From a virus (Duplodnaviria; Caudoviricetes): 60,237 nt of DNA. How positions within the stretch are numbered: the stretch's first letter is position 1; the number at the start of each line of letters is the position of its first letter. The position numbers and the translations under genes were made by a program. Positions 1 to 60,237 of the stretch are shown here, piece after piece. A model generated the notes under the pieces. The model was not told where the DNA came from and made no database searches. It was given only the letters and a program-made list of their open reading frames with translations. The stretch covers positions 1-60,237 of the IMG/VR virus record IMGVR_UViG_3300032048_000003; one strand, 5' to 3'.

Positions 1-1
1 A

Positions 2-322
2 AAATATAGAAAAGTTGAAAAACATATACCAGGCTTTACAGTATCCCGTAATCCACATGTGGTTTGTAAAGATGGATTTAAAATGTCTGTTCAAGCAGGA
101 CAGTCCTTATACAGTTCCCCAAGAGATATAGCAAATAATTATAAAGAAGCTGAAGTTGGATTTCCATCTACAGAAGAATCATTGCTCGCATCCTACGCAG
201 ATGATGAAGAAAATCTTTGTGGTACTGTTTATGGTTATGTACCATGTTCAGTTATTGATGCGGTGATTGAAAAACATGGTGGAATAGATGAATCAAAAAT
301 TGACCCAAAATGGTATCTCTAG
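2..322 (+). CDS. conserved phage hypothetical protein (5' partial)
   Basis: Frame is open from the window edge (KYRKVEK...VVCKDGFKMSVQAG) to the stop at 322. Confidence 0.6.
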   Translation, partial: KYRKVEKHIPGFTVSRNPHVVCKDGFKMSVQAGQSLYSSPRDIANNYKEAEVGFPSTEESLLASYADDEENLCGTVYGYVPCSVIDAVIEKHGGIDESKIDPKWYL

Positions 323-331
323 GAGAAAATT

Positions 332-523
332 ATGAGTTTTACACAAAAAGAATCTAAATGGGATTCGAATGAAATTGAAATTTGTGTGAAGTGTGGAGAG
401 CAGACTTCTTTCAAAAAAAGTGATGATGTCACTTTTAGATATGGTTACATAGAAGGAGCAGGACAGCTTTGTTTCAAGTGTAGTCAAACTAGAAAAATGC
501 ATAAGACAGGGAGTTACGAATAA
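332..523 (+). CDS. small zinc-finger-like protein
   Basis: CVKC ... CFKC pairs; AGGAG RBS at 321. Confidence 0.6.
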   Translation: MSFTQKESKWDSNEIEICVKCGEQTSFKKSDDVTFRYGYIEGAGQLCFKCSQTRKMHKTGSYE

Positions 524-665
524 TAAATTTACAAATTTTAGGAATAGTATTTTTTTTACTACTTACATCGTGTAGTTATCATACAGAAATACCTTGTCCT
601 TTTGGTTTAACTATGAAACAATTAGACAAAAAATGTGATTTTATTCAGCACGGGAGTACAAGTAA

Positions 666-887
666 ATGGGTACTAAAGAAGAGATAAATGAAAAACGATT
701 GAAATATGGGGGATGGTTAATCTCTTCGTTACTTATACTTATTGGTATATATTTCATTTGGCCTCATATACATACATCACTGTTAGGAATTGTACTAATT
801 TATCTTGCAGTTCGTGTTTTTAATATTTCTACTTTTAAAGAATATAAAAAAACACGAATAAAACTATTACATAAATTGATAGACTAA
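666..887 (+). CDS. small membrane protein
   Basis: Two hydrophobic segments; GGGAG upstream. Confidence 0.55.
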   Translation: MGTKEEINEKRLKYGGWLISSLLILIGIYFIWPHIHTSLLGIVLIYLAVRVFNISTFKEYKKTRIKLLHKLID

Positions 888-1069
888 TGATAGAATTAAT
901 TTACAAAATGAGGGCAACAGAAAGAACCCCTTATAAGAATTTTCACTTTAAAAAATATTTTAAGACATGGGATAAATGCTATGAGTTTGTTAACATCCGG
1001 CATCTCAAATCATATGAAACAAAGGAAGTGTTTGGAATGGGTCCTAAAGGATATGAAGAACATGAATGA
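887..1069 (+). CDS. hypothetical protein
   Basis: ORF coupled to previous stop (TAATG). Confidence 0.45.
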   Translation: MIELIYKMRATERTPYKNFHFKKYFKTWDKCYEFVNIRHLKSYETKEVFGMGPKGYEEHE

Positions 1070-1070
1070 T

Positions 1071-1144
1071 CGCGGGGACAGATCGGTATCTGGTTGGGGC
1101 TCATAACCCCGATATAGCGAGTTCGACTCTCGCCCCCGCCACCA
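1071..1144 (+). tRNA. tRNA-fMet (CAT), initiator type
   Basis: Cloverleaf: CGCGGGG/CCCCGCC acceptor with unpaired position 1, GGGG-CTCATAA-CCCC anticodon arm, GTTCGA T-loop, encoded CCA. Confidence 0.92.
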
Positions 1145-1145
1145 G

Positions 1146-1219
1146 GCGAGTGTTGTATAATGGTATTACCTCAGGCTTCCAACCTGATGATGCGGGTTCG
1201 ATTCCTGTCACTCGCTCCA
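1146..1219 (+). tRNA. tRNA-Gly (TCC)
   Basis: GCGAGTG/CACTCGC acceptor, TCAGG-CTTCCAA-CCTGA anticodon arm, U73, CCA. Confidence 0.93.
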
Positions 1220-1362
1220 TAAATACTACATGGTAGTAGATAAAAAAGAATCACTTGTATCCCTAAAAGTAAAATATCCCAAACATGAAAAAGATTTTTA
1301 TATTGAAACCGTTTGTAAAACTAAAACTGATATTGGAATTATGTATACTGTAAAAATTAGAA

Positions 1363-2709
1363 ATGTTAAACCCAAAAAATCATGATACGTATTGTCATTA
1401 TCCATTTAAAGCTATGACCTTTAAGAAGTGGTCTGACGATGGTAAGAGACCAACTAATGTTACACCTTGTTGCATGATGATGAACCCTGTGGAACAAAAG
1501 GGAGAGGCTGCAGATATGCATTATGACATGGGTCTTTCCGAAACGGCGCTAGCAGGAATGAATCCCCTTGACATATTTAATTCTCCCCAATACGAAAAGC
1601 TAAGAAACGATTTAACGAACGGCATAAAAAATGAAGTATGTTCTGTCTGCTGGAAGATGGAAGAAAAAGGTTTAGAATCGTTTAGACAATGTTCTGATTT
1701 TGATGGAGGTAAAGAAACTGATGGTTTATTTGAGTTTGACATATCTCTTTCTAACCTATGTAATTTAGCCTGTAGAATGTGCAATATAGGAAGTTCACAT
1801 CAGATAGGTAAGGATGTAGAGGCAATGCGTGCTAACGGCACTTACGATGAATTTATGAGAGTAAGTGATAGAGCAATGCCACGTAAAAAAGGTGTTATCT
1901 ATGATAAAGAGTCTAACGAAGTAATTGATTGGTTAATGAATAATACTCATCAGATAAAAATGTTAAAAGCATCTGGGGGAGAACCTTTTTATGATAGACG
2001 AGTTGTAAAGGTATTAGAAAAGTATGTTGAAGATGGTACTGCTAAAAATACAACTTTAAAGTTCCATACCAATGCTACTCAATTTACACCTGAGCTAGCA
2101 AATCTGTTAAACAACTTTAAAGAACAGGGTCATACATTTAGTATAGACGGCACACAAAGAACTTATAATTATATCAGACATCATTCTGATTGGAATAAAT
2201 TAAATGAAAGTCTAGATAGTTATCTAAGCACATGTAATAATATTAAACATCAATATTTTAATATGGTGTTATCTGGTATTAATGTTTTGAATGCTGCAGA
2301 TTATATAGAATGGATATGTAATAAATGTATATACCATAAGGTCCCTAGTTATTATATTCATTTTGCAGAAATGTTTCCAGGTAATAGGGGAACATCAATT
2401 AAAAATATTCCCATAGAACTTTTAGAAGAATCATTAGATAGACTTATAGAAGTAATAGATTCAGGTATAGCAACTGTGGCAGATTCAGATACTGTACACG
2501 CAACTATAAGAGGAAAAGAATATAAGAAGTGGTATAGATTTAATATTCATAATTTAGTTGGTCAAATACAAAATGCAATTAATAATCATAATGGGGATTA
2601 TAATAAGTTTAAAAAAGAATTAGTCATTTTAGATACTGTTAGAAATCAATCTTATAAGGATTATATAGACCCCTTACTAATAAATCACTTGGATAATATA
2701 AATGTATAA
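1363..2709 (+). CDS. radical SAM protein with N-terminal twitch/SPASM-like Cys cluster
   Basis: CNLACRMC (CxxxCxxC), GGEPF, SIDG motifs; N-terminal C..PF/PCC/CSVCW. Confidence 0.88.
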   Translation: MLNPKNHDTYCHYPFKAMTFKKWSDDGKRPTNVTPCCMMMNPVEQKGEAADMHYDMGLSETALAGMNPLDIFNSPQYEKLRNDLTNGIKNEVCSVCWKMEEKGLESFRQCSDFDGGKETDGLFEFDISLSNLCNLACRMCNIGSSHQIGKDVEAMRANGTYDEFMRVSDRAMPRKKGVIYDKESNEVIDWLMNNTHQIKMLKASGGEPFYDRRVVKVLEKYVEDGTAKNTTLKFHTNATQFTPELANLLNNFKEQGHTFSIDGTQRTYNYIRHHSDWNKLNESLDSYLSTCNNIKHQYFNMVLSGINVLNAADYIEWICNKCIYHKVPSYYIHFAEMFPGNRGTSIKNIPIELLEESLDRLIEVIDSGIATVADSDTVHATIRGKEYKKWYRFNIHNLVGQIQNAINNHNGDYNKFKKELVILDTVRNQSYKDYIDPLLINHLDNINV

Positions 2710-3007
2710 ACCACTACCCCACTATGTAACAATTAAAAGATCTCCCATTTCCGGCCTAGGCCTTTTTGCAACAGAGAGAATTGAAGCACATTCATTAATT
2801 GGAATTACCCATCATGCAGATGAGCGCTCTGACGATGGATTCATTAGAACCCCTTTGGGAGGATTTGGTAATCATTCTGATGATCCTAATTGTTTCAAAC
2901 TTTTGATGGATCCTAAAACTTGGTGGATAGGTGCTTTAAAAGACATTGAATCCGGAGAAGAACTTACTTGGTGTTATACATTATATAAAATTAAAAATAA
3001 GGCTTGA
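2702..3007 (+). CDS. SET-domain protein (putative lysine methyltransferase)
   Basis: GLGLFA, NHSDDPNC and ALKDIESGEELTWCY signature motifs. Confidence 0.85.
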   Translation: MYKPLPHYVTIKRSPISGLGLFATERIEAHSLIGITHHADERSDDGFIRTPLGGFGNHSDDPNCFKLLMDPKTWWIGALKDIESGEELTWCYTLYKIKNKA

Positions 3008-3032
3008 CATTTTTAAAAAAATGCTTTATAAT
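3004..3032 (+). promoter_or_regulatory. sigma70-type early promoter
   Basis: TTGACA-17 bp-TATAAT. Confidence 0.8.
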
Positions 3033-3073
3033 ATTAATGTTGTGCCCACAGAGATAATATATGAAAGTTAAAA

Positions 3074-3721
3074 ATGGCAGATTATAGTTATCTAGATAAT
3101 TTAAAAATTAAATTAAAGCGACATCCAGGGGATAATACAATTTCTATACAAGATGCTAGAAAACTTATGAAAGCGAAGGCACCATTAAGAATTCAATTAG
3201 GTTCCGAACGAACAATGTCAATAAAAAAAGATATTGATATAGATAAAATTCTTGAAGAGATAGAAACTCATATTATCCTTGATTGGAAAAAACCGGGAGT
3301 GTGTCAAATAATGTTACAGGGGGTAGAAGAAGATGGTGACCCCTTTTTTGGTTCTAGAGAATTTAAAGAGATTGGAGAAGCAGGATATAAAGAAGAAGAT
3401 TTTATTATTCCTTTATTTTCGGGTATGAAGTATACTAATAAGTTGATAAAAGATTTTAAAATGTTTAGGACTCGAGTAATGTTACTAAAACCGAAATCAT
3501 GTTTATCTTGGCATTATGATCCTAGTATGAGAATACATATACCCTTATGTGGGGATAGTGATAGTTTTCATATTATGGAAGATCCTGATGGCAATAAAAT
3601 AGTTCACCAAATAGAAAAAGGAGAAGCTCATATAATGAATACAGAAGTGTATCATTCTGGAGTAAACCTTTCTAGAAAAGTAGAAAGGATTCATATAGTC
3701 GGTTGTGTTAATGTAGATTAA
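3074..3721 (+). CDS. Asp/Asn beta-hydroxylase-like 2OG-Fe(II) oxygenase
   Basis: LSWHYD, RIHIPL, HSGVN, RIHIV motifs. Confidence 0.75.
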   Translation: MADYSYLDNLKIKLKRHPGDNTISIQDARKLMKAKAPLRIQLGSERTMSIKKDIDIDKILEEIETHIILDWKKPGVCQIMLQGVEEDGDPFFGSREFKEIGEAGYKEEDFIIPLFSGMKYTNKLIKDFKMFRTRVMLLKPKSCLSWHYDPSMRIHIPLCGDSDSFHIMEDPDGNKIVHQIEKGEAHIMNTEVYHSGVNLSRKVERIHIVGCVNVD

Positions 3722-3737
3722 TAAACAGGAGACATCA

Positions 3738-3932
3738 ATGTATACTCAAAAACATCTTATAGATAAGATTAATAAACACATCAATGCTGTATATCCCTAT
3801 ACGGGAGAATATATTATAGATGAGTTATCAAGAAAGGGTACTATGTCACAAAATGTTGGTCACGTGTTAGAGGATGCACAAAAACTGTATAAAAGTCTTT
3901 GTAATGATTATAAACAAGTATTGGACAAATAA
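3738..3932 (+). CDS. hypothetical protein
   Basis: AGGAG RBS and ATG. Confidence 0.55.
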   Translation: MYTQKHLIDKINKHINAVYPYTGEYIIDELSRKGTMSQNVGHVLEDAQKLYKSLCNDYKQVLDK

Positions 3933-4668
3933 AGGGTTTAGTTCGGGGTTCGGCGATTTAATTAATTATATATCATATGAATATATAAATGTCAAAGAAC
4001 CCACAACAATTAATTGGCATTTACAACCCCGAACACACAGACAGATAAAAAGAGTATTAAAATTTTTTAAACCAAATGAGTTGGTTACTCATAAGTTTTT
4101 ACCTCACTCTATTAAAGATGAAGAACCACATGGTTCACATCCTCATGATTATTGGCCTGCGAAAGAATTACATCAACCAGGTGATTATGTGGCTATATGG
4201 TTATATCTATCTCATGTAGGAAAATCGCTTCATCATCAAGATAAAGTTGTAAAGAAGGTTCATTTAGAAATGTTATTAAAGAGCCTTAAAAGAAATGGAT
4301 ATAAAGTAGTTATCATTCCCAGCTTAGGAAATAAGAATCGCAGTGATACATTATATAATATTAATTATGATTTTGATCAGTATGGATATTGTATAACTAG
4401 TATATTAAAGAATTGCAAATTTAGTATTTGTTCAGAAGGGGGAATTGCCCATTTATCAAGATTAATGAGAGTTCCAACTCTGGTTTATTTTAATCAAACA
4501 ATGCCTTGGAAGGGCCATGAGCATTATGATTTAAGAGAATTTTGGATTACAAAATATAGTAGACCAATTGATACTATTGTTGCTGATGTAGCTCAGACGG
4601 CAGAGCAGCTGATTTGTAATCAGCAGGTCACGGGTTCGATTCCTGTCATCAGCTCCAAAGAAAAATGA
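3904..4668 (+). CDS. glycosyltransferase family 9-like protein
   Basis: CSEGGIAHLSRLMRVPTLVYF resembles the GT9 D(S/T)GxxHLAxAxxxP motif; C-terminus runs through tRNA-Thr. Confidence 0.5.
   Translation: MIINKYWTNKGFSSGFGDLINYISYEYINVKEPTTINWHLQPRTHRQIKRVLKFFKPNELVTHKFLPHSIKDEEPHGSHPHDYWPAKELHQPGDYVAIWLYLSHVGKSLHHQDKVVKKVHLEMLLKSLKRNGYKVVIIPSLGNKNRSDTLYNINYDFDQYGYCITSILKNCKFSICSEGGIAHLSRLMRVPTLVYFNQTMPWKGHEHYDLREFWITKYSRPIDTIVADVAQTAEQLICNQQVTGSIPVISSKEK
4582..4657 (+). tRNA. tRNA-Thr (TGT)
   Basis: GCTGATG/CATCAGC acceptor, GCTGA-TTTGTAA-TCAGC anticodon arm, GTTCGA, CCA. Confidence 0.93.
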
Positions 4669-5126
4669 TACCTATAATAATACAAGATAACTTTTTAAGT
4701 AGTGAGGAATGTAAACAACTTATAGATTTTTATAAATCTCGTAGCCATGCCTCTGAAAAATATAGTACAACATATCCATTAGTTATTAAAACTGATGAAC
4801 ATAAATTATTAACAGAAAAAATTAATAAGGTTGGTTTTAATGTAAATAATACAATAGTTGATTGGTTTCAAATTGTTAGATGGCCTTCTCCTAATTCAGG
4901 TAAAAATTTACATAAAGACATATCATCAGTGCTTAGTAGTGTCATTTATCTTAATGATGATTATGATGGCGGACATACATATTTTAAGGATGGTACAAGT
5001 TTTGCACCCGCTATAGGCCGTGCAATTTTTTTTGATGGTAATAATTACCCTCATGGTGTATCACACATTGATAGAAATGATAGATATACTGTAGCAACGT
5101 GGATGAAAAAGTGTATAATATTATAA
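4665..5126 (+). CDS. 2OG-Fe(II) oxygenase (prolyl-4-hydroxylase-like)
   Basis: HKD, IYLNDDYDGG, HGV...RY motifs. Confidence 0.85.
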   Translation: MIPIIIQDNFLSSEECKQLIDFYKSRSHASEKYSTTYPLVIKTDEHKLLTEKINKVGFNVNNTIVDWFQIVRWPSPNSGKNLHKDISSVLSSVIYLNDDYDGGHTYFKDGTSFAPAIGRAIFFDGNNYPHGVSHIDRNDRYTVATWMKKCIIL

Positions 5127-5668
5127 ATGGATTCTTAGATGAAGATTATTGTAAAGCATTTACAACATATGCACTTCATGAACGATTCGAAAATTTTTCA
5201 CCTTATGATACAAAGAAGCATTTACATCCGGGTGCTGAAACGCATGCGGTTTATAAGGATCCCTTTACTGAAGCGTCGCTCAGAGCGATGTTAGAAAAAG
5301 TTCAAAGATACTTTCCGGATAAGGAGATCTTTCCTTCTTATTCATTTTATATTGTGTATGAATATGAAGCACAATTATCACAACATATAGATAAAACTGA
5401 ATGTGAAATATCTATTACTGTACCTACAGGTTACCTTTATGGTGATAGCTATAAAGGGTCTGTATGGCCTTTATATATGGATGGTAATTCAATAGAGCTA
5501 AATATAGGTGATGCTCTTTTATATACGCAACATCCCAAAAAGTTGAAGCATTGGAGAGAGCCATTCGATGGGATCTACCAAGTCCAACTATTACTTCATT
5601 ATATAACTCAACCGGAAAATAAATCTTCAGCGCCTGCTCCCAATAAAAGGCTGCTGCAAACAGCTTAG
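5099..5668 (+). CDS. 2OG-Fe(II) oxygenase
   Basis: HIDKTECEIS (HxD) and HWREPF, typical of marine T4-like phage oxygenases. Confidence 0.75.
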   Translation: MDEKVYNIINGFLDEDYCKAFTTYALHERFENFSPYDTKKHLHPGAETHAVYKDPFTEASLRAMLEKVQRYFPDKEIFPSYSFYIVYEYEAQLSQHIDKTECEISITVPTGYLYGDSYKGSVWPLYMDGNSIELNIGDALLYTQHPKKLKHWREPFDGIYQVQLLLHYITQPENKSSAPAPNKRLLQTA

Positions 5669-5780
5669 GAACTTAATGGCTCGCAATATAATTATTATTT
5701 GCATTTGTTTAGCCTTTGTTGCATTTTATCTCCATATTGTCATGACAGGGATGTAGTTCACCTACCAATTTCATTACATT

Positions 5781-5920
5781 ATTGAAATCATTACAGATAT
5801 TTGTTTATCAATGATATCAATGCCTTCTAATTATCTTATTGAAATCATTGATAATCTTTTATCAGCAATGATATCAACGGTTTCTAATTATCCTATTGGA
5901 ATCATTGATAATCATTTCTG
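5781..5920. repeat. 57-bp-period tandem repeat with IHF-like ATCAA boxes
   Basis: ATTG(A/G)AATCATT at 5781, 5838 and 5895 with inverted CAATGATATCAA copies in between. Confidence 0.85.
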
Positions 5921-5949
5921 TTGCTTTTTTGAGCTAGATATGATATAAT
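5921..5949 (+). promoter_or_regulatory. sigma70-type early promoter (extended -10)
   Basis: TTGCTT-17 bp-TATAAT with TG extension; context matches promoters at 21258 and 23918. Confidence 0.75.
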
Positions 5950-6003
5950 ATAATATAGGATAAAAACAGGGTGTGATTATTCTTAACCGCAAAGAGAGAG
6001 ATT

Positions 6004-6096
6004 ATGTTTATTACCGAATTAATTAGATTTATTGGAACAATCGTCGTGTTCGCAGGACTGATGTATATGGTCACTATTCTTTATTTTGTATTATAG
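6004..6096 (+). CDS. 30-aa hydrophobic peptide
   Basis: MFITELIRFIGTIVVFAGLMYMVTILYFVL; first ORF after the promoter, GAGAGAGAG leader. Confidence 0.5.
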   Translation: MFITELIRFIGTIVVFAGLMYMVTILYFVL

Positions 6097-6361
6097 AGGC
6101 ATAATGATTGATGTTGATTTGACAAATATGATTCCAGAAACAGTTCAAGCGGTAAGCGCATTTGATTTGGAAACATCATTAAAATCATATGTTGAAACAA
6201 CGTCCACAATTGGACTTATTAACGCAGATGATGGCACAGCATTGATGTCCGGATTCACTTTATATTGTTCGACATTTCCAGCGGCTGCACCAGTTTGTAT
6301 TCCAATGGCAATCGGATTTGTATACCAATGGTTCGATCAAGTTTTCGGACATATGTTATAA
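6086..6361 (+). CDS. hypothetical protein
   Basis: ORF track; true start probably a little downstream. Confidence 0.45.
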   Translation: MYYRGIMIDVDLTNMIPETVQAVSAFDLETSLKSYVETTSTIGLINADDGTALMSGFTLYCSTFPAAAPVCIPMAIGFVYQWFDQVFGHML

Positions 6362-6447
6362 GATCATACCGGCGATCAACCGCCGAAGCGAAGAGTTGGG
6401 TGGGGAAGGTGGTACACAAAAATTAAAACTTTAAGAGAGAGAATATT

Positions 6448-6678
6448 ATGATGAATAAAAGCCAGATTAAAAAGATTATGGAGATTTCAGGAGACTTGAG
6501 TGAGTTTGATATCCCCAGCATTGATTTAAGTTTAAACAGATCCTTATCTGAACTAGAAAGTTCATATTGGGAATTTATTGACAAAACTGAAGGTGAAGAT
6601 TCTTCTGAATGGAACAAATCCGTCCAAGAAGATTTTGGTGCCCTTGAAGGTTATTTAATGAAAATGGATTTAATATGA
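6448..6678 (+). CDS. acidic hypothetical early protein
   Basis: ORF with GAGAGAGA leader. Confidence 0.55.
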   Translation: MMNKSQIKKIMEISGDLSEFDIPSIDLSLNRSLSELESSYWEFIDKTEGEDSSEWNKSVQEDFGALEGYLMKMDLI

Positions 6679-6875
6679 AATATGCAACAATTGAGATTTT
6701 AAGTGATGTCGAAGCCCATTGGGGTGTGAGTGCCCCATTTGGAGGAAAGCCAGGTGGTAAATACTTAGTCCGCGAATATGAACTAGATGATAAAAATAAA
6801 TCTGTAGAACAAAGTGGGACGTTTTATAAAACAATTAAAGAAGCTGAGGATCATGTTATTAAATACCAAAGTTAA
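6675..6875 (+). CDS. hypothetical protein
   Basis: ORF overlapping the previous stop. Confidence 0.5.
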   Translation: MKYATIEILSDVEAHWGVSAPFGGKPGGKYLVREYELDDKNKSVEQSGTFYKTIKEAEDHVIKYQS

Positions 6876-7152
6876 AAAAAAGAAAAAGATTCCTCAACAT
6901 ATTTTAGATGAGGAACGTGGAGATGAGATTAGACAAATGAGGAAAGAACAAGCTCAAAGGGAAATGTACGATGACCCTTATTTGAATTGGAGCGGCCACA
7001 GGTAAAATGTTTAAATACATATTTCTAGGATTTATATTAGGTTATGCATTCAGTTTTGTTAGTCCAGAATGGTATGCATTTGTTAATAGTAACTTTATCC
7101 AATTTTGTAGGTGGGCAGAATTACCAGATGTAATTTGGCTTTGGATGGATAA

Positions 7153-7425
7153 ATGGATTTTTTTCGGAGCACTATAATGATTATGACAAGACAACGACCC
7201 CATGTGAAAAAGAGCAAGAAGGTTTATAACCGGAAAGCAAAGCACCCAGAACCAAAATTAGATAGGCATTACGTATCAATGATGGTAGAAGAATATCTTG
7301 CAAAGGGTGGAGAGATCACAAAAATAACTGCAGATGGTACTGTTAACCAAAATTCATGGAAAGACCAAGCAAAGAAAAGTTGGAACACGCGACAAAAGAA
7401 AGCCTCGCAGTGTCCGAGCGGCTAG
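7153..7425 (+). CDS. basic hypothetical protein
   Basis: VEEYLAKGGEITK motif seen in small phage proteins; 3' end overlaps tRNA-Cys. Confidence 0.5.
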   Translation: MDFFRSTIMIMTRQRPHVKKSKKVYNRKAKHPEPKLDRHYVSMMVEEYLAKGGEITKITADGTVNQNSWKDQAKKSWNTRQKKASQCPSG

Positions 7426-7477
7426 GAGATGGTTTGCAAAACCATATACATCGGTTCAAATCCGATCTGCGAGTCCA
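7404..7477 (+). tRNA. tRNA-Cys (GCA)
   Basis: CTCGCAG/CTGCGAG acceptor, ATGGT-TTGCAAA-ACCAT anticodon arm, U73, CCA. Confidence 0.92.
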
Positions 7478-7485
7478 TTTTTTTC

Positions 7486-7514
7486 TTGACATTCCATTTT
7501 TAATATAGTATAAT
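7486..7514 (+). promoter_or_regulatory. sigma70-type early promoter
   Basis: TTGACA-17 bp-TATAAT. Confidence 0.8.
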
Positions 7515-7536
7515 AATTTTATTATAAGGTTACAAG

Positions 7537-7746
7537 ATGCATTCAAATAAACGATTACGCCAAGAAGGGGCTATAGCGCGCTTAGAGAAGACAATTGAAG
7601 CGCATCAAGCGGACTTTAAATTGGTAAATAAGATCATAGAAGATAAAAAGTTAACAAAAACTTCAAAAGAATTAGAGACCCTTCGAAATAAAAAAATTGA
7701 GCGTGCTCAAAAAACGATTGAGAATACAAAAATAGCAATGAGGTAA
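7537..7746 (+). CDS. coiled-coil hypothetical protein
   Basis: First ORF after the promoter. Confidence 0.55.
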   Translation: MHSNKRLRQEGAIARLEKTIEAHQADFKLVNKIIEDKKLTKTSKELETLRNKKIERAQKTIENTKIAMR

Positions 7747-7957
7747 TATCTGTCCAGGGTAGGTGGGACAGAAGTGATCTATTCCACTGTACGCCATAAT
7801 AGAGGGCGGGAATAGACATTCTATAGGCTGGCCGCGTTATTCATCTTATCAATGAGTACGGTGGAGGGGGTGATGCTTTATCTTGAGCGTTTATGTTCTG
7901 TCCGAAAACTTTTCGGCATAACGATCATACGCCAGGTAACCAGGTGTAGACAGATAT
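7746..7957 (+). ncRNA. candidate structured ncRNA of unknown family
   Basis: GC-enriched gap; terminal helix ATATCTGTC/GACAGATAT enclosing several hairpins. Confidence 0.55.
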
Positions 7958-7958
7958 A

Positions 7959-8002
7959 GGAAGCAGGGGTCGCTTAGCTAGCTTCCCCTTCTTCCGTTTT
8001 TT
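7959..8002 (+). terminator. intrinsic terminator-like hairpin
   Basis: GGAAG..GGGG / CCCC..CTTCC followed by GTTTTTT. Confidence 0.6.
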
Positions 8003-8016
8003 AATTGGAGATTATA

Positions 8017-8379
8017 ATGAAATATGCTTTTGATATAGATGGTACTATTTGTACTAATCGCGAAGACGTCAGAGAAGAAAAGAAAGATAATACTATAACA
8101 TATTTGGATATGAAACCGTATCCGAAACGAATTCAATTGGTAAACGATCTCTATGATCAAGGTCATGAGATTATATATTGGACAGGTAGAGGTGGAGATT
8201 CATTTAAAGAAGATCCACATCATTGGTATGATGATACAGAAAGACAATTACAGGAATGGGGAGCCAAATACCATGAGCTTATTGTAGGTGGTAAACCATG
8301 GTTTGATATGTACATTTGTGATAAATCTTATAATTCAGAAACCTGGTTTCCTATTTTTGAAAAGATGAAGGATGCCTAG
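8017..8379 (+). CDS. HAD-superfamily phosphatase-like protein
   Basis: FDIDGT, WTGR, GKPWFDMYICDK motifs. Confidence 0.8.
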   Translation: MKYAFDIDGTICTNREDVREEKKDNTITYLDMKPYPKRIQLVNDLYDQGHEIIYWTGRGGDSFKEDPHHWYDDTERQLQEWGAKYHELIVGGKPWFDMYICDKSYNSETWFPIFEKMKDA

Positions 8380-8659
8380 TGAAATTCGGACAAGAACAGA
8401 AGAAATTGAAATTACGGCTAATGAGGTTGAACCAATGAAAGCGATTTTAGAATTTCAGCTACCTGAAGACCAAGAACAACATCGTCAATCAATTGATGGA
8501 ATGAATTGGGCTTTATCTATGTGGGACTTAGAACAGTTTATTAGGAACGAAAGAAAATATAATGATAAGTTAACAGATATAGAATTAGATGTATATGAAA
8601 AGATATCTAATCAGATAGTGGGAATTATGAATGAAAATAATTTAAAATATCCGACTTAA
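8372..8659 (+). CDS. conserved phage hypothetical protein
   Basis: MKAILEFQLPED motif. Confidence 0.55.
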   Translation: MPSEIRTRTEEIEITANEVEPMKAILEFQLPEDQEQHRQSIDGMNWALSMWDLEQFIRNERKYNDKLTDIELDVYEKISNQIVGIMNENNLKYPT

Positions 8660-8661
8660 TG

Positions 8662-8745
8662 GGGGAGGCTGTGCATTGGTGAGCTCAACAGACTGTAAAT
8701 CTGCCGCCTGAGGCTGTGATGGTTCGACTCCATCTCTCCCCACCA
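8662..8745 (+). tRNA. tRNA-Tyr (GTA)
   Basis: CAGA-CTGTAAA-TCTG anticodon arm, long variable arm GCC-TGA-GGC, CCA. Confidence 0.92.
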
Positions 8746-8748
8746 CAT

Positions 8749-8824
8749 AGGCGATTAGCTCAGACGGGAGAGCAGGTGTTTTACAAGCATCAGGTCACTG
8801 GTTCGATCCCAGTATCGCCTACCA
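8749..8824 (+). tRNA. tRNA-Val (TAC)
   Basis: AGGCGAT/ATCGCCT acceptor, GGTGT-TTTACAA-GCATC anticodon arm, CCA. Confidence 0.9.
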
Positions 8825-8835
8825 CTAGGAAAAAA

Positions 8836-9042
8836 ATGAAAAGGCTATTATTAATTTTTATAATGATGGCAACATGGATAGTTGTTGGTTGTAGTACAGC
8901 AGGATGTTATGGACATTGGGTTAAAGGACCCGGTCATCATAGAGGAACTAGAGCGCTCCTTAAAGACGCTCATTTACCTTACTATCAATGTGTAGATGAG
9001 AATAACAAAGGCAGCAATTTGGAGAAACGGAGATATTTGTGA
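8836..9042 (+). CDS. small lipoprotein (paralog of 9335)
   Basis: MKRLLLIFIMMATWIVVG-C lipobox; upstream part of the track ORF is tRNA. Confidence 0.7.
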   Translation: MKRLLLIFIMMATWIVVGCSTAGCYGHWVKGPGHHRGTRALLKDAHLPYYQCVDENNKGSNLEKRRYL

Positions 9043-9287
9043 CCAAAGAACAAACACAATTAGATCAAGACATTAAATTACCTCTTGACGTGCCGACATC
9101 CCATTCATTTTCGATGGAAAAGATATATCATTTTGTTTGTGGAGAATGTAAAAATTGGTGGAGCCATGCAACTGATATGGTTTACAGGCGAGGTCAAAAT
9201 ATGTCTTGTCCTCATTGTGGGGAAATGAGAGGAATTGTTAAAAATGATATGGATGAAAATCCCCGATGGGAAAGAGATGTAACGTAA
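9039..9287 (+). CDS. zinc-ribbon protein
   Basis: CGEC ... CPHC. Confidence 0.65.
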   Translation: MTKEQTQLDQDIKLPLDVPTSHSFSMEKIYHFVCGECKNWWSHATDMVYRRGQNMSCPHCGEMRGIVKNDMDENPRWERDVT

Positions 9288-9334
9288 ATGGTAAGAGTAT
9301 TCCAATATAAAAAATAAAATAAAAGAAGGAGCAA

Positions 9335-9568
9335 ATGCAGAAAAAGCTATTATTAATTTTTATAATGATGGCGACATGGACGGTTGTAGGGTGTGAATCA
9401 GTAAAACAAGCAGGATGTTTTGGTCATTGGGTAGAACATAATGATGGATCCAGAAGCGGTCATAAGAGAGGTACGATTTATTCTAATCGACATAATGTTA
9501 CACCTTATAGACAATGCGTGGATGCAGAAGCCCCACACTTAAATAAAGAACGGAGGCCATTCGGATGA
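9335..9568 (+). CDS. small lipoprotein (paralog of 8836)
   Basis: LLLIFIMMATWTVVG-C, AGCFGHWV, PYRQCVD shared with 8836. Confidence 0.7.
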   Translation: MQKKLLLIFIMMATWTVVGCESVKQAGCFGHWVEHNDGSRSGHKRGTIYSNRHNVTPYRQCVDAEAPHLNKERRPFG

Positions 9569-9780
9569 GAATAGCATTACTCGTTTTTGTAATGTTATTG
9601 ATGAGTAGTTGTTCGAGCAACACAAATAATTGGCCAAGAGGTATGACACCATTTTTTGCAGAGTGCGAAGGAGAAGGTGGAACATATACAGATAAGGCAT
9701 ATGCGGTTAGAAAAAGACAGCCGTGTCCTGGAGGATGGAAATTTTATGACAGAGGCGAACCAACTCTAACAAATGATTAA
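9565..9780 (+). CDS. small lipoprotein
   Basis: MRIALLVFVMLLMSS-C lipobox. Confidence 0.65.
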   Translation: MRIALLVFVMLLMSSCSSNTNNWPRGMTPFFAECEGEGGTYTDKAYAVRKRQPCPGGWKFYDRGEPTLTND

Positions 9781-9785
9781 AGATA

Positions 9786-10214
9786 ATGTGGATCGCAATA
9801 ATCACTATTGTATTAGCGGTAACACTAAGTGGATGTGCAAGGGATGCATCTGGTGATGATCATAAAGATGAAGTGACTGTAACTTCTGAAGTAACAGCAG
9901 ACAAAGATGTTAGTGATGAAACGATATGGATTGCAATAGTCATGACATGGAACCCTGTCGTTTATACAATAGACAAAGAATTTTCATCTGAAGTAAACTG
10001 TTGGAACTACTACGATAATGGTGCCGGAGAAAGTAAAATGCTTAATAGTTACGGCACACAAGTTTTAGACCATCAAGGCAATAAGCCTGACAAAGAATAT
10101 ATGAAAAAACATCGCCCATCACACCGAGAATACCCAACTAGAATATACAAGAATTTCGGAGGATGGATGATGTGGTTAACCTGTGACATAAAAGGAAGGC
10201 TTGAAGGATTATGA
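9786..10214 (+). CDS. lipoprotein
   Basis: LAVTLSG-C lipobox. Confidence 0.65.
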   Translation: MWIAIITIVLAVTLSGCARDASGDDHKDEVTVTSEVTADKDVSDETIWIAIVMTWNPVVYTIDKEFSSEVNCWNYYDNGAGESKMLNSYGTQVLDHQGNKPDKEYMKKHRPSHREYPTRIYKNFGGWMMWLTCDIKGRLEGL

Positions 10215-10537
10215 GTATAACAAATGGCGCATTGTATGATAGGTTTGATCTTGAAGAATCTATCATGCAAATGGCAAATATATTAGATGATATAAAAATT
10301 TTATCTGAAAATGTTATGGAAGATTCAGAATGTGATAAAGATAAAATAATAAATGCTTTAGTTGGAATGGAAACAATATATCAAATGCGTTTTGATAAAA
10401 CAATTGATATTATGGAGTATTGTGTTCGGACCCGCATGTTAGATAATAATAATCATATTTCACCAAACCCTAATTTAGATTATAAGGGAAAACAGCTAGA
10501 TGATGAAGGAAATTCTGAATCTAGATTTAATTTTTGA
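10211..10537 (+). CDS. conserved phage hypothetical protein
   Basis: DRFDLEESIM..N..DD motif. Confidence 0.6.
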   Translation: MSITNGALYDRFDLEESIMQMANILDDIKILSENVMEDSECDKDKIINALVGMETIYQMRFDKTIDIMEYCVRTRMLDNNNHISPNPNLDYKGKQLDDEGNSESRFNF

Positions 10538-10566
10538 TTATTTTTAAATGAGTAATGTTAAAATCA

Positions 10567-10574
10567 TATAAATA
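10567..10574 (+). promoter_or_regulatory. T4-type late promoter (TATAAATA)
   Basis: Exact gp55 consensus upstream of the gp67-like gene. Confidence 0.65.
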
Positions 10575-10614
10575 AATCAAATGACAAAACGATAATATAT
10601 TACGGAGTGTATCA

Positions 10615-11646
10615 ATGTCGGATAAGGAAATAAAAGAAGAAGTAAATGATGAAGAGCAAGCTGAGGCCATGGAAGATCCTTCGAATCCTGCGTCAGAACT
10701 GGTGGATTTAGTCCTTTCCGGTGAGCTACACGCAGCAAACGAGAAGTTTAATAGTATTGCAGAATCTAAAGTAGTTACAGCAATTGAAGATGAGAAGTTA
10801 AAAATCGCTCAAACTCTTTTCAGTGAAGATGAAGAGCCCCTTGAAGAAGCACCTAAAACTAAAGTAAAAGAAGATGATGATGAAGACGAAGACGACGAAG
10901 ACGATGATAACGAGGCAGGGGAAGATGATGGCGATGATAAGCCAGCTGCTCCTAAAGATAAGGAAGATGAAGATGATGATTCAGATTCAGATGATTCCGA
11001 TGAAGGAGATGATAAACCGAAGAAAGGTAAAATTCCTCCTCAGTTTATGAAGAAAGAGGAAGTATCTGCATCAGAAGGGGTCACCGGTGATGATGATGCG
11101 AATGAAAAAGCGTTAGCTAAAAACCGCGCTATGGCAAAGAAGTATGGCCAAGTTCGTCAGGGCATCCCCGCAGATAAAAAAGAAGAAGTAAAACCTGAAC
11201 AATCTTTTGATCCAGGTGAAGCAAGCACTAACATGCCACTTCCGGAATACTCTTTTGTAGCACAAGTAGCTAATCATTTATCTGGAAATAGAGGTGGATA
11301 TATAAAAGAAGATCTTGCCAGAGATATTGAAGCCGGCTTTAAAAAGTTATCTTCAAAGAAGGCTAAAGCTGGTAAGTCCGATGGCTTCGAAGGTAATGCA
11401 ATAAAATGCGGAGATTATAAGATTACTCCAGTTAAATATCACGATGCATCAGATACCACACCAGGTGCAGATGAAAGTATTGCCTTTCACGTATATGTTG
11501 AAGACGGTAAAGGAAAAGCTGTGACGGGTAAGATAAATGCAAGTCAGGGTGCTGACGCGATAGATTTTGAAACCGAATCCGGAAAATTTTCTTCGAGCGA
11601 TAAAAAGACAGCTAAAGAAATCGAAAAGTGGTGTAATTCAAATTAA
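10615..11646 (+). CDS. gp67-like prohead core domain fused to an acidic linker and an extra C-terminal domain
   Basis: ELVDLVLSGELHAANEKFNSIAESKV..IEDEKLKIAQTLF resembles T4 gp67; D/E-rich linker; C-terminal domain paralogous to 42307. Confidence 0.6.
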   Translation: MSDKEIKEEVNDEEQAEAMEDPSNPASELVDLVLSGELHAANEKFNSIAESKVVTAIEDEKLKIAQTLFSEDEEPLEEAPKTKVKEDDDEDEDDEDDDNEAGEDDGDDKPAAPKDKEDEDDDSDSDDSDEGDDKPKKGKIPPQFMKKEEVSASEGVTGDDDANEKALAKNRAMAKKYGQVRQGIPADKKEEVKPEQSFDPGEASTNMPLPEYSFVAQVANHLSGNRGGYIKEDLARDIEAGFKKLSSKKAKAGKSDGFEGNAIKCGDYKITPVKYHDASDTTPGADESIAFHVYVEDGKGKAVTGKINASQGADAIDFETESGKFSSSDKKTAKEIEKWCNSN

Positions 11647-11688
11647 AGACTTTTCATTCAACGTTGGAAATCGTAAGTAACAATTTGT

Positions 11689-11802
11689 GGGAGGCTTATG
11701 TCTCTCAATCGGCTGCACTGTAAGATTTGGTTTTTGGAGAAGCTGGTAAAGCAAGGATAAAGACTTGGATGGGATCCGATGATCTTGCTGTCAGCAGCCG
11801 AT
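11689..11802 (+). ncRNA. candidate structured RNA (long irregular hairpin)
   Basis: ATCGGCTGC (11708)/GCAGCCGAT (11802) closing helix with inner pairings, T-rich tail. Confidence 0.4.
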
Positions 11803-11832
11803 AACTTTTGTTTTTTGATATGGATTGATCAA

Positions 11833-12039
11833 ATGAATATTTGGTTAGAGTATTTTAAATATAATGATAATAGAAATAATAATCATGCGCAGATGAAAGA
11901 GAATGCCAAGTGGAAAGCGCCTGATCCAAAAGATATTCAAAGAAGACCTTGCATTGATAGAGAACAAGCACAAAATATAGCTAAGTCTCTGCAAGAACAA
12001 GGATACCACGTAAGTATAAAAACAGATGGCCCAATGTGA
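11833..12039 (+). CDS. hypothetical protein
   Basis: ORF, probable start MNIWLEY. Confidence 0.5.
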   Translation: MNIWLEYFKYNDNRNNNHAQMKENAKWKAPDPKDIQRRPCIDREQAQNIAKSLQEQGYHVSIKTDGPM

Positions 12040-12042
12040 AGT

Positions 12043-12294
12043 ATGAATTTAAAAATGACAGGGAATGTTATTGTTAGACATCAATCAGTTCCCGATTGTG
12101 AATGGTGTGACAAATCAAAAGATTTATTAGATCTAAAAGGTATCAAGTATACAATTATAGATAGTGATAAAAAATTATTTTGGAATCTTATGCAAGAAAC
12201 AAATAGTAAAAAAGTCCCCCAAATAATTTTGAATGGACAGTTCATCGGAGATTATAACGATCTTTTAGAATATTTCGATGATGAATTATCTTAA
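12043..12294 (+). CDS. glutaredoxin
   Basis: CEWC active site, VPQI..GQFIGDY. Confidence 0.88.
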   Translation: MNLKMTGNVIVRHQSVPDCEWCDKSKDLLDLKGIKYTIIDSDKKLFWNLMQETNSKKVPQIILNGQFIGDYNDLLEYFDDELS

Positions 12295-12349
12295 ATAATA
12301 ACGTCGACTTTCCCGGTCGAAGGAGGTGTAATGCTTACCGGGTACAGAC

Positions 12350-13051
12350 ATGATAACTATTATATGTACACTCTTTAAAGGGGCCCGACTCGGTATACCT
12401 CATTCAACAGAAATATATAATGCTGAATGGGCAGATAAATTATATCGGGGTCTAAAGAGAAATATAACAACAGATTTTGAGTTGGTTTGTTTAGTTGATG
12501 AAGACTATAAATTTAAAGAACCAATTCGTGCTATCCCCTTCCTTGATCCCAACTCTCCAGGTTGGTCACTTTTAATAGAGTTTTATAGACCAGATATTAC
12601 AACGAATCGTAGACTAACAATTGGTCTAGATACTGTTATAATGTCTAATATAGATGACATTCTTACATTTCCTTTAGATGTTGGCTTATTGACTGACCCA
12701 ATGATAGAGGATGAAGTATGTAATGGTATAAGTATTGTTAGTGATCAAACAGCAAATAAAATTTGGGATGTATGGACTAATCAACGAGAATGGGTTTTAA
12801 AAAATTGTAGATTATTACCATGGAATACTCCATCAGAATTATCGATGATGAGAAAATTATTTAATGCAGATGGTAAAGTTCCCAGAATAGATATTGGCTT
12901 TCCAGGACGAATATTTTCTTATAAGATTCATATAATGAAAGATCCTAGTCTTTTAAATAACGCATCTATTATTTACTTTCATGGTAAACCAAAATTACAA
13001 CAACTATATAACATTAAATATAATAAAAAGATATTGGAGAATTGGGTATGA
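12350..13051 (+). CDS. glycosyltransferase-like protein (GT-A fold)
   Basis: GLDTVI (degenerate DxD), C-terminal IIYFHGKPK. Confidence 0.6.
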   Translation: MITIICTLFKGARLGIPHSTEIYNAEWADKLYRGLKRNITTDFELVCLVDEDYKFKEPIRAIPFLDPNSPGWSLLIEFYRPDITTNRRLTIGLDTVIMSNIDDILTFPLDVGLLTDPMIEDEVCNGISIVSDQTANKIWDVWTNQREWVLKNCRLLPWNTPSELSMMRKLFNADGKVPRIDIGFPGRIFSYKIHIMKDPSLLNNASIIYFHGKPKLQQLYNIKYNKKILENWV

Positions 13052-13653
13052 CCATGTTAAATAATTGGGACTATGTAGGTTCAAATAAGATACATAAAAC
13101 TGCTCTTATCGATTGGAGAAATGTTGAAATAGGAGAGAACAATATTATAGGACCATATACTTGTATTGGTACAGATGCCCAGAGCGTAAGAGATGAATCT
13201 AAGGGTAGGATATCTATAGGAGATAATAATATATTCAGAGAAGCTGTTTCTGTAAATAGGCCTACTGCATGGTCAGAGATAACAGCTATAGAAGATAATT
13301 GTTATTTGATGATTAACGCTCATATCGCTCATGATTGTTATATTGAGTCTAATTGTGTTATTAGTAATAATGTAGCTTTTGGTGGACATGTGTATGTTAT
13401 GAATAATACACAAATTGGTTTTGGTGTTCTTGTTCATCAATATAATGTTATTGGTTCTTATTGTATGTTTGGTTTGGGAACTGTTATTCCTAAAGGAGCA
13501 GATCTTAAATGTGGAACATTGTGGTATGGTAATCCAGCAAGATTTAAAAAGTATAATGAAGTTGGATTACAACGAAACGAACTTGCAGTAGAAGATATGA
13601 AACCTGAAGATGAAAGACGACAAAGTATTATTGAAGAAAGATCTAAATACTAA
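13042..13653 (+). CDS. LpxA-like left-handed beta-helix acyltransferase
   Basis: Hexapeptide repeats; FRE..SVNR, NAHIAHDC, GGHV and GNPA motifs. Confidence 0.8.
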   Translation: MGMTMLNNWDYVGSNKIHKTALIDWRNVEIGENNIIGPYTCIGTDAQSVRDESKGRISIGDNNIFREAVSVNRPTAWSEITAIEDNCYLMINAHIAHDCYIESNCVISNNVAFGGHVYVMNNTQIGFGVLVHQYNVIGSYCMFGLGTVIPKGADLKCGTLWYGNPARFKKYNEVGLQRNELAVEDMKPEDERRQSIIEERSKY

Positions 13654-13654
13654 T

Positions 13655-13894
13655 ATGAATAAAGAAGCCTTTCTAACTATTGTAAATAATAAATTGTGCG
13701 TAGATAGAACTGTGTTTGAATTACATGAATTAAGAGAATGTAAAGAGTATTTACAACAGAACGGTTATGAATCATCTCAATTCTTTGCTAAGAGCGATCA
13801 AGAAATAGATAAGTTACATGCTATTATTGAGAGGATGGCTGAATTGTCTCCGGAGTGTGCCAGCAAAGATATTGAAAGTTTTTATTTAAATTAA
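13655..13894 (+). CDS. hypothetical protein
   Basis: ORF right after the previous stop. Confidence 0.5.
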   Translation: MNKEAFLTIVNNKLCVDRTVFELHELRECKEYLQQNGYESSQFFAKSDQEIDKLHAIIERMAELSPECASKDIESFYLN

Positions 13895-13908
13895 TATGAA
13901 AGAATATA

Positions 13909-15105
13909 ATGTACACACAAGACGATGTTAAAAGGTTAAGTGGTTCAATCCAAATCGAATATACCTTTGCGAAATTAGGTGCAGAAAAATTACGCAAAAA
14001 GTTAGATGAAAAACCATACGTTAGTGCTTTAGGAGCGTTAACAGGTAATCAAGCTATGCAACAAGCAAAAGCTGGGTTGGATTCAATTTATCTTTCGGGA
14101 TGGCAAGTTGCAGGAGACGCAAACGATAGTCTACAAATGTACCCCGATCAATCACTTTATGCAGTTGGAAGTGTACCTACCATAGTTAAGCGTATTAACA
14201 ATACGTTTCAACGTGCAGATCAAATTCAAACAATGGAAGGTGAAGGCGATGTAGATTATTTTCTTCCAATTGTTGCGGATGCTGAATCCGGATTTGGTGG
14301 TGTCCTCAATACTCACGAATTAGTAAAACATTTAATTGAAGCAGGTGCCGCAGGGATACATTTAGAAGATCAATTATCTTCAGCTAAGAAGTGTGGTCAT
14401 ATGGGAGGAAAGGTTTTAGTTCCTACTCAAGAAATGGTAAATAAATTAATTGCTTCAAAATTAGCAGCCGATATAATGGGCGTTCCAACTGTAATTATTG
14501 CAAGAACAGATGCTCTATCAGGTGCGTTATTACAATCAGATTCTGATGCTCATGATAATAGATTCATAACAGGTGAACGTACCGATGAAGGTTTCTTTAG
14601 AGTGACTGCAGGAATGGATCAAGCGGTTTCTCGAGGACTTGCTTATGCTCCATATTGTGATTTAATTTGGATGGAAACATCAGTACCAGATATAGGGGAA
14701 TGTAAGGAGTTCATACAAGAAATACGAAAAGAATACCCAGATAAAGTATTTGCATATAATTGTTCTCCATCATTTAATTGGAAAGCAAAATTAAGTGATA
14801 AAGAAATATCTAGTTTTAAAGATGAACTTGGAGATATGGGAGTAAAATATCAATTTATAACTCTTGCTGGATTTCATTCCTTGAACTATAGTATGTTTGA
14901 ATTGTCTGAAAATTATAGAGATCGTGGAATGACAGGATTTGTTGAGCTTCAAGAAAAAGAATTTGCAGCTCAAGTTAGAGGATTTACTGCTGTCAAACAT
15001 CAACGCGAAGTTGGTGCTGGATATTTTGATCAAATCGGACAAGTATGTACTGGAAGTACAGATCTTAGCGCAATAGAAGGATCGACAGAAAAAGAACAGT
15101 TCTAA
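13909..15105 (+). CDS. aceA: isocitrate lyase
   Basis: [21 protein letters not shown], catalytic [29 protein letters not shown]. Confidence 0.97.
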
Positions 15106-15824
15106 TGGAAATATTTCTTAATGGTCCAGGCGGTACAGTATCAACCTGGAAATTGACTGAAGCAGCTTATAATTATTGGAAGGATAAACCTAGAAAATTT
15201 TTATTTGATTTTTCTTGGAATTTGCCTGATCTTAGAAGTGATAATATTTTTGATGAAGAACATCCTCCTAGAGATAAACTTGGTGTTCCCGATGAAGCAT
15301 GGTTTTTTAAACCGTTAGATGGAATATGGCGAAATGGAGACTGGTCGCAACCGGTCACGCCAACCGGTTGGTGCATAGATATTTGTGAGTATGATAAAGC
15401 AACGATTTATGTTGAAGAAGATAATGTAGTAACCCAATATCATCCAGATGAAATAGATACTATAAGATTTGAGAAGACATATAAACCACCATCTGAATTA
15501 TTCTATTCAGCAGTTTCCACAGAAATAGGTAATTGGCAACATAAGATGTATAATAAATCTATACCGTTGCACAAGTTTAGATTACATATAATACGTATTA
15601 ATGATAAGAGATGGATCTTTAATCTCGATACAACTCAAAGAGAAAGTTGGGATATGTATAGAGAGGTCAGAACTGATTGGTCTTATAGACTCCATGTTAG
15701 GAATAAATTATTTGTTGATGATATGAGTTCATTTACAGATATTGATTTATCATATGATATGAATACTGGAAACCACGAACAAGATTGTTCTCACTTTAAA
15801 GTACATGATACACATATTCGGTGA
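15105..15824 (+). CDS. hypothetical protein
   Basis: ORF coupled to aceA stop. Confidence 0.5.
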   Translation: MEIFLNGPGGTVSTWKLTEAAYNYWKDKPRKFLFDFSWNLPDLRSDNIFDEEHPPRDKLGVPDEAWFFKPLDGIWRNGDWSQPVTPTGWCIDICEYDKATIYVEEDNVVTQYHPDEIDTIRFEKTYKPPSELFYSAVSTEIGNWQHKMYNKSIPLHKFRLHIIRINDKRWIFNLDTTQRESWDMYREVRTDWSYRLHVRNKLFVDDMSSFTDIDLSYDMNTGNHEQDCSHFKVHDTHIR

Positions 15825-16497
15825 TTCATATTGTGATCCTCTCAATGGATTTGATGGAGGGATATCATCAGAAAAAAGATGGTTCAATCTTTTAGACGAG
15901 CCTTCATTTGTTTTTGGTTTAGCGGGTTCTAGTATTGATTGGTCTTTAGATGTATTTCTCAAAGGTCATAATTATAGAGAAGGCAAAGTAATTTATATCG
16001 AATCTATTCCAAGAAGATTTCATTTTGAGTTCTTACAATATCCTGGACATGCCGGCGCGGTTGTGTTTGATAATATGAAGATGTGGGAAAATGATGAGTG
16101 GCTTTCAAATCCTAGGATGAAATATCTTTCCCGTCATAAAAAATTTATAGGATATTTCCATGAAAATTATAAGGACTATCACAAAGCAACAAAGGCTAGA
16201 TGTACATTAAAGGCTTTATCAGAACAATATGAAAAGGTTATATATTTTGCTACTTCACATAATAGAAATTTATATAGTTCTGTAAATATAAAAAATACAG
16301 AAAAATTTATTATGCCTGACATAAGATTAATGGATATATCACGAGCAGAGATAAAGAGCGATTATGATCCTTCATTTAGAGATAAGAGATCAAATCATTT
16401 TACTGAATCTAATCATAAAAATTTAGCAAGATATATTAAAAGAATATTTAATAATGAATCTATAGAAGATATAGTTTTTGATACGGATATGATATGA
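15805..16497 (+). CDS. SGNH/GDSL-like protein
   Basis: N-terminal FGDSY, GLAGSS, C-terminal NHFTESNH. Confidence 0.55.
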   Translation: MIHIFGDSYCDPLNGFDGGISSEKRWFNLLDEPSFVFGLAGSSIDWSLDVFLKGHNYREGKVIYIESIPRRFHFEFLQYPGHAGAVVFDNMKMWENDEWLSNPRMKYLSRHKKFIGYFHENYKDYHKATKARCTLKALSEQYEKVIYFATSHNRNLYSSVNIKNTEKFIMPDIRLMDISRAEIKSDYDPSFRDKRSNHFTESNHKNLARYIKRIFNNESIEDIVFDTDMI

Positions 16498-17939
16498 TAT
16501 ATTGGGGAATTACTTGTGGGTCACACGATGGCGCGATATCTGTTTATGAAAGTGACACACAGAATATAATATTTGCAACTGATGCGGAAAGATTTTCCAG
16601 AAAAAAGAATGATCCTCAAATACCTCTAAGCTTGTTAGATTATGTACGAGAAGAATATGGGGAACCAAGTAAAGTTTATTTTTATGAAAATCCCTATGTA
16701 AAAGTTTCCCGAAGATGGTATGCTGGCCAAAAACCAATTTGGAAACCGCCTGAGTTACCACATCCATATAATACTAAGTATTATAAGATGAAGTATACTT
16801 CTCATCATAAGTCTCATGCCGCCTATGGATATTATACATCACCATTTACTGAATGCATGGTATTATGTATTGATGCCATAGGAGAATGGGAAACATTAAC
16901 TGTCTGGCATGTTAAAGATCATAAGTTTAAAAAATTATGGAATTGGAAATATCCTAAGTCATTAGGGCTAATGTATTCAGCATTAACTCAATATTCAGGT
17001 TGGAAACCTAATGAGGAAGAATATATTATGATGGGGGCAGCTGCCAGACAAGTATATCCATATGAACTAGCAGTTAAAAGAATAAAACAATGTTGGGATA
17101 AAAAAGCGACTTGGCATAAGGGATGTACTAATATTTCAGAATGGAATATAAAACCTGAAATACATCCAGAAGACGTGCCCACTGCTGCTCAAGCAGTTTA
17201 TGAAGAAAAATTTGAAACAATTTTAAAATCAATTAATAATCATAAATTAAATAATGGTAATATTGTATACGTGGGAGGATGCGCCTTAAATGTTAGTGCC
17301 AATAGATTTCTATCAAATTATTTTTCTAATATCCATATACCATCTAATCCAGGGGACTCTGGTTCTGCTATTGGATGTATTCTCGCAAGAGCTAGACACC
17401 ATATTGATCCTACTCCTTATCTTGGTTATAATATTCAAGGACCATATCCGATCAAAGAAATAATTGAAGAGTTAATGATTAAAAGAGTAGTTGGTGTAGC
17501 AAATGGTAGATGTGAATTTGGTCCGCGCGCTTTAGGTAATAGAACATTATTTGGTGATCCCAGAGATCAAAATATAAAACAAAAAATAAATGAAACAAAA
17601 GGTAGAGAACAATTTAGACCTTTCGCTCCAATGATATTGCCCGAAGATGTGCCGAAATATTTTAATGGTGGTTTTCTTTCACCTTATATGAGTTGTGCAT
17701 TAGAAGCAACAGAAGAATTTAAACAGAAGTATCCTGGTGTTGTTCATATAGATGGTACATCAAGATTACAAGTAGTTGATTCAGAACCACATATATCATT
17801 ATTAAAAGTTTGGAAGGACATAACTAAATGTCCTATATTGTTAAACACTTCTTTAAATGTAAAAGGACAACCAATTGTCAACACAAGAAAAGATGCCAAA
17901 GATTTCTCTAAGAGAACGGGTGTCGTTGTTTATTCTTAA
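16494..17939 (+). CDS. carbamoyltransferase (NodU/CmcH family)
   Basis: HDGA, ERFSRKK, HHKSHA, DAIGE, GGCALN, EFGPRALGNR, RPFAP, NTSLN. Confidence 0.93.
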   Translation: MIYWGITCGSHDGAISVYESDTQNIIFATDAERFSRKKNDPQIPLSLLDYVREEYGEPSKVYFYENPYVKVSRRWYAGQKPIWKPPELPHPYNTKYYKMKYTSHHKSHAAYGYYTSPFTECMVLCIDAIGEWETLTVWHVKDHKFKKLWNWKYPKSLGLMYSALTQYSGWKPNEEEYIMMGAAARQVYPYELAVKRIKQCWDKKATWHKGCTNISEWNIKPEIHPEDVPTAAQAVYEEKFETILKSINNHKLNNGNIVYVGGCALNVSANRFLSNYFSNIHIPSNPGDSGSAIGCILARARHHIDPTPYLGYNIQGPYPIKEIIEELMIKRVVGVANGRCEFGPRALGNRTLFGDPRDQNIKQKINETKGREQFRPFAPMILPEDVPKYFNGGFLSPYMSCALEATEEFKQKYPGVVHIDGTSRLQVVDSEPHISLLKVWKDITKCPILLNTSLNVKGQPIVNTRKDAKDFSKRTGVVVYS

Positions 17940-18012
17940 ATATTATTTAAGAATTAAAGAAAAAATTTATGGTAAAGAAAAACAAGATTTAGATCCATTT
18001 ATATATGATTGA
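17893..18012 (+). CDS. 39-aa peptide ending DPFIYD
   Basis: MPKISLRERVSLFILKYYLRIKEKIYGKEKQDLDPFIYD, read manually; fills the gap after the carbamoyltransferase. Confidence 0.5.
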   Translation: MPKISLRERVSLFILKYYLRIKEKIYGKEKQDLDPFIYD

Positions 18013-18502
18013 AAAAGTATTAATTGGTCCATCAGATCAATATCATCTTGATGGTATGGTAAAATGTCATGGAAAATTTTGCAGCATGTATGATGATAAA
18101 GATCTAGGATTTGATTATCAAGAACATTTGATTCGTAAATGTTTTAAAGAGAAAGGATCTGATATTTCTGTATATTTGGTATATCAAGATTTTCATAAAA
18201 GCATAGGATTTGATGAAGATAAAATTTATCCTAGAGATAAGGAACACGTTGAAGGTAAGAAGACATTATCTGAGATAGAAGGAAAACAAGGTAGTAAATT
18301 ATTCATGAGATCAAAAAATATAAAAGTTAAAAAAAGTCTTCATTGGAAGCCTTTTTTAGAATATTACTGTAACCATGAATATTGGAATATTGAATATAAT
18401 AAATTTTTAAAAACTTTACCATATTATAAAAAAGTGTTTACAGAATTTAACTATGGACATATAAAAGATTATGAAAGTTGGAATAATTGGTTGTTCTCAT
18501 AG
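18005..18502 (+). CDS. hypothetical protein
   Basis: ORF in operon. Confidence 0.5.
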   Translation: MIEKVLIGPSDQYHLDGMVKCHGKFCSMYDDKDLGFDYQEHLIRKCFKEKGSDISVYLVYQDFHKSIGFDEDKIYPRDKEHVEGKKTLSEIEGKQGSKLFMRSKNIKVKKSLHWKPFLEYYCNHEYWNIEYNKFLKTLPYYKKVFTEFNYGHIKDYESWNNWLFS

Positions 18503-19373
18503 TGCCGGAGTAAGTGAACAGGGCATGCTTCATAAAGCAGGTGGTTTTAATGCTTGGAAAGGATGGCCAATTCAATTAGCAAAGAAATTTCCTCAACATG
18601 AATTTCATTTATTTGCTTCTCCGGGAGGTGGACAAAATAATATGGAAGCTGCTTTGAGGTCTTGTCTTATTGAAGATTATGGAATGGTAATTCTTCAATT
18701 TACAACTCAACGTCAAATGTGGCCTTTGACAATAGAAAGAAAATCAAAGAAGAAAGATGGTACAATAGATTCATGGTATCAATCCGGACGTAAAGATAAT
18801 TTCTTTTTACATCAACAAAGAATGAAATCTCTTTCTGTAAAGAATTACGTCCTGGAACGAAAATGTGTTATGGTTGGTCCGCATTGGGATAGACGTATGG
18901 GATTAAATCTTGACGGCACAAAAGTAAATGCATATGAGCTACCTCAAGTTATATTAGATGCTCTTTTAGATAATCAGTATTTTAATGAGATGGCAGAAAC
19001 ATTTTATAATTGTCGAAAAATATATAAAAAATTATTTAAACATTTTTTCTCTCTATTATGGGTACCCACTCATAAGTACGGTCCAACTAATAGTGATCAA
19101 GCTTTAATTGAGGTGAAAGGAAAGGTTCCAATTTTTGTAGAAGAATTTTTAACTGGAAAAAAAATAAAGAATTATGTTGATTGGGAAAAAACAGTATATG
19201 AATGGCTGATTGAGAATTGGACTGAAACAAAAAATTTATCTAAAGAAGATGCAACACGAATGATTTTTAATGAATATAAAAAACATAAGGGACATCTGGG
19301 AGAGAAATCACAATATAATGTGTTAGAAAATTATATTTTAAAAAATCCAGAATTAAAAGAGGCATTAGGATAA
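18471..19373 (+). CDS. SGNH-like protein
   Basis: IGCSHS, ASPGGG, C-terminal GHLG. Confidence 0.5.
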   Translation: MKVGIIGCSHSAGVSEQGMLHKAGGFNAWKGWPIQLAKKFPQHEFHLFASPGGGQNNMEAALRSCLIEDYGMVILQFTTQRQMWPLTIERKSKKKDGTIDSWYQSGRKDNFFLHQQRMKSLSVKNYVLERKCVMVGPHWDRRMGLNLDGTKVNAYELPQVILDALLDNQYFNEMAETFYNCRKIYKKLFKHFFSLLWVPTHKYGPTNSDQALIEVKGKVPIFVEEFLTGKKIKNYVDWEKTVYEWLIENWTETKNLSKEDATRMIFNEYKKHKGHLGEKSQYNVLENYILKNPELKEALG

Positions 19374-19396
19374 ATAATCTTTTCAACTCTGAAGAA

Positions 19397-19475
19397 TGGC
19401 TGCGGAGGGTGGAGTCGAACCACCAGTTTTATTCGTCCAACAAACGATTGCGTTTACCGATTTCGCCACTCCGCA
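19397..19475 (-). tRNA. atypical tRNA-Asn (GTT)
   Basis: Reverse complement TGCGGAG-TG-GCGAAATCGGTAAACGC-A-ATCGT-TTGTTGG-ACGAA-TAAAACT-GGTGG-TTCGACT-CCACC-CTCCGCA-G-CCA; U1-A72, G73. Confidence 0.78.
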
Positions 19476-19620
19476 ATTTTTCTAATTCTATTGCTTGTCT
19501 TTGCAATTGATCTAATACTTCATGAACACCAGCACCATTTTTATAAATTGGAATTGCTTTATTACTTTTTACTGAAAATAATTTTCCATCTTTATAAACT
19601 GGAATTATTTCTTCAGTCAT
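19429..19620 (-). CDS. small hypothetical protein running into the tRNA
   Basis: Overlaps the stop of the aaRS-like gene; internal IPVYK/IPIYK repeat. Confidence 0.45.
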   Translation of the reverse strand: MTEEIIPVYKDGKLFSVKSNKAIPIYKNGAGVHEVLDQLQRQAIELEKLRSGEIGKRNRLLDE

Positions 19621-20545
19621 TTTCTAATTTCACCCCATATTTCCGCCGGCCATTATCATCTGCATCTGGATTCAAATTACTATATATCTTCAAGGCACTT
19701 ATAAGTCTGGTAAGGCCTATTCCTCCACCATATCTTGGAAAAAATTTATGACTTAAAAATTCTTTCAATTCTTTTTCTACCCGTTCTTTACCGAATAATT
19801 TAAATAATAATCCAGCATATTCTCCATCGGAAATTGTATGAAACTGGTCTTCCATCTCTTTCGGATCAGCAGACCTTTCAGCGGAACCAATAGTTTCCAT
19901 GCCTCCCATAATTACATCGCATTTGTTAGCAAGTTCTTTTTCTTTTTTCATATTCCAAAAGGGAGAAGTATGGTAAGGAAATTTAGTTATAAATCCAACT
20001 CCGGTAGGATGAGAATCAGATATCATTTGTTCGTGCTCGTGATCTAATTCTTCGCAATTAAATTCTTGACACCACATTTTGTAAGTTTTTTCAGGAAATG
20101 GTCCATTGGTTATGAAATTTCCAAACCCAAATTGTCTGGCAACGAAGTCAGGAACTGTGAAACCTAAGTGCTTAACTAAATCTCTTTCCATATTAAGCAA
20201 GTCCTCAAAGTCACCTGGCGCTTCAAATTCAAACATGGGAAATATAACTTCATGTCTACCTTCAACAGGATTCTGTTCTTGTCTATAAGATGTTGAAACA
20301 CAGAATACACCTTTTAAATCTGGATTATTTAATAGCTCGTATTCCAACCACATTTGGCCGGTTTGAGGTAAAGGCCATATGATATCATTATAATTATATG
20401 TTGCGACAGTTGTAGGATCTTCGCATGCGGCTAATATGGATAATCTGTTTTGGGTATGGACTTCGAGGAAATTTTTATCTAAAAAAAATTGTCTAAGGGA
20501 GGTTGTCACTTTGGTAAAATCATGAGGCGAGATGTTCGTCGTCAT
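19613..20545 (-). CDS. class II aaRS catalytic-domain-only protein (AsnRS/AspRS-like; possibly asparagine synthetase A-type)
   Basis: Motif 1 LRQFF..KNFLEV, motif 2 SYRQE..GRH..FPMFEFE, ETIGSAER, motif 3 GGGIGLTRL; no N-terminal anticodon-binding domain. Confidence 0.85.
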   Translation of the reverse strand: MTTNISPHDFTKVTTSLRQFFLDKNFLEVHTQNRLSILAACEDPTTVATYNYNDIIWPLPQTGQMWLEYELLNNPDLKGVFCVSTSYRQEQNPVEGRHEVIFPMFEFEAPGDFEDLLNMERDLVKHLGFTVPDFVARQFGFGNFITNGPFPEKTYKMWCQEFNCEELDHEHEQMISDSHPTGVGFITKFPYHTSPFWNMKKEKELANKCDVIMGGMETIGSAERSADPKEMEDQFHTISDGEYAGLLFKLFGKERVEKELKEFLSHKFFPRYGGGIGLTRLISALKIYSNLNPDADDNGRRKYGVKLEND

Positions 20546-20581
20546 TTTTTCTTTCTATTAAATATTCTATTCAAATTAATA

Positions 20582-20616
20582 TATTTAGGAAAATAAAATC
20601 TTAATAAATATTTATG
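20582..20616. promoter_or_regulatory. divergent late-promoter-like sites
   Basis: AATAAATA on + (20603); CATAAATA and CTAAATA on - (20609-20616, 20582-20588). Confidence 0.45.
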
Positions 20617-20617
20617 T

Positions 20618-21112
20618 ATGAAAAAGAAACATAGACAACTCTACGATTCGTGGAAATATAAATCAAGAAATTTTATGGAATTTAATAATCCCGTTTTTCA
20701 GGCCCTATTAGGTCTTGTCATATTCTATATCGGACTCAAGATGTTCTCAGGTGGAATGAAATCAATGAGTCATTTAGAACAACTTGAATGGTTTTTAGGA
20801 AATCCTTATTGGATGTTTCTTGGAGCAATTGTATGCACTCTTCTTTGGCAATCTTCATCTCTTACCACAACCGCTGTTATAGGACTTGTTGCATCTGGCG
20901 CATTACCACTTCCGTCTGCGATTGCGGCAATACTTGGAGCAAACGTAGGAACAACAGGAACAATATGGATTGCAGGAATATTAGTGAGCGATGGACTACC
21001 TACCGGAATTACTAAACAAGTGGCTCTTGTACATACAGGAGTGAATACAGTTATGGCGATTGCCTTACTTCCATTTATACAACCTATATCACGATTTATA
21101 TCAAAGTTTTAG
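20618..21112 (+). CDS. Na+/phosphate cotransporter-like protein (single repeat)
   Basis: QSSS and ILGANVGTT motifs of the NptA/SLC34 family. Confidence 0.85.
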   Translation: MKKKHRQLYDSWKYKSRNFMEFNNPVFQALLGLVIFYIGLKMFSGGMKSMSHLEQLEWFLGNPYWMFLGAIVCTLLWQSSSLTTTAVIGLVASGALPLPSAIAAILGANVGTTGTIWIAGILVSDGLPTGITKQVALVHTGVNTVMAIALLPFIQPISRFISKF

Positions 21113-21174
21113 ATGGTCTGGGGGCGCCAAGCAGGGTTCTTGCGCCCTGGACCTTCGGGCCATCTATCTACCTT

Positions 21175-21257
21175 ATTGAAATCATTGATAATCTTTTATC
21201 ATCAATGATATCAACGCGTTTGATGTATCCCTATGGAATCATTGATGATCATTTCTG
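21175..21257. repeat. second copy of the 57-bp-period repeat array
   Basis: ATTGAAATCATTGATAATCTTTTATCA at 21175 and a variant at 21232. Confidence 0.85.
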
Positions 21258-21286
21258 TTGACATTTTGGGTAAATTATAGTATAAT
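21258..21286 (+). promoter_or_regulatory. sigma70-type early promoter
   Basis: TTGACA-17 bp-TATAAT followed by ATAAGTAGAGAATAAAA. Confidence 0.85.
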
Positions 21287-21324
21287 ATAAGTAGAGAATA
21301 AAACAATATCGAGAGACGAGAGAG

Positions 21325-23847
21325 ATGAACGAATTACGAGAACAAAAATCAATCCTAGCTAAGTTAATGGCAACCGAGAATATAACGGTTCGTCATGCTA
21401 AAGTCCCCACCGCAGGATTTGATCCAAGATCACGAACACTACTTTTACCAATCCTCAAGGAGATGGAAGGCGAAGTCTATGACTTGTTTGTCTGCCATGA
21501 GGTCGGACATGCATTACATACACCAGCAGAAGGTTGGCATAAAGCGCTTTGCGAAGAAGGACCTAATTATAAGGGATTTTTAAATATTGTCGAAGATGCG
21601 CGAATTGAGAAACTCGTTAAGCGCAAATATCATGGTGCAGCCAAAGCGATGCACAAAGGATATAAGAAGCTGATACATGAGCGCGATTTCTTCGGGATTC
21701 AAAAAAATGGAATTGATATCAATAAAGGTTCACTGATTGATAAACTCAACGTTCATTTTAAAGGTGGTCCGCTCGAAGCTGTTCGGTTTACTGACGAAGA
21801 AATGTATTATGTTCGTGAGATGGAAAATCTTGAGACATGGGATGATGTAGAACAATTGACTGGAGAGCTTTTTGAATATTGTAAAGGTGAAGAACAACAA
21901 CTTCAGGATTTTGATCAAATGTCAATAGATTTAGAAGAGGATGATGAGTTCGACGAAGATGAAGATGAAAATGAATGTATGGGCGAAAATTATCAAGAGT
22001 TCGCACCAGAAACTCCATCGGAAGAAAATCCAGAAAGTGAAGATCAAGCAACAAAAGAAGATTGTGAACAGCCGGTTGATACATGCGACGAATCAACCAG
22101 TAAAGAAGATGGCGAAAAAGAAGAAACACAACTTGAGCAAAATGCGGATGCAGAGAATCAAGGCTCTCCCGAAAAGAAGGAAGAAAAGAAGGATTCGACC
22201 GGCAAGGATGCAGGCACTGGTGGACATGATTCATGGTATGAAGAAGATCCATGGACATGGGAACCTAAGGCATTCACCGATGAAGAGCATAGATCCCATG
22301 AAGACGAATTAGTCCATGAAGATGCAATCGAGATTCGATATTATAATTCTCCGAAGATGTATATCAAAAATAATGATCTAATTGTTGATTATAAAACATT
22401 AATAAAACAATATCGCACAATCACTTCAGATCTTGACGGAAGAAGAAAAGAGGTGCCAGCACATATTTGCATTGAATATGCAAAAGAATATCTAAAACGA
22501 ATCGATAAGGACAATAAACCAGTTGTCAATTATCTCGCAAAGGAATTCGAGATGAAGAAGCGCGCGACTGAATATAAAAGATCTCAGACCTCTAATTCAG
22601 GAATTATATCATTGACAGATATCCATAAGTACAAATATTCAGATAACATTTTTAAGAAAGTTACAATTATTCCAGAAGGCAAGAATCACGGATTGTACAT
22701 GTTGGTTGATTGGTCAGGATCGATGCACGATAAGATCTTACCAACATTTATTCAGTTATTGCAGCTTATGGATTTTTGTAGGAAATGTGATATCAAACAT
22801 GAAGTGTATGCTTTCGTTGATTATAGTTGGGATGAAGAAGGAAAAGATATCACTGGTGAAAAAAAGGAGAGAATATTAATTGAACCAGAAATAGGATCGA
22901 TCACAACTGGAGATCGTTGCTTGACATTGATGCAAATGTTTTCGGATAAAATGTCTGCGAAAGATTTTCGAGAAATGAGAGAATTTATGGTCTTGACTTT
23001 GGTTAGATGTGATAAAGATTTTCATGATGCTCCTTGGACGATGCAAAGAAAGGCGAATGCCATAGCACGAGCGGAACATTTTGGAAGAAAGCCTCGTGAA
23101 GTTAAAGAGACTATGCAATTTGAAATTTGGCGCGATTGGGCTAGAGAAAAGCATGAACTGGGAACTTGGGAATGGCAAGCAATGACACACAAGTGGGATT
23201 TTCCAATGTCTAGACTTTGCGGGACCCCGTTAAATGATGCAATAATGTTAAGTATTCCAAATTGTATCAAATTCAGAAAGGATAATAAGTTGGATATTGT
23301 TAATACGATTATTTTAACAGATGGAGAATCAAATTCTTCTAATAAATATTTCAAGGAATATTTTGATGAAGAAGGAGAATCATATAAAATTGATACAGCA
23401 GAAATAGAACATAAAGATGTTCGTAACAAGTTAGTTGATCGTGACTCGAAAAAAGTATTCAACTGGTCACGCAAGGATCGTAGACAAGAAACTAAGAATT
23501 TTCTTGAATATTATAAATGGAAAACATCATCGAATGTTTGTGGATTCTTTCTTTGCACTAGTTCTGAAACAGCAGGAAGAGTAGGAAGCGGTTCTTATTA
23601 TTCTCCGGAATTTAGAGAGAAAAGAAAAGAATATAATAGGAACGGATTTATTATTAATACTGATCTTGGCTATACAGAATTGTATGTGATCAAGGCGAAC
23701 ACGAAAGTCGATACTGAAGATGAGATCGATCTGGATACCGATAAAAAATTATCCACCGCGCAAATAACACGAGCATTCAAAAAGTTTCAAAAAGGAAAAC
23801 TTGAGAAGCGCATTCTTCTTAATCACTTCGCTGAATTGGTTGCTTAA
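21325..23847 (+). CDS. CobT-like metallopeptidase/VWA protein
   Basis: HEVGH, NIVEDARIE, acidic linker, MIDAS DWSGS and LTDGE. Confidence 0.85.
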   Translation: MNELREQKSILAKLMATENITVRHAKVPTAGFDPRSRTLLLPILKEMEGEVYDLFVCHEVGHALHTPAEGWHKALCEEGPNYKGFLNIVEDARIEKLVKRKYHGAAKAMHKGYKKLIHERDFFGIQKNGIDINKGSLIDKLNVHFKGGPLEAVRFTDEEMYYVREMENLETWDDVEQLTGELFEYCKGEEQQLQDFDQMSIDLEEDDEFDEDEDENECMGENYQEFAPETPSEENPESEDQATKEDCEQPVDTCDESTSKEDGEKEETQLEQNADAENQGSPEKKEEKKDSTGKDAGTGGHDSWYEEDPWTWEPKAFTDEEHRSHEDELVHEDAIEIRYYNSPKMYIKNNDLIVDYKTLIKQYRTITSDLDGRRKEVPAHICIEYAKEYLKRIDKDNKPVVNYLAKEFEMKKRATEYKRSQTSNSGIISLTDIHKYKYSDNIFKKVTIIPEGKNHGLYMLVDWSGSMHDKILPTFIQLLQLMDFCRKCDIKHEVYAFVDYSWDEEGKDITGEKKERILIEPEIGSITTGDRCLTLMQMFSDKMSAKDFREMREFMVLTLVRCDKDFHDAPWTMQRKANAIARAEHFGRKPREVKETMQFEIWRDWAREKHELGTWEWQAMTHKWDFPMSRLCGTPLNDAIMLSIPNCIKFRKDNKLDIVNTIILTDGESNSSNKYFKEYFDEEGESYKIDTAEIEHKDVRNKLVDRDSKKVFNWSRKDRRQETKNFLEYYKWKTSSNVCGFFLCTSSETAGRVGSGSYYSPEFREKRKEYNRNGFIINTDLGYTELYVIKANTKVDTEDEIDLDTDKKLSTAQITRAFKKFQKGKLEKRILLNHFAELVA

Positions 23848-23917
23848 TGCAAGTTTGTTTCACAACAATTTCAACAGGTTATGAGAAACTCATTGAAATC
23901 ATTGATAAACAAAAGGG

Positions 23918-23946
23918 TTGACATTTTTGCCAAAATAGCGTATAAT
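23918..23946 (+). promoter_or_regulatory. sigma70-type early promoter with upstream ATTGAAATCATTGATA box
   Basis: TTGACA-17 bp-TATAAT; same downstream ATAAGTAGAGAATAAAA as 21258. Confidence 0.85.
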
Positions 23947-23990
23947 ATAAGTAGAGAATAAAATAATAACATAACGAGAGAGAGTATATT

Positions 23991-25154
23991 ATGAGACACC
24001 GAGACCAATTAGTAGAAGCCTGGAAGCAAGCACATGGAGATTCAAAAGTGCTTGACAGATCCGCGGTAAATAGAGTAGCCGAGGAAGCAGGGCTTAAAGA
24101 ACCGAATCAGAATTTTCTGAGTAAACTTAGAGTTGGCCGAAATCAATTTTCGATTGCCAATTATGGACAAGCATTACAAATTATGCCACAAGCGAAGTGG
24201 GGCGATCGTTATCGTAAACCAAAAGTCGTTGAAGATGCCCGCGTAGTTCAACACGAGACCGCAATTAAAAAGGTTGACGAAGCAGTTTCATTCGTTCCTT
24301 CTCCTGATCCTAATTATATCAAGGCAGGTTATTTTGCTGAGATTGTTAAGATCATGCAGGCAGGAATGTTTATTCCTACGTTCGTTACAGGTCTTTCCGG
24401 AATGGGTAAAACCAAAGAAGTCTTCGAAGCCGCAGCGAAATCAAAACGCGAATTGATTCGTGTTAATATTACAATTGAAACCGATGAAGATGATTTGCTC
24501 GGTCACTATACCCTTAAAGATGGAGAAACTGTTTGGGAAGACGGACCAGTGATTGTCGCAATGGAAAGAGGCGCGATTCTTCTTCTTGATGAAATTGACC
24601 TTGCGTCAAATAAGATTATGTGTTTGCAGCCAGTACTTGAAGGCGGCGCCATTTTTTTGAAGAAGATTAATCGACTTGTTAATCCAGCACCGGGATTTAA
24701 CATTATCGCAACCGCGAATACTAAAGGTAAGGGATCTGATGATGGCCGGTTCATTGGAACCAATATTCTTAATGAAGCGTTTCTTGATCGTTTCCCAATT
24801 ACATTTGAACAGAATTATCCAAATGCATCAACAGAGAAAAAAATTGTTGCTAAAATCCTTTCAAATTATGAAGTCAAAGATGATGAGTTTGTTGACCATT
24901 TGGTTCAATGGACTGATGTAATTCGTCGAACATTTGACGATGGAGGAATTGATGAAATTATTTCAACTCGTCGTTTAGTAAATATCGTTAACGCTTATAT
25001 GGTTTTCAGAAGCAAGGAAAAAGCGATCGAATATTCGATCAACCGTTTCGATGAAGATACAAAAAATGGATTTATGGACCTCTGGAGTAAAGTAGATCCT
25101 TCTGCCGTGCCTGAAGAAGAAAATCAGGACTTGGAAGACCAAGCATTAGAATAA
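23991..25154 (+). CDS. cobS: CobS-like MoxR AAA+ ATPase
   Basis: GLSGMGKT Walker A, LLLDEID Walker B, ATANTKG, NEAFLDRF. Confidence 0.9.
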   Translation: MRHRDQLVEAWKQAHGDSKVLDRSAVNRVAEEAGLKEPNQNFLSKLRVGRNQFSIANYGQALQIMPQAKWGDRYRKPKVVEDARVVQHETAIKKVDEAVSFVPSPDPNYIKAGYFAEIVKIMQAGMFIPTFVTGLSGMGKTKEVFEAAAKSKRELIRVNITIETDEDDLLGHYTLKDGETVWEDGPVIVAMERGAILLLDEIDLASNKIMCLQPVLEGGAIFLKKINRLVNPAPGFNIIATANTKGKGSDDGRFIGTNILNEAFLDRFPITFEQNYPNASTEKKIVAKILSNYEVKDDEFVDHLVQWTDVIRRTFDDGGIDEIISTRRLVNIVNAYMVFRSKEKAIEYSINRFDEDTKNGFMDLWSKVDPSAVPEEENQDLEDQALE

Positions 25155-25163
25155 AAATAATCC

Positions 25164-25199
25164 TTGACATTTATAACGTTATCATTTATAATATAAATA
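25164..25199 (+). promoter_or_regulatory. early promoter overlapping a late promoter
   Basis: TTGACA-17 bp-TATAAT; TATAAATA at 25192. Confidence 0.7.
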
Positions 25200-25243
25200 A
25201 ATGATAACGTAAATAATTTTAATTTTAAAAATAAGAAAGTAAG

Positions 25244-25438
25244 ATGGCAACAGGTACAGTAAAATGGTTTAACCCTAGTAAGGGTTTTGGTTTCATCAAT
25301 CAAGATGATGAAAGTAAAGATGTTTTCGTTCATTCAAATGAACTCAATGGTGTTTATATTAATGAAAACGATAAAGTAGAATTTGATATAGTTAATGCGG
25401 AAAAAGGCCTCTCAGCTAAAAATATTAGGCTGCTCTAA
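25244..25438 (+). CDS. cold-shock protein
   Basis: GTVKWFN..KGFGFI, DVFVH. Confidence 0.95.
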   Translation: MATGTVKWFNPSKGFGFINQDDESKDVFVHSNELNGVYINENDKVEFDIVNAEKGLSAKNIRLL

Positions 25439-25515
25439 TCATCCCCCTATATATTAGTAATTTAAGATAGAGTTTTATTAAGTATTTTTCTGTTTTATCA
25501 TTATGAAAGGAGTGA

Positions 25516-26514
25516 ATGCAGATTGAAGTACCTATAGCAGATTTAAGAAAGAAACGTATATTTGTTGCTACACCAATGTATGGTGGTATGTGTAGTGGAA
25601 TGTATACGAAAGCTTGTTGTGACTTAGCAACGACTGCTACCAAATATCAAATAGATTTAAAGTTCTTTTATCTTTTTAACGAATCCCTAATTACAAGAGC
25701 ACGAAATTATTGCACAGATGAGTTCTTGAGATCTGAATATACACATCTCATGTTCATTGATGCAGATATTTGTTTCGATCCGAATTATGTTTTAACATTA
25801 GCAGCATTATGTGATGACGAACATCCAATTATTGGCGGAATATATCCTAAGAAATGTATTGCTTGGGAGAAGGTTCGTAATGCAGTAGATAAAGGATTAG
25901 GTGATGATGACCCAATGATGTTAGAGAGGTACACTGGGGATTTTGTTTTTAATCCAGTAGGAGGAGAACAAACAATTTCTTTATCAGAACCCGTAGAAGC
26001 TTTGGAAATTGGAACTGGATTTATGATGATGCAACGTGATGTATTAGAAAAATTCACAAAAGAATATCCTAAATTTCGATATAAACCCGATCATAATCGC
26101 TCAGAACATTTCGATGGTTCCAGATATATCCATGCATTTTTTGATACAATTATTGATAATGATCAATGGATGGGTGAAGGTAAATCGGAAGGATCCGATC
26201 GTTATCTGTCTGAAGATTATATGTTTTGTCAATTAGCACAAAAGATTGGCATTAAAACTTGGTTATGTCCATGGATGAAATTGTCACATGTTGGAACATA
26301 TGTATTCTCTGGTAATTTGCCAGATATGGGTAATTTAGAATATGCAGCCCATGGATACGATACTGAGAATAGACCTTTCTTAGAAGACAGAAAAAAGAAG
26401 TTATCTTCTCAAGGTAAGAATAGAAAGGAACGCAGAAAGCTCGCTGCCAGTAAACGTAAAGAGCAGAAGAAGTCAGGGAAACCTGATTATACTAAAAGCC
26501 CTAACCATTTATAA
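25516..26514 (+). CDS. glycosyltransferase-like T4-like phage protein
   Basis: VATPMYGG, ESLITRARN, FIDAD, GTGFM, LSEDY. Confidence 0.75.
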   Translation: MQIEVPIADLRKKRIFVATPMYGGMCSGMYTKACCDLATTATKYQIDLKFFYLFNESLITRARNYCTDEFLRSEYTHLMFIDADICFDPNYVLTLAALCDDEHPIIGGIYPKKCIAWEKVRNAVDKGLGDDDPMMLERYTGDFVFNPVGGEQTISLSEPVEALEIGTGFMMMQRDVLEKFTKEYPKFRYKPDHNRSEHFDGSRYIHAFFDTIIDNDQWMGEGKSEGSDRYLSEDYMFCQLAQKIGIKTWLCPWMKLSHVGTYVFSGNLPDMGNLEYAAHGYDTENRPFLEDRKKKLSSQGKNRKERRKLAASKRKEQKKSGKPDYTKSPNHL

Positions 26515-26519
26515 AAAAT

Positions 26520-27206
26520 ATGATTATACATAATGAGACTGTTGAGACATTAAAGAACTTTGCCGAAATTAATCAAAGTTTGGTTATTGAAGCCGGCGAT
26601 GTTATTAAGACAGTTAGTGAACAGACAAATGTGTTGGCGAAAGCGAAACTTAGTCAGAGCTTCGCACAGGATTTTGCGATCTATGATCTCAATAAATTCT
26701 TGGGTGTTCTTTCTTTGTTTACAGAACCACAATTTGAATTTAGTGAAAAATCTGTAAAGATTCAATCAAGCGTTGATGCAAATAATTACACAGCTGGTGA
26801 TTCAGTTGCTGAATATCAATTTGCAAATATGTCTTTGTTTGAAAACGAAAAAAAGATTCTTGCAAAAGATATTGAGTTACCTTCCGAGGATGCTTCATTC
26901 ACGCTTGAAGAGAAGTATTTTATTGCTATTACGAGAGCAGCATCAGTTATGAGTCTCCCCGAGATTGCTGTTATAGCGAGTGATGGTAAACTCAAAATGC
27001 AAGCAATCGATTCCAAAACATCCGTCGATAGCTTCGCAGTTGATTTAGGAACCTCTAATTCTAACTTTAAAATGATTTTTAAGATAGAGAATCTTAAACT
27101 TATGAGAGGCACTTATGATGTGAAAATATCAAATAAAGGTCTTGGGCATTTTAAAAATACAAATAAAGAATTAGAGTATTGGATTGCAACTGAACAAACA
27201 ACATAA
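26520..27206 (+). CDS. gp45: sliding clamp gp45
   Basis: LKNFAEINQS, IYDLNKFL, YWIATE; synteny. Confidence 0.93.
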   Translation: MIIHNETVETLKNFAEINQSLVIEAGDVIKTVSEQTNVLAKAKLSQSFAQDFAIYDLNKFLGVLSLFTEPQFEFSEKSVKIQSSVDANNYTAGDSVAEYQFANMSLFENEKKILAKDIELPSEDASFTLEEKYFIAITRAASVMSLPEIAVIASDGKLKMQAIDSKTSVDSFAVDLGTSNSNFKMIFKIENLKLMRGTYDVKISNKGLGHFKNTNKELEYWIATEQTT

Positions 27207-27211
27207 GGATT

Positions 27212-28150
27212 ATGTCAGATAATATATTATGGGTTGAGGCATATAGACCTCAAAGGGTATCAGACTGTATTCTTCCCAATCATTTGAAAGAACCATTTCA
27301 AGCATTTGTAGATAAAGGTAATATTCCTAATCTATTATTGAGTGGAGGACCAGGTGTAGGTAAGACAACAATTGCTAAAGCAATGTGTAAAGAAATCGGT
27401 CTAGATTATCTTGTTGTGAATGGCTCACAAGAATCAGGTATAGATTTATTGAGAGTTAAATTAGAAAATTATTGTAGCAGTGTTTCGTTATTAGGTGGTA
27501 GAAAAGTTGTAATTATTGATGAGGCGGATTATTTAAATCCACAATCAACCCAACCAGCATTAAGGGGGTTTATTGAAAGATTCTCAGAAAATTGTAGTTT
27601 CATTTTTACTTGCAATTATATACATAGGATTATTGATCCTATTCATTCTCGGACTTCAGTAATTGAGTTTAAAATAGATAAAAAGGATGCTCCTAAAATA
27701 GCATCTCAAATGTTAGATAGGGCTAAAGAAATTCTTGATGAAAGTAATGTCAATTATAATGAGAAGGTTCTTGTTGAATTGATAATGAGGTATTATCCAG
27801 ATTTTAGGAGAACTTTAAATGAATTACAGCGATATAGTAGTACAGGAAGCATTGATAGTGGGATTCTCAGTCAATTGGGCGATTCTAACTTTCTTGCTCT
27901 TATTAATGCATTAAAAGAAAAGAATTTTTCCAATGTTCGTAAATGGGTAAATGATTCAAGTCATACAGATCCAAGGAATATATATAGACAATTATATGAT
28001 AATCTACATGAACATTTAACAGCTAATACGTTACCACCAATTATTTTATTGTTAGCAGATTATCAATATAAATCTGCATTTGCCGCCGACCAACAAATTA
28101 ATTTAACAGCATGTTTGATTGAGATAATGGTTGAAGGGAATTGGCAATGA
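27212..28150 (+). CDS. gp44: clamp loader large subunit gp44
   Basis: LWVEAYRP, GPGVGKT, IIDEAD. Confidence 0.95.
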   Translation: MSDNILWVEAYRPQRVSDCILPNHLKEPFQAFVDKGNIPNLLLSGGPGVGKTTIAKAMCKEIGLDYLVVNGSQESGIDLLRVKLENYCSSVSLLGGRKVVIIDEADYLNPQSTQPALRGFIERFSENCSFIFTCNYIHRIIDPIHSRTSVIEFKIDKKDAPKIASQMLDRAKEILDESNVNYNEKVLVELIMRYYPDFRRTLNELQRYSSTGSIDSGILSQLGDSNFLALINALKEKNFSNVRKWVNDSSHTDPRNIYRQLYDNLHEHLTANTLPPIILLLADYQYKSAFAADQQINLTACLIEIMVEGNWQ

Positions 28151-28566
28151 ATCCATTTGATTTTGTAAAAGATATAAACTATAAGAAGAAGGATTTACTG
28201 AAAGATGATCCTGATGGACACTTAGAACGCGAATACAAGTCATTTTTAATTAATAGAACGTTAAGTTTTACCTCCGATACGGCCCTTCATGCTAATGAAA
28301 TGAACATACGCCCGTTTCTAGATAATAAACTTCAATACCATTATTTGCTAAATATCATTAGACCCAAGAACAGATTTGGTCGATGGTTAAAGGCTGAGAA
28401 GTACGAAGCTATAGATCTTATCGTTGAATATTATGGATATTCCTTTCAAAAAGCAAGAGAGGTCATTGATATATTCACAGATGAGGATTTGAGAATTCTT
28501 AAGCAAAAATTATTTACAGGTGGATTGAAGGAGCACGATGAATATAGAGGTCGAAGCACTCGTTGA
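28147..28566 (+). CDS. gp62: clamp loader small subunit gp62
   Basis: FLINRTLS, ANEMN, EYYGYS; synteny. Confidence 0.9.
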   Translation: MNPFDFVKDINYKKKDLLKDDPDGHLEREYKSFLINRTLSFTSDTALHANEMNIRPFLDNKLQYHYLLNIIRPKNRFGRWLKAEKYEAIDLIVEYYGYSFQKAREVIDIFTDEDLRILKQKLFTGGLKEHDEYRGRSTR

Positions 28567-28972
28567 AATCATATTAAAACAACCAGATGATTTTTTAAAA
28601 GTAAAAGAGACTTTAACAAGGATTGGTGTAGCATCTAAGAAAGATAAGACGTTATATCAGAGTTGTCATATTTTACATAAGCAAAGTCGATACTATATTG
28701 TTCATTTTAAAGAGTTGTTTATGTTAGATGGAAAACCATCTAACTTTTCTGATAATGATGCAGCGAGACGTAATACAATAGTTAATTTATTATCAGAATG
28801 GGATTTAGTTCAAATTGTTGATAATGATAAGGTTAAAGATAATGTAGTTCCAATTAATCAGTTAAAAATTATATCTTTTAAAGAAAAAGATGAATGGAAC
28901 TTAGTAGCTAAATATAATATTGGAAATAAAAAAAGTGATGATGCTAAAGTTGAAAATACACAAATTATATGA
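28538..28972 (+). CDS. regA: translational repressor RegA
   Basis: DDFLKVKETLTRIG, CHILHK, YYIVHFKE. Confidence 0.95.
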   Translation: MNIEVEALVEIILKQPDDFLKVKETLTRIGVASKKDKTLYQSCHILHKQSRYYIVHFKELFMLDGKPSNFSDNDAARRNTIVNLLSEWDLVQIVDNDKVKDNVVPINQLKIISFKEKDEWNLVAKYNIGNKKSDDAKVENTQII

Positions 28973-29444
28973 TGATGTTATCCTTCCAAGCTTTTCCACA
29001 AGAGGTGCGGCATGCTTTGATATACATGCATATTATAAACCTGAATTAGGATATAAAGTTTGGAACGATGATAGGAAGAAGTTTATTGATAGAAAAGATT
29101 CTTCCATTACAATACATCCATTTCAAAGAGTATTAATTCCAACCGGAATGATCTTAGATATTCCGCCGGGACATTCAGTAAGAATACATCCAAGATCTGG
29201 AACAGCAATTAAACAAGGTTTGAGTTTAATTAATTGTGAAGGAGTAATTGATTATGATTATGTGGAACCATTATTTATTGCTTGCATAAATTTATCAGAT
29301 ATTCAGACAGTCGTTATAAATAATGGTGATAGGATCGCTCAGGGCGAACTTGTCAGGGAACTTCAATATGATATTGATGAAACATCTACTAAACCTCTAC
29401 AAAAAACCGACCGCGATGGTGGTTTTGGGAGTACTGGTAAATGA
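28920..29444 (+). CDS. dut: trimeric dUTPase
   Basis: AACFD, PRSG, GVIDYDY, DRIAQ, RDGGFGSTG. Confidence 0.93.
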   Translation: MEIKKVMMLKLKIHKLYDDVILPSFSTRGAACFDIHAYYKPELGYKVWNDDRKKFIDRKDSSITIHPFQRVLIPTGMILDIPPGHSVRIHPRSGTAIKQGLSLINCEGVIDYDYVEPLFIACINLSDIQTVVINNGDRIAQGELVRELQYDIDETSTKPLQKTDRDGGFGSTGK

Positions 29445-29635
29445 GTAGATTTAAAGTTTTAGGGCACAGTTACGACTTAGAAATATACGAAGAAGTTTTA
29501 ACTGATCCTGAAAAAGGTACTATTGAATTCGACGAGGTCGGAGTGTATAGTGCCAACTCCATACTAACTCTAGTATGGATTGTTCTTAAACATCGGTTTG
29601 AACATCTGCTCGCTGGTGAGGGATGGAGAGACTGA
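29441..29635 (+). CDS. hypothetical protein
   Basis: Coupled ORF. Confidence 0.5.
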   Translation: MSRFKVLGHSYDLEIYEEVLTDPEKGTIEFDEVGVYSANSILTLVWIVLKHRFEHLLAGEGWRD

Positions 29636-29661
29636 TAATCTTGCTTAATTAAGGAGATAAT

Positions 29662-30132
29662 ATGTTACATACAAACGCAATTTCACTGTTCAATAATCCC
29701 AAACATTTTGAAACCATGTTACAAACCTCATTAGGGTTTGAACACATGTTTGACAGATTATTTGGGGACTTATCTAATTTTCACCAACAAAATTCTTCAG
29801 GTTATCCACCTTATAACTTGAAAAAAGAAGGAGAACATTATATAATAGAGTTAGCAGTTGCTGGACTCAGTGAAAAAGATATTAAAGTGAACGTTGAAGC
29901 CGGCGTTTTAACCGTCGAGTCAACAGGTAAGGATTTTACCAAAGAACCAGAAAATGAATTTCTTCATCAAGGAATTGCAAGACGAAATTTCAAACGTTCT
30001 TGGACTCTTTCCGATGATATTGTTATTAAGGGAGCAGCTCTTAATAATGGTATGTTAACAGTTTCAATGGAAAAGATTATTCCTGAAGAACAAATGATTA
30101 GACAAATTCCGATTGTTACAAATCAGAAATAA
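29662..30132 (+). CDS. small heat-shock protein Hsp20 (IbpA-like)
   Basis: YPPYN, IELAVAG, HQGIARRNF, NGML. Confidence 0.93.
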   Translation: MLHTNAISLFNNPKHFETMLQTSLGFEHMFDRLFGDLSNFHQQNSSGYPPYNLKKEGEHYIIELAVAGLSEKDIKVNVEAGVLTVESTGKDFTKEPENEFLHQGIARRNFKRSWTLSDDIVIKGAALNNGMLTVSMEKIIPEEQMIRQIPIVTNQK

Positions 30133-30139
30133 ATTCGAC

Positions 30140-30174
30140 GGGTCGTTGGGATAAATACTTTAAACCAACGACCT
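30140..30174 (+). promoter_or_regulatory. hairpin with a late promoter (GATAAATA) in its loop
   Basis: GGTCGTTGG ... CCAACGACC, just upstream of the endolysin RBS AGGAG (30181). Confidence 0.65.
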
Positions 30175-30190
30175 CATAATAGGAGTGAAA

Positions 30191-30676
30191 GTGAACGAAG
30201 CCGAAGATATTAGAGTCGCACAGAACTTTACTTTACCTGAATTAATTAAAAGTTCAACAGCAGACAGAATGGGCATTAGTAATGATCCTGCTACAGATCA
30301 AGTATTAGTTAATCTTACTAACGTAGCAAATCATATTTTACAACCGGTCCGAGATAAGTTTGGTCCGATTCGTGTAAATAGTGGTTACAGGGGGCCTGAT
30401 TTAAATAAGGCAGTGGGTGGATCAAAAACTAGTCAACACTGTAACGGTGAAGCGGCAGATTTTGAATGTTCCAGAGTTGGTAATGACGAATTAGCAGAAT
30501 GGGTCAGAGATAATTTAGAATTTGATCAATTAATTTTAGAATTTTATCAGCAGGGCAAACCATCAAGTGGATGGGTACATTGTTCTTATAAAACAGATGG
30601 CAATAATCGTGGAAAGGTTATGACAGCTTTGAGAGTCAATGGAAAGACTTCTTATAAAGAAGGATTAATTAAATGA
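30191..30676 (+). CDS. peptidase M15-family endolysin
   Basis: SGYR..LN.AVGG..SQH.GEAAD, WVHCSY. Confidence 0.88.
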   Translation: MNEAEDIRVAQNFTLPELIKSSTADRMGISNDPATDQVLVNLTNVANHILQPVRDKFGPIRVNSGYRGPDLNKAVGGSKTSQHCNGEAADFECSRVGNDELAEWVRDNLEFDQLILEFYQQGKPSSGWVHCSYKTDGNNRGKVMTALRVNGKTSYKEGLIK

Positions 30677-30685
30677 GGATTTTAA

Positions 30686-30847
30686 ATGAAATATCTCATA
30701 CTATGTTATCTCCAAGTTCTCTATACAGTTGGTGCTTTTAGAGATCGAAGATGTTGGATTGATGACCAAATATTATGGTGTTATACTAAGTTAGAAACTT
30801 ACGGACACAAAATAGATAGCCGATATTATTACAAACATACTAAATGA
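30686..30847 (+). CDS. 53-aa hypothetical protein
   Basis: Manually read ORF with GAGG upstream; stop overlaps the gp43 start. Confidence 0.4.
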   Translation: MKYLILCYLQVLYTVGAFRDRRCWIDDQILWCYTKLETYGHKIDSRYYYKHTK

Positions 30848-33348
30848 AATTTTATACTAATGTACATCAGATTGGTGATCATATATTAGTAAGAGGATAT
30901 GAGAATGGTCAGAAGTTTGATGACCGTGTTGAATACCATCCTACTATCTTTATACCTTCCAGAGAAAAATCCAAATATAAAACTATTGATGGAAAACCTT
31001 TGGCTCCTATTAAACCAGGAACAATAAAGGAAACCAGAGACTTTATTCGTAAGTATGACGGAGTTGAAAACTTTCAAATACACGGAATGAATGCTTATAG
31101 GTATAGTTGGATATATGATAACTTTCCGAAGGATAAGGGAATCGATTATGATTTTTCCTTATTAACAATTGCAACTATTGATATCGAAGTCGGCTCCGCA
31201 CATGGATTTCCTGATCCTATATCTGCGATTGAAGAAGTACAAGCGATTACCATTGGGACTGGTGGAAAATATTCTGTTTTTGGTTGTGGTGAGTTTAATA
31301 GTAATGAGGAGAATGTAGAATATTTTCAATGTTCAGATGAAAATCATTTAATTCAAGAATTTATTTCATTTTGGGAAAAACTAGCACCAGATATTATTAC
31401 AGGTTGGAATATACAAGGATTTGATATTCCTTATTTGTATAATAGAATAGTTAGATTATATAGTGTTAAAGAAGCACGCAGGTTATCGCCATGGAACAGA
31501 ATTCATGAACGGGCTACCAATTTTCGTGGAAAGGAAGTTATCTTTCATGATCTCATCGGAATTGCTGTTATCGATTATATTGATGTTTATAGAAGGAATT
31601 CTCCTCCAGCAGAAAGTTATAGGTTAGATTATATTGCTTCAATTGAATTAGGAGAAAGAAAATTATCGTTTGAAGAGTATGGTAATCTTTTTACATTATA
31701 CAAAGAAAATTTCCAAAAGTTTATTGAATATAATATTAAAGACGTACAATTAGTTGAGAGATTAGAAGAAAAGAAAAAGTTAATTGAAATGGTAGTTGCT
31801 CTCGCATATGAAGCAAAAGTAAATTATCAAGACACATTTGGAATGGTTATGATGTGGGAAGTGATCCTCGCAAATGACTTAATGAATAGAAACATTGTAG
31901 TCCCACCAAAGAGAGATAATACAAAAAATAAAGCATATACTGGCGCGTATGTAAAAGAAGTGCAAACCGGTATGCATAAATGGGTTGTCAGCTTTGATTT
32001 AAATAGCCTATATCCTCATTTAATTATGCAATACAATGTAAGTCCTGAAACTATTTTAACAGGAGTTACACAACAATGTGGTGTAGAAAATTTATTGGAA
32101 AAGAGAATTGATCTAAGTAATTTCTATGAAAAAGATATTATTATCGCTGCTAGTGGTCAAGCTTTCAAAAAAGATGAACAAGGATTCTTACCAAGATTGA
32201 TGCAAGAGAAATATAATAATCGAGTCATTTTTAAAAAGAAGGAAATTGCAGCTAAGAAAAAATTAGAAAAAGAAAAAGATCCGATTGAGATAGAAAAATT
32301 AAAAAAAGAAGCAGATTCATTTGGCAATAAACAAACTGCTATGAAATTAATGCTTAATAGTGTTTATGGCGCTTTTGGTAACCCTTATTTTAGATTCTAT
32401 GATTTAAGAATTTCAGAAGCTATTACATTAGGGGGTCAGCTCAGTATCAGATGGGCTGAAACGACAGTCAATAATTATCTCAATCAAATATTGGAAACAA
32501 AGGAGGTTGATTATGTATTGGCATCAGACACTGACTCCCTCTATATTACTTTAGATGATCTAGTTTCAAAAGTATTTCCTGAAGATCCAGAAACAACAAA
32601 AGTTATTGATTTCTTAGATAAAGTATGTGAAGATAAAATAACAAAGATAATTGATTCAGGATATGATGATTTAGCTAAGTATATGAATTGTTATGATCAG
32701 AAGATGTTTATGAAAAGAGAATGTCTTGCTGACAAGGGTATTTGGACAGGAAAGAAACATTATATTCTTAATGTCCATGATAATGAAGGTGTTAGATATG
32801 CAAATCCCCGAATTAAGGTTATGGGGATTGAATCTGTTAAATCATCAACTCCTACATCTTGTAGAGATAAATTAAAAAAGTCTTTTGACATTATTATTAA
32901 TCAAGATGAAGAAGCTATACAAAAATTCATTGCAGATTTTAGAGTGCAGTTTGAAAAGGAACCTATTGAGAACATCGCTTTTCCTAGATCTGTTAAAGGA
33001 ATTGAAAAGTATAATGGTGGAGTAGATTTATATGCTAAAGGAACACCTGTACATGTAAAAGCAACACGCTTATATAATCATTTTTTGAAACAGAAGAATT
33101 TACAAAATAAGTATCCTGTTATTCAGGAAGGTGAAAAAATTAAGTTTGTTTATTTAAAACAACCTAATCCTATTAGGGATGGGGTCATAGCCATGATGGA
33201 AGGCTTGCCTGAAGAGTTCGGACTGCATGCTTATATTGATTATGAGAAGCAATTTGAGAAATCTTTTGGAGGTCCTTTAAATGAAATTTTAAAGGTAATT
33301 GGATGGTCCCCTGAAAAAAGAAGTACATTAGAAGCGTTTTTTATTTGA
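30844..33348 (+). CDS. gp43: family B DNA polymerase gp43
   Basis: DIE exonuclease, FDLNSLYPH, KLMLNSVYG, SDTDS, KKHY. Confidence 0.97.
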   Translation: MKFYTNVHQIGDHILVRGYENGQKFDDRVEYHPTIFIPSREKSKYKTIDGKPLAPIKPGTIKETRDFIRKYDGVENFQIHGMNAYRYSWIYDNFPKDKGIDYDFSLLTIATIDIEVGSAHGFPDPISAIEEVQAITIGTGGKYSVFGCGEFNSNEENVEYFQCSDENHLIQEFISFWEKLAPDIITGWNIQGFDIPYLYNRIVRLYSVKEARRLSPWNRIHERATNFRGKEVIFHDLIGIAVIDYIDVYRRNSPPAESYRLDYIASIELGERKLSFEEYGNLFTLYKENFQKFIEYNIKDVQLVERLEEKKKLIEMVVALAYEAKVNYQDTFGMVMMWEVILANDLMNRNIVVPPKRDNTKNKAYTGAYVKEVQTGMHKWVVSFDLNSLYPHLIMQYNVSPETILTGVTQQCGVENLLEKRIDLSNFYEKDIIIAASGQAFKKDEQGFLPRLMQEKYNNRVIFKKKEIAAKKKLEKEKDPIEIEKLKKEADSFGNKQTAMKLMLNSVYGAFGNPYFRFYDLRISEAITLGGQLSIRWAETTVNNYLNQILETKEVDYVLASDTDSLYITLDDLVSKVFPEDPETTKVIDFLDKVCEDKITKIIDSGYDDLAKYMNCYDQKMFMKRECLADKGIWTGKKHYILNVHDNEGVRYANPRIKVMGIESVKSSTPTSCRDKLKKSFDIIINQDEEAIQKFIADFRVQFEKEPIENIAFPRSVKGIEKYNGGVDLYAKGTPVHVKATRLYNHFLKQKNLQNKYPVIQEGEKIKFVYLKQPNPIRDGVIAMMEGLPEEFGLHAYIDYEKQFEKSFGGPLNEILKVIGWSPEKRSTLEAFFI

Positions 33349-33372
33349 TAAATATAGTATGGAGATTTTGTT

Positions 33373-33855
33373 ATGAATAAATTATGGTACACTTGGCAAG
33401 AAATGTGTTTAGATGTAAATCAACTTTGTAGAGAGATTACATTAGACCATTTTGAACCAGACGTGATCGTGGGTTTAAGCAGAGGAGGTCTAACGCCCGG
33501 CGTTATGATGTCTCATTGGTTAAAGAAGCCTTTTAAGCCCGTGAAAAGCTCTCTCAGAGACTTTCCAGAATGGGAAGAATATCTTCCTAGAAAGACTGAT
33601 GAAAGAGTTCTAATAGTAGATGACATATGTGATAGTGGTGAAACGTTTGAACGTATATCATCTTTTATTAAGGGCCCAAGAAAGGATCAGCCCTTAGAAA
33701 TCAGTTGTGATGTAAAGTTTGCATCCCTCTGGTGGAATAACGAGGTCAATTTTGAACCTCATTATTACGTAAGGGAGGTCGCAAAGGACACTGAGAATCT
33801 ATGGATACATTTTCCGTGGGAATCATGGTGGTCAGCACCTCTGACATTTAATTAA
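33373..33855 (+). CDS. type I phosphoribosyltransferase (Gpt/Hpt-like)
   Basis: GLSRGG, LIVDDICDSGET, WIHFPWE. Confidence 0.88.
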   Translation: MNKLWYTWQEMCLDVNQLCREITLDHFEPDVIVGLSRGGLTPGVMMSHWLKKPFKPVKSSLRDFPEWEEYLPRKTDERVLIVDDICDSGETFERISSFIKGPRKDQPLEISCDVKFASLWWNNEVNFEPHYYVREVAKDTENLWIHFPWESWWSAPLTFN

Positions 33856-33874
33856 CAATTTAATAGGAAAATTC

Positions 33875-34096
33875 ATGTTAGATAAAGCACTCGGTTGGAT
33901 TAGAGGTATAACCGAACTAGGTCTTGCAATAATTGCCCTTGGAGTTGTTCTTCAGATAATTTTTGGTGCAGCAGTGCCGTTTCTCGGAATGGATATCGTG
34001 GGTTCAGTTGTGTCACTCGTAAAACAATTAGGAGCCGAAGGTTTAATTGGCTTAGTTGCAATATGGGTGCTCTGGGGAATATACGAAAAGAAGTAA
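33875..34096 (+). CDS. small membrane protein
   Basis: Two hydrophobic helices. Confidence 0.65.
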   Translation: MLDKALGWIRGITELGLAIIALGVVLQIIFGAAVPFLGMDIVGSVVSLVKQLGAEGLIGLVAIWVLWGIYEKK

Positions 34097-34110
34097 GACA
34101 ATAAAAAAAT

Positions 34111-34135
34111 AAAAGGCTCTTTCGGGAGCCTTTTT
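34111..34135 (+). terminator. intrinsic terminator (bidirectional-type)
   Basis: AAAAGGCTC-TTTCGG-GAGCCTTTTT. Confidence 0.85.
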
Positions 34136-34218
34136 ATACGCGAGAGCGGTGAAGGGGTTGGAAGACCCGTTAATAATGAGCGAGAGAAATTAACAAACAC
34201 TTTTCTTGGAAGGAGAAA

Positions 34219-35310
34219 ATGAAAAAATTAATTTCAATTTTTATAATTTTGGTTGCAGTCGCAACCTTATTTGGTATTACGGCAGTTGGTAAGAAATTGC
34301 CTTCAGTTGGTTATGTTCTAGTGGGACCAAAAAACGATGGCGGATGGTCAATGAGACATTATCATGGATTCATGTCATTAAAAAAACATGGTTATAACGT
34401 AGCTGGTGTCGAAATGGTGCCAGAATCAGAATCAACAAAAGTATTTCGTAAACTTGCCAGAAAACATGATATTGTATTTGCTACCTCATTCGGTTATATG
34501 GATGGAATGGTGAAGGCTGCAGAAAAAGCACCAGATACAATTTTCATGCATGCCACGGGTTACAAGGGCAATGATACAAATATGGACAACTACGTTTGTC
34601 ACTCATTTCAAGCACGATACCTAACAGGGATTGCAGCTGGAATGTTGACAAAGACAAATAAAATTGGTGTAGTGGGTTCACATCCAATACCTGAAATCAT
34701 TCGTAATATTAATGCACTTACACTTGGTGCACAAACAGTAAATCCTGATATTGAAGTTTCTATAGTATGGATAAATTCTTGGTTTGATCCACCTAAAGAT
34801 ATGGATGCGGCCAAGGCTCTTCTTGATGCAGGAAATGATATACTCTATACAACAACCGATTCACCTAGTGTAGTTGCTCTTGCTCAACAAGCATGGAAAA
34901 CTAATGGTAAAGAAGTTTGGAGTATGGGTAATGATGCACCTATGGGAAGTAACGGCCCAGACCGATACATCACAGGAATGATGTTCAACTGGAATGTTCT
35001 TTACAAAACAATTGTTGATCAACTTGCAGCTGGAAAACTCAAAATGAACCAGAGATGGAATTGGGGCTTACAAGAAAATTGTGTAGGTCTATCGCCATGG
35101 GGTAAGAATGTTCCGGGTGAAGTTGTTAATAAAGTTGAAACTGTCAAGATGCAATGGATTCAAGATGATCTGGATACATACTTTCCTTTTGATCAAGGAA
35201 TCACAAAAGCTGATGGAAGCACAGTTGGTAAAGGTGAAATTGCTAGACCTCAAATAGAAACTATGCAATATTTTGTTAAAGGGGTTGTTTCCCGATTTCC
35301 CTCAAAATAA
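34219..35310 (+). CDS. BMP-family (purine nucleoside) solute-binding protein
   Basis: Signal peptide; VGPKNDGGW, ATSFGY, HATGYK, RYLTGIAAG, SWFDP. Confidence 0.9.
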   Translation: MKKLISIFIILVAVATLFGITAVGKKLPSVGYVLVGPKNDGGWSMRHYHGFMSLKKHGYNVAGVEMVPESESTKVFRKLARKHDIVFATSFGYMDGMVKAAEKAPDTIFMHATGYKGNDTNMDNYVCHSFQARYLTGIAAGMLTKTNKIGVVGSHPIPEIIRNINALTLGAQTVNPDIEVSIVWINSWFDPPKDMDAAKALLDAGNDILYTTTDSPSVVALAQQAWKTNGKEVWSMGNDAPMGSNGPDRYITGMMFNWNVLYKTIVDQLAAGKLKMNQRWNWGLQENCVGLSPWGKNVPGEVVNKVETVKMQWIQDDLDTYFPFDQGITKADGSTVGKGEIARPQIETMQYFVKGVVSRFPSK

Positions 35311-35327
35311 TATAATGAAAGGTATAT

Positions 35328-36461
35328 ATGGAAGGCTTATTTGAAAGCATTCTGACCGCAATAGCGGTTGTTATTAATGGCATACCACAGGGAATTTTAG
35401 CGTTAAGTTTTGGCTTCGCAGCTTTTCCTACGGCAATAGCATTTGTAATTGGTATTATTGGTTCGGCATTCTTTATGTCTGTCGCAACTATATCCTTTCA
35501 AGCAGAAACAATCACGTTAGCTGGTACTCTAGGTAATAATATAAAAGAAAGACTTTCTCTTATATTTTGGGGTGCCACCCTACTGTTGATTCCCTCTTTG
35601 CTTGGAATGAATGAAGCGTTAGTTAATTTTATTGGTCCACTAGTTGTCACATCAATGATGGCTGGAGTGGGTATTATGTTAGCGAATGTTTCTGTAGATT
35701 TGTTTAAGTCAGAAAAATGGACAGGAGGAGTATCTTTAATTAGTGCTTTACTTGCTTGGTTTTGGACCAAAGACTTAGCACAAACAATTATATGGTCCGT
35801 AAGTTTATCCACACTTTTTTATGTTGCATTAAAGTTTAATGCTGAATTGCGTGAAAAGTTAGGTGTCGTACTAGAAGAAATTGTAGTAGACAAATCACGC
35901 GAAAAGTTTACAACGGGCAACATTGAGTGGAAGTTTTGGACTAATAGAAACATTGTTATTGGTGCTTTATCATTAGCATGTTTAAACATTGGCGCCAATA
36001 TTTCATTTGGTAAAATTACTGGAAGTATTGCAGGGACTAATACAAATATAGATCATCTTGCAATTTATTCTAGTCTTGCAGATATGGGATCAGCATTCTT
36101 TGGTGGTGGCCCAGTTGAAGCGATAATTTCTGGAACCGCGGCCGCACCTATGCCAATAGTTGCATCTTGTATTATGATGGGAATTATGGCAGTCATTCTA
36201 TTAAGCAAAGCATTGCCTTTGATCGGGCAGTATGTACATAGAGCATCTATTGCAGGTTTTCTTTTTGTATTAGGTGTATTTGTTACCTTTGCTACAAATA
36301 TGGCTGGTGCTATTAGCATTGGTGGAACTTTTGCAGGACCATATGGATTTGGACCAGCAGGAATGGTAATTGGTTCCGCAGCATTTGTAACTGCAAAATT
36401 TAATCCTTTTTATGGTTTGCTTGCAGGATTTGCTACAAGCCTAATCATGATGGGAGCTTAA
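35328..36461 (+). CDS. NCS2/xanthine-uracil permease-like transporter
   Basis: About 10-12 TM helices; SFQAE, FGGGPVEAIIS. Confidence 0.7.
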   Translation: MEGLFESILTAIAVVINGIPQGILALSFGFAAFPTAIAFVIGIIGSAFFMSVATISFQAETITLAGTLGNNIKERLSLIFWGATLLLIPSLLGMNEALVNFIGPLVVTSMMAGVGIMLANVSVDLFKSEKWTGGVSLISALLAWFWTKDLAQTIIWSVSLSTLFYVALKFNAELREKLGVVLEEIVVDKSREKFTTGNIEWKFWTNRNIVIGALSLACLNIGANISFGKITGSIAGTNTNIDHLAIYSSLADMGSAFFGGGPVEAIISGTAAAPMPIVASCIMMGIMAVILLSKALPLIGQYVHRASIAGFLFVLGVFVTFATNMAGAISIGGTFAGPYGFGPAGMVIGSAAFVTAKFNPFYGLLAGFATSLIMMGA

Positions 36462-36462
36462 T

Positions 36463-37038
36463 ATGGCTTGGGGAGAACCATTTACAGATGAGTTCTATGA
36501 ATTAAAAGTCGCAGGACTTATACGTAAGTTGCCCAAAGTCAAAATCAATGACGAGCTCGCTATTGCGAGCTTTGTCATATTGGGTGATACAGAATTAATA
36601 GAAGAATGTGCTGAAGCAATTATTCTTCTGAATGATTTTCCAAAGAAAGATGAAATTGATATTTTTTGTACACCAGAAGCAAAGGGAATACCATTGGTAC
36701 ATACCATTGCAAGAAGGTTAGGAAAAGATTATGTCATTGCAAGAAAATCTATCAAAGGATATATGGATGATCCTATGATAGAAAAAGTTCAATCTATCAC
36801 TACAATCGGCGCACAAACACTTGTCCTTGATAGGAGTGATGTTAAGAAATTAGAAGGAAAGAGAGTAGGTATTATTGATGATGTAGTATCTACAGGTGGT
36901 TCTTTGATAGGGCTTCAGACAATGTTAGAAAAAATTGATTGTTCTATTGTATGTAAAGCGGCAGTCTTATTGGAAGAGGCTGGATATGATAAAGGTGATA
37001 TACTTTATTTAGAAAAACTCCCAATTTTTAAACCATAA
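36463..37038 (+). CDS. adenine/purine phosphoribosyltransferase-like protein
   Basis: EAKGIPL, ARKS, IIDDVVSTGGS. Confidence 0.88.
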   Translation: MAWGEPFTDEFYELKVAGLIRKLPKVKINDELAIASFVILGDTELIEECAEAIILLNDFPKKDEIDIFCTPEAKGIPLVHTIARRLGKDYVIARKSIKGYMDDPMIEKVQSITTIGAQTLVLDRSDVKKLEGKRVGIIDDVVSTGGSLIGLQTMLEKIDCSIVCKAAVLLEEAGYDKGDILYLEKLPIFKP

Positions 37039-37102
37039 GGTTTTGTAGGATTGTACCTTAGAACAACCCTATTACACACAACACACACATAAAGGAGACA
37101 AT

Positions 37103-37333
37103 ATGTCTAATCCATATGAATTAAGATTTAGACTCTTAGAAATGGCATCGAGCTATCTCTATGACCAACAAGAAAGACAACGGGGCTTTGCCGTTGATGC
37201 ATGGGAATTTGCAAAAGAACAAGGTGAAGCAAATATGAAGTTATGGAAAGAACTTCAACCTGAATCCTTTACCATTGAGGATATTAAGACGAAGGCAACT
37301 GAACTCTACGAATTTGTTGAGAAAAAAGCCTAG
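37103..37333 (+). CDS. conserved T4-like small protein
   Basis: NPYELRFRLLEMA ... ATELYEFV; AAGGAG RBS. Confidence 0.7.
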   Translation: MSNPYELRFRLLEMASSYLYDQQERQRGFAVDAWEFAKEQGEANMKLWKELQPESFTIEDIKTKATELYEFVEKKA

Positions 37334-37351
37334 GTAAAATCAGGGAAATAA

Positions 37352-38248
37352 ATGATTCCGATAATTGATTTCAGAAGTAAAACCTGCATAGAAGAAATGC
37401 ATAGAGCATATACTACTTGTGGGTTTGCTATCTTTACCAATGTCTATGATAATTGGTTATCGGAATTTACTGATTGGAAAGAACTTATGGAAGAGTTCTT
37501 TCAACTACCACTAGATACTAAAAAACAATATCAATATAGTGGAGTAAGAGGCTCATTAACGTGTCGCGCTGGCTGGGGTGAAATGGGTTATATTCAGAAT
37601 CGATCAGGTGATTTGAAAGAGTCTTATAACTGGATTGATTCAGCAAGAATGCAAGATCAATACTGGCCGACAGAGATTCCAGAGTTCAAATCATCCGCTC
37701 AACAGATCCTTCAGATCTCTCAACAACTTTCTCATCAGTTTTTCGACAAGTTCGAAAGCATGTTCAAACTCAAAAAAAAATATTTAATAGATAAGCATAT
37801 GAGTGGTTATGTTAATATGAGAATGATTCATTATCCAGCGCATGAGAAGCAAGAGGAACACGAGTCTGGAGGAGAACATACTGATTATGGTTCTATTACT
37901 TTACTCTTTCGTTTCAATGATGTTGGTGGTTTACAAGTACAGGATAGAAAAACAGATGAATGGATTGATGCTCCTGTAGTGGAGAATTCAATAGTATTAA
38001 ACATTGGAGATATGTTTCAAAGATGGTCTAATGATACGTTAAAATCAACTAATCATAGAGTTGTTAATACATTTCATACAAAATCTTGCTATTCAATGCC
38101 TTATTTTGTAGATCCCGGTAGAGATGTATTAATTAAGAATTTCACAGATGAACCAGATAAGCATTTACCAATTTCTTCTGAAGAGTACTTACAGGACATG
38201 CTGCGTTTGAATCATGACAAAAAGAATTGGGAACTACAGATTAATTAA
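37352..38248 (+). CDS. isopenicillin-N-synthase-family 2OG-Fe(II) dioxygenase
   Basis: IPIIDF, GDLKE, HYP, HTDYG.ITLL, NIGDM, STNHRV. Confidence 0.88.
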   Translation: MIPIIDFRSKTCIEEMHRAYTTCGFAIFTNVYDNWLSEFTDWKELMEEFFQLPLDTKKQYQYSGVRGSLTCRAGWGEMGYIQNRSGDLKESYNWIDSARMQDQYWPTEIPEFKSSAQQILQISQQLSHQFFDKFESMFKLKKKYLIDKHMSGYVNMRMIHYPAHEKQEEHESGGEHTDYGSITLLFRFNDVGGLQVQDRKTDEWIDAPVVENSIVLNIGDMFQRWSNDTLKSTNHRVVNTFHTKSCYSMPYFVDPGRDVLIKNFTDEPDKHLPISSEEYLQDMLRLNHDKKNWELQIN

Positions 38249-38297
38249 TGAACACTTAACTAAATACTTATATTAATAATTATAGAAAGAGGATATT

Positions 38298-38603
38298 ATG
38301 TTACCGATATTATTATTCAATGTTATTTCTAGTCTTGTCGTGGACAAAGCAACAGATTTAGCAACAGAGCATGTGGAAAATATGATAAATGATCTACTTC
38401 CAGATGAAGCAAAAAAAGAATTAGATGAAGTAATTGCCAGCGATCCTTCGCATGCATTTGATAATGCCAAAGATGCATTGATGGGAGCAGTTGAAGGTAA
38501 ATTACCTATATCATTAGCAGACGGAACGTTGAAACCAATAGAATTAAATTTTAAAGTTACTTATAATCCTACAGATGGGTCAGTTGATATAGAAAAGTCT
38601 TGA
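38298..38603 (+). CDS. hypothetical protein
   Basis: GAGG RBS; CTAAATA late-like site at 38260. Confidence 0.55.
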   Translation: MLPILLFNVISSLVVDKATDLATEHVENMINDLLPDEAKKELDEVIASDPSHAFDNAKDALMGAVEGKLPISLADGTLKPIELNFKVTYNPTDGSVDIEKS

Positions 38604-38628
38604 TATTTTTTTTAATGTGTAGTATAAT
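38600..38628 (+). promoter_or_regulatory. sigma70-type promoter for uvsX
   Basis: TTGATA-17 bp-TATAAT. Confidence 0.65.
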
Positions 38629-38654
38629 ATATTATGTTTAAGTGAAAGGATTAA

Positions 38655-39716
38655 ATGGGATATTTTGATGAAATGCTGAAAGTGGCGAATAACACTTATG
38701 GCTCTAAAGTAAGTGATGGTGTTGAAGCTGGTGATGTGGAAAGCTTTATTGACACCGGATCATATATATTGAATGGATTATTATCAGGGAGTATCTATGG
38801 AGGATTACCCTCAAATAAAATTACTGCATTTGCAGGTGAAAGTTCCACAGGTAAAACTTTTTTTGTTTTGGGCTGTGTCAGACAGTTTCTCGCAGATAAT
38901 CCTACTGGTGGGGTTATATATTTTGAAAGTGAATCTGCCCTAACCAAAGATATGATTGAAATGCGCGGAATAGATTCTAAGCGCATGGTCATCCTTCCTG
39001 TTGCAACAGTTCAGGAATTCAGAACACAAGCAACTAAAATTTTAGAAAAACATTTAGAAGAACCTGAAAAAGATCGTCCCCCAATGATGATATGTCTTGA
39101 TTCATTAGGTAATCTGTCTACTACTAAAGAGATGGAAGATATCGGTGAAGGTAAAGAGACCAGAGATATGACCAGAGCACAAATGGTTAAAGGTACTTTT
39201 AGGGTTTTAACTTTATTAGGTGGTAAAGCTAAAGTGCCCCTTGTTGTTACTAATCACACATACGATCAAATAGGAACATTATTTCCTCAAAAAATTATGG
39301 GTGGAGGAACTGGCTTACATTATGCCGCATCTAGTATCATATTCCTATCTAAAAAGAAAGAAAAAGATGGTACTGAAGTAATTGGTAATATAGTTCATTG
39401 TAGGACTTATAAATCAAGACTTACAAAAGAACATAAAATGGTAGATGTTCTTCTTACATATAAAGAAGGATTGAATAGATATTATGGTTTAGCAGAGTTA
39501 GCAGAGAAGTATGGAATCTTTAAAAAAGTTTCTACGAGATTAGAAATGCCTGATGGAGAAAAGGTATTTCTAAAAACAGTTTTAAAAAATCCCACAAAAT
39601 ATTTTACAAAAGAAATTCTCGATCAGATTGATAAAGTTGCCGGGAAAGAATTTTTATATGGTGAAATGGGAATAGAAGAAGAATTAACTCTTGAAAATGA
39701 TAGTAGAGAAAGTTAA
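38655..39716 (+). CDS. uvsX: RecA-like recombinase UvsX
   Basis: [29 protein letters not shown]. Confidence 0.95.
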
Positions 39717-39876
39717 AGTAGTAGAACTAACATTAGAAGACGGATCAAAAATGATATGTCGCGGGGGTGAAGAAGCAGTACTTAGAGCTTGGGGAACTTA
39801 TCCAGTAGTTTCCGCTAGGTGGACAGGAGAAGAAGAAACGATGCAATGGATTCCGGAAGGAGAACTAAATGAGTAA
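39697..39876 (+). CDS. hypothetical protein
   Basis: Short ORF in operon. Confidence 0.45.
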
Positions 39877-40288
39877 TGAATTAACAAAAGAAGATTATGA
39901 TAGAATAGACAGTTATTATAGAATGGTCCTACATCCCAAACATCCTGAAGACGTCACACAACAATGTATAGAGATGATGACAGGCCCGTTTAAGGGCGTA
40001 GTATATAAGTATGGCAAATTCCAAGTATCACCACCAGATACGGAAGATGAAAGTACTGCTAAGTATGAATATGATATTATAATGGTACCACCCGAATTAG
40101 AAGGTGTTGAACACACTGATGAAGAAGGTGAAGAATTTGAATTTATGATTGGTGAAATATTAGTAAAAATGCTATGGGACAGACATCAAGAAACACTAAA
40201 ATCAGAAACAACAAACCCAGTAACTTTCGTGGAGGACAATGAATCAGAGGATAGAGCACCTAATACTATCACATTTGATACACAATGA
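39869..40288 (+). CDS. hypothetical protein in the gp40 position
   Basis: Between uvsX and gp41; GVVYKYGK, IGEIL. Confidence 0.55.
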   Translation: MSNELTKEDYDRIDSYYRMVLHPKHPEDVTQQCIEMMTGPFKGVVYKYGKFQVSPPDTEDESTAKYEYDIIMVPPELEGVEHTDEEGEEFEFMIGEILVKMLWDRHQETLKSETTNPVTFVEDNESEDRAPNTITFDTQ

Positions 40289-41648
40289 ACTATTTTCTCG
40301 TAAAGTTTCGCCCTATATAAAAGCAGAATATTTTGATGATAATTCAGAAAAGATTATCTTCAAACAAATACAAGAGTATATTCTCAAACATAATAGCTTG
40401 CCCACAAAGCAAAGCCTTTTAATTGATTTAGATCAGATAGAAGGTTTGCATGAAACAGAATTCCAACAAGCTACAGATATAATTAAAAAGTTAGATAAGC
40501 CAGAAGAAAAAGATATAACATCTTGGCTTACCGAAGCTTCAGAAACGTTTTGTCAAGATAAAGCAATTTATAATGCAGTTGTCGATGCAATTGCTATTTT
40601 AGAAGGTAATGAAAAACAAACTAATTTATCTAAAGGTGCAATTCCAAGTATCTTATCTGATGCTTTAGCAGTATCATTTGATCCACATGTAGGTCATGAT
40701 TTTATTGAGGATGCGAATGAAAGATTTGATTTTTATCATAGGGTTGAAGAAAAGATTGAATTTGATTTAGATATGTTTAATAAAATTACTAAAGGAGGGT
40801 TGCCTAACAAGACACTTAATATTTGTCTTGCTGGAACAGGTGTAGGTAAGTCCTTGTTTATGTGTCATCATGCAGCAAGTTGTCTTTCTATTAATAAGAA
40901 TGTTCTTTATATAACTTTAGAAATGGCTGAAGAAAGGATCGCTGAAAGAATAGATGCAAATCTTTTAGATGTTCCTATTAGTCAATTGGAAGAACTTTCA
41001 AGAAACATGTATCAAAATAAAATTGATAAGATAAATGCAAAGACAAAAGGTAAAATTATTATTAAGGAATATCCTACAGCGGCAGCTAGCTCAATGCACT
41101 TTAAAAATCTTTTAGCAGAATTAAAGTTGAAACGTAATTTCGTTCCGGATATTATATTCATAGATTATTTGAATATATGTTCTAGCGCAAGAATTAGAAC
41201 AGGAGCAAATGTAAATTCATATACTTATATTAAATCAATTGCGGAAGAATTGAGAGGATTAGCAGTAGAATTTAATGTTCCAATTCTTTCTGCAACACAG
41301 ACCACAAGATCAGGATTTACAAGTACAGATATAGGATTAGAAGATACATCTGAAAGTTTTGGTTTACCGGCAACTGCAGATTTTATGTTTGCTATAATAT
41401 CTTCGGATGAAATGGAAGAATTAAATCAATTACTTGTAAAACAATTAAAGAATAGATATAATGATCCTACATCTTATAAAAAGTTTATTATTGGTATAGA
41501 CAGATCTAAAATGAGGTTATATGATGTAGAACAAAAAGCTCAAGAAGATATTGCAGATAGTGGACAAGACGATGACCCGTTATTTGATGTTTCTACTAGC
41601 AATAGAATGCGTAATAAAGCAGACTTCGGGGCTTTTCAATATGAATGA
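40239..41648 (+). CDS. gp41: replicative helicase gp41
   Basis: AGTGVGKS, TLEMAEE, IDYLNI, ATQTTR, KQLKNRY. Confidence 0.96.
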   Translation: MNQRIEHLILSHLIHNELFSRKVSPYIKAEYFDDNSEKIIFKQIQEYILKHNSLPTKQSLLIDLDQIEGLHETEFQQATDIIKKLDKPEEKDITSWLTEASETFCQDKAIYNAVVDAIAILEGNEKQTNLSKGAIPSILSDALAVSFDPHVGHDFIEDANERFDFYHRVEEKIEFDLDMFNKITKGGLPNKTLNICLAGTGVGKSLFMCHHAASCLSINKNVLYITLEMAEERIAERIDANLLDVPISQLEELSRNMYQNKIDKINAKTKGKIIIKEYPTAAASSMHFKNLLAELKLKRNFVPDIIFIDYLNICSSARIRTGANVNSYTYIKSIAEELRGLAVEFNVPILSATQTTRSGFTSTDIGLEDTSESFGLPATADFMFAIISSDEMEELNQLLVKQLKNRYNDPTSYKKFIIGIDRSKMRLYDVEQKAQEDIADSGQDDDPLFDVSTSNRMRNKADFGAFQYE

Positions 41649-42258
41649 TTTAGATTTTGTTAAAAATTCATTAGGATGTATAAACGAAGCCTTTAAAGAA
41701 TTTAAGGATTTTTATAATACGTTGGAATTCGGTTTCCGGAAACCTATTTCTCATTGGCATGCCTGCGCCAACAGAATGGAAGAAATATTAGAAGAAGAAT
41801 TAGATTTTTCTTGTTATGTTAATATACGAAAAGATAGAAGCCATGCTTTATATGAAATAACCTTTGATGGAGCCGCTAATGTTCCCGAAGAACATATTTC
41901 AGAATCTGAATTAGAAATAACAATTAATTTATCACCAGAATTTTATACGCAACAACTATCCATTCCGGAAGATGCTTGGGAAAACTATAAACAACAACTC
42001 ACCCTCACTTTCATTCATGAATTAACACATTCTTTACAATTAGATGACGGCAAAAAACAAAAATATAATGATTATTTTTCAAGCCCATTTGAAATAGATG
42101 CGTATAGTTCTGAACTCGCCTTTGATATGTTTCTTTATAATAAAGAAGAAAAAACTTGCGATTCGTATGCAAGGTATGCTACAATAGATACTAAGGTTTC
42201 TAATAAAATGAAAACCTTGGCAAAAGAGAAATATCAGTATCTTAAAAAGACTAAATAG
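41641..42258 (+). CDS. HExxH metalloprotein
   Basis: IHELTHSLQ ... EIDAYS. Confidence 0.6.
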   Translation: MNDLDFVKNSLGCINEAFKEFKDFYNTLEFGFRKPISHWHACANRMEEILEEELDFSCYVNIRKDRSHALYEITFDGAANVPEEHISESELEITINLSPEFYTQQLSIPEDAWENYKQQLTLTFIHELTHSLQLDDGKKQKYNDYFSSPFEIDAYSSELAFDMFLYNKEEKTCDSYARYATIDTKVSNKMKTLAKEKYQYLKKTK

Positions 42259-42306
42259 TTAAGTAAACTATATTAATAATTAATAGGTAAGTAATAAGGA
42301 AAAAGT

Positions 42307-42828
42307 ATGAAAACTTATAAGGATCTAACCCTCGAAGGACTGACGGATGGATTAAGCGGAGGGCATTTTGGTGGATATATAAAAGAAGATCTTGCTCGTG
42401 ATATTGAAAAAGGCTTTAAACAGTTCGATAAGCTTGAAACAGATTATAGTACTGGTAACCATTACGGTAAAAAAATAAAATGTGGAGACTTCTTTATTAT
42501 TCCGGAAATTATGATTGAAGGCGAAAAAGGAGGAGAAGGATACAAAGAAGAAATTAGGAACGTTTCGATAACCCTTCAAGATAAAAAAGGAAAGGATGTG
42601 ACGAAGCTTCTTGATGATTCTGATGATGTATACGACCCCATAGGTCGCAACAAAGGAAACCGCGACATGGAATGGCACAAGTTACAGGGTACTCTTCCCG
42701 GTTGGCAATCCGGTGACCCAGTAGATATTCATGGAGCGAGTGAGAATTTAAATGGAAAATTAACTTCAGTTGATAAAAAATTGGTCAAATCAATTGAACA
42801 ATGGTGTAAGCAAAATTCAGGTAAGTAA
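42307..42828 (+). CDS. putative internal head protein
   Basis: N-terminal MKTYKDLTLE; shares a domain with 10615. Confidence 0.55.
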   Translation: MKTYKDLTLEGLTDGLSGGHFGGYIKEDLARDIEKGFKQFDKLETDYSTGNHYGKKIKCGDFFIIPEIMIEGEKGGEGYKEEIRNVSITLQDKKGKDVTKLLDDSDDVYDPIGRNKGNRDMEWHKLQGTLPGWQSGDPVDIHGASENLNGKLTSVDKKLVKSIEQWCKQNSGK

Positions 42829-42829
42829 T

Positions 42830-43057
42830 ATGGATAACGTAGCAGATTCTGCAAAAGAAGTTCTAGAGACTATGGCAATTAGTAAGTTAGCTGTAAAATC
42901 AATAGAGGATGTAGCTAAGCGCGCTAATAGAATTACTAGATGGGCCCGGAATAACGGTCAGATGGGCGCGGAAGCTAATTCAATTAAAAAGATGGCTAAA
43001 GAACTTAATGATATTATGGATAAGTGGACAAAAGGCGATACGGTAATTGTACCATAG
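42830..43057 (+). CDS. hypothetical protein
   Basis: ORF, start MDNVAD. Confidence 0.5.
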   Translation: MDNVADSAKEVLETMAISKLAVKSIEDVAKRANRITRWARNNGQMGAEANSIKKMAKELNDIMDKWTKGDTVIVP

Positions 43058-43064
43058 AGAAAAA

Positions 43065-44594
43065 ATGAAAACATATACAACTTTTATGGCACCTGGTTAT
43101 ATTAAGAAGGATATCCGGACTCTCTTAGAAAGAGTAACGCCGGAACTCAAAAAACAAGTGCTCGATAAAATCGAAGATGTTCAAGAAGATGAGGTTTTAA
43201 GATCTATTCTCGAAGCTATACAACGAGATGTTATGGTTGCTCTTCTTGAGGAGAAGTGTGAAACTGCTAACATAAAAATGAATAAAGAAGCTTTTATTGA
43301 CTCTATCATTTTAGCAATTAATAAATCAGGTGCACCAGCTAATGACCAAATGGATTTTTTAAAAGAACTTTTAGCCGGTGAAGTATTTGATTGTAAAAAA
43401 ATGGTACAAGATAGTCACAAAAAAGTAGTAAGATTAGATTCATATGTTAAAACCAGAAGCCCCATATGGCCAAAAGTTAAAGATAAGTTTATAGAAAATA
43501 TAACAAAAATAGATAATCAGAATATTGGTCCAGGTGAAATTTTATTTATTTTAGCTACTCCCGGAGCAACGAAGGGTAATGAAAACAATAAAGGCGATGT
43601 CGAATTAGCAGACGGTTATAATGTAGAACTTAAAGCATCCGGAGGCACGTTTTCCAAACCTGACAAATTTGCAGATGCTAAATTATTTTTTATTAATGCG
43701 TTCAAAGATTTAGGTAGCGATATAACAGCAAAAGAAGCAGATAAAATGGGTCTTGGAGGTAGAAGTGTTTATAAGGATAGCAATGCGACAGGTGGTATAC
43801 CTAAAGCCCTTTCTCTTGGTAGTAAAAAATATACTACTTTATGGATGGAAAAAAATGGCGGTTCACAAAGACAAGCAGATAAAGCTTGCGAAAAACTATG
43901 GCATGATATTTGTGTTGAAGCAATGCCTTTTGACAAAGCCTCGAAATATGTTTTTAATAAGACTGTAAAGAATGGATTAACCGATCCTAATGAATTTATA
44001 AAACAATGGAACGCCAATGCATTAAATGATTATAAAGAACATGGATGGGATTATGTTACATTATTTGATAAAATATCATTGGATGTCATCTCATTTAAAG
44101 ATGGGAAAGATCTCTATACTTCTAAAGAATGGAATCCAGGTACTGAATGGATGTTAAGATGGACTGGTGGAGGAGGTTTTTCTGGTACAGGATCATCTAC
44201 AAGAATAAAAACAGGTCCTTTCAAAAATGAAGCAATTTTTGATCCTGGTGATACCGATTTTGAGAAAAAGATAAAAGAAAAAAATGCAATAAGAAGTTCA
44301 TTAGAATCAACTTTTAAATCACTTAGTAAAAAACAATCTAATAAACAGGCTTTTGAATATTCTAGTGTGAAAGCTCTAAAAAATAAAAGAGGTAAGCCAA
44401 TTGGCTACTCTTCAAAAGGTTTGATGAATGATAACAATTCACCGGAAGATTTTAAAAAGGTGAGCAATGAACTTGGAGCAGCTTTGGACAGGTATTTTTC
44501 TCTTAAAAATGAATTGAAATTTGGTAGAGATAATGCTGATAGAGATCTTGGAAAAAGTTTTGCGGATATGAAACGGAAATTGGGTGTCACATGA
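43065..44594 (+). CDS. putative virion protein with a possible PD-(D/E)xK nuclease-like motif
   Basis: MKTYTTF N-terminus; IGPGE...KGDV.....VELK. Confidence 0.5.
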   Translation: MKTYTTFMAPGYIKKDIRTLLERVTPELKKQVLDKIEDVQEDEVLRSILEAIQRDVMVALLEEKCETANIKMNKEAFIDSIILAINKSGAPANDQMDFLKELLAGEVFDCKKMVQDSHKKVVRLDSYVKTRSPIWPKVKDKFIENITKIDNQNIGPGEILFILATPGATKGNENNKGDVELADGYNVELKASGGTFSKPDKFADAKLFFINAFKDLGSDITAKEADKMGLGGRSVYKDSNATGGIPKALSLGSKKYTTLWMEKNGGSQRQADKACEKLWHDICVEAMPFDKASKYVFNKTVKNGLTDPNEFIKQWNANALNDYKEHGWDYVTLFDKISLDVISFKDGKDLYTSKEWNPGTEWMLRWTGGGGFSGTGSSTRIKTGPFKNEAIFDPGDTDFEKKIKEKNAIRSSLESTFKSLSKKQSNKQAFEYSSVKALKNKRGKPIGYSSKGLMNDNNSPEDFKKVSNELGAALDRYFSLKNELKFGRDNADRDLGKSFADMKRKLGVT

Positions 44595-44932
44595 AAAAAT
44601 ATAAAGAATTTATAACAGAAGCATCAGGCTTCGATAAAGATGTTCATGTATCTTATTATGAAAGGTTTCCAGAATATACTGGAGGTGGGTGGTTTACTGA
44701 TGTACATAAATTTCATGATTATCTTATGGATCCGACAAGTTATTATCATACGCGCGCAGTGCGTTCTCCGCAACATCCAATTACTGGAAAAAAAGAACTT
44801 CGATTTAAAATGATAGATAAACGAATAGTCAACGATGCGGATTTTGAATCTAGATATTATGCGGCGATAAATGCGCCATGGCCAGATAAGGAATTGGCTG
44901 CTATTATGAAAGCTGCTAAAGATAAGGTATGA
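44591..44932 (+). CDS. putative internal head protein
   Basis: MKKYKEFITE. Confidence 0.55.
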   Translation: MKKYKEFITEASGFDKDVHVSYYERFPEYTGGGWFTDVHKFHDYLMDPTSYYHTRAVRSPQHPITGKKELRFKMIDKRIVNDADFESRYYAAINAPWPDKELAAIMKAAKDKV

Positions 44933-46155
44933 AACAGTATAAACAATTTCTTACAGAAGCATCTGGAAAAAATCTTCATATGGAGCATCTTGAAGATGAG
45001 GTGTTAAATGGTGGAGTTAATGGTACTAGAGGTGCTATTGATTTTTTGAGATCCTTAAGAAATATGTTAGCTGGTCATAATAAAGAAGCTGTTAATGTTA
45101 CAGTAAAGTGGGATGGTGCCCCTGCTATATGTGCTGGGATTCATCCTAATGGAAAGTTCTTTGTTGATTATAAATCAATGAGACGACCATGCTTTACACA
45201 AGCTGATGTTGATGAACATTTTAGTGGAGGACCTCTTCAGTCTAAAATGAGTGCTTTATTAGAACATTTACCTAAGTTAAAGATCCCTGGAAATATTTTT
45301 CAAGGTGATGTGCTTTGGACAGATGATAGAGAAAAGAAAATTAAAACAATTGGTGGTGAAAAACAAGTTACGTTTACACCTAATACAATAACATACGCTG
45401 TCCCTTTAAATACGGAACTATCAAATGCTATAATTAAAGCAAAAATAGGAATTGTTTTTCATACAACATATAGAACAGCAGGACAAGAAGATTTAACAGA
45501 TCTGAAAGCAGAGTTTGGAGCTGATGTAAATGAATGGACAAAACATAAAGATGTTTGGGCAGTTAATGCTGATTTTACAGATTTAAGCGGAACAGCAACA
45601 TTTACTAAAACTGATGAAACTAAAGTTACCGGAATGTTATCTCAGTTAGGAAAAGATTTTAATAAAGTTAATGGCCGATTTCTTGATAGTATCAAAGATG
45701 ATAATATATTAAAAGTTCATATTAAAACCTATATAAATTCGAAAGTCAGAGAAGGAGAATTTATAGATGAAAGATTAGCGAGAGATGCTGTAAAATTTAT
45801 TAAATCTAAATTGGATAAAGAAGTATCAAAGCTGAAAACAGAAAGAGGACGTTCGCGGAAACAAATGACAGTTGATGAATTCTTAAAAAAATTAAATGGA
45901 AATTTAGATCAAATAGGTACTGTTTTTCGTATAATGGCTTTAATAAATAATATTAAACTATATATTGTAGAAAAGTTAGAAGAAGTTAAAGGTTTAACTT
46001 CTACATTTATTAAAACCTCATCAGGATATAAAGTAACCAAACCAGAAGGATTTGTTGCTATAGATTCATTTGATTCTGGTAAGGGATTAAAATTAGTTAA
46101 CAGAATGGAATTTAGTAGAATAAATTTCACTGCAGAAAAGGATTGGGACCAATGA
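44929..46155 (+). CDS. conserved T4-like protein (DUF6267-like)
   Basis: KNLHMEHLED, TVKWDGAPA, QGD, PEGFV, KLVNRMEFS; MKQYKQFLTE N-terminus. Confidence 0.7.
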   Translation: MKQYKQFLTEASGKNLHMEHLEDEVLNGGVNGTRGAIDFLRSLRNMLAGHNKEAVNVTVKWDGAPAICAGIHPNGKFFVDYKSMRRPCFTQADVDEHFSGGPLQSKMSALLEHLPKLKIPGNIFQGDVLWTDDREKKIKTIGGEKQVTFTPNTITYAVPLNTELSNAIIKAKIGIVFHTTYRTAGQEDLTDLKAEFGADVNEWTKHKDVWAVNADFTDLSGTATFTKTDETKVTGMLSQLGKDFNKVNGRFLDSIKDDNILKVHIKTYINSKVREGEFIDERLARDAVKFIKSKLDKEVSKLKTERGRSRKQMTVDEFLKKLNGNLDQIGTVFRIMALINNIKLYIVEKLEEVKGLTSTFIKTSSGYKVTKPEGFVAIDSFDSGKGLKLVNRMEFSRINFTAEKDWDQ

Positions 46156-46580
46156 AAACATATAAGGATTTTAAATTAGACTTCGGCGGAGGTTTATCAG
46201 AAGGTAAAATAGGCAGGGTTAGGGTTGATGAAGCAAAAGCAAAACCTTACACTTTCCTAGGAACACTACAAGGTGGAAGACCAAGCGACAAGGATGGAAA
46301 AGAAAGTAGAGGCCAACAGGTCGTTATTGATTTTATAGATGAGGGTTATTGGCATGAAGAACTTAGCAAAGTAAAAAATCCAGATCAATTTTTTGAGGAT
46401 ATTGAAGAATATTGCGATATCAATATGGCACCAAATAATAGTAGAGATGGAAAGAAAGTCATGCAAGCTATAGCAAAAAAGAAACTGTGGGTTGACAGAG
46501 ACTCTTTTGGTGATTCCATTATTGGTACTGGACCAGACAAAAGAAAACTAAGAACAGCTTTAATAGATTACAGAGATTAG
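46152..46580 (+). CDS. putative internal head protein
   Basis: MKTYKDF N-terminus; flanked by a 15-bp direct repeat. Confidence 0.55.
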   Translation: MKTYKDFKLDFGGGLSEGKIGRVRVDEAKAKPYTFLGTLQGGRPSDKDGKESRGQQVVIDFIDEGYWHEELSKVKNPDQFFEDIEEYCDINMAPNNSRDGKKVMQAIAKKKLWVDRDSFGDSIIGTGPDKRKLRTALIDYRD

Positions 46581-46591
46581 GATTGGGACCA

Positions 46592-46834
46592 ATGAGAAAT
46601 TATAAAGAATTTTCAATAATAAATGAATCTAAGTATTCTGATAAAATGATTAAGGCTCTTGGTGAATGTATTGATGCCGCGCCAGATAGAGCTAAAAATA
46701 AATTGGCTCAAGTATTTGAAGAATATATGGAAAAGTTTGGTAGAAAACAACCCAAATTACCTTATATGATGCAAGGTTTTTTTGATGCGATAGAAGAATT
46801 TTCAGATGCAAGAGTAGACAGAGAAAACTGGTAG
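46592..46834 (+). CDS. putative internal head protein
   Basis: MRNYKEFSIINE. Confidence 0.55.
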   Translation: MRNYKEFSIINESKYSDKMIKALGECIDAAPDRAKNKLAQVFEEYMEKFGRKQPKLPYMMQGFFDAIEEFSDARVDRENW

Positions 46835-46841
46835 GAGTTTA

Positions 46842-47867
46842 ATGAAAAATTATAAAGAATTTACAGAAGAAGTTTTTAATCATCATATAGTTCAAGGTAG
46901 TACTGAAAAGGGTAAAGTTACACATTCCGGCTCGCTGCGGCAAATGCAAAAAGCGATAAGGGACCCGAAAATGCCTACCGATCACGTTCTTGTAAAAACT
47001 AGACATGATTTAAAGACAGGCGATGATTGGAAAAAACATATGCATGCAGAAGATGCTACGGATAATCTTTTAAAGAAAAAGAAGAAAATTGCACAGACAA
47101 TCAGTCATCCAGGATATGATGCAGAATCAAAAAATGAAGGGATCTTCGGATCAACTTCAGCGAAGAAATCTCGGGACAAAATGTTTCTTGCTAGAAGCCG
47201 CGGAAATACAATAAAGAAAGACGAGCCCGTTAACGAACTTTCAAAAGGTTTATTACAACGAGCAGCGAACACTGCTAGGGACCAAGCCGGCCAAAAGAGG
47301 GGTGAGGCAGATAAGGCCGCTTCAAGGGTTGGGGATACTAGTCAACCACCAGGTCAAAACCTTAAATCGAAACGTGCAAATTACCAAGCAGCTAAAAAAG
47401 ATTATCAAGCATTTAAATTCAGTAAAGCTGCTGACAAGAAAGAAGCATGGGAGAAACCAAGAGATAAAGACTTTGAAAAGCTAGGACCTCTCTCCAAGGG
47501 TGAACTGAAAAAGAAGAAAGATACCAAAGAAGGCGTTGATATGTATGATAATAAAAGAAAAGAAGCAGAGATGAGGAAGAAGGCTAGAGAAACTCCTTCC
47601 TCTCCAGAAACTCAAGCTAAGCTTAAAAGGGCAAGAGCGGGAGAAGTTGTTAAAGAGAGCATTAAACCACAATCACATGAATATTTTGGTAGCGGACCGT
47701 TCTCGGGCGAATATAGTGATGTTGCGACAGCCGTATTAAGAATCGCGAAAAAAGTTGCAAAAGAAGGTATTGAAGAGGAAGAAATAGGATTTGAAAAAAT
47801 GTCTGATGATAAAGTAAACAAAGCCGTTACAGACGCTTATCTTGAAAAGGTTCAAGGAGAAAATTGA
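46842..47867 (+). CDS. highly charged putative internal head protein
   Basis: MKNYKEFTEE; K/E rich. Confidence 0.55.
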   Translation: MKNYKEFTEEVFNHHIVQGSTEKGKVTHSGSLRQMQKAIRDPKMPTDHVLVKTRHDLKTGDDWKKHMHAEDATDNLLKKKKKIAQTISHPGYDAESKNEGIFGSTSAKKSRDKMFLARSRGNTIKKDEPVNELSKGLLQRAANTARDQAGQKRGEADKAASRVGDTSQPPGQNLKSKRANYQAAKKDYQAFKFSKAADKKEAWEKPRDKDFEKLGPLSKGELKKKKDTKEGVDMYDNKRKEAEMRKKARETPSSPETQAKLKRARAGEVVKESIKPQSHEYFGSGPFSGEYSDVATAVLRIAKKVAKEGIEEEEIGFEKMSDDKVNKAVTDAYLEKVQGEN

Positions 47868-49255
47868 TCTCATTTACGCAATTGCGGGAAGGTTCGTTAA
47901 AAACCGCTGTATTTACATTTGGTCGATTCAATCCCCCTACGATTGGACATGAAGTTTTAGTTAATAAAATTGAAACTGTGGCTAAACGAAATCGAGCCGA
48001 CGCTTTTGTTTTTTTAAGTTCCTCTCAAGATTCGAAAAAAAATCCATTGGATTATAAAGATAAAGTTAAATGGATGAAGAAAATGTTTAAGCCTAGAGGC
48101 CAAGATATTTTCAAATATTCCAAAGATCAACCCAATGATGTTATGAGAGTCGCTTCACTATTGCATGATGATGGATATGAACAAATCATTATGGTTGCTG
48201 GAAGTGATAGGATAAATGAATTTAAAAAGCTTTTGTCTCAATACAATGGTGTTAAGGATAAACCACATGGCTTTTATGATTTTAAAAAAATAGATATAGA
48301 AAGCGCAGGGGAAAGAGACCCTGATGCAGATGATGCGTCGGGTATGTCAGCATCTAATTTAAGATCTCTTGCAGTTGATGCTGATTTTGATAAGTTTAAA
48401 GAAGGGTTGCCTGATTCATTAGCTGAAAGAGATAAACGTTTGTTATATCAAACTTTACGAAAAAATATGAAATTAGCAGTTGTTGAAGCGCAAATAAAAG
48501 AAAAGTTAGGTCCTGGTGCGCCAATTGGGAAAATGAAAAATTCAATAAAGGATCCCAAAAAAGCAGAAACTGATTTTATTAATGCAAATAAACCAAAGAC
48601 AAAAAAACAGCACAGTACAAATATAGATGACATTCTTGCAAAAGCGGCCGCGGGAAAAAGTCCCTTAGAAAAAAGTGCTCCAAAAGAATCTATAATGATG
48701 GACAAGGTCACTTTTGAAAATAAGGAATATTGGGTTGATGATATCACTAAAGATATATTTGAATATTTAAAAGAGTTCGCAACTACTAAAACAACAAAAG
48801 AATATTATAAGCGCGCTTTAAAAGAAGCAGCGGATTTTTGGGGAAGATTTGAAATGGCTTTTGGAGCACCAATAGCTTTATGGGAAGTATCTAAATTAAA
48901 AGAACATACGAAAAAAGCAGCTGATTTTATTACCCTATTAGGTGAAGATGTTAATTATGATGTAGCAAATCTTTCATATATGTACGAAAGAATAGATGAA
49001 TTACCTACTAATGAAATTGATATTAGTAAGCCAGTACGCCCAAAATTGCAGAAAATACTCGGATTAAAGGAATGGCACAAGGATAGAGCTAAAGAAGGTA
49101 AACAGTTAGAATTAGGAACAGATAAATATAGACAATATGTTGTCGATTTAACTCCCGGAGAGGATTTTAAATCAGAACAAGACAAAATTAGGAAACAACA
49201 AATGGAAAGATTCGATAAGATGATTTCCAAAATTATTGCCAACAGGAGCAAATAA
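47864..49255 (+). CDS. cytidylyltransferase-like (HxGH-superfamily) protein
   Basis: FTFGRFNPPTIGH, KNPL, AGSDR, SAGERDPD, GMSAS. Confidence 0.85.
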   Translation: MISFTQLREGSLKTAVFTFGRFNPPTIGHEVLVNKIETVAKRNRADAFVFLSSSQDSKKNPLDYKDKVKWMKKMFKPRGQDIFKYSKDQPNDVMRVASLLHDDGYEQIIMVAGSDRINEFKKLLSQYNGVKDKPHGFYDFKKIDIESAGERDPDADDASGMSASNLRSLAVDADFDKFKEGLPDSLAERDKRLLYQTLRKNMKLAVVEAQIKEKLGPGAPIGKMKNSIKDPKKAETDFINANKPKTKKQHSTNIDDILAKAAAGKSPLEKSAPKESIMMDKVTFENKEYWVDDITKDIFEYLKEFATTKTTKEYYKRALKEAADFWGRFEMAFGAPIALWEVSKLKEHTKKAADFITLLGEDVNYDVANLSYMYERIDELPTNEIDISKPVRPKLQKILGLKEWHKDRAKEGKQLELGTDKYRQYVVDLTPGEDFKSEQDKIRKQQMERFDKMISKIIANRSK

Positions 49256-51264
49256 TGGATTGGTCAAAATATTATCCCGCTAATTATACGGCGATAACAC
49301 CCGAAGATATTGAGATGATAAAGGAGTTAAAGAGAACACCTCCTGTTGAAGAAGACAATACTAATGATAAGTCAGATGATGGAGAAGAAATAGATAAGGT
49401 CCAACCTAAAGCATTAAAGAAAAAGTTTGATGATCGTAAAGATAAAGATATCGACAATGATGGCGATACAGATGATTCTGATGAAGTTATTCACGCTAAA
49501 AGAAAAGCTATTAGTAAAGCTATTGATAAAAAAGAAGAGGTTGAAGACGTAGATGAAATGTCTAAGGATGAATATAAAGATGATAATATGAAGAAGCAAC
49601 AGAAGAAGAAGAAAAAGAAAGGTGATCCAGAAGAGGTTGAGTATTCCAAGAAACAGGATACAGTTACAAATATGGAATCAGTCTCTCATGGAAAACCAGG
49701 CGTAATTGATATCTATAAAGAAACATTAGCGTTAGCAAAAGTAACAAGAGGTAGAGATAAATTGGCTCTTGAAGGTGCTGCAAAGTTAATAAAGCAACGT
49801 TCTTATGATAAGTTAGCACCTTACTTAGATAGTATGGAAGAAGAACCCCGGCAATCTATTTTAATGATCTTAATGAATGATCAAAAGATTGCTGATAAAG
49901 TCATGAAGAAAATGAACACAGAAAATTATCATGGCTGGTTAATGTCTGAAATGCATCAGAAGTATGATGGACTTACATGGACTGAAATTGGTGAACGTTT
50001 AATTAAAACACCAGAACGTAGATTAGTTGCGCTTGCATATGCAACTAAGATGGGAACAATAGATGCTCCTTCGCCTGAAGTACAAAGATTAGCAGATGAA
50101 TGTGAATTAGAGGATTTAGAAAAAGCAGCCGGCTCAATAATAGATGAAGATGATGAGCTAGATGAGGCAAAATCCGAAGGAGAAAAAATTGCAGATAAGA
50201 ATAAAGCTGATAATGCAAAAAAGGCTGCTGGGACAAATCAAGATAATCAATCAGATGCTAATACAGCTGATAAAGAACGTGAAACACAATCTAATGTAAA
50301 TGATAAAGAACAAGAAAAACGAATGGCACAATCAGAAAAAGAAAGAGCAGCAAAAAAGAAGCAACAAGCCACTGCACGTGCTAGAGAAGTAGATGATCCT
50401 TCAGTGAAAGTCGATACAAGAGATCGAACTATGCGTTCTAAACTGGTTGGTATAGCTCATGCCGCATTAGAAAATGCTGAAGAAGTGCCTGAAACAATTG
50501 ATGCAAGACGTAGAGTATTTAAAGAAAAACTAAAAAAACTTGCATATGAAAAGGCTAAAGCAATAGTTGCAAATCGTAGTAAAAAAGACTTAGAGCCTGA
50601 TTTTGCTCATACAGAAGAACCTGTTGATGAACTCTCAGTAAAGACATTAAACCGCGCAGCCGGTGCAGCAAAGAAGGATGCCGAAGTACACAGAGCCACA
50701 CAAGCTCACGCGAAGATGGTGAAAGACAAGTATGGCCTCAAAAGTACTGTGGGTAAAGGAGAGAAGTCCGGGGAGTGGGCAGCAAAGAGAGATAAACAAG
50801 CCGGAAAATTCAGGGCGGCAGCCGATCAGAAAGAAGCAAAAAAAGAAAAAGAAGAAGATACTGATAGTATCGGATCTAAAATTAAAGAAACAGGAAAAGT
50901 TGATAACAAAGTAAAAATGGAGCCAACGGTGAAAGAAAGCGCAGGAGTTTCTTTTGTACGTAAATACAAAGAGAAAATAACAGAAGAATCTAAAGACATA
51001 AAACTTACAACGTCAATATTGGAATATTTGGGCAGTTCTTTTGGTCGTGTAAAAAGGGCAGTACCGGTTGGTGCTGAATTTGCTTCTGATGACGCGCCCG
51101 CTTCCGCGACTTCAATTGCACGAGCATTGAAGTGTAGTCCACAGCAAGTACAAAAAATGTTGGACGATATGGTAGAAGCAGGAACAGTTAGTCGTGTCGG
51201 AGATGCATATTCATATGCCGCACCTAGACCAGCAGAACCTTTAGGAAATGCTGATTATCATTAA
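49255..51264 (+). CDS. large charged protein, putative virion component
   Basis: DKDIDNDGDTDDSD motif, IDARRRVFKE motif, possible C-terminal winged helix. Confidence 0.55.
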   Translation: MDWSKYYPANYTAITPEDIEMIKELKRTPPVEEDNTNDKSDDGEEIDKVQPKALKKKFDDRKDKDIDNDGDTDDSDEVIHAKRKAISKAIDKKEEVEDVDEMSKDEYKDDNMKKQQKKKKKKGDPEEVEYSKKQDTVTNMESVSHGKPGVIDIYKETLALAKVTRGRDKLALEGAAKLIKQRSYDKLAPYLDSMEEEPRQSILMILMNDQKIADKVMKKMNTENYHGWLMSEMHQKYDGLTWTEIGERLIKTPERRLVALAYATKMGTIDAPSPEVQRLADECELEDLEKAAGSIIDEDDELDEAKSEGEKIADKNKADNAKKAAGTNQDNQSDANTADKERETQSNVNDKEQEKRMAQSEKERAAKKKQQATARAREVDDPSVKVDTRDRTMRSKLVGIAHAALENAEEVPETIDARRRVFKEKLKKLAYEKAKAIVANRSKKDLEPDFAHTEEPVDELSVKTLNRAAGAAKKDAEVHRATQAHAKMVKDKYGLKSTVGKGEKSGEWAAKRDKQAGKFRAAADQKEAKKEKEEDTDSIGSKIKETGKVDNKVKMEPTVKESAGVSFVRKYKEKITEESKDIKLTTSILEYLGSSFGRVKRAVPVGAEFASDDAPASATSIARALKCSPQQVQKMLDDMVEAGTVSRVGDAYSYAAPRPAEPLGNADYH

Positions 51265-51269
51265 AAAAT

Positions 51270-52013
51270 ATGTATATAGTGATTGGGAATGGTGAAAGTC
51301 GTAAAGATTTTGACCTTAGTTTATTATTAGATCATACAACATATGGTTGTAATGCGATGTATAGAGATTGGACACCAACCAATCTTATATGTATTGATAA
51401 TAAAATGTTACATGAGTTGGTAGAATCGCAATATCCTAAATCAAATCAATGTTGGTTTAGAAATTTTCAGTTACTGGATCCTGATATGTATCCAGTTTTC
51501 AGGTCAACATTGACACCTGATATAAAAGTAATAGAGAATGAGAAAACAGATTATAAATTCGCCTATTACGGACAAGAGATTAGTAGAGTTTTTCATGATG
51601 ATACCCATACAATGGATTTACTAGCAAATCCTTGTCATTGGTTTACATGGGTAGATAAGCATGATAAAATAAATGTGGTAGATGATTTAAAACATATACC
51701 TATGTTAGATTCCGGACCACTTGCAACTTGGATATGTTGTGAGACAGAAAAACCAGATAAAGTTTATTTAATGGGGTTCGATTTTAACATAAATGACGGA
51801 AAAGTAAACAATATATATAAAGATACTGATTGTTATGCTCCTAGTTATGCATTGCCAGTGAAAGCGGCAGGGTGGATTCAAAATTTTGAAACAATGTTTA
51901 CTGATTATTTTCCTGAAGTTGACTTTATACATATTCAGGAAGAACAATGTTTTAATAAAGATATTTCTAATATAGATACTATATCTATAAATGAGTTTAA
52001 AAAGTTGTTATAA
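51270..52013 (+). CDS. conserved T4-like protein with a Rossmann-like transferase motif
   Basis: IGNGESR, YGCNA.YRD, VYLMGFD, NNIYKDT. Confidence 0.6.
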   Translation: MYIVIGNGESRKDFDLSLLLDHTTYGCNAMYRDWTPTNLICIDNKMLHELVESQYPKSNQCWFRNFQLLDPDMYPVFRSTLTPDIKVIENEKTDYKFAYYGQEISRVFHDDTHTMDLLANPCHWFTWVDKHDKINVVDDLKHIPMLDSGPLATWICCETEKPDKVYLMGFDFNINDGKVNNIYKDTDCYAPSYALPVKAAGWIQNFETMFTDYFPEVDFIHIQEEQCFNKDISNIDTISINEFKKLL

Positions 52014-52016
52014 ATA
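52009..52016 (+). promoter_or_regulatory. T4-type late promoter
   Basis: TATAAATA before AAGGAG and the 52040 start. Confidence 0.7.
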
Positions 52017-52039
52017 TTAAAAATTAATAAGGAGACATA

Positions 52040-52609
52040 ATGCCTTTATGGGGAAAAGCCGCTGCTGGTACGCAAGCACAAAAACCAAAGTGGATAGGTA
52101 CTACAGAAGGTGCAGTATACAATAAACAAGACATCTATGGCGCTGACAATGGCTGGGTCATCAATACTAAAGCCAGTAAGAATTCTGGCGCGGCCCCTGA
52201 AATTTTAGTTGCTATGGGCGGTCTTGGTACAACACTTGCCGCACCATCTATTACATCAATGAGATTTACTGCGTCAGCAATCACAGGTGGATCTCGAACA
52301 GTATCTGTTCAGGTCACTTGGGATGAAAGAGTTACAGTTACTGGATCGCCTACAGTTTCCATTGCTAATGGTAACCAAGGATCCGGATCAGGTCGAGGAC
52401 CACACGTTTGTGTTTATGCTTCAGGTTCCGGAACGAATAGACTTACATTCACCAAAGCATCTGAAACAGTTGCAACAAGCGATGTTCTTACATTAGGTGG
52501 AGCTAACGTTTTACTTGCTGGTGGAACAATTAAAGATACAACCGATGGATCAACTGTAGCATTGTTAGTTCTTTCAGGATTAACTGCAGTTACATTGACA
52601 GTAACTTAA
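52040..52609 (+). CDS. virion structural protein (Ig-like)
   Basis: MPLWG N-terminus, G/T/S-rich beta content, YASGSGTNRLTF. Confidence 0.65.
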   Translation: MPLWGKAAAGTQAQKPKWIGTTEGAVYNKQDIYGADNGWVINTKASKNSGAAPEILVAMGGLGTTLAAPSITSMRFTASAITGGSRTVSVQVTWDERVTVTGSPTVSIANGNQGSGSGRGPHVCVYASGSGTNRLTFTKASETVATSDVLTLGGANVLLAGGTIKDTTDGSTVALLVLSGLTAVTLTVT

Positions 52610-52623
52610 TTTAATTAAATATT

Positions 52624-52848
52624 ATGGAATATATTGAAAATGTTAATGTTGCTCAAATAATGCAACAACAGCAAAATTATAAAACTGAGAAGGATGCACT
52701 TGAATTGCGTCTTTCTCAGTTACAGAATGAAGTTGAGAGTACTAAACGAGGTATACATAGTTATGACGGTGCAATACAAGCATGTAGTGCATTATTACAA
52801 ACCGCTGAATCTAAAGAGGTAGAGATCCCTGAATTGGAAGAAAAGTAA
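52624..52848 (+). CDS. small coiled-coil protein
   Basis: YDGAIQAC motif; related to 54538. Confidence 0.55.
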   Translation: MEYIENVNVAQIMQQQQNYKTEKDALELRLSQLQNEVESTKRGIHSYDGAIQACSALLQTAESKEVEIPELEEK

Positions 52849-53691
52849 ATGGCAGATAAAACAATTCCCGCTTTAAATACACATGATAGTCCTACAGCGG
52901 AAGATTTATTAATTATCGTTGATGACCCTTCTGGAAATCCTGTAAATAAGAAAATTCGTGTAGATAATTTATTATCAGCACTTTCTACAGATACGACAAC
53001 TAGAAGTGTTTCAAATAAAATTCAATCGCGAGCGGATACGAATATTGCAAGGGATCTAAATTTACGAAATGCTAAGACCGTTTTACAGCCTGAAAAAATA
53101 AAAGGTGAGGTAGATGATTTAACAGTTGTTTTAGGAACTTTAGATTTAGAAGAAAATTCGTGTTGGCACGTTGAAATTGATGGTACTTCCGTAACTGCTA
53201 ATGATACTTTTAAATGGTGGAGAGACGGCGATACTTCAACTGGAGCAGCAACTGTTGATATTGATGGAACTGATCAAGCGCTTGCTAATGGTATCAGCAT
53301 TAAATTTGATACAGTTACCGGACATAAGGTAGCCGATCGATGGCAAATTGTTGGTTTAATAGAATCAAGAATTGATTTTCAAGGTAGCCTATTAATAGAA
53401 GATAGTGTTCCGGATAATGGTTCTTTTACCAGTAACTTTTCTGAAACTGGTAATATGCAATTAGAATCTGGAATAGATATGGCATTTGAAGATGGTACAG
53501 AAAAAGATATGTACATATCTGCAAATACTACTGTTATTAGATTTGTTGGTGGCTTACAAATAGGAACCGCAACTGATATAGTTGGATTTTATGGAAAAGC
53601 TCCCGTCGCAGCTAATTCTACTTTTGTTGCCGGTGCATCAACCGCTGCACATATTATAACAGAATTGACACGTTTAGGATTGGTATCCTAA
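52849..53691 (+). CDS. virion structural/fibre-like protein
   Basis: MADKTIPAL..EDLLIIVDDPSGNPVNKK N-terminal module. Confidence 0.6.
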   Translation: MADKTIPALNTHDSPTAEDLLIIVDDPSGNPVNKKIRVDNLLSALSTDTTTRSVSNKIQSRADTNIARDLNLRNAKTVLQPEKIKGEVDDLTVVLGTLDLEENSCWHVEIDGTSVTANDTFKWWRDGDTSTGAATVDIDGTDQALANGISIKFDTVTGHKVADRWQIVGLIESRIDFQGSLLIEDSVPDNGSFTSNFSETGNMQLESGIDMAFEDGTEKDMYISANTTVIRFVGGLQIGTATDIVGFYGKAPVAANSTFVAGASTAAHIITELTRLGLVS

Positions 53692-53790
53692 ATATTTGGA
53701 TGTCTGAGAAAGACCCTTCGCAAGAGCGATTCTCAGCATGATTTTAACTGGTGGTGAGTCCCACCGCAAAAGCCAGCAAGGAGATAAGAG

Positions 53791-54516
53791 ATGGCTGATA
53801 AGAAAATTACCGCTTTAACGCCCGCGTCAGAAGCGGCGTCAGAAGATTTACTACATGTAATTGATGATCCTTCCGGATCCCCGGTTAATAAAAAGTTAAC
53901 CGTTAAATCATTTTTCGGAAATGTAACACATACAATTACCGGAACTACACAAGCAACAACAGAGATGATTCATAAAACTCTGCATACTGCTAATATAGCA
54001 CCTTCCTCATCGGATATTTTTGATAGCATTGTTACTTCAGATATTACTGTTGATGTTAAAGCAACAGGATTGGCCCAAGGTAATGTTGCAACATTAACTG
54101 CATCTGCAGCTACAGCAAAGATCCATGATGGAAATGTTGCTTTCACTTCAGAGGTATCAGCTGTTAAAGGTATCTTAGATCTTAATACATGGGATAGTGC
54201 TGATTCTTCAGCTGGTTCATCCTATTGTATTATTGCAGCTCATGCAAACAGTGCAGCTGCTCCAAGTGCTTCACCCACAGCATTTTTAAAAATGGATGTA
54301 GCGGCTTCTTTAACAGGAGCTTCACAAAATGTTTCGTTTGCTATGGATTGTGCACCCGGAGGTGGTTACGGTGCCGCAGCCGGCGCGAACGTTGGTCCTT
54401 TCTTTACAACTGGGGCTAATACATCTGGTTCTTATACCGCGCCTGCAAATGGTGCTATTAAGTGCCAAGTTTCAGGTGTAACTAAGTATTTGTTAATGTG
54501 GGATAATATTGGTTAA
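53791..54516 (+). CDS. virion structural/fibre-like protein
   Basis: [28 protein letters not shown]-terminal module. Confidence 0.65.
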
Positions 54517-54537
54517 TATTTAATAAAATGGATAATT

Positions 54538-54828
54538 ATGTTTAAACGTGAAGACATTGAAAAGCAAATAGGGTTTTTAGACAAAGATGTTACAAGCGTA
54601 CAGGAAAGAATAGAAGCAGTGAGGGCAGAAGAAACACAACTTGTGTCCACACTCGCTTCTCTTAACGGCGCTATACAAGTATCTAACCACTATTTGTCTA
54701 TGATGGATAATCAGCCTGAGAAAGTTGAAGAAGATAAAATGGTTGATAAAGCATTTGAAGAGAAGAAAAAGAAGGTCGAAGCAAAACGCCTTGTGAAAGA
54801 CCAAAAGATCGACGCGAATGAATTTTGA
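54538..54828 (+). CDS. small coiled-coil protein
   Basis: LNGAIQVS motif. Confidence 0.55.
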   Translation: MFKREDIEKQIGFLDKDVTSVQERIEAVRAEETQLVSTLASLNGAIQVSNHYLSMMDNQPEKVEEDKMVDKAFEEKKKKVEAKRLVKDQKIDANEF

Positions 54829-55210
54829 TGATATTAATGAAAATAATATCGAATTTTTTTGTATGAATCATTATAATAATCCTCAATGTATAAGTACAGA
54901 GGATTATAGCGATGACATGAAACGATTTAAATATTTAAAAAGACATTTAAATCATTATTTGGCATGCGGCGAGTTAAAAGAAAGATTGATTCTTAACCAT
55001 TTAATTATGATATATAATTTATTTGATAATGAATCTGGAACGCGAATATTATTTTATAAAATTGAAGAAAATAGTTGGACAGTATTAAAACCTTTTTTAA
55101 TTTATTTAAGAAGGATGCCCAAAATTATTCGCGGTGTCAAGGGTAGAGATATCCGAGATAGTGATATACAATTAGATAAACTTGTAATAAAGCAATTAAG
55201 ATGCCTATAG
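54818..55210 (+). CDS. conserved T4-like hypothetical protein
   Basis: YNNPQC, RFKYLKR, RLILNH. Confidence 0.7.
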   Translation: MNFDDINENNIEFFCMNHYNNPQCISTEDYSDDMKRFKYLKRHLNHYLACGELKERLILNHLIMIYNLFDNESGTRILFYKIEENSWTVLKPFLIYLRRMPKIIRGVKGRDIRDSDIQLDKLVIKQLRCL

Positions 55211-55974
55211 GATTAAGATCAGTATTAACGCAAGGTTCAGATTTATTCTTTCTATTTTCCTTTTTAAAACGATTAGTAACACCTTTTGAAAAAACAAAAG
55301 CGTTTGCATTAGGCATTATTGATAAGAATGGTAAAAATCTTATTAAGAAAAGAAAATTTACTACTCAAGATCAACGCGATGCTTATACAATGATGGATAC
55401 ACTTATTTTCAATTTAAAAAGATTGTTAGCTGTCGTACCAGGAGGAAAATCAAGAATAGCAACTTATGCTGCAGCACTGTTATTGCTTAAAGAAGAAAAA
55501 GCGTTAAAATTACTTCAAAATGAAAAGTTATTGAAAGAAGAATTTTTAATTCTTTATGAAGACATGTGTTATGAATGGCAATTAGATATGAATGATCCTG
55601 ATCAGATGTTTTTAATTGAAGAAACAATTGATGAAAATTTAGTAGCAAAATTTAAAGATGTTCATAGAAACATGTCTAATAAAAAAGCAATGCATGCAAT
55701 TGCAACTGCCCAAACAATGGGATTAGATCCTCTCAAAATGCAAATGTATTTGGCAGCAATCATACCAGTAATAACAACTTTAGGTTCAAATTATGAACCC
55801 GAAGAAAAAGTAATTGAAGATGCGCCCGCAATGTCAATGGGTGCAGGTGGAATCGCAGGTTCTGCCGAAGCAGGCGATGATCCACCTGTTAGAAAAAAGA
55901 AGAAAAAAGGTGATGCTATGCCGATTCTAGCTAGAAAAGGCATTAAAGAACATCTAAGAGTTTTCCCATCTTAA
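55201..55974 (+). CDS. conserved T4-like protein upstream of primase
   Basis: FLKRLVTPF..TKAFALGIIDKNG, FNLKRL. Confidence 0.65.
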   Translation: MPIGLRSVLTQGSDLFFLFSFLKRLVTPFEKTKAFALGIIDKNGKNLIKKRKFTTQDQRDAYTMMDTLIFNLKRLLAVVPGGKSRIATYAAALLLLKEEKALKLLQNEKLLKEEFLILYEDMCYEWQLDMNDPDQMFLIEETIDENLVAKFKDVHRNMSNKKAMHAIATAQTMGLDPLKMQMYLAAIIPVITTLGSNYEPEEKVIEDAPAMSMGAGGIAGSAEAGDDPPVRKKKKKGDAMPILARKGIKEHLRVFPS

Positions 55975-56006
55975 AATTATATTAGAATTAGATTAGAAAG
56001 GTAATT

Positions 56007-56336
56007 ATGGCAGGAATACAAGAGACAAAAGACGTTTTAGCTTTTGTGTTTTCATTTGGAAAAGCAACGGCTTCGGCAATGGAAGACGGTGATATTGGTT
56101 GGTCAGATGCTCTCAAATTTATAGAACCATTACAAAAGTTGGGGCCAGCTATTGATAATATTGAAGACATTTTAGTTGAACTCCAAGACCTAGACGATGA
56201 AGAATTCGCAGAATTGGTGCAATTTGCCAAGGACGAATTTGGATTAGAAGACCTGGCTGATGATACCGAAGTAATGGTAGAAGAAGCGATTAATGCGGGG
56301 GTTGAAATCGTTAAGATCATACGAATGTTCAAGTAA
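56007..56336 (+). CDS. acidic hypothetical protein
   Basis: GIQETKDVL, DGDIG..D. Confidence 0.6.
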   Translation: MAGIQETKDVLAFVFSFGKATASAMEDGDIGWSDALKFIEPLQKLGPAIDNIEDILVELQDLDDEEFAELVQFAKDEFGLEDLADDTEVMVEEAINAGVEIVKIIRMFK

Positions 56337-56350
56337 AGAACATCCTTGGC

Positions 56351-56380
56351 AAAAGGGAATCATTGAGATTCCCTTTTTTT
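56351..56380 (+). terminator. intrinsic terminator
   Basis: AAAAGGGAATC-ATTGA-GATTCCCTTTTTTT. Confidence 0.85.
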
Positions 56381-56384
56381 ATCC

Positions 56385-56413
56385 TTGAAATTAATTTTTT
56401 ATTATGTTATAAT
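56385..56413 (+). promoter_or_regulatory. sigma70-type promoter for primase
   Basis: TTGAAA-17 bp-TATAAT with TG extension. Confidence 0.65.
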
Positions 56414-56449
56414 ATAATTTTATATTAAATTCCCCAATTATTGAGAGAT

Positions 56450-57457
56450 ATGAGTCTTTACATAGATCATAAGTATACTAATTTATTATCCTCCCGCCTT
56501 CAACGTTTTACAAGAAAATCTAGAGATCTTTATAATTTCAGATGTCCATTATGTGGAGATTCATCTAAGAATCTATTCAAAGCAAGGGGATATCTTTTTA
56601 ATAAGAAACAAAATTTAATTTTCAAGTGTCATAATTGTGGTTCTGGTGGCCCCTTAAAAGTTTTAATAGATAAACTTGATCCTGTTTTATCAAAGCAATA
56701 TACTTTTGAAAAGTGGAGAGAAAAGGAGGGTGATGATACACATCCAGATAAAGAAGAAAAAGTACCTGTCTTTAGAAAACCTGTATTTACAAAAGTAGGG
56801 TGTCCTAAGTTAATAGAATTAGGAGCAAATCATCCTGCTGTAAAGTTTTGTGATTTAAGAAAAATACCTAAAGTTCGGTATAGTGATATGTACTTTGCGG
56901 ATTGTTTTAAAAGTTGGGTAAGTAAATATGATGTTGAACTTGCTGCGCGATTAAGACCACATGACCCCAGAATTATTATCCCGTTTTTTAATAAAGAAAA
57001 AAAATTAATTGCAGCACAAGGAAGAAGTTTAGAGGATTCAACTCTAAGGTATTTTACTGTTAAGATTGATAAGGATGCAAGTAAAATATTTGGATTAGAT
57101 AGAAATGATCCAACTCAAAGGACTTACATTGTTGAAGGCCCTATTGATAGTATGTTTCTCCCTAACGCTCTGGCTATGGCCGGTAGTGATATAGATGACA
57201 CTACTCAATTTTACGCTCGCGATGTTGTTTTTGTTTATGATAACGAACGACGAAATAAAGAAATTGTGGCTAAGATGGAGAAAGCCATGAAAAAAGGATT
57301 TGCAGTTTGTATATGGCCGGATGCAATTAAAGTTAAAGATATTAACGATATGGTGCTGATTGGAATGGACATTTTGCAGATTGAAGAGACGATAAATACT
57401 AACACCTTTCGTGGCTTACCTGCACGGGTAAAATTAAATCAATGGAAAAGGACATGA
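56450..57457 (+). CDS. gp61: DNA primase gp61
   Basis: RCPLCGDS..CHNC zinc finger, EGPIDS, YDNE, KDINDM. Confidence 0.95.
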   Translation: MSLYIDHKYTNLLSSRLQRFTRKSRDLYNFRCPLCGDSSKNLFKARGYLFNKKQNLIFKCHNCGSGGPLKVLIDKLDPVLSKQYTFEKWREKEGDDTHPDKEEKVPVFRKPVFTKVGCPKLIELGANHPAVKFCDLRKIPKVRYSDMYFADCFKSWVSKYDVELAARLRPHDPRIIIPFFNKEKKLIAAQGRSLEDSTLRYFTVKIDKDASKIFGLDRNDPTQRTYIVEGPIDSMFLPNALAMAGSDIDDTTQFYARDVVFVYDNERRNKEIVAKMEKAMKKGFAVCIWPDAIKVKDINDMVLIGMDILQIEETINTNTFRGLPARVKLNQWKRT

Positions 57458-58260
57458 CAGAAGAAGTGAAAGTCCATGAATTTGGATTTGTTAAATTATT
57501 AGATGTTATGGGTGATGATGAAGAAGTTGAGAACGCAGCGCGAATTAGTTATGGTGTTGGCACTCGGAAGGCTAGTCAAACAAGAAATCTCATTCGGTAT
57601 TTAATGAGGCATAAACACACATCACCTTTTGAGATGTGTGAAGTTAAGTTTCATATTAAGTTACCAATTTTTGTGATGAGACAAATAGTTCGGCATCGGA
57701 CGGCGAACTTAAATGAGTATTCAGGACGATACTCAATTATGAGCAATGATTTTTACGTACCACATGATAATGATATTCAAAAGCAATCAAAACAGAATAA
57801 CCAAGGTAGGGGCGAAGATCTTGAAAAAAAAGGACTGGTTAAATATGAATTTAATCGCCAATATGATAATGCTTCCTGGGCCTACAAAAATTTACTAGAT
57901 CTGGATTTAGCTCGAGAATTAGCACGCTCAGTACTGCCTGTTGGCAATTATACAGAAGTTATTTGGAAAACAGATTTACATAATTTTTTTGGATTTTGTA
58001 AATTGAGAATGGACAAACACGCACAGAAAGAAGTTAGAGATTATGCATCAGTGATGTATAATCTAGTGAAACCCAAATTTCCCCTTTGTTGTGACGCGTT
58101 TGAAGATTATATTTTAAATGCAGTTTCTTTTTCTCAAAAAGAAATGCGTATAATTAAAGACAATTTAAATGGTAGTTGGGTAATGGCAAAGTACGGGTTA
58201 TCAGAGCGCGAATCAACGGAATTTTTACAAAAGCTCAAACCAGAAGGGAAAGAAGAATGA
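57454..58260 (+). CDS. thyX: flavin-dependent thymidylate synthase
   Basis: AARISY, HTSPFE, RHRTANLNEYSGRY, ELARSVLP. Confidence 0.95.
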   Translation: MTEEVKVHEFGFVKLLDVMGDDEEVENAARISYGVGTRKASQTRNLIRYLMRHKHTSPFEMCEVKFHIKLPIFVMRQIVRHRTANLNEYSGRYSIMSNDFYVPHDNDIQKQSKQNNQGRGEDLEKKGLVKYEFNRQYDNASWAYKNLLDLDLARELARSVLPVGNYTEVIWKTDLHNFFGFCKLRMDKHAQKEVRDYASVMYNLVKPKFPLCCDAFEDYILNAVSFSQKEMRIIKDNLNGSWVMAKYGLSERESTEFLQKLKPEGKEE

Positions 58261-60218
58261 ATTTGCCTACAGAATACCAATCCTTTATACATCTTTCTAG
58301 ATATGCAAGATGGAATTATGAAAATGAAAGAAGAGAAACATGGCCAGAAACAGTTGGCAGGTATTTTAATTTTTTTAAAGAAGATTTAAATGAAAAATGT
58401 AATTATGATTTAACTGATGAAGAAAGAAAACAATTAGAAGATGAAGTTTTAAATTTAGAAATTATGCCGTCTATGAGATGTATGATGACAGCCGGGGTTC
58501 CATTAAAAAAGGAAAATGTATCCGGTTATAATTGCTCATATGTAAAATGTGATAATCAAAGAACGTTTGATGAAATTATGTATGTTTTAATGAACGGAAC
58601 AGGTGTTGGATTTTCTGTTGAAGAAGAATATACAAAACAGATGCCGACAATCGCTGAAGAATTTTATCCAACAGATACTGTTATTGTTGTTGCTGATAGT
58701 AAGTTAGGATGGTGTAAATCATATAAAGAATTAGTTGCTTTATTATATCAAGGTTTGATACCTAAATGGGATGTTAGTAAAGTAAGACCTGCTGGGATGC
58801 CATTAAAGACTTTTGGTGGTCGGGCTTCAGGACCCGAACCATTAGTTGATTTATTTAATTTTGTTAAAGATATATTTAAAAATTCAGCCGGAAGAAAACT
58901 TAAACCTATTGAATGTCATGATATTATTTGTAAAACAGCAGAAGTTGTTGTTGTCGGAGGAGTTCGTAGAAGTGCTCTTATTAGCTTGTCTGATTTAAAC
59001 GATAGAGAGATGCGATTCGCAAAACATGGCGAATGGTATAAACTTAATGTACAACGGTCACTCGCAAACAATTCAGTTAATTATAAAGAAAAGCCAGATG
59101 TTGGGACTTTTATGCGAGAATGGTTATCTCTCTATGATTCAAAATCTGGAGAGCGTGGAATATATAACAGCGTATCGGCTAAAAGCCAAGTTCAAAAATT
59201 AAATGAAAGAGAACCAGATGGAAATGGAAATTTTATTAGAAGACGAGATGCCAGAGACGATTTTGGCACAAATCCGTGCAGCGAAATCATTTTACGATCA
59301 AGAGAATTCTGCAACCTCTCCGAAGTCGTTGTCAGAGGATCAGACACTAGCGAGTCTCTCAAAAACAAAGTTCGCAGTGCGACCATTCTTGGAACATTTC
59401 AGTCCACCCTCACCGACTTCAAATATCTTACAAGAGAGTGGAACAGAAACTGCGCAGAGGAACGATTGCTCGGAGTTTCTCTTACCGGGATCATGGACAA
59501 TGGATTAACTAATGGTAAATCTGGTAAAAAGAAAACTGGTGAATTATTGGATGAACTTCGTAAGATTGCCATTAAAACGAATGCAGAATGGGCTGATAAA
59601 CTCGGTATCCCTAGATCAGCCGCCATTACGTGTGTTAAACCTTCGGGTACTGTTTCTCAGTTGGTTGATTCTGCTAGTGGTATTCATGCCCGTCATAATC
59701 CTTATTACATCAGAACAGTGCGAGCAGATAATAAAGATCCTTTGTGTAAATTTATGAAAGATCAAAATTTTCCTAATGAACCTGACGTAACAAAACCAGA
59801 TCATACTACAGTTTTTGCGTTTCCACAAAAAAGTCCAAAAGGTGCTGTTTGTAGAACAGATCTGACCGCACTCGAACAATTAGATCTTTGGAAATTATAT
59901 CAAGATCATTGGTGCGAACATAAACCATCTGTTACTGTTTCAGTTAAAGAACCTGAATGGTTAGGTGTTGGTTCTTGGGTATGGGATAATTTTGAAAATA
60001 TTAGTGGTATTTCATTTTTACCATTTAGCGAACATAATTATAAACAAGCTCCATATCAAGATTGTAATAAAAAACAACACGATGAATTAGTAACGAAAAT
60101 GCCTAAGAATGTAAATTGGAGTAAGTTAGGAGATTATGAGAAAGAAGATCACACTGCAGGAGCGCAATCACCGGCATGCGGGGCTCCTGGTGGTTGTGAA
60201 GTAGTTGATTTAATATAG
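58257..60218 (+). CDS. nrdJ: class II (adenosylcobalamin-dependent) ribonucleotide reductase, monomeric type
   Basis: YNCS, GGVRRSA, TNPCSEI, CNLSE, VKPSGT, C-terminal CxxxxxC. Confidence 0.88.
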   Translation: MNLPTEYQSFIHLSRYARWNYENERRETWPETVGRYFNFFKEDLNEKCNYDLTDEERKQLEDEVLNLEIMPSMRCMMTAGVPLKKENVSGYNCSYVKCDNQRTFDEIMYVLMNGTGVGFSVEEEYTKQMPTIAEEFYPTDTVIVVADSKLGWCKSYKELVALLYQGLIPKWDVSKVRPAGMPLKTFGGRASGPEPLVDLFNFVKDIFKNSAGRKLKPIECHDIICKTAEVVVVGGVRRSALISLSDLNDREMRFAKHGEWYKLNVQRSLANNSVNYKEKPDVGTFMREWLSLYDSKSGERGIYNSVSAKSQVQKLNEREPDGNGNFIRRRDARDDFGTNPCSEIILRSREFCNLSEVVVRGSDTSESLKNKVRSATILGTFQSTLTDFKYLTREWNRNCAEERLLGVSLTGIMDNGLTNGKSGKKKTGELLDELRKIAIKTNAEWADKLGIPRSAAITCVKPSGTVSQLVDSASGIHARHNPYYIRTVRADNKDPLCKFMKDQNFPNEPDVTKPDHTTVFAFPQKSPKGAVCRTDLTALEQLDLWKLYQDHWCEHKPSVTVSVKEPEWLGVGSWVWDNFENISGISFLPFSEHNYKQAPYQDCNKKQHDELVTKMPKNVNWSKLGDYEKEDHTAGAQSPACGAPGGCEVVDLI

Positions 60219-60237
60219 TATCTTTTTACTTGATTTT

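Follow-up and report, generated by a model that had tools for sequence, protein, structure and literature searches.

A folded RNA element of about 210 nt in an uncultured marine T4-like phage, located in the tRNA region between two small genes

Few viruses on Earth are as abundant as the marine T4-like phages, and stable RNAs have been known from T4-type tRNA regions since T4. The window analysed here, a stretch of 60,237 nt that makes up IMG/VR virus record IMGVR_UViG_3300032048_000003, stems from an uncultured marine T4-like phage and contains, within its tRNA region, a gap between two small genes. What does this gap encode, and which role could its product play? An earlier note, made from the letters alone, had proposed a multi-helix RNA, possibly a new phage ncRNA class or a conformational switch. 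According to our analysis the gap holds a folded, self-contained RNA element of ~210 nt. It belongs to an uncatalogued RNA family of narrow distribution, carried by a small clade of marine T4-like phages that have not been cultured. The element is very likely a real structured RNA, and it is probably expressed.

Position and parts of the element

In all three carriers the element lies in the phage tRNA region and the order is the same (tRNA-Cys ... ORF69 - element - HAD ... tRNA-Tyr). Table 1 gives an overview of the features in the window. ORF69 ends with a TAA stop codon (7744-7746) that overlaps the first base of the element. Homologs of ORF69 with 40-96% identity were found at seven viral loci and at least 51 metagenome loci. 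The protein belongs to no Pfam family and no PHROG family, and the ESM Atlas returned unnamed viral clusters alone, with scores ≤0.80. For the product of the HAD-type phosphatase gene the nearest solved chain is 9iqw_A, a 'Capsule biosynthesis protein' (6.1e-07). With regard to possible hosts, the nearest phage proteins are those of cyanophages, at ~31% identity, and a few pelagiphage records match too.

The consensus promoter that had been noticed at 7486 is present in its complete form. Its predicted start is near 7521, and the resulting transcript would carry ORF69 together with the element. The contig of the closest homolog, L002, has no promoter at the matching place; by inspection, another gene runs into ORF69 there.

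The description of the locus as a GC-enriched gap without a good open reading frame proved correct. The GC content is 0.435-0.475 over positions 7700-7999, compared to 0.30-0.38 in the flanks, and a single plus-strand open reading frame of at least 30 aa lies within the element (35 aa, 7852-7959). This frame is interrupted by one-base indels in L002, and the element of the second homolog, L086, contains plus-strand frames of merely 26-28 aa, which are unrelated. A small protein was therefore rejected as the product.

Table 1 Features of the tRNA region in the window, with the RNA-library contigs that match the element
Feature	Position	Strand	Remarks
tRNA-Cys (GCA)	7404-7477	+	ARAGORN; Rfam tRNA model 57.1 bits
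Consensus sigma-70-type promoter, TTGACA-17-TATAAT	7486-7514	+	12/12 matches
ORF69	7537-7746	+	open reading frame; 69-aa basic protein
Structured RNA domain	7746-7957	+	212 nt; closing helix P1 and hairpins H3-H7 (H2 weak)
P1, 5' strand ATATCTGTC	7746-7754	+	pairs with 7949-7957, 9/9 pairs
Junction block GGUGG	7762-7766	+	follows P1; conserved (by inspection)
H3, long hairpin	7770-7822	+	base AGAA/UUCU
Junction block AGGCUGG	7825-7831	+	between H3 and H4; identical in window, L002 and L086 (by inspection)
H4, 7-bp hairpin	7838-7858	+	TATTCAT 7838-7844 / ATGAGTA 7852-7858, 7/7 pairs; loop CUUAUCA
H5, hairpin	7867-7884	+	5' strand and loop contain conserved block GGGUGAUG (7868-7875)
H6, two-tier hairpin	7888-7923	+	below CGUUUAUG/CAUAACG; top CCGAAA/UUUCGG
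H7, hairpin UACGCC/GGUGUA	7928-7948	+	strands TACGCC 7928-7933 / GGTGTA 7943-7948; loop AGGUAACCA; pair probability 0.97-0.98
P1, 3' strand GACAGATAT	7949-7957	+	partner of 7746-7754
3' hairpin	7959-7995	+	arms 7959-7969 / 7985-7995; 10/11 positions pair (by inspection)
G and U6 tract	7996-8002	+	directly 3' of hairpin 7959-7995
HAD-type phosphatase gene	8017-8379	+	120 aa; PF25109 HAD_PNKP, 30 bits (cut-off 27.6); phrog_1238, 9.5e-25
tRNA-Tyr/Val	8662-8824		ARAGORN
RNA library X15 contig	7763-7969		207 nt, whole contig
RNA library X16 contig	7758-7946		189 nt
RNA library X17 contig	7763-7944		19 further letters before 7763

All helices named earlier, including the closing pair, were recovered at their positions, with complete pairing in P1, H4 and the main stem of H3 (TCTATTCC 7778-7785 / GGAATAGA 7809-7816, 8/8 pairs). 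The latter is topped by a tip stem (CGCC 7792-7795 / GGCG 7805-7808). H5 contains four G-U pairs in the window. The lower tier of H6 (CGTTTATG 7888-7895 / CATAACG 7917-7923; seven pairs with a one-base bulge, by inspection) is uncertain, and RNAalifold favoured another small helix in its predicted consensus at this place. Part of H7 falls into the block ACCAGGUGUAG (7939-7949), which is identical across all three copies. The hairpin following the element, which had been called terminator-like, is completed by its U-tract to an intrinsic terminator in both the window and L002. It was not listed by a consensus terminator scan, as its 15-nt loop exceeds the 3-8 nt limit of that scan.

The idea of a conformational switch is not supported by comparison. 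The competing hairpin does exist (TCTGTCC 7749-7755 / GGACAGA 7766-7772), but with 7 bp only in the near-identical pair of window and L002, where it includes a U-G wobble in L002; in L086 at best 4 bp can form. Furthermore, the P1-closed domain and the 3' hairpin are adjacent, not interlocked (by inspection), and no mutually exclusive pairing was found between them.

Conservation of the helices in three copies

Two homologs were found, both located between ORF69 and the small HAD gene and within the stretch from tRNA-Cys to tRNA-Tyr. The first one (L002:1258-1466) is 90% identical and carries frame-breaking indels, the second one (L086:1199-1438) is 56% identical and shares 135 positions with the window (lengths of 212 and 240 nt). 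The family thus comprises three known copies from two lineages. The helices of the window and L086 were matched by hand via their coordinates, since MAFFT (plain and L-INS-i) failed on the middle part.

Most helices were maintained in L086 with different letters. P1 is represented at the same place by GUAUACC/GGUAUAC (7/7 pairs), and both sides are changed in four of the seven aligned pairs when the helices are anchored at the inner end (by inspection). A hairpin is found at the position matching H3, with a different upper stem; between the window and L002 the loop of H3 differs and the tip stem is preserved. H4 corresponds to a 10-bp hairpin with the loop ACAUCA (10/10 pairs), and both sides are changed in five of seven aligned pairs, anchored at the loop. 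H5 is replaced by GGUGA/UCACC with five Watson-Crick pairs; the two changes in H5 between the window and L002 are one-sided and preserve pairing. The tip of H6 reads GUCUUUCC/GGAAAGAC in L086 (8/8 pairs, probability 1.00) and has different letters in the window (6/6 pairs). The 3' hairpin retains 11/11 pairs in L002 and 10/11 in L086, where two pairs are altered on both sides and the U-tract is replaced by GUUAACAAUU. By inspection, GGUGG, AGAAG, AGGCUGG, GGGUGAUG, UAACG and ACCAGGUGUAG are common to all three copies. These invariant blocks sit in junctions, loops and conserved strands.

Between the window and L002, 9 of the 132 paired columns differ, with standard pairs in all 132 cells, compared to 21 of the 80 unpaired columns (Fisher p 1.6e-4, a value that is partly circular as the structure was predicted on the same alignment). 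Covariation on the two close copies was matched by 244 of 500 shuffles, and three copies in two lineages provide no statistical power for covariation. Thirteen G-U pairs in the compared helices would become A-C mismatches on the opposite strand. Thus, the G-U pairs fit one strand only, the plus strand, and the U-tract and all neighbouring genes are likewise on this strand.

The folding energy of region 7746-8002 is -91.6 kcal/mol compared to -72.6 ± 4.9 in 200 dinucleotide shuffles, none of which was as good (z -3.86), so that the folding test suggested in the earlier note came out in favour of structure. Similar values were obtained for 7746-7958 (z -3.80; 0/200 shuffles as good) and for the copies in L086 (z -4.61; 0/200) and L002 (z -3.08; 2/200). 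Nevertheless, z was only -1.15 for 7758-7969, which excludes the 5' strand of P1, and the reverse strand of the element reached z -4.5; energy alone therefore decides neither strand nor fold. A long-range fold, GGACAGAA/UUCUGUCC, was rejected as window-specific, being broken in L002 and missing in L086. Where energy cannot settle strand and fold, the comparative data do so: the element is non-coding and lies on the plus strand, it has invariant blocks, and its helices are maintained through changes of letters.

Rfam 15 was searched with its covariance models, the check proposed in the earlier note, and no family matched the window copy or the L086 copy at E-values up to 10. This included models of self-cleaving ribozymes, 6S and Y-like RNAs as well as RNase P, tmRNA and SRP, for which no signature had been seen before either. 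A mir-5391 match to the terminator hairpin of the window copy (17 bits) and a fungal snoRNA model match in L086 (13.3 bits), both from searches with E up to 10, are at chance level. A tRNA-like RNA or tmRNA was rejected, as ARAGORN finds nothing at the element, and so was a retron-like RNA, as no reverse-transcriptase domain is present among the scanned open reading frames. The lack of an Rfam family, the non-coding nature, the helices kept at 56% identity and the RNA-library contigs described below together uphold the proposal of a new phage ncRNA class.

Distribution and occurrence in RNA libraries

At three loci (L024, L025 and L026) ORF69 and the HAD gene are 9-60 nt apart without the element, which constitutes a ~270-nt insertion relative to phages with adjacent ORF69 and HAD genes. 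The sister contig L085 shows a clean deletion of ORF69, element and hairpin and retains the HAD gene with its ribosome binding site; the element is therefore dispensable in this lineage. Among 80 HAD loci, kept from 285 relatives, the element was found in two, L078 (the L002 contig) and L086, and the scans of the other 78 show no comparable leader. A gap scan of the 80 loci flagged L078 and L099 (132-nt gap), and a spurious open frame concealed L086 from it; this copy was recovered by tblastn with ORF69.

A blastn search of GenBank phages with 11-base words for 7480-8020 gave no match. By blastn of the element, no copy was found in five related virus records searched over their whole length, among them a complete genome of 177 kb (0/5), and a covariance model built from the two close copies (R1) found none in five records (0/5). 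Model R1 matched the window alone over 63 sources (213 kb) and L078 alone over the 80 HAD loci (259 kb). It does not detect the divergent L086 copy, even without filters, so that its negatives cover close relatives only. Across the collected loci, blastn with 7-base words and nhmmer found only the L002 contig. Four scans of IMG/VR were made: a 16-mer gave eight loci (one real), a 17-mer two (one real, the other, L075, being a GC-rich coding region), a 23-mer with one N a single locus already known, and a 3'-motif pattern two loci, both already known. In prokaryote genomes two 20-mers gave no locus and one locus, respectively, the latter being no more than a local match of 17 nt in a MAG assigned to Acidobacteria. 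The element is present in none of the at least 51 metagenome ORF69 loci listed, among which records near the window may be missing, and an Rfam search of 20 of the 51 (E up to 0.01) returned nothing. A 533-nt non-coding gap follows ORF69 in L071; it has no Rfam match and no excess folding (z 0.34). No paper on this RNA was found in the literature, although sequences are hardly searchable in papers.

Four RNA runs (X15-X18) were compared, with X19 (share 0.22) and X20 (share 0.15) set aside, and three of the four, from three ocean studies, contain one contig each that is 100% identical to the element and lies wholly inside it (189-207 nt; Table 1). Two of the three contigs (X15 and X17) start at 7763, inside the conserved GGUGG. 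Ten DNA runs contain all sampled words of 7480-8100; the DNA thus continues beyond the ends of the RNA contigs. Taken together, this gives a weak hint of a defined end. The RNA evidence consists of assembled contigs with a depth of 4-9, which give neither strand, level nor exact ends, and DNA may be present in RNA libraries. X15, X16 and X17 have no contig on tRNA-Cys, ORF69 or the HAD gene, and the oligo-dT library X18 has one contig on 7475-7686 and none on the element; such missing cover carries no evidential weight in either case. A second piece from X18 (8016-8056) shows five differences and is unlike the window on both sides, and was assigned to something else. A circular RNA was rejected, as the RNA-library contigs show no joints. 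With starts at 7758 or 7763, the closing helix P1 may be absent from the accumulating RNA. As P1 covaries and yet its 5' strand is missing from the contigs, either their ends are eroded or P1 is formed in a precursor only.

Possible roles and comparison with known RNAs

Our preferred explanation, which as a whole we hold at slightly below an even chance, is a stable, processed RNA acting in trans. It would share a transcript with ORF69, which in the window would start at the consensus promoter. The conserved hairpin, in two of the three copies a complete intrinsic terminator, would determine or protect the 3' end, and the 5' end would be trimmed within the junction near 7758-7763. The compact fold would outlast the remaining transcript, in the manner of tRNAs and the species 1 and 2 RNAs of T4. 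During infection it may bind a factor of the host or the phage, whether as partner, decoy or scaffold. From the combination of an invariant core with freely varying helices we infer recognition of a protein or a small ligand rather than antisense pairing.

The analogy to RnaC and RnaD of T4 drawn in the earlier note stood as far as position is concerned and failed with respect to likeness. rnaC (species 1) and rnaD (species 2; NC_000866 70908-71171) are likewise small RNAs, and stable ones, in the tRNA region and on the tRNA strand. However, at 139 and 119 nt they are shorter and directly adjoin a tRNA gene, whereas the element lies between two protein genes, and model R1, run without filters over NC_000866 68500-74500, found nothing at rnaC/rnaD (2409-2672 of this segment), its best score of 9.7 bits being elsewhere. 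As regards a discrete, processed and stable RNA of the rnaC/rnaD type, whole contigs from three RNA libraries lie inside the element, and such contigs show neither level nor true ends. To our knowledge, the function of rnaC and rnaD is still unknown. Small RNAs from mRNA 3' ends, such as CpxQ and SroC of enterobacteria, share the terminator of the mRNA, possess a processed 5' end and act via a short seed and Hfq. The element resembles them by following directly after a stop codon, by sharing the ORF69 transcript and its terminator and by its apparent internal 5' end, but it is a large multi-helix fold, and its conserved blocks are spread over junctions, loops and helix strands.

The trans-acting RNA has a competitor, to which we give about one chance in three: a cis-acting leader of the HAD gene, whose domain would respond to a metabolite or a bound protein and thereby control the extent of transcription or translation beyond the hairpin. 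The short library RNA would then be the terminated or processed leader. Element and hairpin are located directly 5' of the HAD start in all three copies, and in the window the U-tract is separated from the ATG by 14 nt that include GGAG, with no promoter read between. Transcription of the HAD gene in the window and L002 would consequently depend entirely on reading through a strong terminator. The U-tract is missing from L086, so that the RNA there probably continues into the HAD message, which fits a leader better than a trans-acting RNA; the hairpin is nevertheless kept in L086 with compensatory changes and thus does more than terminate. Invariant blocks combined with variable helices are the typical pattern of aptamers; between the window and L086, invariant blocks occur together with helices changed on both sides, with a number of copies (three) too small for statistical power.

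A cis-acting leader function of this kind is assumed for the manA and wcaG riboswitch candidates found in marine T4-like phages. The 5' UTRs in which manA RNAs reside are those of sugar-metabolism, nucleotide or photosynthesis genes of marine phages or bacteria. Weinberg et al. (2010; PMC2864571) describe manA as a complex multi-hairpin RNA that occurs almost exclusively in marine sequences and T4-like phages, 5' of sugar-related genes and with unproven function, and place manA and wcaG RNAs upstream of sugar and exopolysaccharide genes. The HAD gene, whose product has a capsule biosynthesis protein as its nearest solved relative, may be of a similar kind. The closest ORF69 outside the near-identical pair (L018, 67% identity) is followed by a manA RNA in the same slot (L018:264-469; 54.8 bits at a cut-off of 55.2, E 1.7e-13), and its layout of structured RNA, T-run, ribosome binding site and gene is that of the element. 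manA and the element are both multi-hairpin RNAs of ~190-240 nt from marine T4-like phages. The manA of L018 has its own promoter, however, whereas none is readable for the element, which is known from three copies only. The wcaG RNA (RF01761) shares the habitat and, as described in PMC2864571, the exopolysaccharide-related kind of downstream genes, but its model gives no match to the element at E up to 10.

Several observations argue against the leader. By inspection there is neither an antiterminator nor an overlap of P1 with the hairpin arms, and an expression platform overlapping the aptamer, as in riboswitches, was not found. The three copies probably go back to one insertion between genes that were already adjacent, which makes the association with the HAD gene a single event. 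Finally, the element precedes the HAD gene in only two of the 80 loci, and L085 keeps this gene with its ribosome binding site after loss of the element.

It is rather unlikely that the element represents a new ligand-sensing class, a riboswitch or a glmS-like ligand-dependent self-cleaving ribozyme, through which expression of the predicted sugar-phosphate phosphatase gene would follow the metabolism of the infected cell. The binding pocket would then consist of the invariant junction blocks, the end of the RNA at 7763 in GGUGG would mark a processing or cleavage site, and the conserved hairpin before the ribosome binding site would be the output.

We regard as improbable a selfish or accidental MITE-like insertion that is transcribed passively and in which P1 corresponds to terminal inverted repeats. 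The ~270-nt insertion, the perfect 9-bp inverted repeat at its boundaries and the patchy distribution with one clean deletion would suit such an origin. However, the 60-kb record contains the element only once, the four IMG/VR scans add only two syntenic copies, and no transposase is nearby. The terminal repeats differ between the lineages and stay complementary, which is the behaviour of an RNA helix and not of a transposase site, and the internal hairpins also covary.

A very divergent manA RNA (RF01745) is close to refuted and has a very small chance of being correct. It could account for the slot shared with the manA of L018, the similar size (192 model positions compared to 212-240 nt), the closure of both multi-hairpin folds by a long-range helix and, by inspection, the UAACCA in one hairpin loop of the window that also occurs in the manA consensus. 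The manA model (gathering score 55.2 bits) did not match the window copy (7480-8100, 621 nt) or L086 (1150-1520, 371 nt) at E up to 10 nor the whole window at E up to 1, though, and number and order of helices as well as the conserved blocks differ (by inspection). Equally remote is the absence of any functional RNA, with a chance GC-rich spacer or a DNA-level signal for replication or packaging: the equally good folding of the reverse strand, the weak energy signal without P1 and the existence of only three copies would allow it, but helices survive the fall to 56% identity, G-U pairs function on one strand only, substitutions between the window and L002 avoid paired columns and never break pairs, and the RNA-library contigs consist of the element.

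The locus thus provides a new RNA family whose first case is unusually complete: compensatory changes accompany a defined fold, the core is invariant, empty-site and deletion variants occur naturally, and pieces are found in RNA libraries of several ocean studies. As it measures only ~210 nt, the element can readily be transcribed and probed in vitro. Should it act in trans, it would be a candidate for an RNA by which the phage works against or together with a host factor. Should it sense a signal for the phosphatase gene, it would add a phage-specific class of regulatory RNA beside manA and wcaG, and the downstream gene could hint at the ligand.

Structure and homologs of the element

The region between ORF69, a 69-aa gene, and a gene encoding a 120-aa HAD-type phosphatase (HAD) very probably contains a genuine structured RNA. 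All helices proposed in the earlier note were recovered at the positions given there, as was the GC-enriched gap without a good ORF: GC content is 0.435–0.475 across 7700–7999 compared to 0.30–0.38 in the flanks, and the sole plus-strand ORF of at least 30 aa within the element comprises 35 aa. Likewise, the upstream promoter matches the sigma-70 consensus at 12 of 12 positions, and the terminator-like hairpin is present downstream. The fold of 7746–8002 was better than that of shuffled controls (z −3.86; 0 of 200 shuffles equal it), z being just −1.15 once the 5′ strand of the closing helix P1 was left out; the reverse strand of the element also folds well (z −4.5). The earlier note had seen no RNase P, tmRNA or SRP signature; Rfam 15 at gathering scores matched nothing but tRNAs. 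At permissive thresholds the element region gave a single match, at chance level, to a miRNA model that fell on the terminator (17 bits, E 1.2), and the whole window yielded beyond that just a distant, weak PAGEV match (RF03037; 24.5 bits vs. a gathering score of 61.1, E 0.043, full model length).

Coordinates of the element, its neighbours and further features of the window
Feature	Position	Strand	Remark
Radical SAM protein gene	1363-2709		auxiliary metabolic gene
tRNA-Cys	7404-7477		5′ landmark of element (ARAGORN)
Consensus promoter	7486-7514		
ORF69	7537-7746		
TAATAT	7744-7749		
Structured element	7746-7957	+	
P1	7746-7754/7949-7957		closing helix
H4	7838-7858		internal hairpin
H5	7867-7884		internal hairpin
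H6	7888-7923		internal hairpin
3′ hairpin	7959-7995		followed by G + U6
HAD	8017-8379		
tRNA-Tyr/Val	8662-8824		3′ landmark of element (ARAGORN)
Small ORF	8716-9042	+	lipoprotein-like N-terminus
Small ORF	9335-9568	+	lipoprotein-like N-terminus
Isocitrate lyase family protein gene	13909-15105		auxiliary metabolic gene (3.8e-96)
Carbamoyltransferase gene	16494-17939		auxiliary metabolic gene
tRNA-Asn	19397-19475	-	
309-aa protein gene	19613-20545	-	class II aminoacyl-tRNA synthetase core (PF00152, 7.5e-21)
PAGEV model match	35152-35324	+	weak

No sequence similar to the element was found in GenBank phages. A close copy in IMG/VR contig 3300050007_000392 (L002:1258–1466) is 90% identical to the window element (191 identical positions; lengths 209 and 212), and one-base indels in it disrupt the 35-aa ORF; the element is therefore not coding. 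Between the window and L002, the flanking genes differ at 6–12% of their third codon positions. Within the element 9 of 132 paired vs. 21 of 80 unpaired columns differ and all 132 pair cells are still standard pairs, in a comparison that is partly circular, the structure having been predicted from that very alignment, and that with two sequences is statistically powerless (244/500 shuffles equal it).

A divergent copy was traced via synteny. An alignment of HAD proteins led to 285 IMG/VR relatives, 80 of which were kept. Searching the 80 by tblastn with ORF69 gave two matches, L002 and contig 3300021087_001082 (L086), whose ORF69 and HAD are 61% and 62% identical. Between them lie a 240-nt element (1199–1438) with a fold of z −4.61 (none of 200 shuffles as good) and a hairpin. 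The two elements have 135 identical positions in common. Because a covariance model from the two close copies did not detect the L086 copy and MAFFT could not align its middle to the window, the helices were compared by coordinates.

Every position of P1 pairs both in the window (AUAUCUGUC/GACAGAUAU) and in L086 (GUAUACC/GGUAUAC). When the two helices are aligned from the inner end, beside the invariant ACCAGGUGUAG, two-sided changes affect 4 of 7 pairs. H4 pairs at 7/7 positions in the window and 10/10 in L086, with two-sided changes in five of seven aligned pairs and similar loops (CUUAUCA vs. ACAUCA). The H6 tip is CCGAAA/UUUCGG in the window vs. GUCUUUCC/GGAAAGAC in L086, four G-U pairs of H5 become G-C or A-U in L086 with the 5′ strand conserved, and in both copies H3 forms a long hairpin on a common AGAAG base. 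The 3′ hairpin is paired at 10 of 11 positions in both, two pairs carrying two-sided changes. By reading, the interhelix blocks GGUGG, AGGCUGG, GGGUGAUG, UAACG and ACCAGGUGUAG are identical. The compared helices contain 13 G-U pairs, which would be mismatches on the opposite strand; the RNA is therefore on the plus strand. The L086 element has no conserved ORF and matches no Rfam family at E up to 10, and an IMG/VR pattern scan with the shared 3′ motif found nothing beyond these contigs. The competing 5′ hairpin proposed in the earlier note is not conserved in L086. The P1-closed domain abuts the 3′ hairpin, and each is an independent module, as is the case in a stand-alone structured RNA.

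Genomic setting and history of the slot

The window, a complete IMG/VR record, has 60,237 bp and is estimated to represent 36% of the genome. The top GenBank phage matches of its 840-aa protein, chiefly T4-like cyanophages, reach ~31% identity, and all 464 matching phage records, including three Pelagibacter phages, stay below 60%; the phage is thus a marine T4-like virus, uncultured and distant. ARAGORN detected seven tRNA genes. The tRNA-Asn gene adjoins the synthetase-core gene on the minus strand, while the other large ORFs (≥250 aa) are all on the plus strand. Beside tRNA-Val, two small ORFs with near-identical N-termini (KRLLLIFIMMATW.VVGC) and similar bodies look like a tandem duplication.

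All three carriers share the order tRNA-Cys, ORF69, element, HAD, tRNA-Tyr. ORF69 is common among phages of this group (40–96% identity in 7 viral and at least 51 metagenome loci) and the slot behind it is variable: in most loci the next gene follows immediately, L019, L021 and L022 have a tRNA, and L018 has a promoter and a manA RNA. In L024, L025 and L026 a HAD homolog is directly next, 9–60 nt from ORF69, and the element is therefore a ~270-nt insertion into an older junction. It is retained in two lineages, which have meanwhile diverged to ~60% protein identity. The L086 sister contig L085 is a natural deletion variant (L085:1440–1500 vs. L086:989–1475): the initial 17 nt of ORF69 run directly into the end of the hairpin, with GTCCG shared at the joint, so that ORF69, element and hairpin are gone together, and the HAD RBS is kept. 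HAD relatives at 79–84% identity are located behind another gene, without the element.

The 60-nt ORF69-HAD spacer of the 'empty-site' metagenome relative L025 (450–511) contains a hairpin and then a T-run, hence a terminator between these genes may predate the element. In L018 (IMGVR_UViG_3300009104_001678) the manA RNA (264–469; RF01745, 54.8 bits vs. a gathering score of 55.2, E 1.7e-13) is directly 3′ of the ORF69 homolog and has its own TTGACA/TATAAT promoter; a 325-aa gene follows and then, by reading, sliding-clamp and clamp-loader genes. A 533-nt non-coding gap in metagenome contig L071 (1369–1901) separates an ORF69 homolog from a gene starting like this 325-aa gene; Rfam gave no match to the gap at E up to 10, and the gap folds no better than shuffles (z 0.34).

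Presence in RNA libraries

The structured RNA is probably expressed. All sampled words of 7480–8100 were present in 10 DNA runs and 0.91–0.97 of them in four more, these 14 runs representing 12 marine studies; six RNA runs contained 0.15–0.31. Assembled contigs (depth 4–9) of four RNA runs from four studies were compared with 7350–8250. Three fall on the element and equal the window sequence without differences: 207 nt in X15 (7763–7969), 189 nt in X16 (7758–7946) and 202 nt in X17 (7763–7944). The latter has 19 extra letters before 7763, presumably the end of an Illumina adapter, which would place a fragment end at 7763. The fourth run (oligo-dT) gave a contig over 7475–7686. Such contigs reveal neither strand nor level nor precise ends, and the libraries may contain DNA; they speak fairly well, but not conclusively, for a discrete RNA of ~207 nt or more. 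Contigs of two studies stop at the same base (7763) while DNA continues, a weak hint at a real end. The RNA 5′ end appears to lie within the junction after P1, so that the RNA that accumulates may come without the 5′ strand of P1. This fits poorly with P1 covarying; either P1 has its role in a precursor, or erosion has shortened the contigs. TAATAT, which spans the stop codon of ORF69 and runs into P1, could be a −10 box with a start near 7756–7758, near the X16 contig start; no −35 box was seen by reading, and the motif is kept in L002, but not in L086.

Mode of action

An invariant core together with freely varying helices argues for protein or ligand recognition and not for antisense pairing. 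We tentatively favour a stable RNA, which would be made as the 3′ portion of the ORF69 transcript, in the window driven by the consensus promoter, and would be processed and act in trans. The main rival, a cis-acting leader of HAD, is possible but less probable. No promoter is present between terminator and HAD, so that HAD depends on read-through, and the hairpin is conserved even with the U-tract lost; nevertheless, no mutually exclusive pairing was found. In a relative, a manA riboswitch candidate is arranged in the same way, and the closest solved relative of the phosphatase is a capsule biosynthesis protein, whereas the association with HAD is one evolutionary event, and 78 of the 80 kept loci, like the natural deletion variant, have HAD but no element. 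A manA RNA was rejected (the model scoring on L018 gives no match on the window or L086 version), as were a likeness to T4 rnaC/rnaD by comparison with those RNAs, a multi-copy mobile element by copy searches in the record and IMG/VR, and any other Rfam family by searches.

The new phage ncRNA class suggested in the earlier note holds as a new family of narrow distribution, with no Rfam match and two homologs. As such, the element joins the orphan structured RNAs of T4-like phages.

What the first reader, a model, noticed from the sequence alone, without database searches (positions are those of the whole stretch)
19397..20616. Stand-alone minus-strand unit: anticodon-domain-less class II synthetase paired with a non-canonical tRNA-Asn
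Seen: this is the only credible minus-strand unit in 60 kb. Late-promoter-like sites precede a 310-aa protein with class II aaRS motifs 1-3 but no N-terminal anticodon-binding domain, then a 63-aa ORF, then a CCA-ending tRNA. The tRNA has Asn identity marks (GTT, U1-A72, G73) but odd features: G37/G38 instead of A37, an A:A mismatch at the top of the anticodon stem, a Leu-like D arm and a 7-nt variable loop. Known: catalytic-only paralogs act as asparagine synthetases (AsnA, archaeal AS-AR) or as the EF-P ligase EpmA; U1-A72 is a bacterial GatCAB determinant. Inference: enzyme and tRNA may form a dedicated pair, e.g. anticodon-independent charging, nuclease-resistant Asn supply, or a non-ribosomal aminoacyl donor.
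Basis: partly seen in the sequence, partly recalled or inferred. Interest (0 to 1): 0.85.

Follow-up and report, generated by a model that had tools for sequence, protein, structure and literature searches.

The report
Phage synthetase core with chimeric tRNA-Asn
A marine phage carries a stripped-down asparagine-type tRNA synthetase gene that always travels with an odd tRNA built on a leucine-tRNA body but marked for asparagine, and nobody yet knows what the enzyme does.

Summary
On the minus strand lie a 310-aa class II synthetase core without an anticodon domain, a 63-aa ORF and a CCA-ending tRNA(GUU). Only the "late promoters" are weak.

The pairing is not chance. The tRNA follows the enzyme in 74 of 80 IMG/VR relatives and in P-SSM2, P-SSM5 and P-SSM7. 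Scans for the tRNA found the enzyme just upstream in 17 of 17 and 110 of 120 sites.

The tRNA cloverleaf has strong covariation. GUU, G73 and U1-A72 are fixed on a tRNA-Leu-like body. Positions 33 and 37 and the variable arm drift.

The enzyme is closest to AsnRS but reaches no curated family cut-off. Its family is also common in Patescibacteria, Rickettsiales, Aureispira, giant viruses and huge phages. There it has no adjacent tRNA. It sits beside, or is fused to, PyrD/PyrF, or sits beside Prs or Dus.

My best guess (about 0.35) is a dedicated, anticodon-independent charging pair. The rivals are close:
- a metabolic enzyme plus a host-charged tRNA;
- a pyrimidine-pathway ligase.

The cassette is real, abundant and, in the literature I could search, undescribed.

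The parts
19613..20545 (-). 310-aa AsnRS-like class II synthetase catalytic core without an anticodon-binding domain. Member of phrog_29758; cellular homologs are named 'amino acid--tRNA ligase-related protein' by NCBI.
   Evidence: ORF. PF00152 E 7.5e-21. phrog_29758 E 1.2e-111. Below every NCBIfam cut-off. AlphaFold model pLDDT 92.3. Best structural matches are AsnRS, Z 27.2, rmsd 2.0, 245 residues aligned. NCBI name.
19429..19620 (-). 63-aa small ORF, translationally coupled to the ligase (start overlaps the ligase stop by 8 nt). Conserved core S(D/N)K.IP(I/V)YKNG.G(I/V)H..(I/L)..LQRQ. Its last 15 codons are read-through into the tRNA gene.
   Evidence: Strict motif found in 27 of 86 sequences. 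The start sits at or over the ligase stop in all 15 distinct homologs listed. Alignment A3. Ten related loci add a C2H2-like tail. No Pfam or NCBIfam hit for the window copy.
19397..19475 (-). 79-nt tRNA with anticodon GUU, U1-A72, G73, encoded CCA, tRNA-Leu-like D arm, loop UUGUUGG (G37), A27/A43 mismatch and a 7-nt variable loop. It is the short-arm form of a family that mostly carries a long variable arm.
   Evidence: ARAGORN. Rfam 50.2 bits. Family model R1 82.3 bits. Alignment A1 and pair counts.
20546..20617 (-). 72-nt AT-rich upstream spacer shared with the divergent plus-strand gene. It holds one 7-of-8 match to the T4 late box (CATAAATA, 20616..20609).
   Evidence: Sequence; motif count; promoter scan not above chance. 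The promoter role is not shown.

Best explanation
Shown. The unit is a mobile three-part cassette: enzyme, small protein and tRNA. It is inherited as a block in T4-like marine phages. The tRNA is a chimera: a tRNA-Leu-type body carrying the bacterial asparagine marks GUU, G73 and U1-A72. The enzyme is an AsnRS-derived catalytic core with the class II ATP-binding motifs intact.

Inferred, and my most likely single mechanism. The enzyme makes an asparaginyl (or aspartyl) adenylate. It transfers the amino acid to the CCA end of its own tRNA, reading only the acceptor end (weak 1-72 pair plus G73) because it has no anticodon domain. G73 keeps LeuRS off the Leu-type body. The tRNA then reads AAU/AAC. 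This gives the AT-rich phage an Asn-tRNA supply that does not depend on the host's route. It could also tolerate changes around the anticodon, for example to escape anticodon-loop nucleases. The small protein, which has a zinc-finger tail in some relatives, may help hold the RNA.
For: 1. Enzyme to tRNA. A same-strand downstream tRNA of this family is present in 74 of 80 IMG/VR loci: 61 by ARAGORN and 13 more by model R1. It is also present in P-SSM2, P-SSM5 and P-SSM7.
2. tRNA to enzyme. DNA patterns specific for the tRNA found the enzyme directly upstream in 17 of 17 contigs and at 110 of 120 sites. Eight of the 10 misses have under 120 nt of upstream sequence.
3. The cassette sits in at least three different genome contexts.
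4. The match is cognate: an AsnRS-like enzyme (profile E 2e-17 to AsnRS; Z 27.2) next to an Asn anticodon.
5. tRNA constraint. Cells paired 99.6%; 18 of 20 pairs carry compensatory changes. U1-A72 and G73 are invariant in 36 of 36 distinct sequences although the other six acceptor pairs all vary.
6. The variable arm runs from 7 to about 40 nt between close relatives, so it is not the handle.
7. AsnRS is over its cut-off in only 7 of 35 cellular genomes that carry the enzyme.
8. In Patescibacteria the neighbours are Dus and SerRS.
9. Review passages: G73 is an antideterminant against LeuRS, and Asn identity can be moved onto another tRNA body.
Against: 1. No tool here could test binding or charging.
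2. By my recall, the known class II paralogs that lack an anticodon domain (AS-AR, AsnA, EpmA, HisZ) do not charge tRNA. AS-AR entries are titled asparagine synthetase.
3. The motif-2 loop, which reads the acceptor end in Asp/Asn enzymes (recall), is SYR(Q/N)E(P/Q)NP(V/I)(P/E)GRH with no basic residue in the loop itself. It is the same in tRNA-linked and unlinked members. The tRNA-linked enzymes are very acidic, median pI 4.81.
4. Homologs at 53-61% identity have no adjacent tRNA-Asn: 79 of 80 cellular loci, 23 of 28 loci retrieved with the fusion protein P0123 (many of them giant-virus MAG contigs), and 2 huge phages.
5. Those homologs are fused to PyrD or PyrF, or neighbour PyrD, PyrE-F and Prs. 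That points to metabolism.
6. Some genomes hold both a canonical AsnRS and this enzyme.
7. The fixed GUU, G73 and U1-A72 are exactly what host AsnRS, or ND-AspRS plus GatCAB, need. Host charging explains them equally well.
8. Tight physical linkage alone can keep two genes together.
Confidence: 0.35

Rival explanations
1. The enzyme is metabolic and the tRNA is charged by the host. The enzyme is an AS-AR/AsnA-like ligase that makes free asparagine from aspartate, ammonia and ATP, or carries out another small-molecule reaction. It never touches the tRNA. The tRNA is an extra AAU/AAC decoder, recruited from a phage tRNA-Leu gene by an identity switch. Host AsnRS, or ND-AspRS plus GatCAB, charges it. 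The two genes stay together because they lie 6-226 nt apart and serve the same asparagine-supply theme.
For: Core-only AsnRS relatives with solved structures are asparagine synthetases (3p8t and 3reu titles). The three fixed tRNA features are the published determinants for AsnRS / ND-AspRS (anticodon plus G73) and GatCAB (U1-A72), and Asn identity is transplantable to another body (review passages). The enzyme shows no phage-specific change in the motif-2 loop. Most of the enzyme family has no adjacent tRNA. Asn codons make up 5.2% of the window's codons, 84% of them AAT.
Against: A plain helper tRNA should sometimes occur without the enzyme, yet only 1 true orphan (L332) was seen among about 128 determinable sites. 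Free Asn cannot be loaded onto tRNA where no AsnRS exists, yet two complete Patescibacteria chromosomes and a Rickettsiales chromosome have the enzyme, GatB and no AsnRS. NCBIfam asparagine synthetase A models score 17-27 bits against cut-offs of 322-389. U33 and purine-37, near-universal in working elongator tRNAs (recall), are not kept. A second clade has A1-U72 instead of U1-A72. This reading does not explain the pyrimidine neighbours.
Confidence: 0.27
2. The enzyme is a pyrimidine-pathway ligase. The family uses adenylate chemistry on an Asp/Asn-derived substrate to feed PyrD. For example, it could close the dihydroorotate ring the way AsnA amidates the beta-carboxyl (recall), replacing aspartate carbamoyltransferase and/or dihydroorotase. 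In phages the tRNA(GUU) is then a passenger, a regulator, or a way to keep Asn decoding independent of a drained Asn pool.
For: Two independent fusions exist: PyrD+ligase (P0123) and ligase+OMP decarboxylase (P0136). Of 80 cellular loci, neighbours are PyrD or PyrD-like in 13, OMPdecase / PyrE-F in 9 and PRPP synthetase in 6. Giant-virus loci L108 and L123 have PyrD, PyrE-F and the ligase side by side. OMPdecase lies near the cassette in 9 viral loci, and Prs in 3. P-SSM2 carries pyrE (passage). PyrB was found in only 2 of 35 enzyme-bearing genomes against 14 of 14 controls, while OMPdecase passed its cut-off in 19 of 35 and DHO_dh in 18 of 35.
Against: Two complete Patescibacteria chromosomes (G004, G005) have the enzyme but no PyrB, PyrD or PyrF, so this cannot be the universal role. 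Many of the 35 genomes are incomplete MAGs of organisms that lack nucleotide synthesis anyway. The chemistry is my inference and nothing tested it. Several 'PyrD' neighbours are short, weak DHO_dh matches (23.5 bits). It leaves the two-way tie to a cognate-anticodon tRNA unexplained. My literature searches gave nothing on this.
Confidence: 0.17
3. The tRNA is a nuclease-escape tRNA and the enzyme is unrelated. The tRNA is a variant tRNA-Asn whose foreign body and drifting positions 32, 33, 37 and 38 let it escape host anticodon-loop nucleases. The enzyme merely hitch-hikes.
For: Positions flanking the fixed GUU vary between close relatives (U/C/A at 33; U/G/A at 37). The abstract of bioRxiv 10.1101/2025.02.04.636281 reports that E. 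coli tRNA-Asn(GUU) is a target of the PARIS nuclease AriB, and that phage T5 tRNA variants, including tRNA-Asn(GUU), inhibit that defence.
Against: There is no evidence of such a nuclease in the hosts. It does not explain why the enzyme is almost always present. It can coexist with the best explanation rather than replace it.
Confidence: 0.08

Closest known systems
Archaeal asparagine synthetase A (AS-AR; PDB 3p8t, 3reu, 1nnh)
   Same: About 290 aa. An AsnRS-type class II catalytic core with no anticodon-binding domain. Same fold: Z 23.4-23.8, rmsd 2.5-2.6, 243 residues aligned.
   Different: Only a weak sequence link (profile E 6e-7; NCBIfam 17-27 bits against cut-offs of 322-389). The phage family is closer to true AsnRS (E 2e-17, Z 27.2). 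I know of no dedicated tRNA described beside AS-AR (recall). Activity of the phage enzyme is untested.
Canonical asparaginyl-tRNA synthetase (AsnRS)
   Same: Best sequence and fold match. Shares the pocket motifs QxxQxxLE, ExE and G(S/G)xxR and the class II motifs 2 and 3 (alignments).
   Different: Lacks the whole N-terminal anticodon-binding domain. Scores 28-31 bits against cut-offs of 343-414. Separated from AsnRS and AspRS by a very long branch in the tree. Proline-rich motif-2 loop with no basic residue.
EpmA/GenX with EF-P, and GluQRS (YadB) with tRNA-Asp
   Same: Synthetase cores that lost the anticodon domain and aminoacylate a special acceptor. GenX fold match Z 23.3. GluQRS is recalled, not tested.
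   Different: EpmA models score 19-25 bits against cut-offs of 264-287. No EF-P-like partner lies nearby. GluQRS is class I and needs queuosine-34 (recall).
Dedicated synthetase/tRNA pairs (PylRS with tRNA-Pyl; ProRS-like enzyme with anticodon-mismatched tRNA in Streptomyces; both recalled)
   Same: An enzyme gene and an unusual tRNA gene that are inherited together; recognition does not rest on the anticodon.
   Different: Here the enzyme has no tRNA-binding appendage at all, the tRNA body comes from another isotype, and the enzyme family mostly lives without such a tRNA.
Phage tRNA variants that escape host tRNA nucleases (T5 tRNAs against PARIS AriB)
   Same: A phage-encoded tRNA(GUU) that differs from the host type around the anticodon (abstract).
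   Different: I saw no report there of a coupled synthetase-like enzyme, and those tRNAs keep the normal isotype body (recall).

Membership tests
Class II aaRS catalytic core, subclass IIb (Pfam PF00152) | Profile match above the gathering score, and the class II fold | tested here: met
   74.9 bits against 25, residues 11-285. Model pLDDT 92.3; Z 22-27 to AsnRS, AspRS and LysRS cores.
Class II aaRS catalytic core, subclass IIb (Pfam PF00152) | Motif 2 and motif 3 arginines that bind ATP | tested here: met
   SYR...GRH and GGGIG.TR are conserved. R224, R271 and R280 are kept in at least 90% of 51 members, and R88 in most. Their role is from recall.
Asparaginyl-tRNA synthetase (TIGR00457, NF003037) | Curated whole-protein score | tested here: not met
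   28.0 and 31.0 bits against cut-offs of 342.6 and 414.
Asparaginyl-tRNA synthetase (TIGR00457, NF003037) | N-terminal anticodon-binding domain | tested here: not met
   The protein aligns only to AsnRS residues from about 130 (bacterial/archaeal) or 245 (human) onward. It is 310 aa against 430-450.
Asparaginyl-tRNA synthetase (TIGR00457, NF003037) | Charges tRNA-Asn with Asn | not testable with these tools
   Needs an aminoacylation assay.
Archaeal-type asparagine synthetase A (NF005052-NF005055) | Curated score | tested here: not met
   26.8 bits against 389 and 17.5 against 322 for the window protein. The best E-value among 51 members is 2.1e-9.
Archaeal-type asparagine synthetase A (NF005052-NF005055) | Core-only architecture of about 290 aa | tested here: met
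   310 aa here and 265-300 aa in relatives. Fold Z 23.8.
EF-P lysine ligase EpmA/GenX (TIGR00462, NF006828) | Curated score | tested here: not met
   18.6 bits against 286.9 and 25.1 against 264.
phrog_29758 (phage protein family, function unknown) | Profile match | tested here: met
   E 1.2e-111, residues 1-286 on profile positions 1-266 of 267.
tRNA (Rfam RF00005) | Score above gathering, and a cloverleaf kept by covariation | tested here: met
   50.2 bits against 29. Cells paired 99.6%, 18 of 20 pairs with changes on both sides, 0 of 500 shuffles as high.
Bacterial tRNA-Asn | Identity set: G34 U35 U36, G73, and U1-A72 for GatCAB | tested here: met
   All are present in the window tRNA. G34, U35, G73 and U1-A72 are invariant in 36 of 36 distinct family sequences, and U36 in 35 of 36. 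The rules are from review passages.
Bacterial tRNA-Asn | Ordinary type-I body with U33 and A37 | tested here: not met
   G37 in the window; U37 in most relatives; C33 or A33 in some. Leu-like D arm. Long variable arm in most relatives.
tRNA-Leu | Leu-type D arm and long variable arm | tested here: met
   Model R1 scores true tRNA-Leu genes at 54-68 bits. The arm is long in most relatives but only 7 nt in the window.
tRNA-Leu | A73 discriminator and a Leu anticodon | tested here: not met
   G73 and GUU. G73 is listed as an antideterminant against LeuRS.

The most novel reading that the evidence does not exclude
The enzyme family is an unrecognised pyrimidine-synthesis enzyme. It would build the dihydroorotate ring from asparagine or aspartate by adenylate chemistry, bypassing aspartate carbamoyltransferase in predators, parasites and viruses. 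In marine phages it would work with its own tRNA(GUU), as a tRNA-held substrate or a tRNA switch. That would be a second case, after Glu-tRNA in haem synthesis (recall), of a tRNA drawn into core metabolism.
Probability: 0.1. Interest if true: 0.95.

Novelty: new variant of a known kind. Interest (0 to 1): 0.8.

Why it matters
The cassette is abundant. IMG/VR holds at least 589 relatives, and the cassette is in cultured Prochlorococcus phages that can be worked on at the bench.

If the enzyme charges the tRNA, it is a natural minimal synthetase that ignores the anticodon, paired with a natural chimeric tRNA. That would be a ready-made orthogonal pair and a new way for phages to secure decoding of a frequent codon.

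If it does not, then a highly conserved 'tRNA ligase-related' family has an unknown job tied to pyrimidine genes. The family is shared by Patescibacteria, Rickettsiales, Aureispira, giant viruses and phages. Nearly all genomes that carry it lack aspartate carbamoyltransferase. Either answer fills a real gap, and simple assays can decide between them.

Tried and rejected
- Promoters and terminators. Sigma-70-like sites were not above chance, and no terminator-like site follows the tRNA on its strand. There is no exact late box on the minus strand.
- BLAST of the 79-nt tRNA against phage records found nothing, not even the P-SSM tRNAs. That search was too insensitive to use.
- Huge phages LR756501 and LR756508. 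Model R1 finds only ordinary tRNA-Leu, tRNA-Ser and standard-length tRNA-Asn genes, far from the enzyme.
- A relative of the fusion protein P0136 was not found in IMG/VR.
- AsnRS replacement idea. AsnRS is over its cut-off in 7 of 35 enzyme-bearing genomes, plus one split over contig ends. The 213-273-bit matches sampled (3 tested) are archaeal-type ND-AspRS. So the enzyme is neither strictly in place of AsnRS nor strictly beside it.
- Charge. I looked for a more basic, RNA-friendly enzyme in the tRNA-linked clade and found the opposite.
- RNA libraries. Contigs from four oligo-dT RNA-seq runs of one marine study match the window exactly in places. One 208-nt contig spans 19420-19627 (tRNA 5' part, small ORF, ligase end). 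A relative's contig stops matching at 19396, just past the CCA. Contigs cannot show transcription, strand or ends, and DNA carry-over is possible, so this is not evidence of expression.
- L071 carries GUC, but it also has a deviant D arm and T loop. I treat it as possibly decaying and not as a test of either model.
- Host question. I could not obtain a Prochlorococcus or Synechococcus genome handle, so whether the hosts have AsnRS is not answered here.
- Literature. Searches found no paper that analyses this pair. Sullivan 2010 (passages) only lists 'tRNA ligase' (T4-GC 194) in two phages. Sullivan 2005 (passages) mentions pyrE in P-SSM2 but not this pair.
- Complex prediction and earlier scan notes were not available (see below).
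Full report
What is there.

The window is a 60,237-bp virus record, GC 34%, CheckV completeness 36%. Its nearest named relatives for this gene are Prochlorococcus phages P-SSM2, P-SSM5 and P-SSM7, at about 60% protein identity. Almost all genes run on the plus strand. The one real minus-strand unit has three parts:
- a 310-aa ORF (20545..19613);
- a 63-aa ORF (19620..19429), whose ATG overlaps the first ORF's stop by 8 nt;
- a tRNA (19475..19397).

ARAGORN calls the tRNA Asn(GTT). Rfam's tRNA model gives 50.2 bits against a gathering score of 29.
- U1-A72, G73 and an encoded CCA;
- loop UUGUUGG, so G37 and G38;
- an A27/A43 mismatch;
- a 7-nt variable loop;
- a Leu-type D arm.

The promoter remark is the weak point. 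There is one 7-of-8 late-box match 71 nt upstream and no exact box on that strand. Generic promoter-like sites are not above chance.

The pairing is real and runs both ways.

- In GenBank, the P-SSM2, P-SSM5 and P-SSM7 homologs are annotated 'tRNA ligase'. Each is followed within 6-8 nt by an 85-88-nt 'tRNA-Asn'.
- IMG/VR holds at least 589 relatives of the enzyme, and I kept the best 80.
- ARAGORN finds a same-strand downstream tRNA in 61 of those 80.
- A covariance model built from 36 distinct tRNAs (A1, R1) finds 13 more that ARAGORN misses. Most of them have variable arms of about 40 nt; two are cut by contig ends.
- Of the remaining six loci, three end 5-165 nt after the gene. Three (L059, L068, L085) truly lack the tRNA.
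- In the reverse test, two DNA patterns specific for the tRNA were scanned across IMG/VR.
- Eight of the 10 misses have under 120 nt of upstream sequence. One (L313) is not a family member. One (L332) is a true orphan tRNA.
- The cassette sits in at least three different genome neighbourhoods.

The tRNA family.

The cloverleaf is strongly supported. Of 710 cells, 99.6% pair, and 18 of 20 pairs have changes on both sides. No shuffle and no slid register comes near.

Against this turnover four things stay fixed: the first pair U1-A72 (36 of 36), G73 (36 of 36), G34 and U35 (36 of 36) and U36 (35 of 36). The D arm is tRNA-Leu-like as well. Model R1 scores genuine tRNA-Leu genes at 54-68 bits, close to family members at 62-88 bits.

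Other positions drift:
- position 33 is U, C or A;
- position 37 is mostly U, G in the window's short-arm class, and sometimes A;
- the variable region runs from 7 nt to about 40 nt, even between enzymes 75-88% identical.

So the arm is not a recognition handle.

A second, smaller clade (L114, L116-L119) has the same kind of tRNA with A1-U72 and G73.

Passages of the Giegé and Eriani review state four relevant rules:
- bacterial Asn identity is the anticodon plus G73;
- that identity can be transplanted onto another tRNA body;
- U1-A72 is the GatCAB determinant;
- G73 is an antideterminant against LeuRS.

The phage tRNA is therefore a natural 'transplant': a Leu body carrying the full Asn set.

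The small ORF.

It is a real gene. The core S(D/N)K.IP(I/V)YKNG.G(I/V)H..(I/L)..LQRQ is conserved at protein level in 27 of 86 sequences. Its start always sits at or over the ligase stop. Ten loci add a C2H2-like tail (zf-C2H2, 24.0 bits against a cut-off of 25.2). It is absent from the P-SSM2/P-SSM7 type, so it is an accessory. In the window its last 15 codons are simply the tRNA read as protein.

The enzyme.

- Pfam sees only the class II D/K/N core.
- Every curated NCBIfam model (AspRS-ND, LysRS, AsnRS, asparagine synthetase A, EpmA) scores far below its cut-off.
- It belongs to phrog_29758, function unknown.
- A 51-sequence profile is closest to AsnRS (E 2e-17). Then come archaeal-type AspRS (2e-13), archaeal asparagine synthetase A (6e-7), LysRS (1e-5) and GenX (2e-4).
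- The AlphaFold model (pLDDT 92.3) gives the same order: AsnRS Z 27.2, AspRS 26.1, AS-AR 23.8, GenX and LysRS 23.3.
- The pocket motifs align with AsnRS: QTGQMWLE with QSSQLYLE, FEFE with VEAE, and SAER with GSMR. That these residues separate Asn from Asp is my recall.
- Motif 2 and motif 3 arginines are kept.
- The motif-2 loop is proline-rich, has no basic residue, and is the same in all clades. The protein is acidic.

The surprise: the family is not a phage speciality.

The genome collection holds 256 relatives at 53-73% identity. The best 80 are mostly Patescibacteria, Rickettsiales (Midichloriaceae, Bandiella) and Aureispira/Chitinophagales. They include closed chromosomes. NCBI names these proteins 'amino acid--tRNA ligase-related protein'.

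Only one of the 80 loci has the tRNA. That is L125, a phage-like contig binned into a MAG. Many of the loci retrieved with the fusion protein P0123 are giant-virus MAG contigs; 23 of those 28 loci, and both huge phages, also lack an adjacent tRNA.

In a tree (143 family rows after removing near-duplicates, plus 9 outgroup cores) the family is one tight clade on a very long stem. Of the 49 tRNA-linked rows, 45 fall in one clade of 52 rows and 4 in a second clade.

The neighbours elsewhere point away from translation:
- Fusion proteins PyrD+ligase and ligase+OMP decarboxylase exist.
- Of 80 cellular loci, PyrD or PyrD-like lies nearby in 13, OMPdecase / PyrE-F in 9 and PRPP synthetase in 6.
- In Patescibacteria the order is SerRS-Dus-ligase-DnaX, with Dus in 17 loci.
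- Giant-virus loci have PyrD, PyrE-F and the ligase side by side.
- Nine viral loci have an OMP decarboxylase near the cassette, most of them tRNA-linked.

Across 35 enzyme-bearing genomes:
- aspartate carbamoyltransferase was found in 2, against 14 of 14 controls;
- OMP decarboxylase passed its cut-off in 19;
- DHO dehydrogenase passed its cut-off in 18;
- AsnRS passed its cut-off in 7.

Two closed Patescibacteria chromosomes have the enzyme but none of PyrB, PyrD, PyrF, AsnRS or AsnB. They do have GatB.

No single known activity fits all of this. These observations speak against:
- a plain AsnRS stand-in: the pyrimidine fusions, and coexistence with AsnRS;
- a plain asparagine synthetase: presence where free Asn cannot be charged;
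- a universal pyrimidine enzyme: presence in genomes without the pathway.

Weighing the models.

The two-way tie to a tRNA with the cognate anticodon, kept over enzyme divergence to about 57-60% identity, argues for a working relationship in phages. The conserved acceptor end is what a core-only class IIb enzyme could read.

Against that stand four points:
- every anticodon-domain-less class II paralog I can recall is not a tRNA-charging enzyme;
- the enzyme shows no phage-specific adaptation;
- the fixed tRNA marks are just those the host's own Asn route needs;
- close physical linkage can by itself keep two genes together.

My odds are:
- the dedicated charging pair, about 0.35;
- a metabolic enzyme with a host-charged tRNA, about 0.27;
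- a pyrimidine-pathway ligase, about 0.17;
- a pure nuclease-escape tRNA with a hitch-hiking enzyme, about 0.08;
- the remainder unassigned.

What is solid is the anatomy, the abundance, the chimeric tRNA and the breadth of the enzyme family. What is inferred is every statement about chemistry.

Known or new.

GenBank records and one table in Sullivan et al. 2010 name the gene 'tRNA ligase' and the RNA 'tRNA-Asn'. I found no analysis of the pair, of the tRNA's hybrid nature, or of the family's spread and pyrimidine context in five literature searches. Subscription journals and supplements were out of reach.

I file it as a new variant of a known kind: a synthetase paralog with a dedicated partner. 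There is a real chance that the enzyme's chemistry is new.

Limits.

The hosts' Asn pathway could not be checked. Many of the 35 genomes are incomplete MAGs. RNA-library contigs that match the window cannot prove transcription.

Noticed in passing
window 20618-21112 (+): A 164-aa membrane protein with a single Na+/Pi-cotransporter domain (PF02690, 60.4 bits) is transcribed divergently from the ligase. The same neighbour occurs in 29 of 114 viral loci across several subclades, so it may belong to an extended module.
   Followed up: partly
L048:1316-1597 and 19 other related loci: A phage-encoded ribosomal protein bS21 gene (PF01165, 46 bits) lies within 3 kb of the cassette in 20 of 114 viral loci.
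   Followed up: partly
proteins P0123 and P0136; loci L108, L123, L140, L175, L176, L190: The enzyme family is fused to dihydroorotate dehydrogenase or OMP decarboxylase. It neighbours PyrD, PyrE-F and PRPP synthetase in Aureispira, Midichloriaceae and giant-virus contigs. Of 35 genomes that carry the enzyme, 33 show no aspartate carbamoyltransferase.
   Followed up: partly
L129, L134, L141, L144, L170, L174, L192, L203 and others: In Patescibacteria the enzyme sits in a conserved SerRS - Dus - enzyme - DnaX order. A tRNA-Gln lies within 3 kb downstream, on the same strand, in 9 genome loci.
   Followed up: no
window 33373-37038 (+): Two phosphoribosyltransferase-domain proteins (PF00156; 160 aa and 191 aa) flank two ORFs that look, by eye only, like a nucleoside-binding lipoprotein and a permease. 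This may be a nucleotide-salvage cluster.
   Followed up: partly
window 1071-8824 (+): Six further tRNA genes (Met, Gly, Thr, Cys, Tyr, Val) lie on the plus strand, far from the tRNA(GUU) and on the other strand.
   Followed up: no
L071:3868-3966; L332:107-191: One cassette tRNA carries GUC instead of GUU, with a deviant D arm and T loop. One family tRNA (64 bits) stands with no enzyme within 14 kb upstream.
   Followed up: partly
L023:3846-4079 and 9 other loci: The small ORF gains a C-terminal C2H2-type zinc-finger-like tail (CFEC...H...H), just under the Pfam cut-off (24.0 bits against 25.2).
   Followed up: partly
L024:3815-4240 (-) and 11 other loci: A 142-aa ORF directly after the tRNA, on the other strand, has a PRPP-binding-like motif by eye but no Pfam hit.
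   Followed up: partly
window 19396/19397: A contig of a relative in an RNA-seq library matches the window from 19607 down to 19396 and then diverges, so the shared block ends just past the tRNA's CCA.
   Followed up: no

Follow-up and report, generated by a model that had tools for sequence, protein, structure and literature searches.

Phages are well known to carry auxiliary genes that serve nucleotide synthesis or phosphate binding; an integral membrane nutrient carrier is, to our knowledge, rare in their genomes. In Bacillus subtilis, xpt-pbuX associates a purine phosphoribosyltransferase (PRTase) and a purine permease under a guanine riboswitch, and TRAP and TTT systems have a small membrane ORF upstream. 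Cyanophage PstS offers a precedent for a phage-encoded binding protein working with a host transporter (bioRxiv 10.1101/2021.07.20.453049). For AtzT, PMC6834077 gives a KD of 0.11 µM for guanine and 2.5 µM for adenine, mentions 2-hydroxyatrazine and ammeline as further ligands, describes contacts through an aromatic sandwich, Ser97, Phe98, Glu165, Asn218 and Asn220, and presents the related structure 3S99 with adenine modelled. As for the trapping enzymes, PMC6317416 indicates that a Thermus adenine PRTase, perhaps not the enzyme of structure 5ZGO, converts adenine analogues and some guanine.

The locus studied here belongs to a window of 60,237 nucleotides, that is, the whole stretch of viral DNA analysed (IMG/VR record IMGVR_UViG_3300032048_000003), which stems from an uncultured T4-like phage of marine origin. 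We consider it probable that this locus is a mosaic auxiliary-metabolic cassette, by which the infected cell would import purine bases in free form and turn them into nucleotides used to make phage DNA; a membrane carrier comes here together with a predicted purine-base binding protein and two putative trapping enzymes.

Gene Content and Surroundings of the Cassette

All the ORFs listed between gp43 and uvsX are intact and co-directional on the + strand, and the gene list of the first-pass annotation was borne out, every ORF that it named being found where it had been placed. On the left, outside the cassette, lies a gp43-like family-B DNA polymerase gene (30844–33348, +; PF00136 and PF03104), whose product is 49% identical to cyanomyovirus DNA polymerases; gp45 and gp44 are also located upstream of the cassette. 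The right flank is a UvsX/RecA-like recombinase gene (38655–39716, +; PF00154, 51.5 bits). Between them, we found PRT1, the small ORF smTM, BMP, the carrier gene PERM, PRT2, the small ORF sm76 and an oxygenase gene; in relatives, GMP-reductase/IMPDH-domain genes adjoin the cassette.

smTM (33875–34096, +) codes for a hydrophobic small protein of 73 aa, with two or three hydrophobic stretches in its sequence and no family match in profile searches; it is 72–93% conserved in related phage loci, not always beside BMP or PERM. The 123-nt gap located 5′ of BMP contains a palindromic GC-rich, terminator-like hairpin (34111–34134, no strand assigned), a call made by consensus scan only. The 76-aa ORF sm76 (37103–37333, +) comes from the ORF list and was missing from the first-pass one; it is absent between PRT2 and the oxygenase gene in sister contigs, and a variant joint in a virome run (37035 to 37385) bypasses it. 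Pfam searches covered about 30 of the ORFs of the window. The earlier claim that neither an ABC ATPase nor an ABC permease is present was upheld, as tblastn of the 60-kb window returned no ABC component at E ≤ 1e-8 and at least 50% coverage; the queries were two BMP-type ABC permeases of cellular origin together with a phage ABC ATPase and permease. Neither the permeases nor the ATPase of an ABC importer were found with BMP in this search.

The Binding Protein and the Oxygenase

BMP (34219–35310, +) is a member of PF02608 (154.5 bits for a gathering cutoff of 24.1) and carries an N-terminal signal sequence. Its nearest solved relatives are PDB 3S99 (197.7 bits, E 2.7e-57) and AtzT (196.1 bits, E 8.3e-57), whereas its scores against the nucleoside binders PnrA and TmpC reach merely 38–44 bits; it had been described as a BMP/PnrA-type nucleoside binder, and we corrected this, since these similarities support a subgroup binding purine bases, not nucleosides. 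Contact positions were counted by hand on the pairwise alignment with AtzT, and five out of seven are retained: AtzT Tyr45 (Trp here), Ser97, Phe98, Glu165 and Trp194 align to W43, S90, F91, E159 and W188, none of which varies among 26 homologues from phages and cells, while Asn218 is replaced by Thr and Asn220 by Asp, the latter as in adenine-bound 3S99. No close relative of BMP was found in 50,697 deposited phage records, the best matches being gut fragments, 32% identical.

Among the 80 loci ascertained through BMP, 20 are cellular and present two ABC permease genes in succession, then BMP and an oxygenase gene; both upstream permeases belong to PF02653, and no ABC ATPase was found within 7 kb. 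The window BMP is 77–83% identical to these copies in ABC operons and the oxygenase 56–60%. BMP and the oxygenase together match this cellular (SAR324-like) operon, from which the oxygenase would be co-inherited with BMP. The ABC permease of these loci shares 86% identity with a protein whose name attributes it to a SAR324 cluster MAG; the host is probably a SAR324-like deep-ocean bacterium, on whose ABC permeases BMP probably docks, by analogy with cyanophage PstS.

The oxygenase (37352–38248, +) combines DIOX_N (PF14226) and 2OG-FeII_Oxy (PF03171, 79.9 bits) domains. Its iron triad H176/D178/H235 is present and invariant among relatives, but the 2OG-binding Arg of the RxS motif, found in 47 of 53 relatives, is a Cys, and this copy may be impaired. 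A link between the oxygenase and the imported substrate is plausible because the gene follows BMP in 19 of the 20 cellular loci, as well as in 12 loci that are not cellular. That it acts on modified bases, as had been suggested, keeps in its favor this association and the presence of thymine dioxygenase 5C3P among the top three solved relatives, next to 3OOX and 9OVH; the Cys replacement speaks against it.

The Carrier and the PRTases

For PERM (35328–36461, +; 377 aa), no Pfam match appeared even at E = 10, no NCBIfam match and no PDB sequence match, and no copy was found in the 50,697 deposited phage records. Its AF2 model (pLDDT 87.9), with 14 helices, strands at 54–57 and 263–266, and a half-helix plus strand at TM3/TM10, shows the 7+7 inverted-repeat fold of UraA/SLC26/SLC4/AzgA; it matches UraA (Z 28.4), prestin (Z 28.4) and AZG1 (Z 27.7) over 344–355 aligned residues, the score being tied with SLC26 anion carriers. 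Relatives of PERM are annotated at source as “NCS2 family permease” or “AGZA family”. With hhalign, the E. coli set AdeQ/AdeP/GhxP/GhxQ gave a probability of 44.8% (E 2.2e-4, 277 collinear columns, 19% identity); membership of NCS2/NAT (PF00860) by sequence was rejected, the probability against XanP/XanQ/UacT being 0.2%, with no Pfam match at E ≤ 10. From the proposed “NCS2-like permease”, one can thus keep the UraA/SLC26/AzgA fold but not an NCS2/NAT sequence kinship, only the weak link to AzgA being seen. PERM is predicted to be a purine-base importer.

Both PRTases are of type I (PF00156, 49.1 bits for PRT1 and 47.3 bits for PRT2), with visible acidic PRPP-binding loops (VLIVDDICDSGET in PRT1, VGIIDDVVSTGGS in PRT2). 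PRT1 (33373–33855, +) is Gpt/Xpt-like and corresponds to phrog_8995; its best NCBIfam match, the xanthine PRTase (Gpt) model NF006613, reaches 35.7 bits for a cutoff of 138, which leaves it outside this family, and it also matches PDB 1VDM (52 bits) and GpT-1/GpT-2 of S. solfataricus. These archaeal relatives presumably comprise adenine as well as 6-oxopurine enzymes. PRT2 (36463–37038, +) belongs to NF005592 (PRK07322 “adenine phosphoribosyltransferase”, APRT2 type; 220.4 bits for a cutoff of 143), and its hits include the Thermus thermophilus adenine PRTase structures 5ZGO (138.7 bits) and 6FSP (133.6 bits).

PERM and PRT2 form a conserved, self-contained bacterial two-gene operon. Indeed, in 79 of 80 bacterial loci PRT2 lies directly downstream of PERM, in the same direction; the remaining locus is cut. 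The two genes are adjacent in 26/29 IMG/VR loci and 12/12 metagenome loci with enough flanking sequence. The closest cellular relatives of PERM come from anaerobe lineages, not from pelagic bacteria. A purine riboswitch (Rfam RF00167) was found directly upstream of the pair in 4 of the 14 loci scanned. Our own covariance model detected it at 28 of the 41 more distant bacterial PERM loci (47–52% identity), 26 with C74 (guanine class) and two with U74; the same model found none at the 39 closest bacterial loci (64–71% identity, Synergistota and Spirochaetota) nor at the phage copy.

Alternative Explanations and Proposed Function

BMP, PERM and perhaps smTM could form one binding-protein-dependent secondary transporter, an analogue of TRAP/TTT built on a UraA-fold elevator carrier. 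BMP and PERM are indeed co-directional and 18 nt apart in the window, and adjacent and co-directional in 28 phage-type loci; a small membrane ORF immediately precedes them, like that of TRAP/TTT, and no ABC component was found in the window. We nevertheless hold this very unlikely, as the partners are separable: BMP is absent (within about 6 kb) from all 80 bacterial PERM loci, and PERM from all 20 cellular BMP loci, where BMP adjoins ABC permeases; 29 phage-type loci with 1.5 kb or more available downstream have BMP without PERM, six have PERM without BMP, and the small ORF and PERM each occur without the other. The sister phage L139, whose gp43 is 89% identical, carries PRT1, smTM, BMP and the oxygenase in this order, the oxygenase coming directly after BMP, without PERM. 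In TRAP/TTT-like systems, binding protein and carrier always occur together, which is not what is observed here, and the pairing of binding protein and secondary carrier put forward in the first-pass annotation is not supported as a unit; likewise, the BMP-permease-PRTase trio to be sought in bacteria occurs at none of the 80 PERM loci. Because BMP and PERM are separable and BMP-oxygenase matches a cellular ABC operon, we read the cassette as a mosaic of independent modules.

Another reading is that the BMP-oxygenase part, perhaps the whole cassette, handles some other N-heterocycle, be it a purine carrying a modification, a compound of triazine type or a catabolic substrate oxidised by the 2OG oxygenase, and serves to modify bases or to scavenge nitrogen instead of simply salvaging purines. 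The position of the oxygenase after BMP, its thymine dioxygenase relative, the amidase that comes next in one locus (L146), the additional ligands reported for AtzT and the two pocket positions at which BMP departs from it all go in this direction; on the other hand, the two PRTases and the guanine-class riboswitch context of PERM-PRT2 indicate nucleotide formation, as do the neighbouring GMP-reductase/IMPDH-domain genes, and the oxygenase lacks its conserved Arg while the other genes are intact, so we find this reading unlikely. It is extremely unlikely that the segment arose as an assembly chimera with host DNA, or that it is a passenger in decay and useless to the phage, even if the GC content of the cassette (0.36–0.39) is slightly above the window mean (0.344), BMP and the oxygenase have close cellular homologues and the latter shows the Arg-to-Cys change. 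The gp43-cassette-uvsX order is repeated in IMG/VR contigs from four different metagenomes (L002, L004, L007 and L009) and partly present in L001 and L008; one virome DNA contig runs from gp43 through PRT1 and smTM into BMP without a single difference, and at least 71% of the sampled words of the segment are present in 14 DNA runs from 11 studies. None of the ORFs is broken, and PERM keeps 85–98% identity among phage contigs, including some whose polymerase is only 27% identical. RNA-library contigs from three studies show 0–3 differences to the cassette, a match that does not by itself prove transcription, as DNA carry-over is possible. Since many marine contigs, independent of one another, and RNA libraries contain the cassette, it is no assembly chimera, and the suspicion of a chimeric host-derived segment, to be checked by read mapping, was not borne out by the shared synteny and the virome bridge.

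Purine-base uptake and salvage is thus our preferred reading, and the earlier proposal that the virus scavenges extracellular purines stands, in view of the proximity of BMP to AtzT/3S99, the riboswitch at 28/41 loci and the likeness of PRT2 to Thermus APRT. Three independent modules would be involved. In the module of PRT1 (with or without smTM) and BMP, the latter would be exported to the periplasm, show a high affinity for adenine and/or guanine-type bases and hand them to the host’s own BMP-type ABC permeases, as PstS would do with host PstCA, and PRT1 would turn base and PRPP into a nucleoside monophosphate. The PERM-PRT2 module would be a bacterial operon inserted between BMP and the oxygenase, in which a proton- or ion-coupled carrier of UraA/AzgA fold would import a purine base, to be trapped as nucleoside monophosphate by the APRT2-type PRT2. 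The third module, the oxygenase, would have arrived with BMP and may no longer be fully active.

Should the cassette function in this way, infection would alter the cell’s uptake from seawater, and phage DNA would be built directly from dissolved purine bases, the cells concerned being probably SAR324-like bacteria of the deep ocean. The analysis also suggests a substrate, open to testing, for a bacterial carrier family that is widespread, lacks a Pfam model and stands beside an APRT2-type enzyme in 79/80 loci. A bolder proposal, highly improbable in our eyes, is that these marine phages equip their host with entire uptake systems of foreign origin, namely a secondary purine carrier new to the host lineage with its trapping enzyme, and a BMP either hijacking host ABC permeases or feeding the phage’s UraA-fold carrier; in the latter case, a transporter of UraA fold would for the first time depend on a binding protein.

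Comparison with Known Systems

The bacterial PERM-PRT2 operon resembles the B. subtilis xpt-pbuX type in that a carrier and a PRTase stand behind RF00167; it differs by its compact carrier (367–377 aa, a family without Pfam model) and its PRK07322/APRT2-type enzyme, and the phage copy has no riboswitch. With the AzgA-like carriers (E. coli AdeP, AdeQ, GhxP and GhxQ; plant AZG1), PERM shares the predicted 14-helix 7+7 fold (Z 27.7 with AZG1) and a profile match collinear over 277 columns, but it is about 70 residues shorter, this match is at 19% identity and 44.8% probability, and the fold matches SLC26 and UraA equally well. PRT2, a putative purine-trapping enzyme, aligns over its full length with the T. 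thermophilus APRT structures 5ZGO/6FSP (134–139 bits), whereas the riboswitch context of its bacterial counterparts is mostly of the guanine class.

BMP matches AtzT of Pseudomonas sp. ADP and Brucella 3S99 over its full length (196–198 bits) and keeps the aromatic sandwich and the Ser/Phe/Glu contacts; it has Thr for AtzT Asn218 and, as in 3S99, Asp for Asn220, and it is phage-encoded, without ABC genes in cis. The closest parallel in phages is the cyanophage PstS, which uses host PstCAB: in both cases, the phage carries a binding protein alone that closely resembles that of the host (77–83% identity to cellular copies for BMP). The predicted substrate is here a purine base instead of phosphate, and the cassette, whose BMP would dock on host permeases, also brings its own trapping enzymes, together with a secondary carrier that is independent.

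Gene Organization and Recurrence of the Cassette

The window (60,237 bases, with an estimated completeness of 36% as a phage genome in its IMG/VR record) carries a T4-like replication module made of a gp45 clamp, a gp44 clamp loader, a family-B polymerase (30844-33348, 49% identity to cyanomyovirus gp43), and a RecA/UvsX-like gene (38655-39716). Between the polymerase and UvsX lie seven tightly spaced ORFs, all in one direction: PRT1, a Gpt/Xpt-like purine phosphoribosyltransferase (PRTase; 33373-33855); smTM, a hydrophobic ORF of 73 aa (33875-34096); BMP, a PF02608 binding protein (34219-35310); PERM, a permease of 377 aa (35328-36461); PRT2, a PRK07322/APRT2-type PRTase (36463-37038) starting one base past the PERM stop; sm76, an ORF of 76 aa (37103-37333); and a 2OG-Fe(II) oxygenase (37352-38248). 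The families proposed in the first-pass annotation are confirmed by Pfam, NCBIfam, and PHROG matches; the permease is the exception, with no hit in Pfam or NCBIfam even at E = 10. A GC-rich palindrome (9-bp stem, A and T runs on its flanks) is located at 34111-34134, inside the 123-nt gap between smTM and BMP, and may be a bidirectional terminator; a promoter scan stayed at background level (20 sites vs. 22.7 expected).

Elsewhere, the window contains six tRNA genes (1146-1216, 4582-4654, 7404-7474, 8662-8742, 8749-8821, and, on the minus strand, 19400-19475) and host-like genes for a radical SAM protein (1363-2709), a carbamoyltransferase (16494-17939), a class II aaRS-like protein (19613-20545, minus strand), and a CbbQ/CobS-like AAA ATPase (23991-25154). 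It also has an isocitrate-lyase-family gene (13909-15105; PF00463, 323 bits), homologues of which are found near the cassette in 19 of the 60 non-cellular metagenome loci and 8 of the 32 IMG/VR loci.

The order gp43, PRT1, smTM, BMP, PERM, PRT2, oxygenase, UvsX is also found in four IMG/VR loci from different metagenomes (L002, L004, L007, and L009) and, in part, in L001 and L008. Of the words sampled from 32800-38800, 71% or more occur in each of 14 DNA runs from 11 studies, and a viral-metagenome contig spans 32859-34329, from gp43 through into BMP, with 0 differences. One virome-run contig skips sm76 by joining 37035 to 37385, in agreement with sister contigs where PRT2 abuts the oxygenase. 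RNA libraries from three studies also yield contigs that align to the cassette with 0-3 differences: a 1245-nt contig links BMP to PERM, and a 1460-nt contig, aligned over 35304-36593, includes the whole of PERM and the beginning of PRT2. For the parts of the stretch that they cover, these contigs are compatible with transcription of the cassette, without being a proof of it.

The Permease and PRT2

The relatives of PERM carry the source names “NCS2 family permease” or “AGZA family”; those with 64-71% identity come from Synergistota and Spirochaetota MAGs and those with 47-52% identity from Clostridia, Bacilli, and Desulfobacterota. Searching the PDB sequences by phmmer and by profile gave no meaningful match. 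AlphaFold predicts 14 helices (pLDDT 87.9), and TM3 and TM10 each include a short strand. The model aligns over 344-355 residues with UraA (Z 28.4), with prestin and SLC26 (28.4-27.9), and with AZG1 of plants (27.7); as these scores tie, the predicted fold by itself does not choose the family. A profile of 29 PERM sequences shares 277 collinear columns with E. coli AdeQ, AdeP, GhxP, and GhxQ (probability 44.8%, E 2.2e-4), while no alignment was obtained with XanP, XanQ, or UacT (probability 0.2%).

A PRT2 homologue lies directly 3' of PERM, on the same strand, in 79 of 80 bacterial loci, the 80th being cut. Rfam identifies a purine riboswitch (RF00167) immediately 5' of the locus in 4 of the 14 loci scanned; a covariance model built from these four detects it 5' of PERM in 28 of 41 loci with 47-52% identity, in none of the 39 with 64-71% identity, in none of four viral loci, and not in the window. 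The specificity position is a C (guanine class) in 26 of the 28 and a U (adenine class) in two, both of them Clostridium-type loci (L098:5878-5952 and L106:5878-5952). PRT2 exceeds the curated cutoff of NF005592 and matches the Thermus thermophilus structures 5ZGO and 6FSP at 134-139 bits; the substrates given in PMC6317416 for a Thermus adenine PRTase, whose identity with the PDB entry is unconfirmed, are adenine, 2-substituted adenines, and some guanine. Taken together, the relatives, operon order, riboswitch, fold, profile match, and PRT2 family point to PERM-PRT2 as a putative operon for purine-base import and trapping. Four IMG/VR loci (L026-L028 and L030) carry PERM (65-74% identity) together with PRT2 and lack BMP and PRT1, with PRT2 upstream of PERM in L026-L028.

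The Binding Protein and the Oxygenase

Among solved structures, BMP is closest to 3S99 (197.7 bits) and AtzT (196.1 bits), whereas the nucleoside binders PnrA and TmpC reach 38-44 bits. According to PMC6834077, guanine co-purified with AtzT (KD 0.11 µM), adenine was bound at 2.5 µM, and adenine was modelled in 3S99. By hand count on the alignment, the stacking residues Tyr45 and Trp194 of AtzT correspond to W43 (Tyr to Trp) and W188 in BMP, and Ser97, Phe98, and Glu165 to S90, F91, and E159; these five BMP residues do not vary across 26 homologues from phages and cells, and each of the 26 has an N-terminal signal sequence. Two contacts differ, Asn218 being replaced by Thr and Asn220 by Asp, the latter as in 3S99. 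Given these matches, the kept contacts, and the signal sequences, BMP is best read as a periplasmic binder of purine bases rather than of nucleosides.

The iron triad of the oxygenase is invariant among relatives, and Neurospora thymine dioxygenase stands third among its solved relatives (85 bits). The 2OG-binding Arg of the RxS motif is kept in 47 of 53 copies; it is a Cys in the window (codon near 38087) and a Ser in L006-L009 and L024, which form one sister lineage; the window's copy may be impaired. Each of the six non-Arg copies comes from a window-type backbone, in which PERM-PRT2 precedes the oxygenase as an insert.

Modularity and Cellular Counterparts

Among the 80 metagenome loci found with BMP, 20 are cellular (mean GC 0.40). 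They show two PF02653 ABC permeases, then BMP (77-83% identity), followed in 19 of the 20 by an oxygenase homologue (56-60%), a constant place which suggests that the oxygenase acts on what BMP imports; PERM is found in none of the 20. In one of them (L146:4626-10839), the order is ABC permease, ABC permease, BMP, 2OG oxygenase, amidase, with multihaem cytochromes c upstream and Na/H exchangers as further neighbours and no ABC ATPase within 7 kb. An ABC permease from the cellular loci shares 86% identity with a protein named by NCBI as from a SAR324 cluster MAG, the SAR324 link being this one protein; a protein-cluster search with this permease returned generic clusters only, one half archaeal, and this lead was not used.

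Reciprocally, no BMP or PRT1 homologue lies within about 6 kb of PERM in any of the 80 bacterial PERM loci. In non-cellular loci with enough flank, BMP adjoins PERM in 28, both are present but apart in 4, BMP occurs without PERM in 29, and PERM without BMP in 6, these counts being approximate as the two locus sets have contigs in common. The contig L139 shares the window's backbone (gp43 89%, UvsX 93%) but has the order PRT1, smTM, BMP, oxygenase; the window appears to have PERM, PRT2, and sm76 inserted into a cell-derived BMP-oxygenase block. PERM is the most conserved part of the cassette (91% in the phage loci L010-L012 vs. 27% for the polymerase and 71% for BMP), which suggests exchange among phages and purifying selection.

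Proposed Mechanism and Alternatives

We consider it fairly probable that the cassette serves purine capture. BMP would let more purine bases be captured in the periplasm and would pass them to host BMP-type ABC permeases, a use of host transporters for which cyanophage PstS offers a precedent (bioRxiv 10.1101/2021.07.20.453049); PERM would act as an independent, additional carrier, apparently absent from the host lineage; and PRT1 and PRT2 would convert the bases, with host PRPP, into nucleoside monophosphates. An IMPDH/GMP-reductase-domain gene, absent from the window, is a neighbour of PRT1 and BMP in 17 of the 60 non-cellular metagenome loci and 6 of the 32 IMG/VR loci (L173:5200-6201, L120:5489-6499, and others), and its presence in relatives fits purine interconversion.

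A non-purine substrate or a catabolic role is unlikely in our view: the amidase and oxygenase neighbours of cellular BMP are to be set beside the two PRTases of the cassette and the mostly guanine-class riboswitches of bacterial PERM loci. We give still less weight to a binding-protein-dependent secondary carrier, in which BMP would feed PERM. The first-pass annotation had hinted at such a pairing and the two genes do adjoin in many phage loci, but the lack of BMP in the 80 bacterial PERM loci and of PERM in the 20 cellular BMP loci speaks against it; a complex prediction of PERM with BMP residues 25-363 (score 0.00 vs. a mark of 0.32) counts neither way on binding. Lastly, that the segment is an artefact or a dead passenger is barely credible: a chimera had been envisaged, but the cassette order recurs across metagenomes and the virome contig crosses the gp43 junction.

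Comparison with Known Phages

By blastn, the cassette has no match in deposited phages, and PERM is found in none of their records. BMP-like and PRT2-like sequences occur there at up to 32% and 50% identity, respectively, mainly in short unannotated gut fragments, and PRT1-like genes, with about 30% identity, in a few phages of cyanobacteria, Flavobacterium, and Cellulophaga. We found no description of a phage BMP/permease/PRTase cassette in the literature, supplements aside, where AMG tables may list such genes; in the pelagimyophage paper, none of the words purine, permease, and phosphoribosyl appears. The “adenine phosphoribosyltransferase” of PMC7785012 was rejected as a precedent, since its single mention concerns Pta. 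In related phages, a full three-gene ABC importer (NMT1/THI5-like binding protein, ABC ATPase, and BPD_transp_1 permease) directly follows the cassette (L010:9729-12216, L188:8100-10517; also L011, L012, and L174); it would be unusual for a phage to encode an entire ABC transporter. Nutrient-uptake and nucleotide AMGs are already known as a class, and it is to this class that the cassette would belong.
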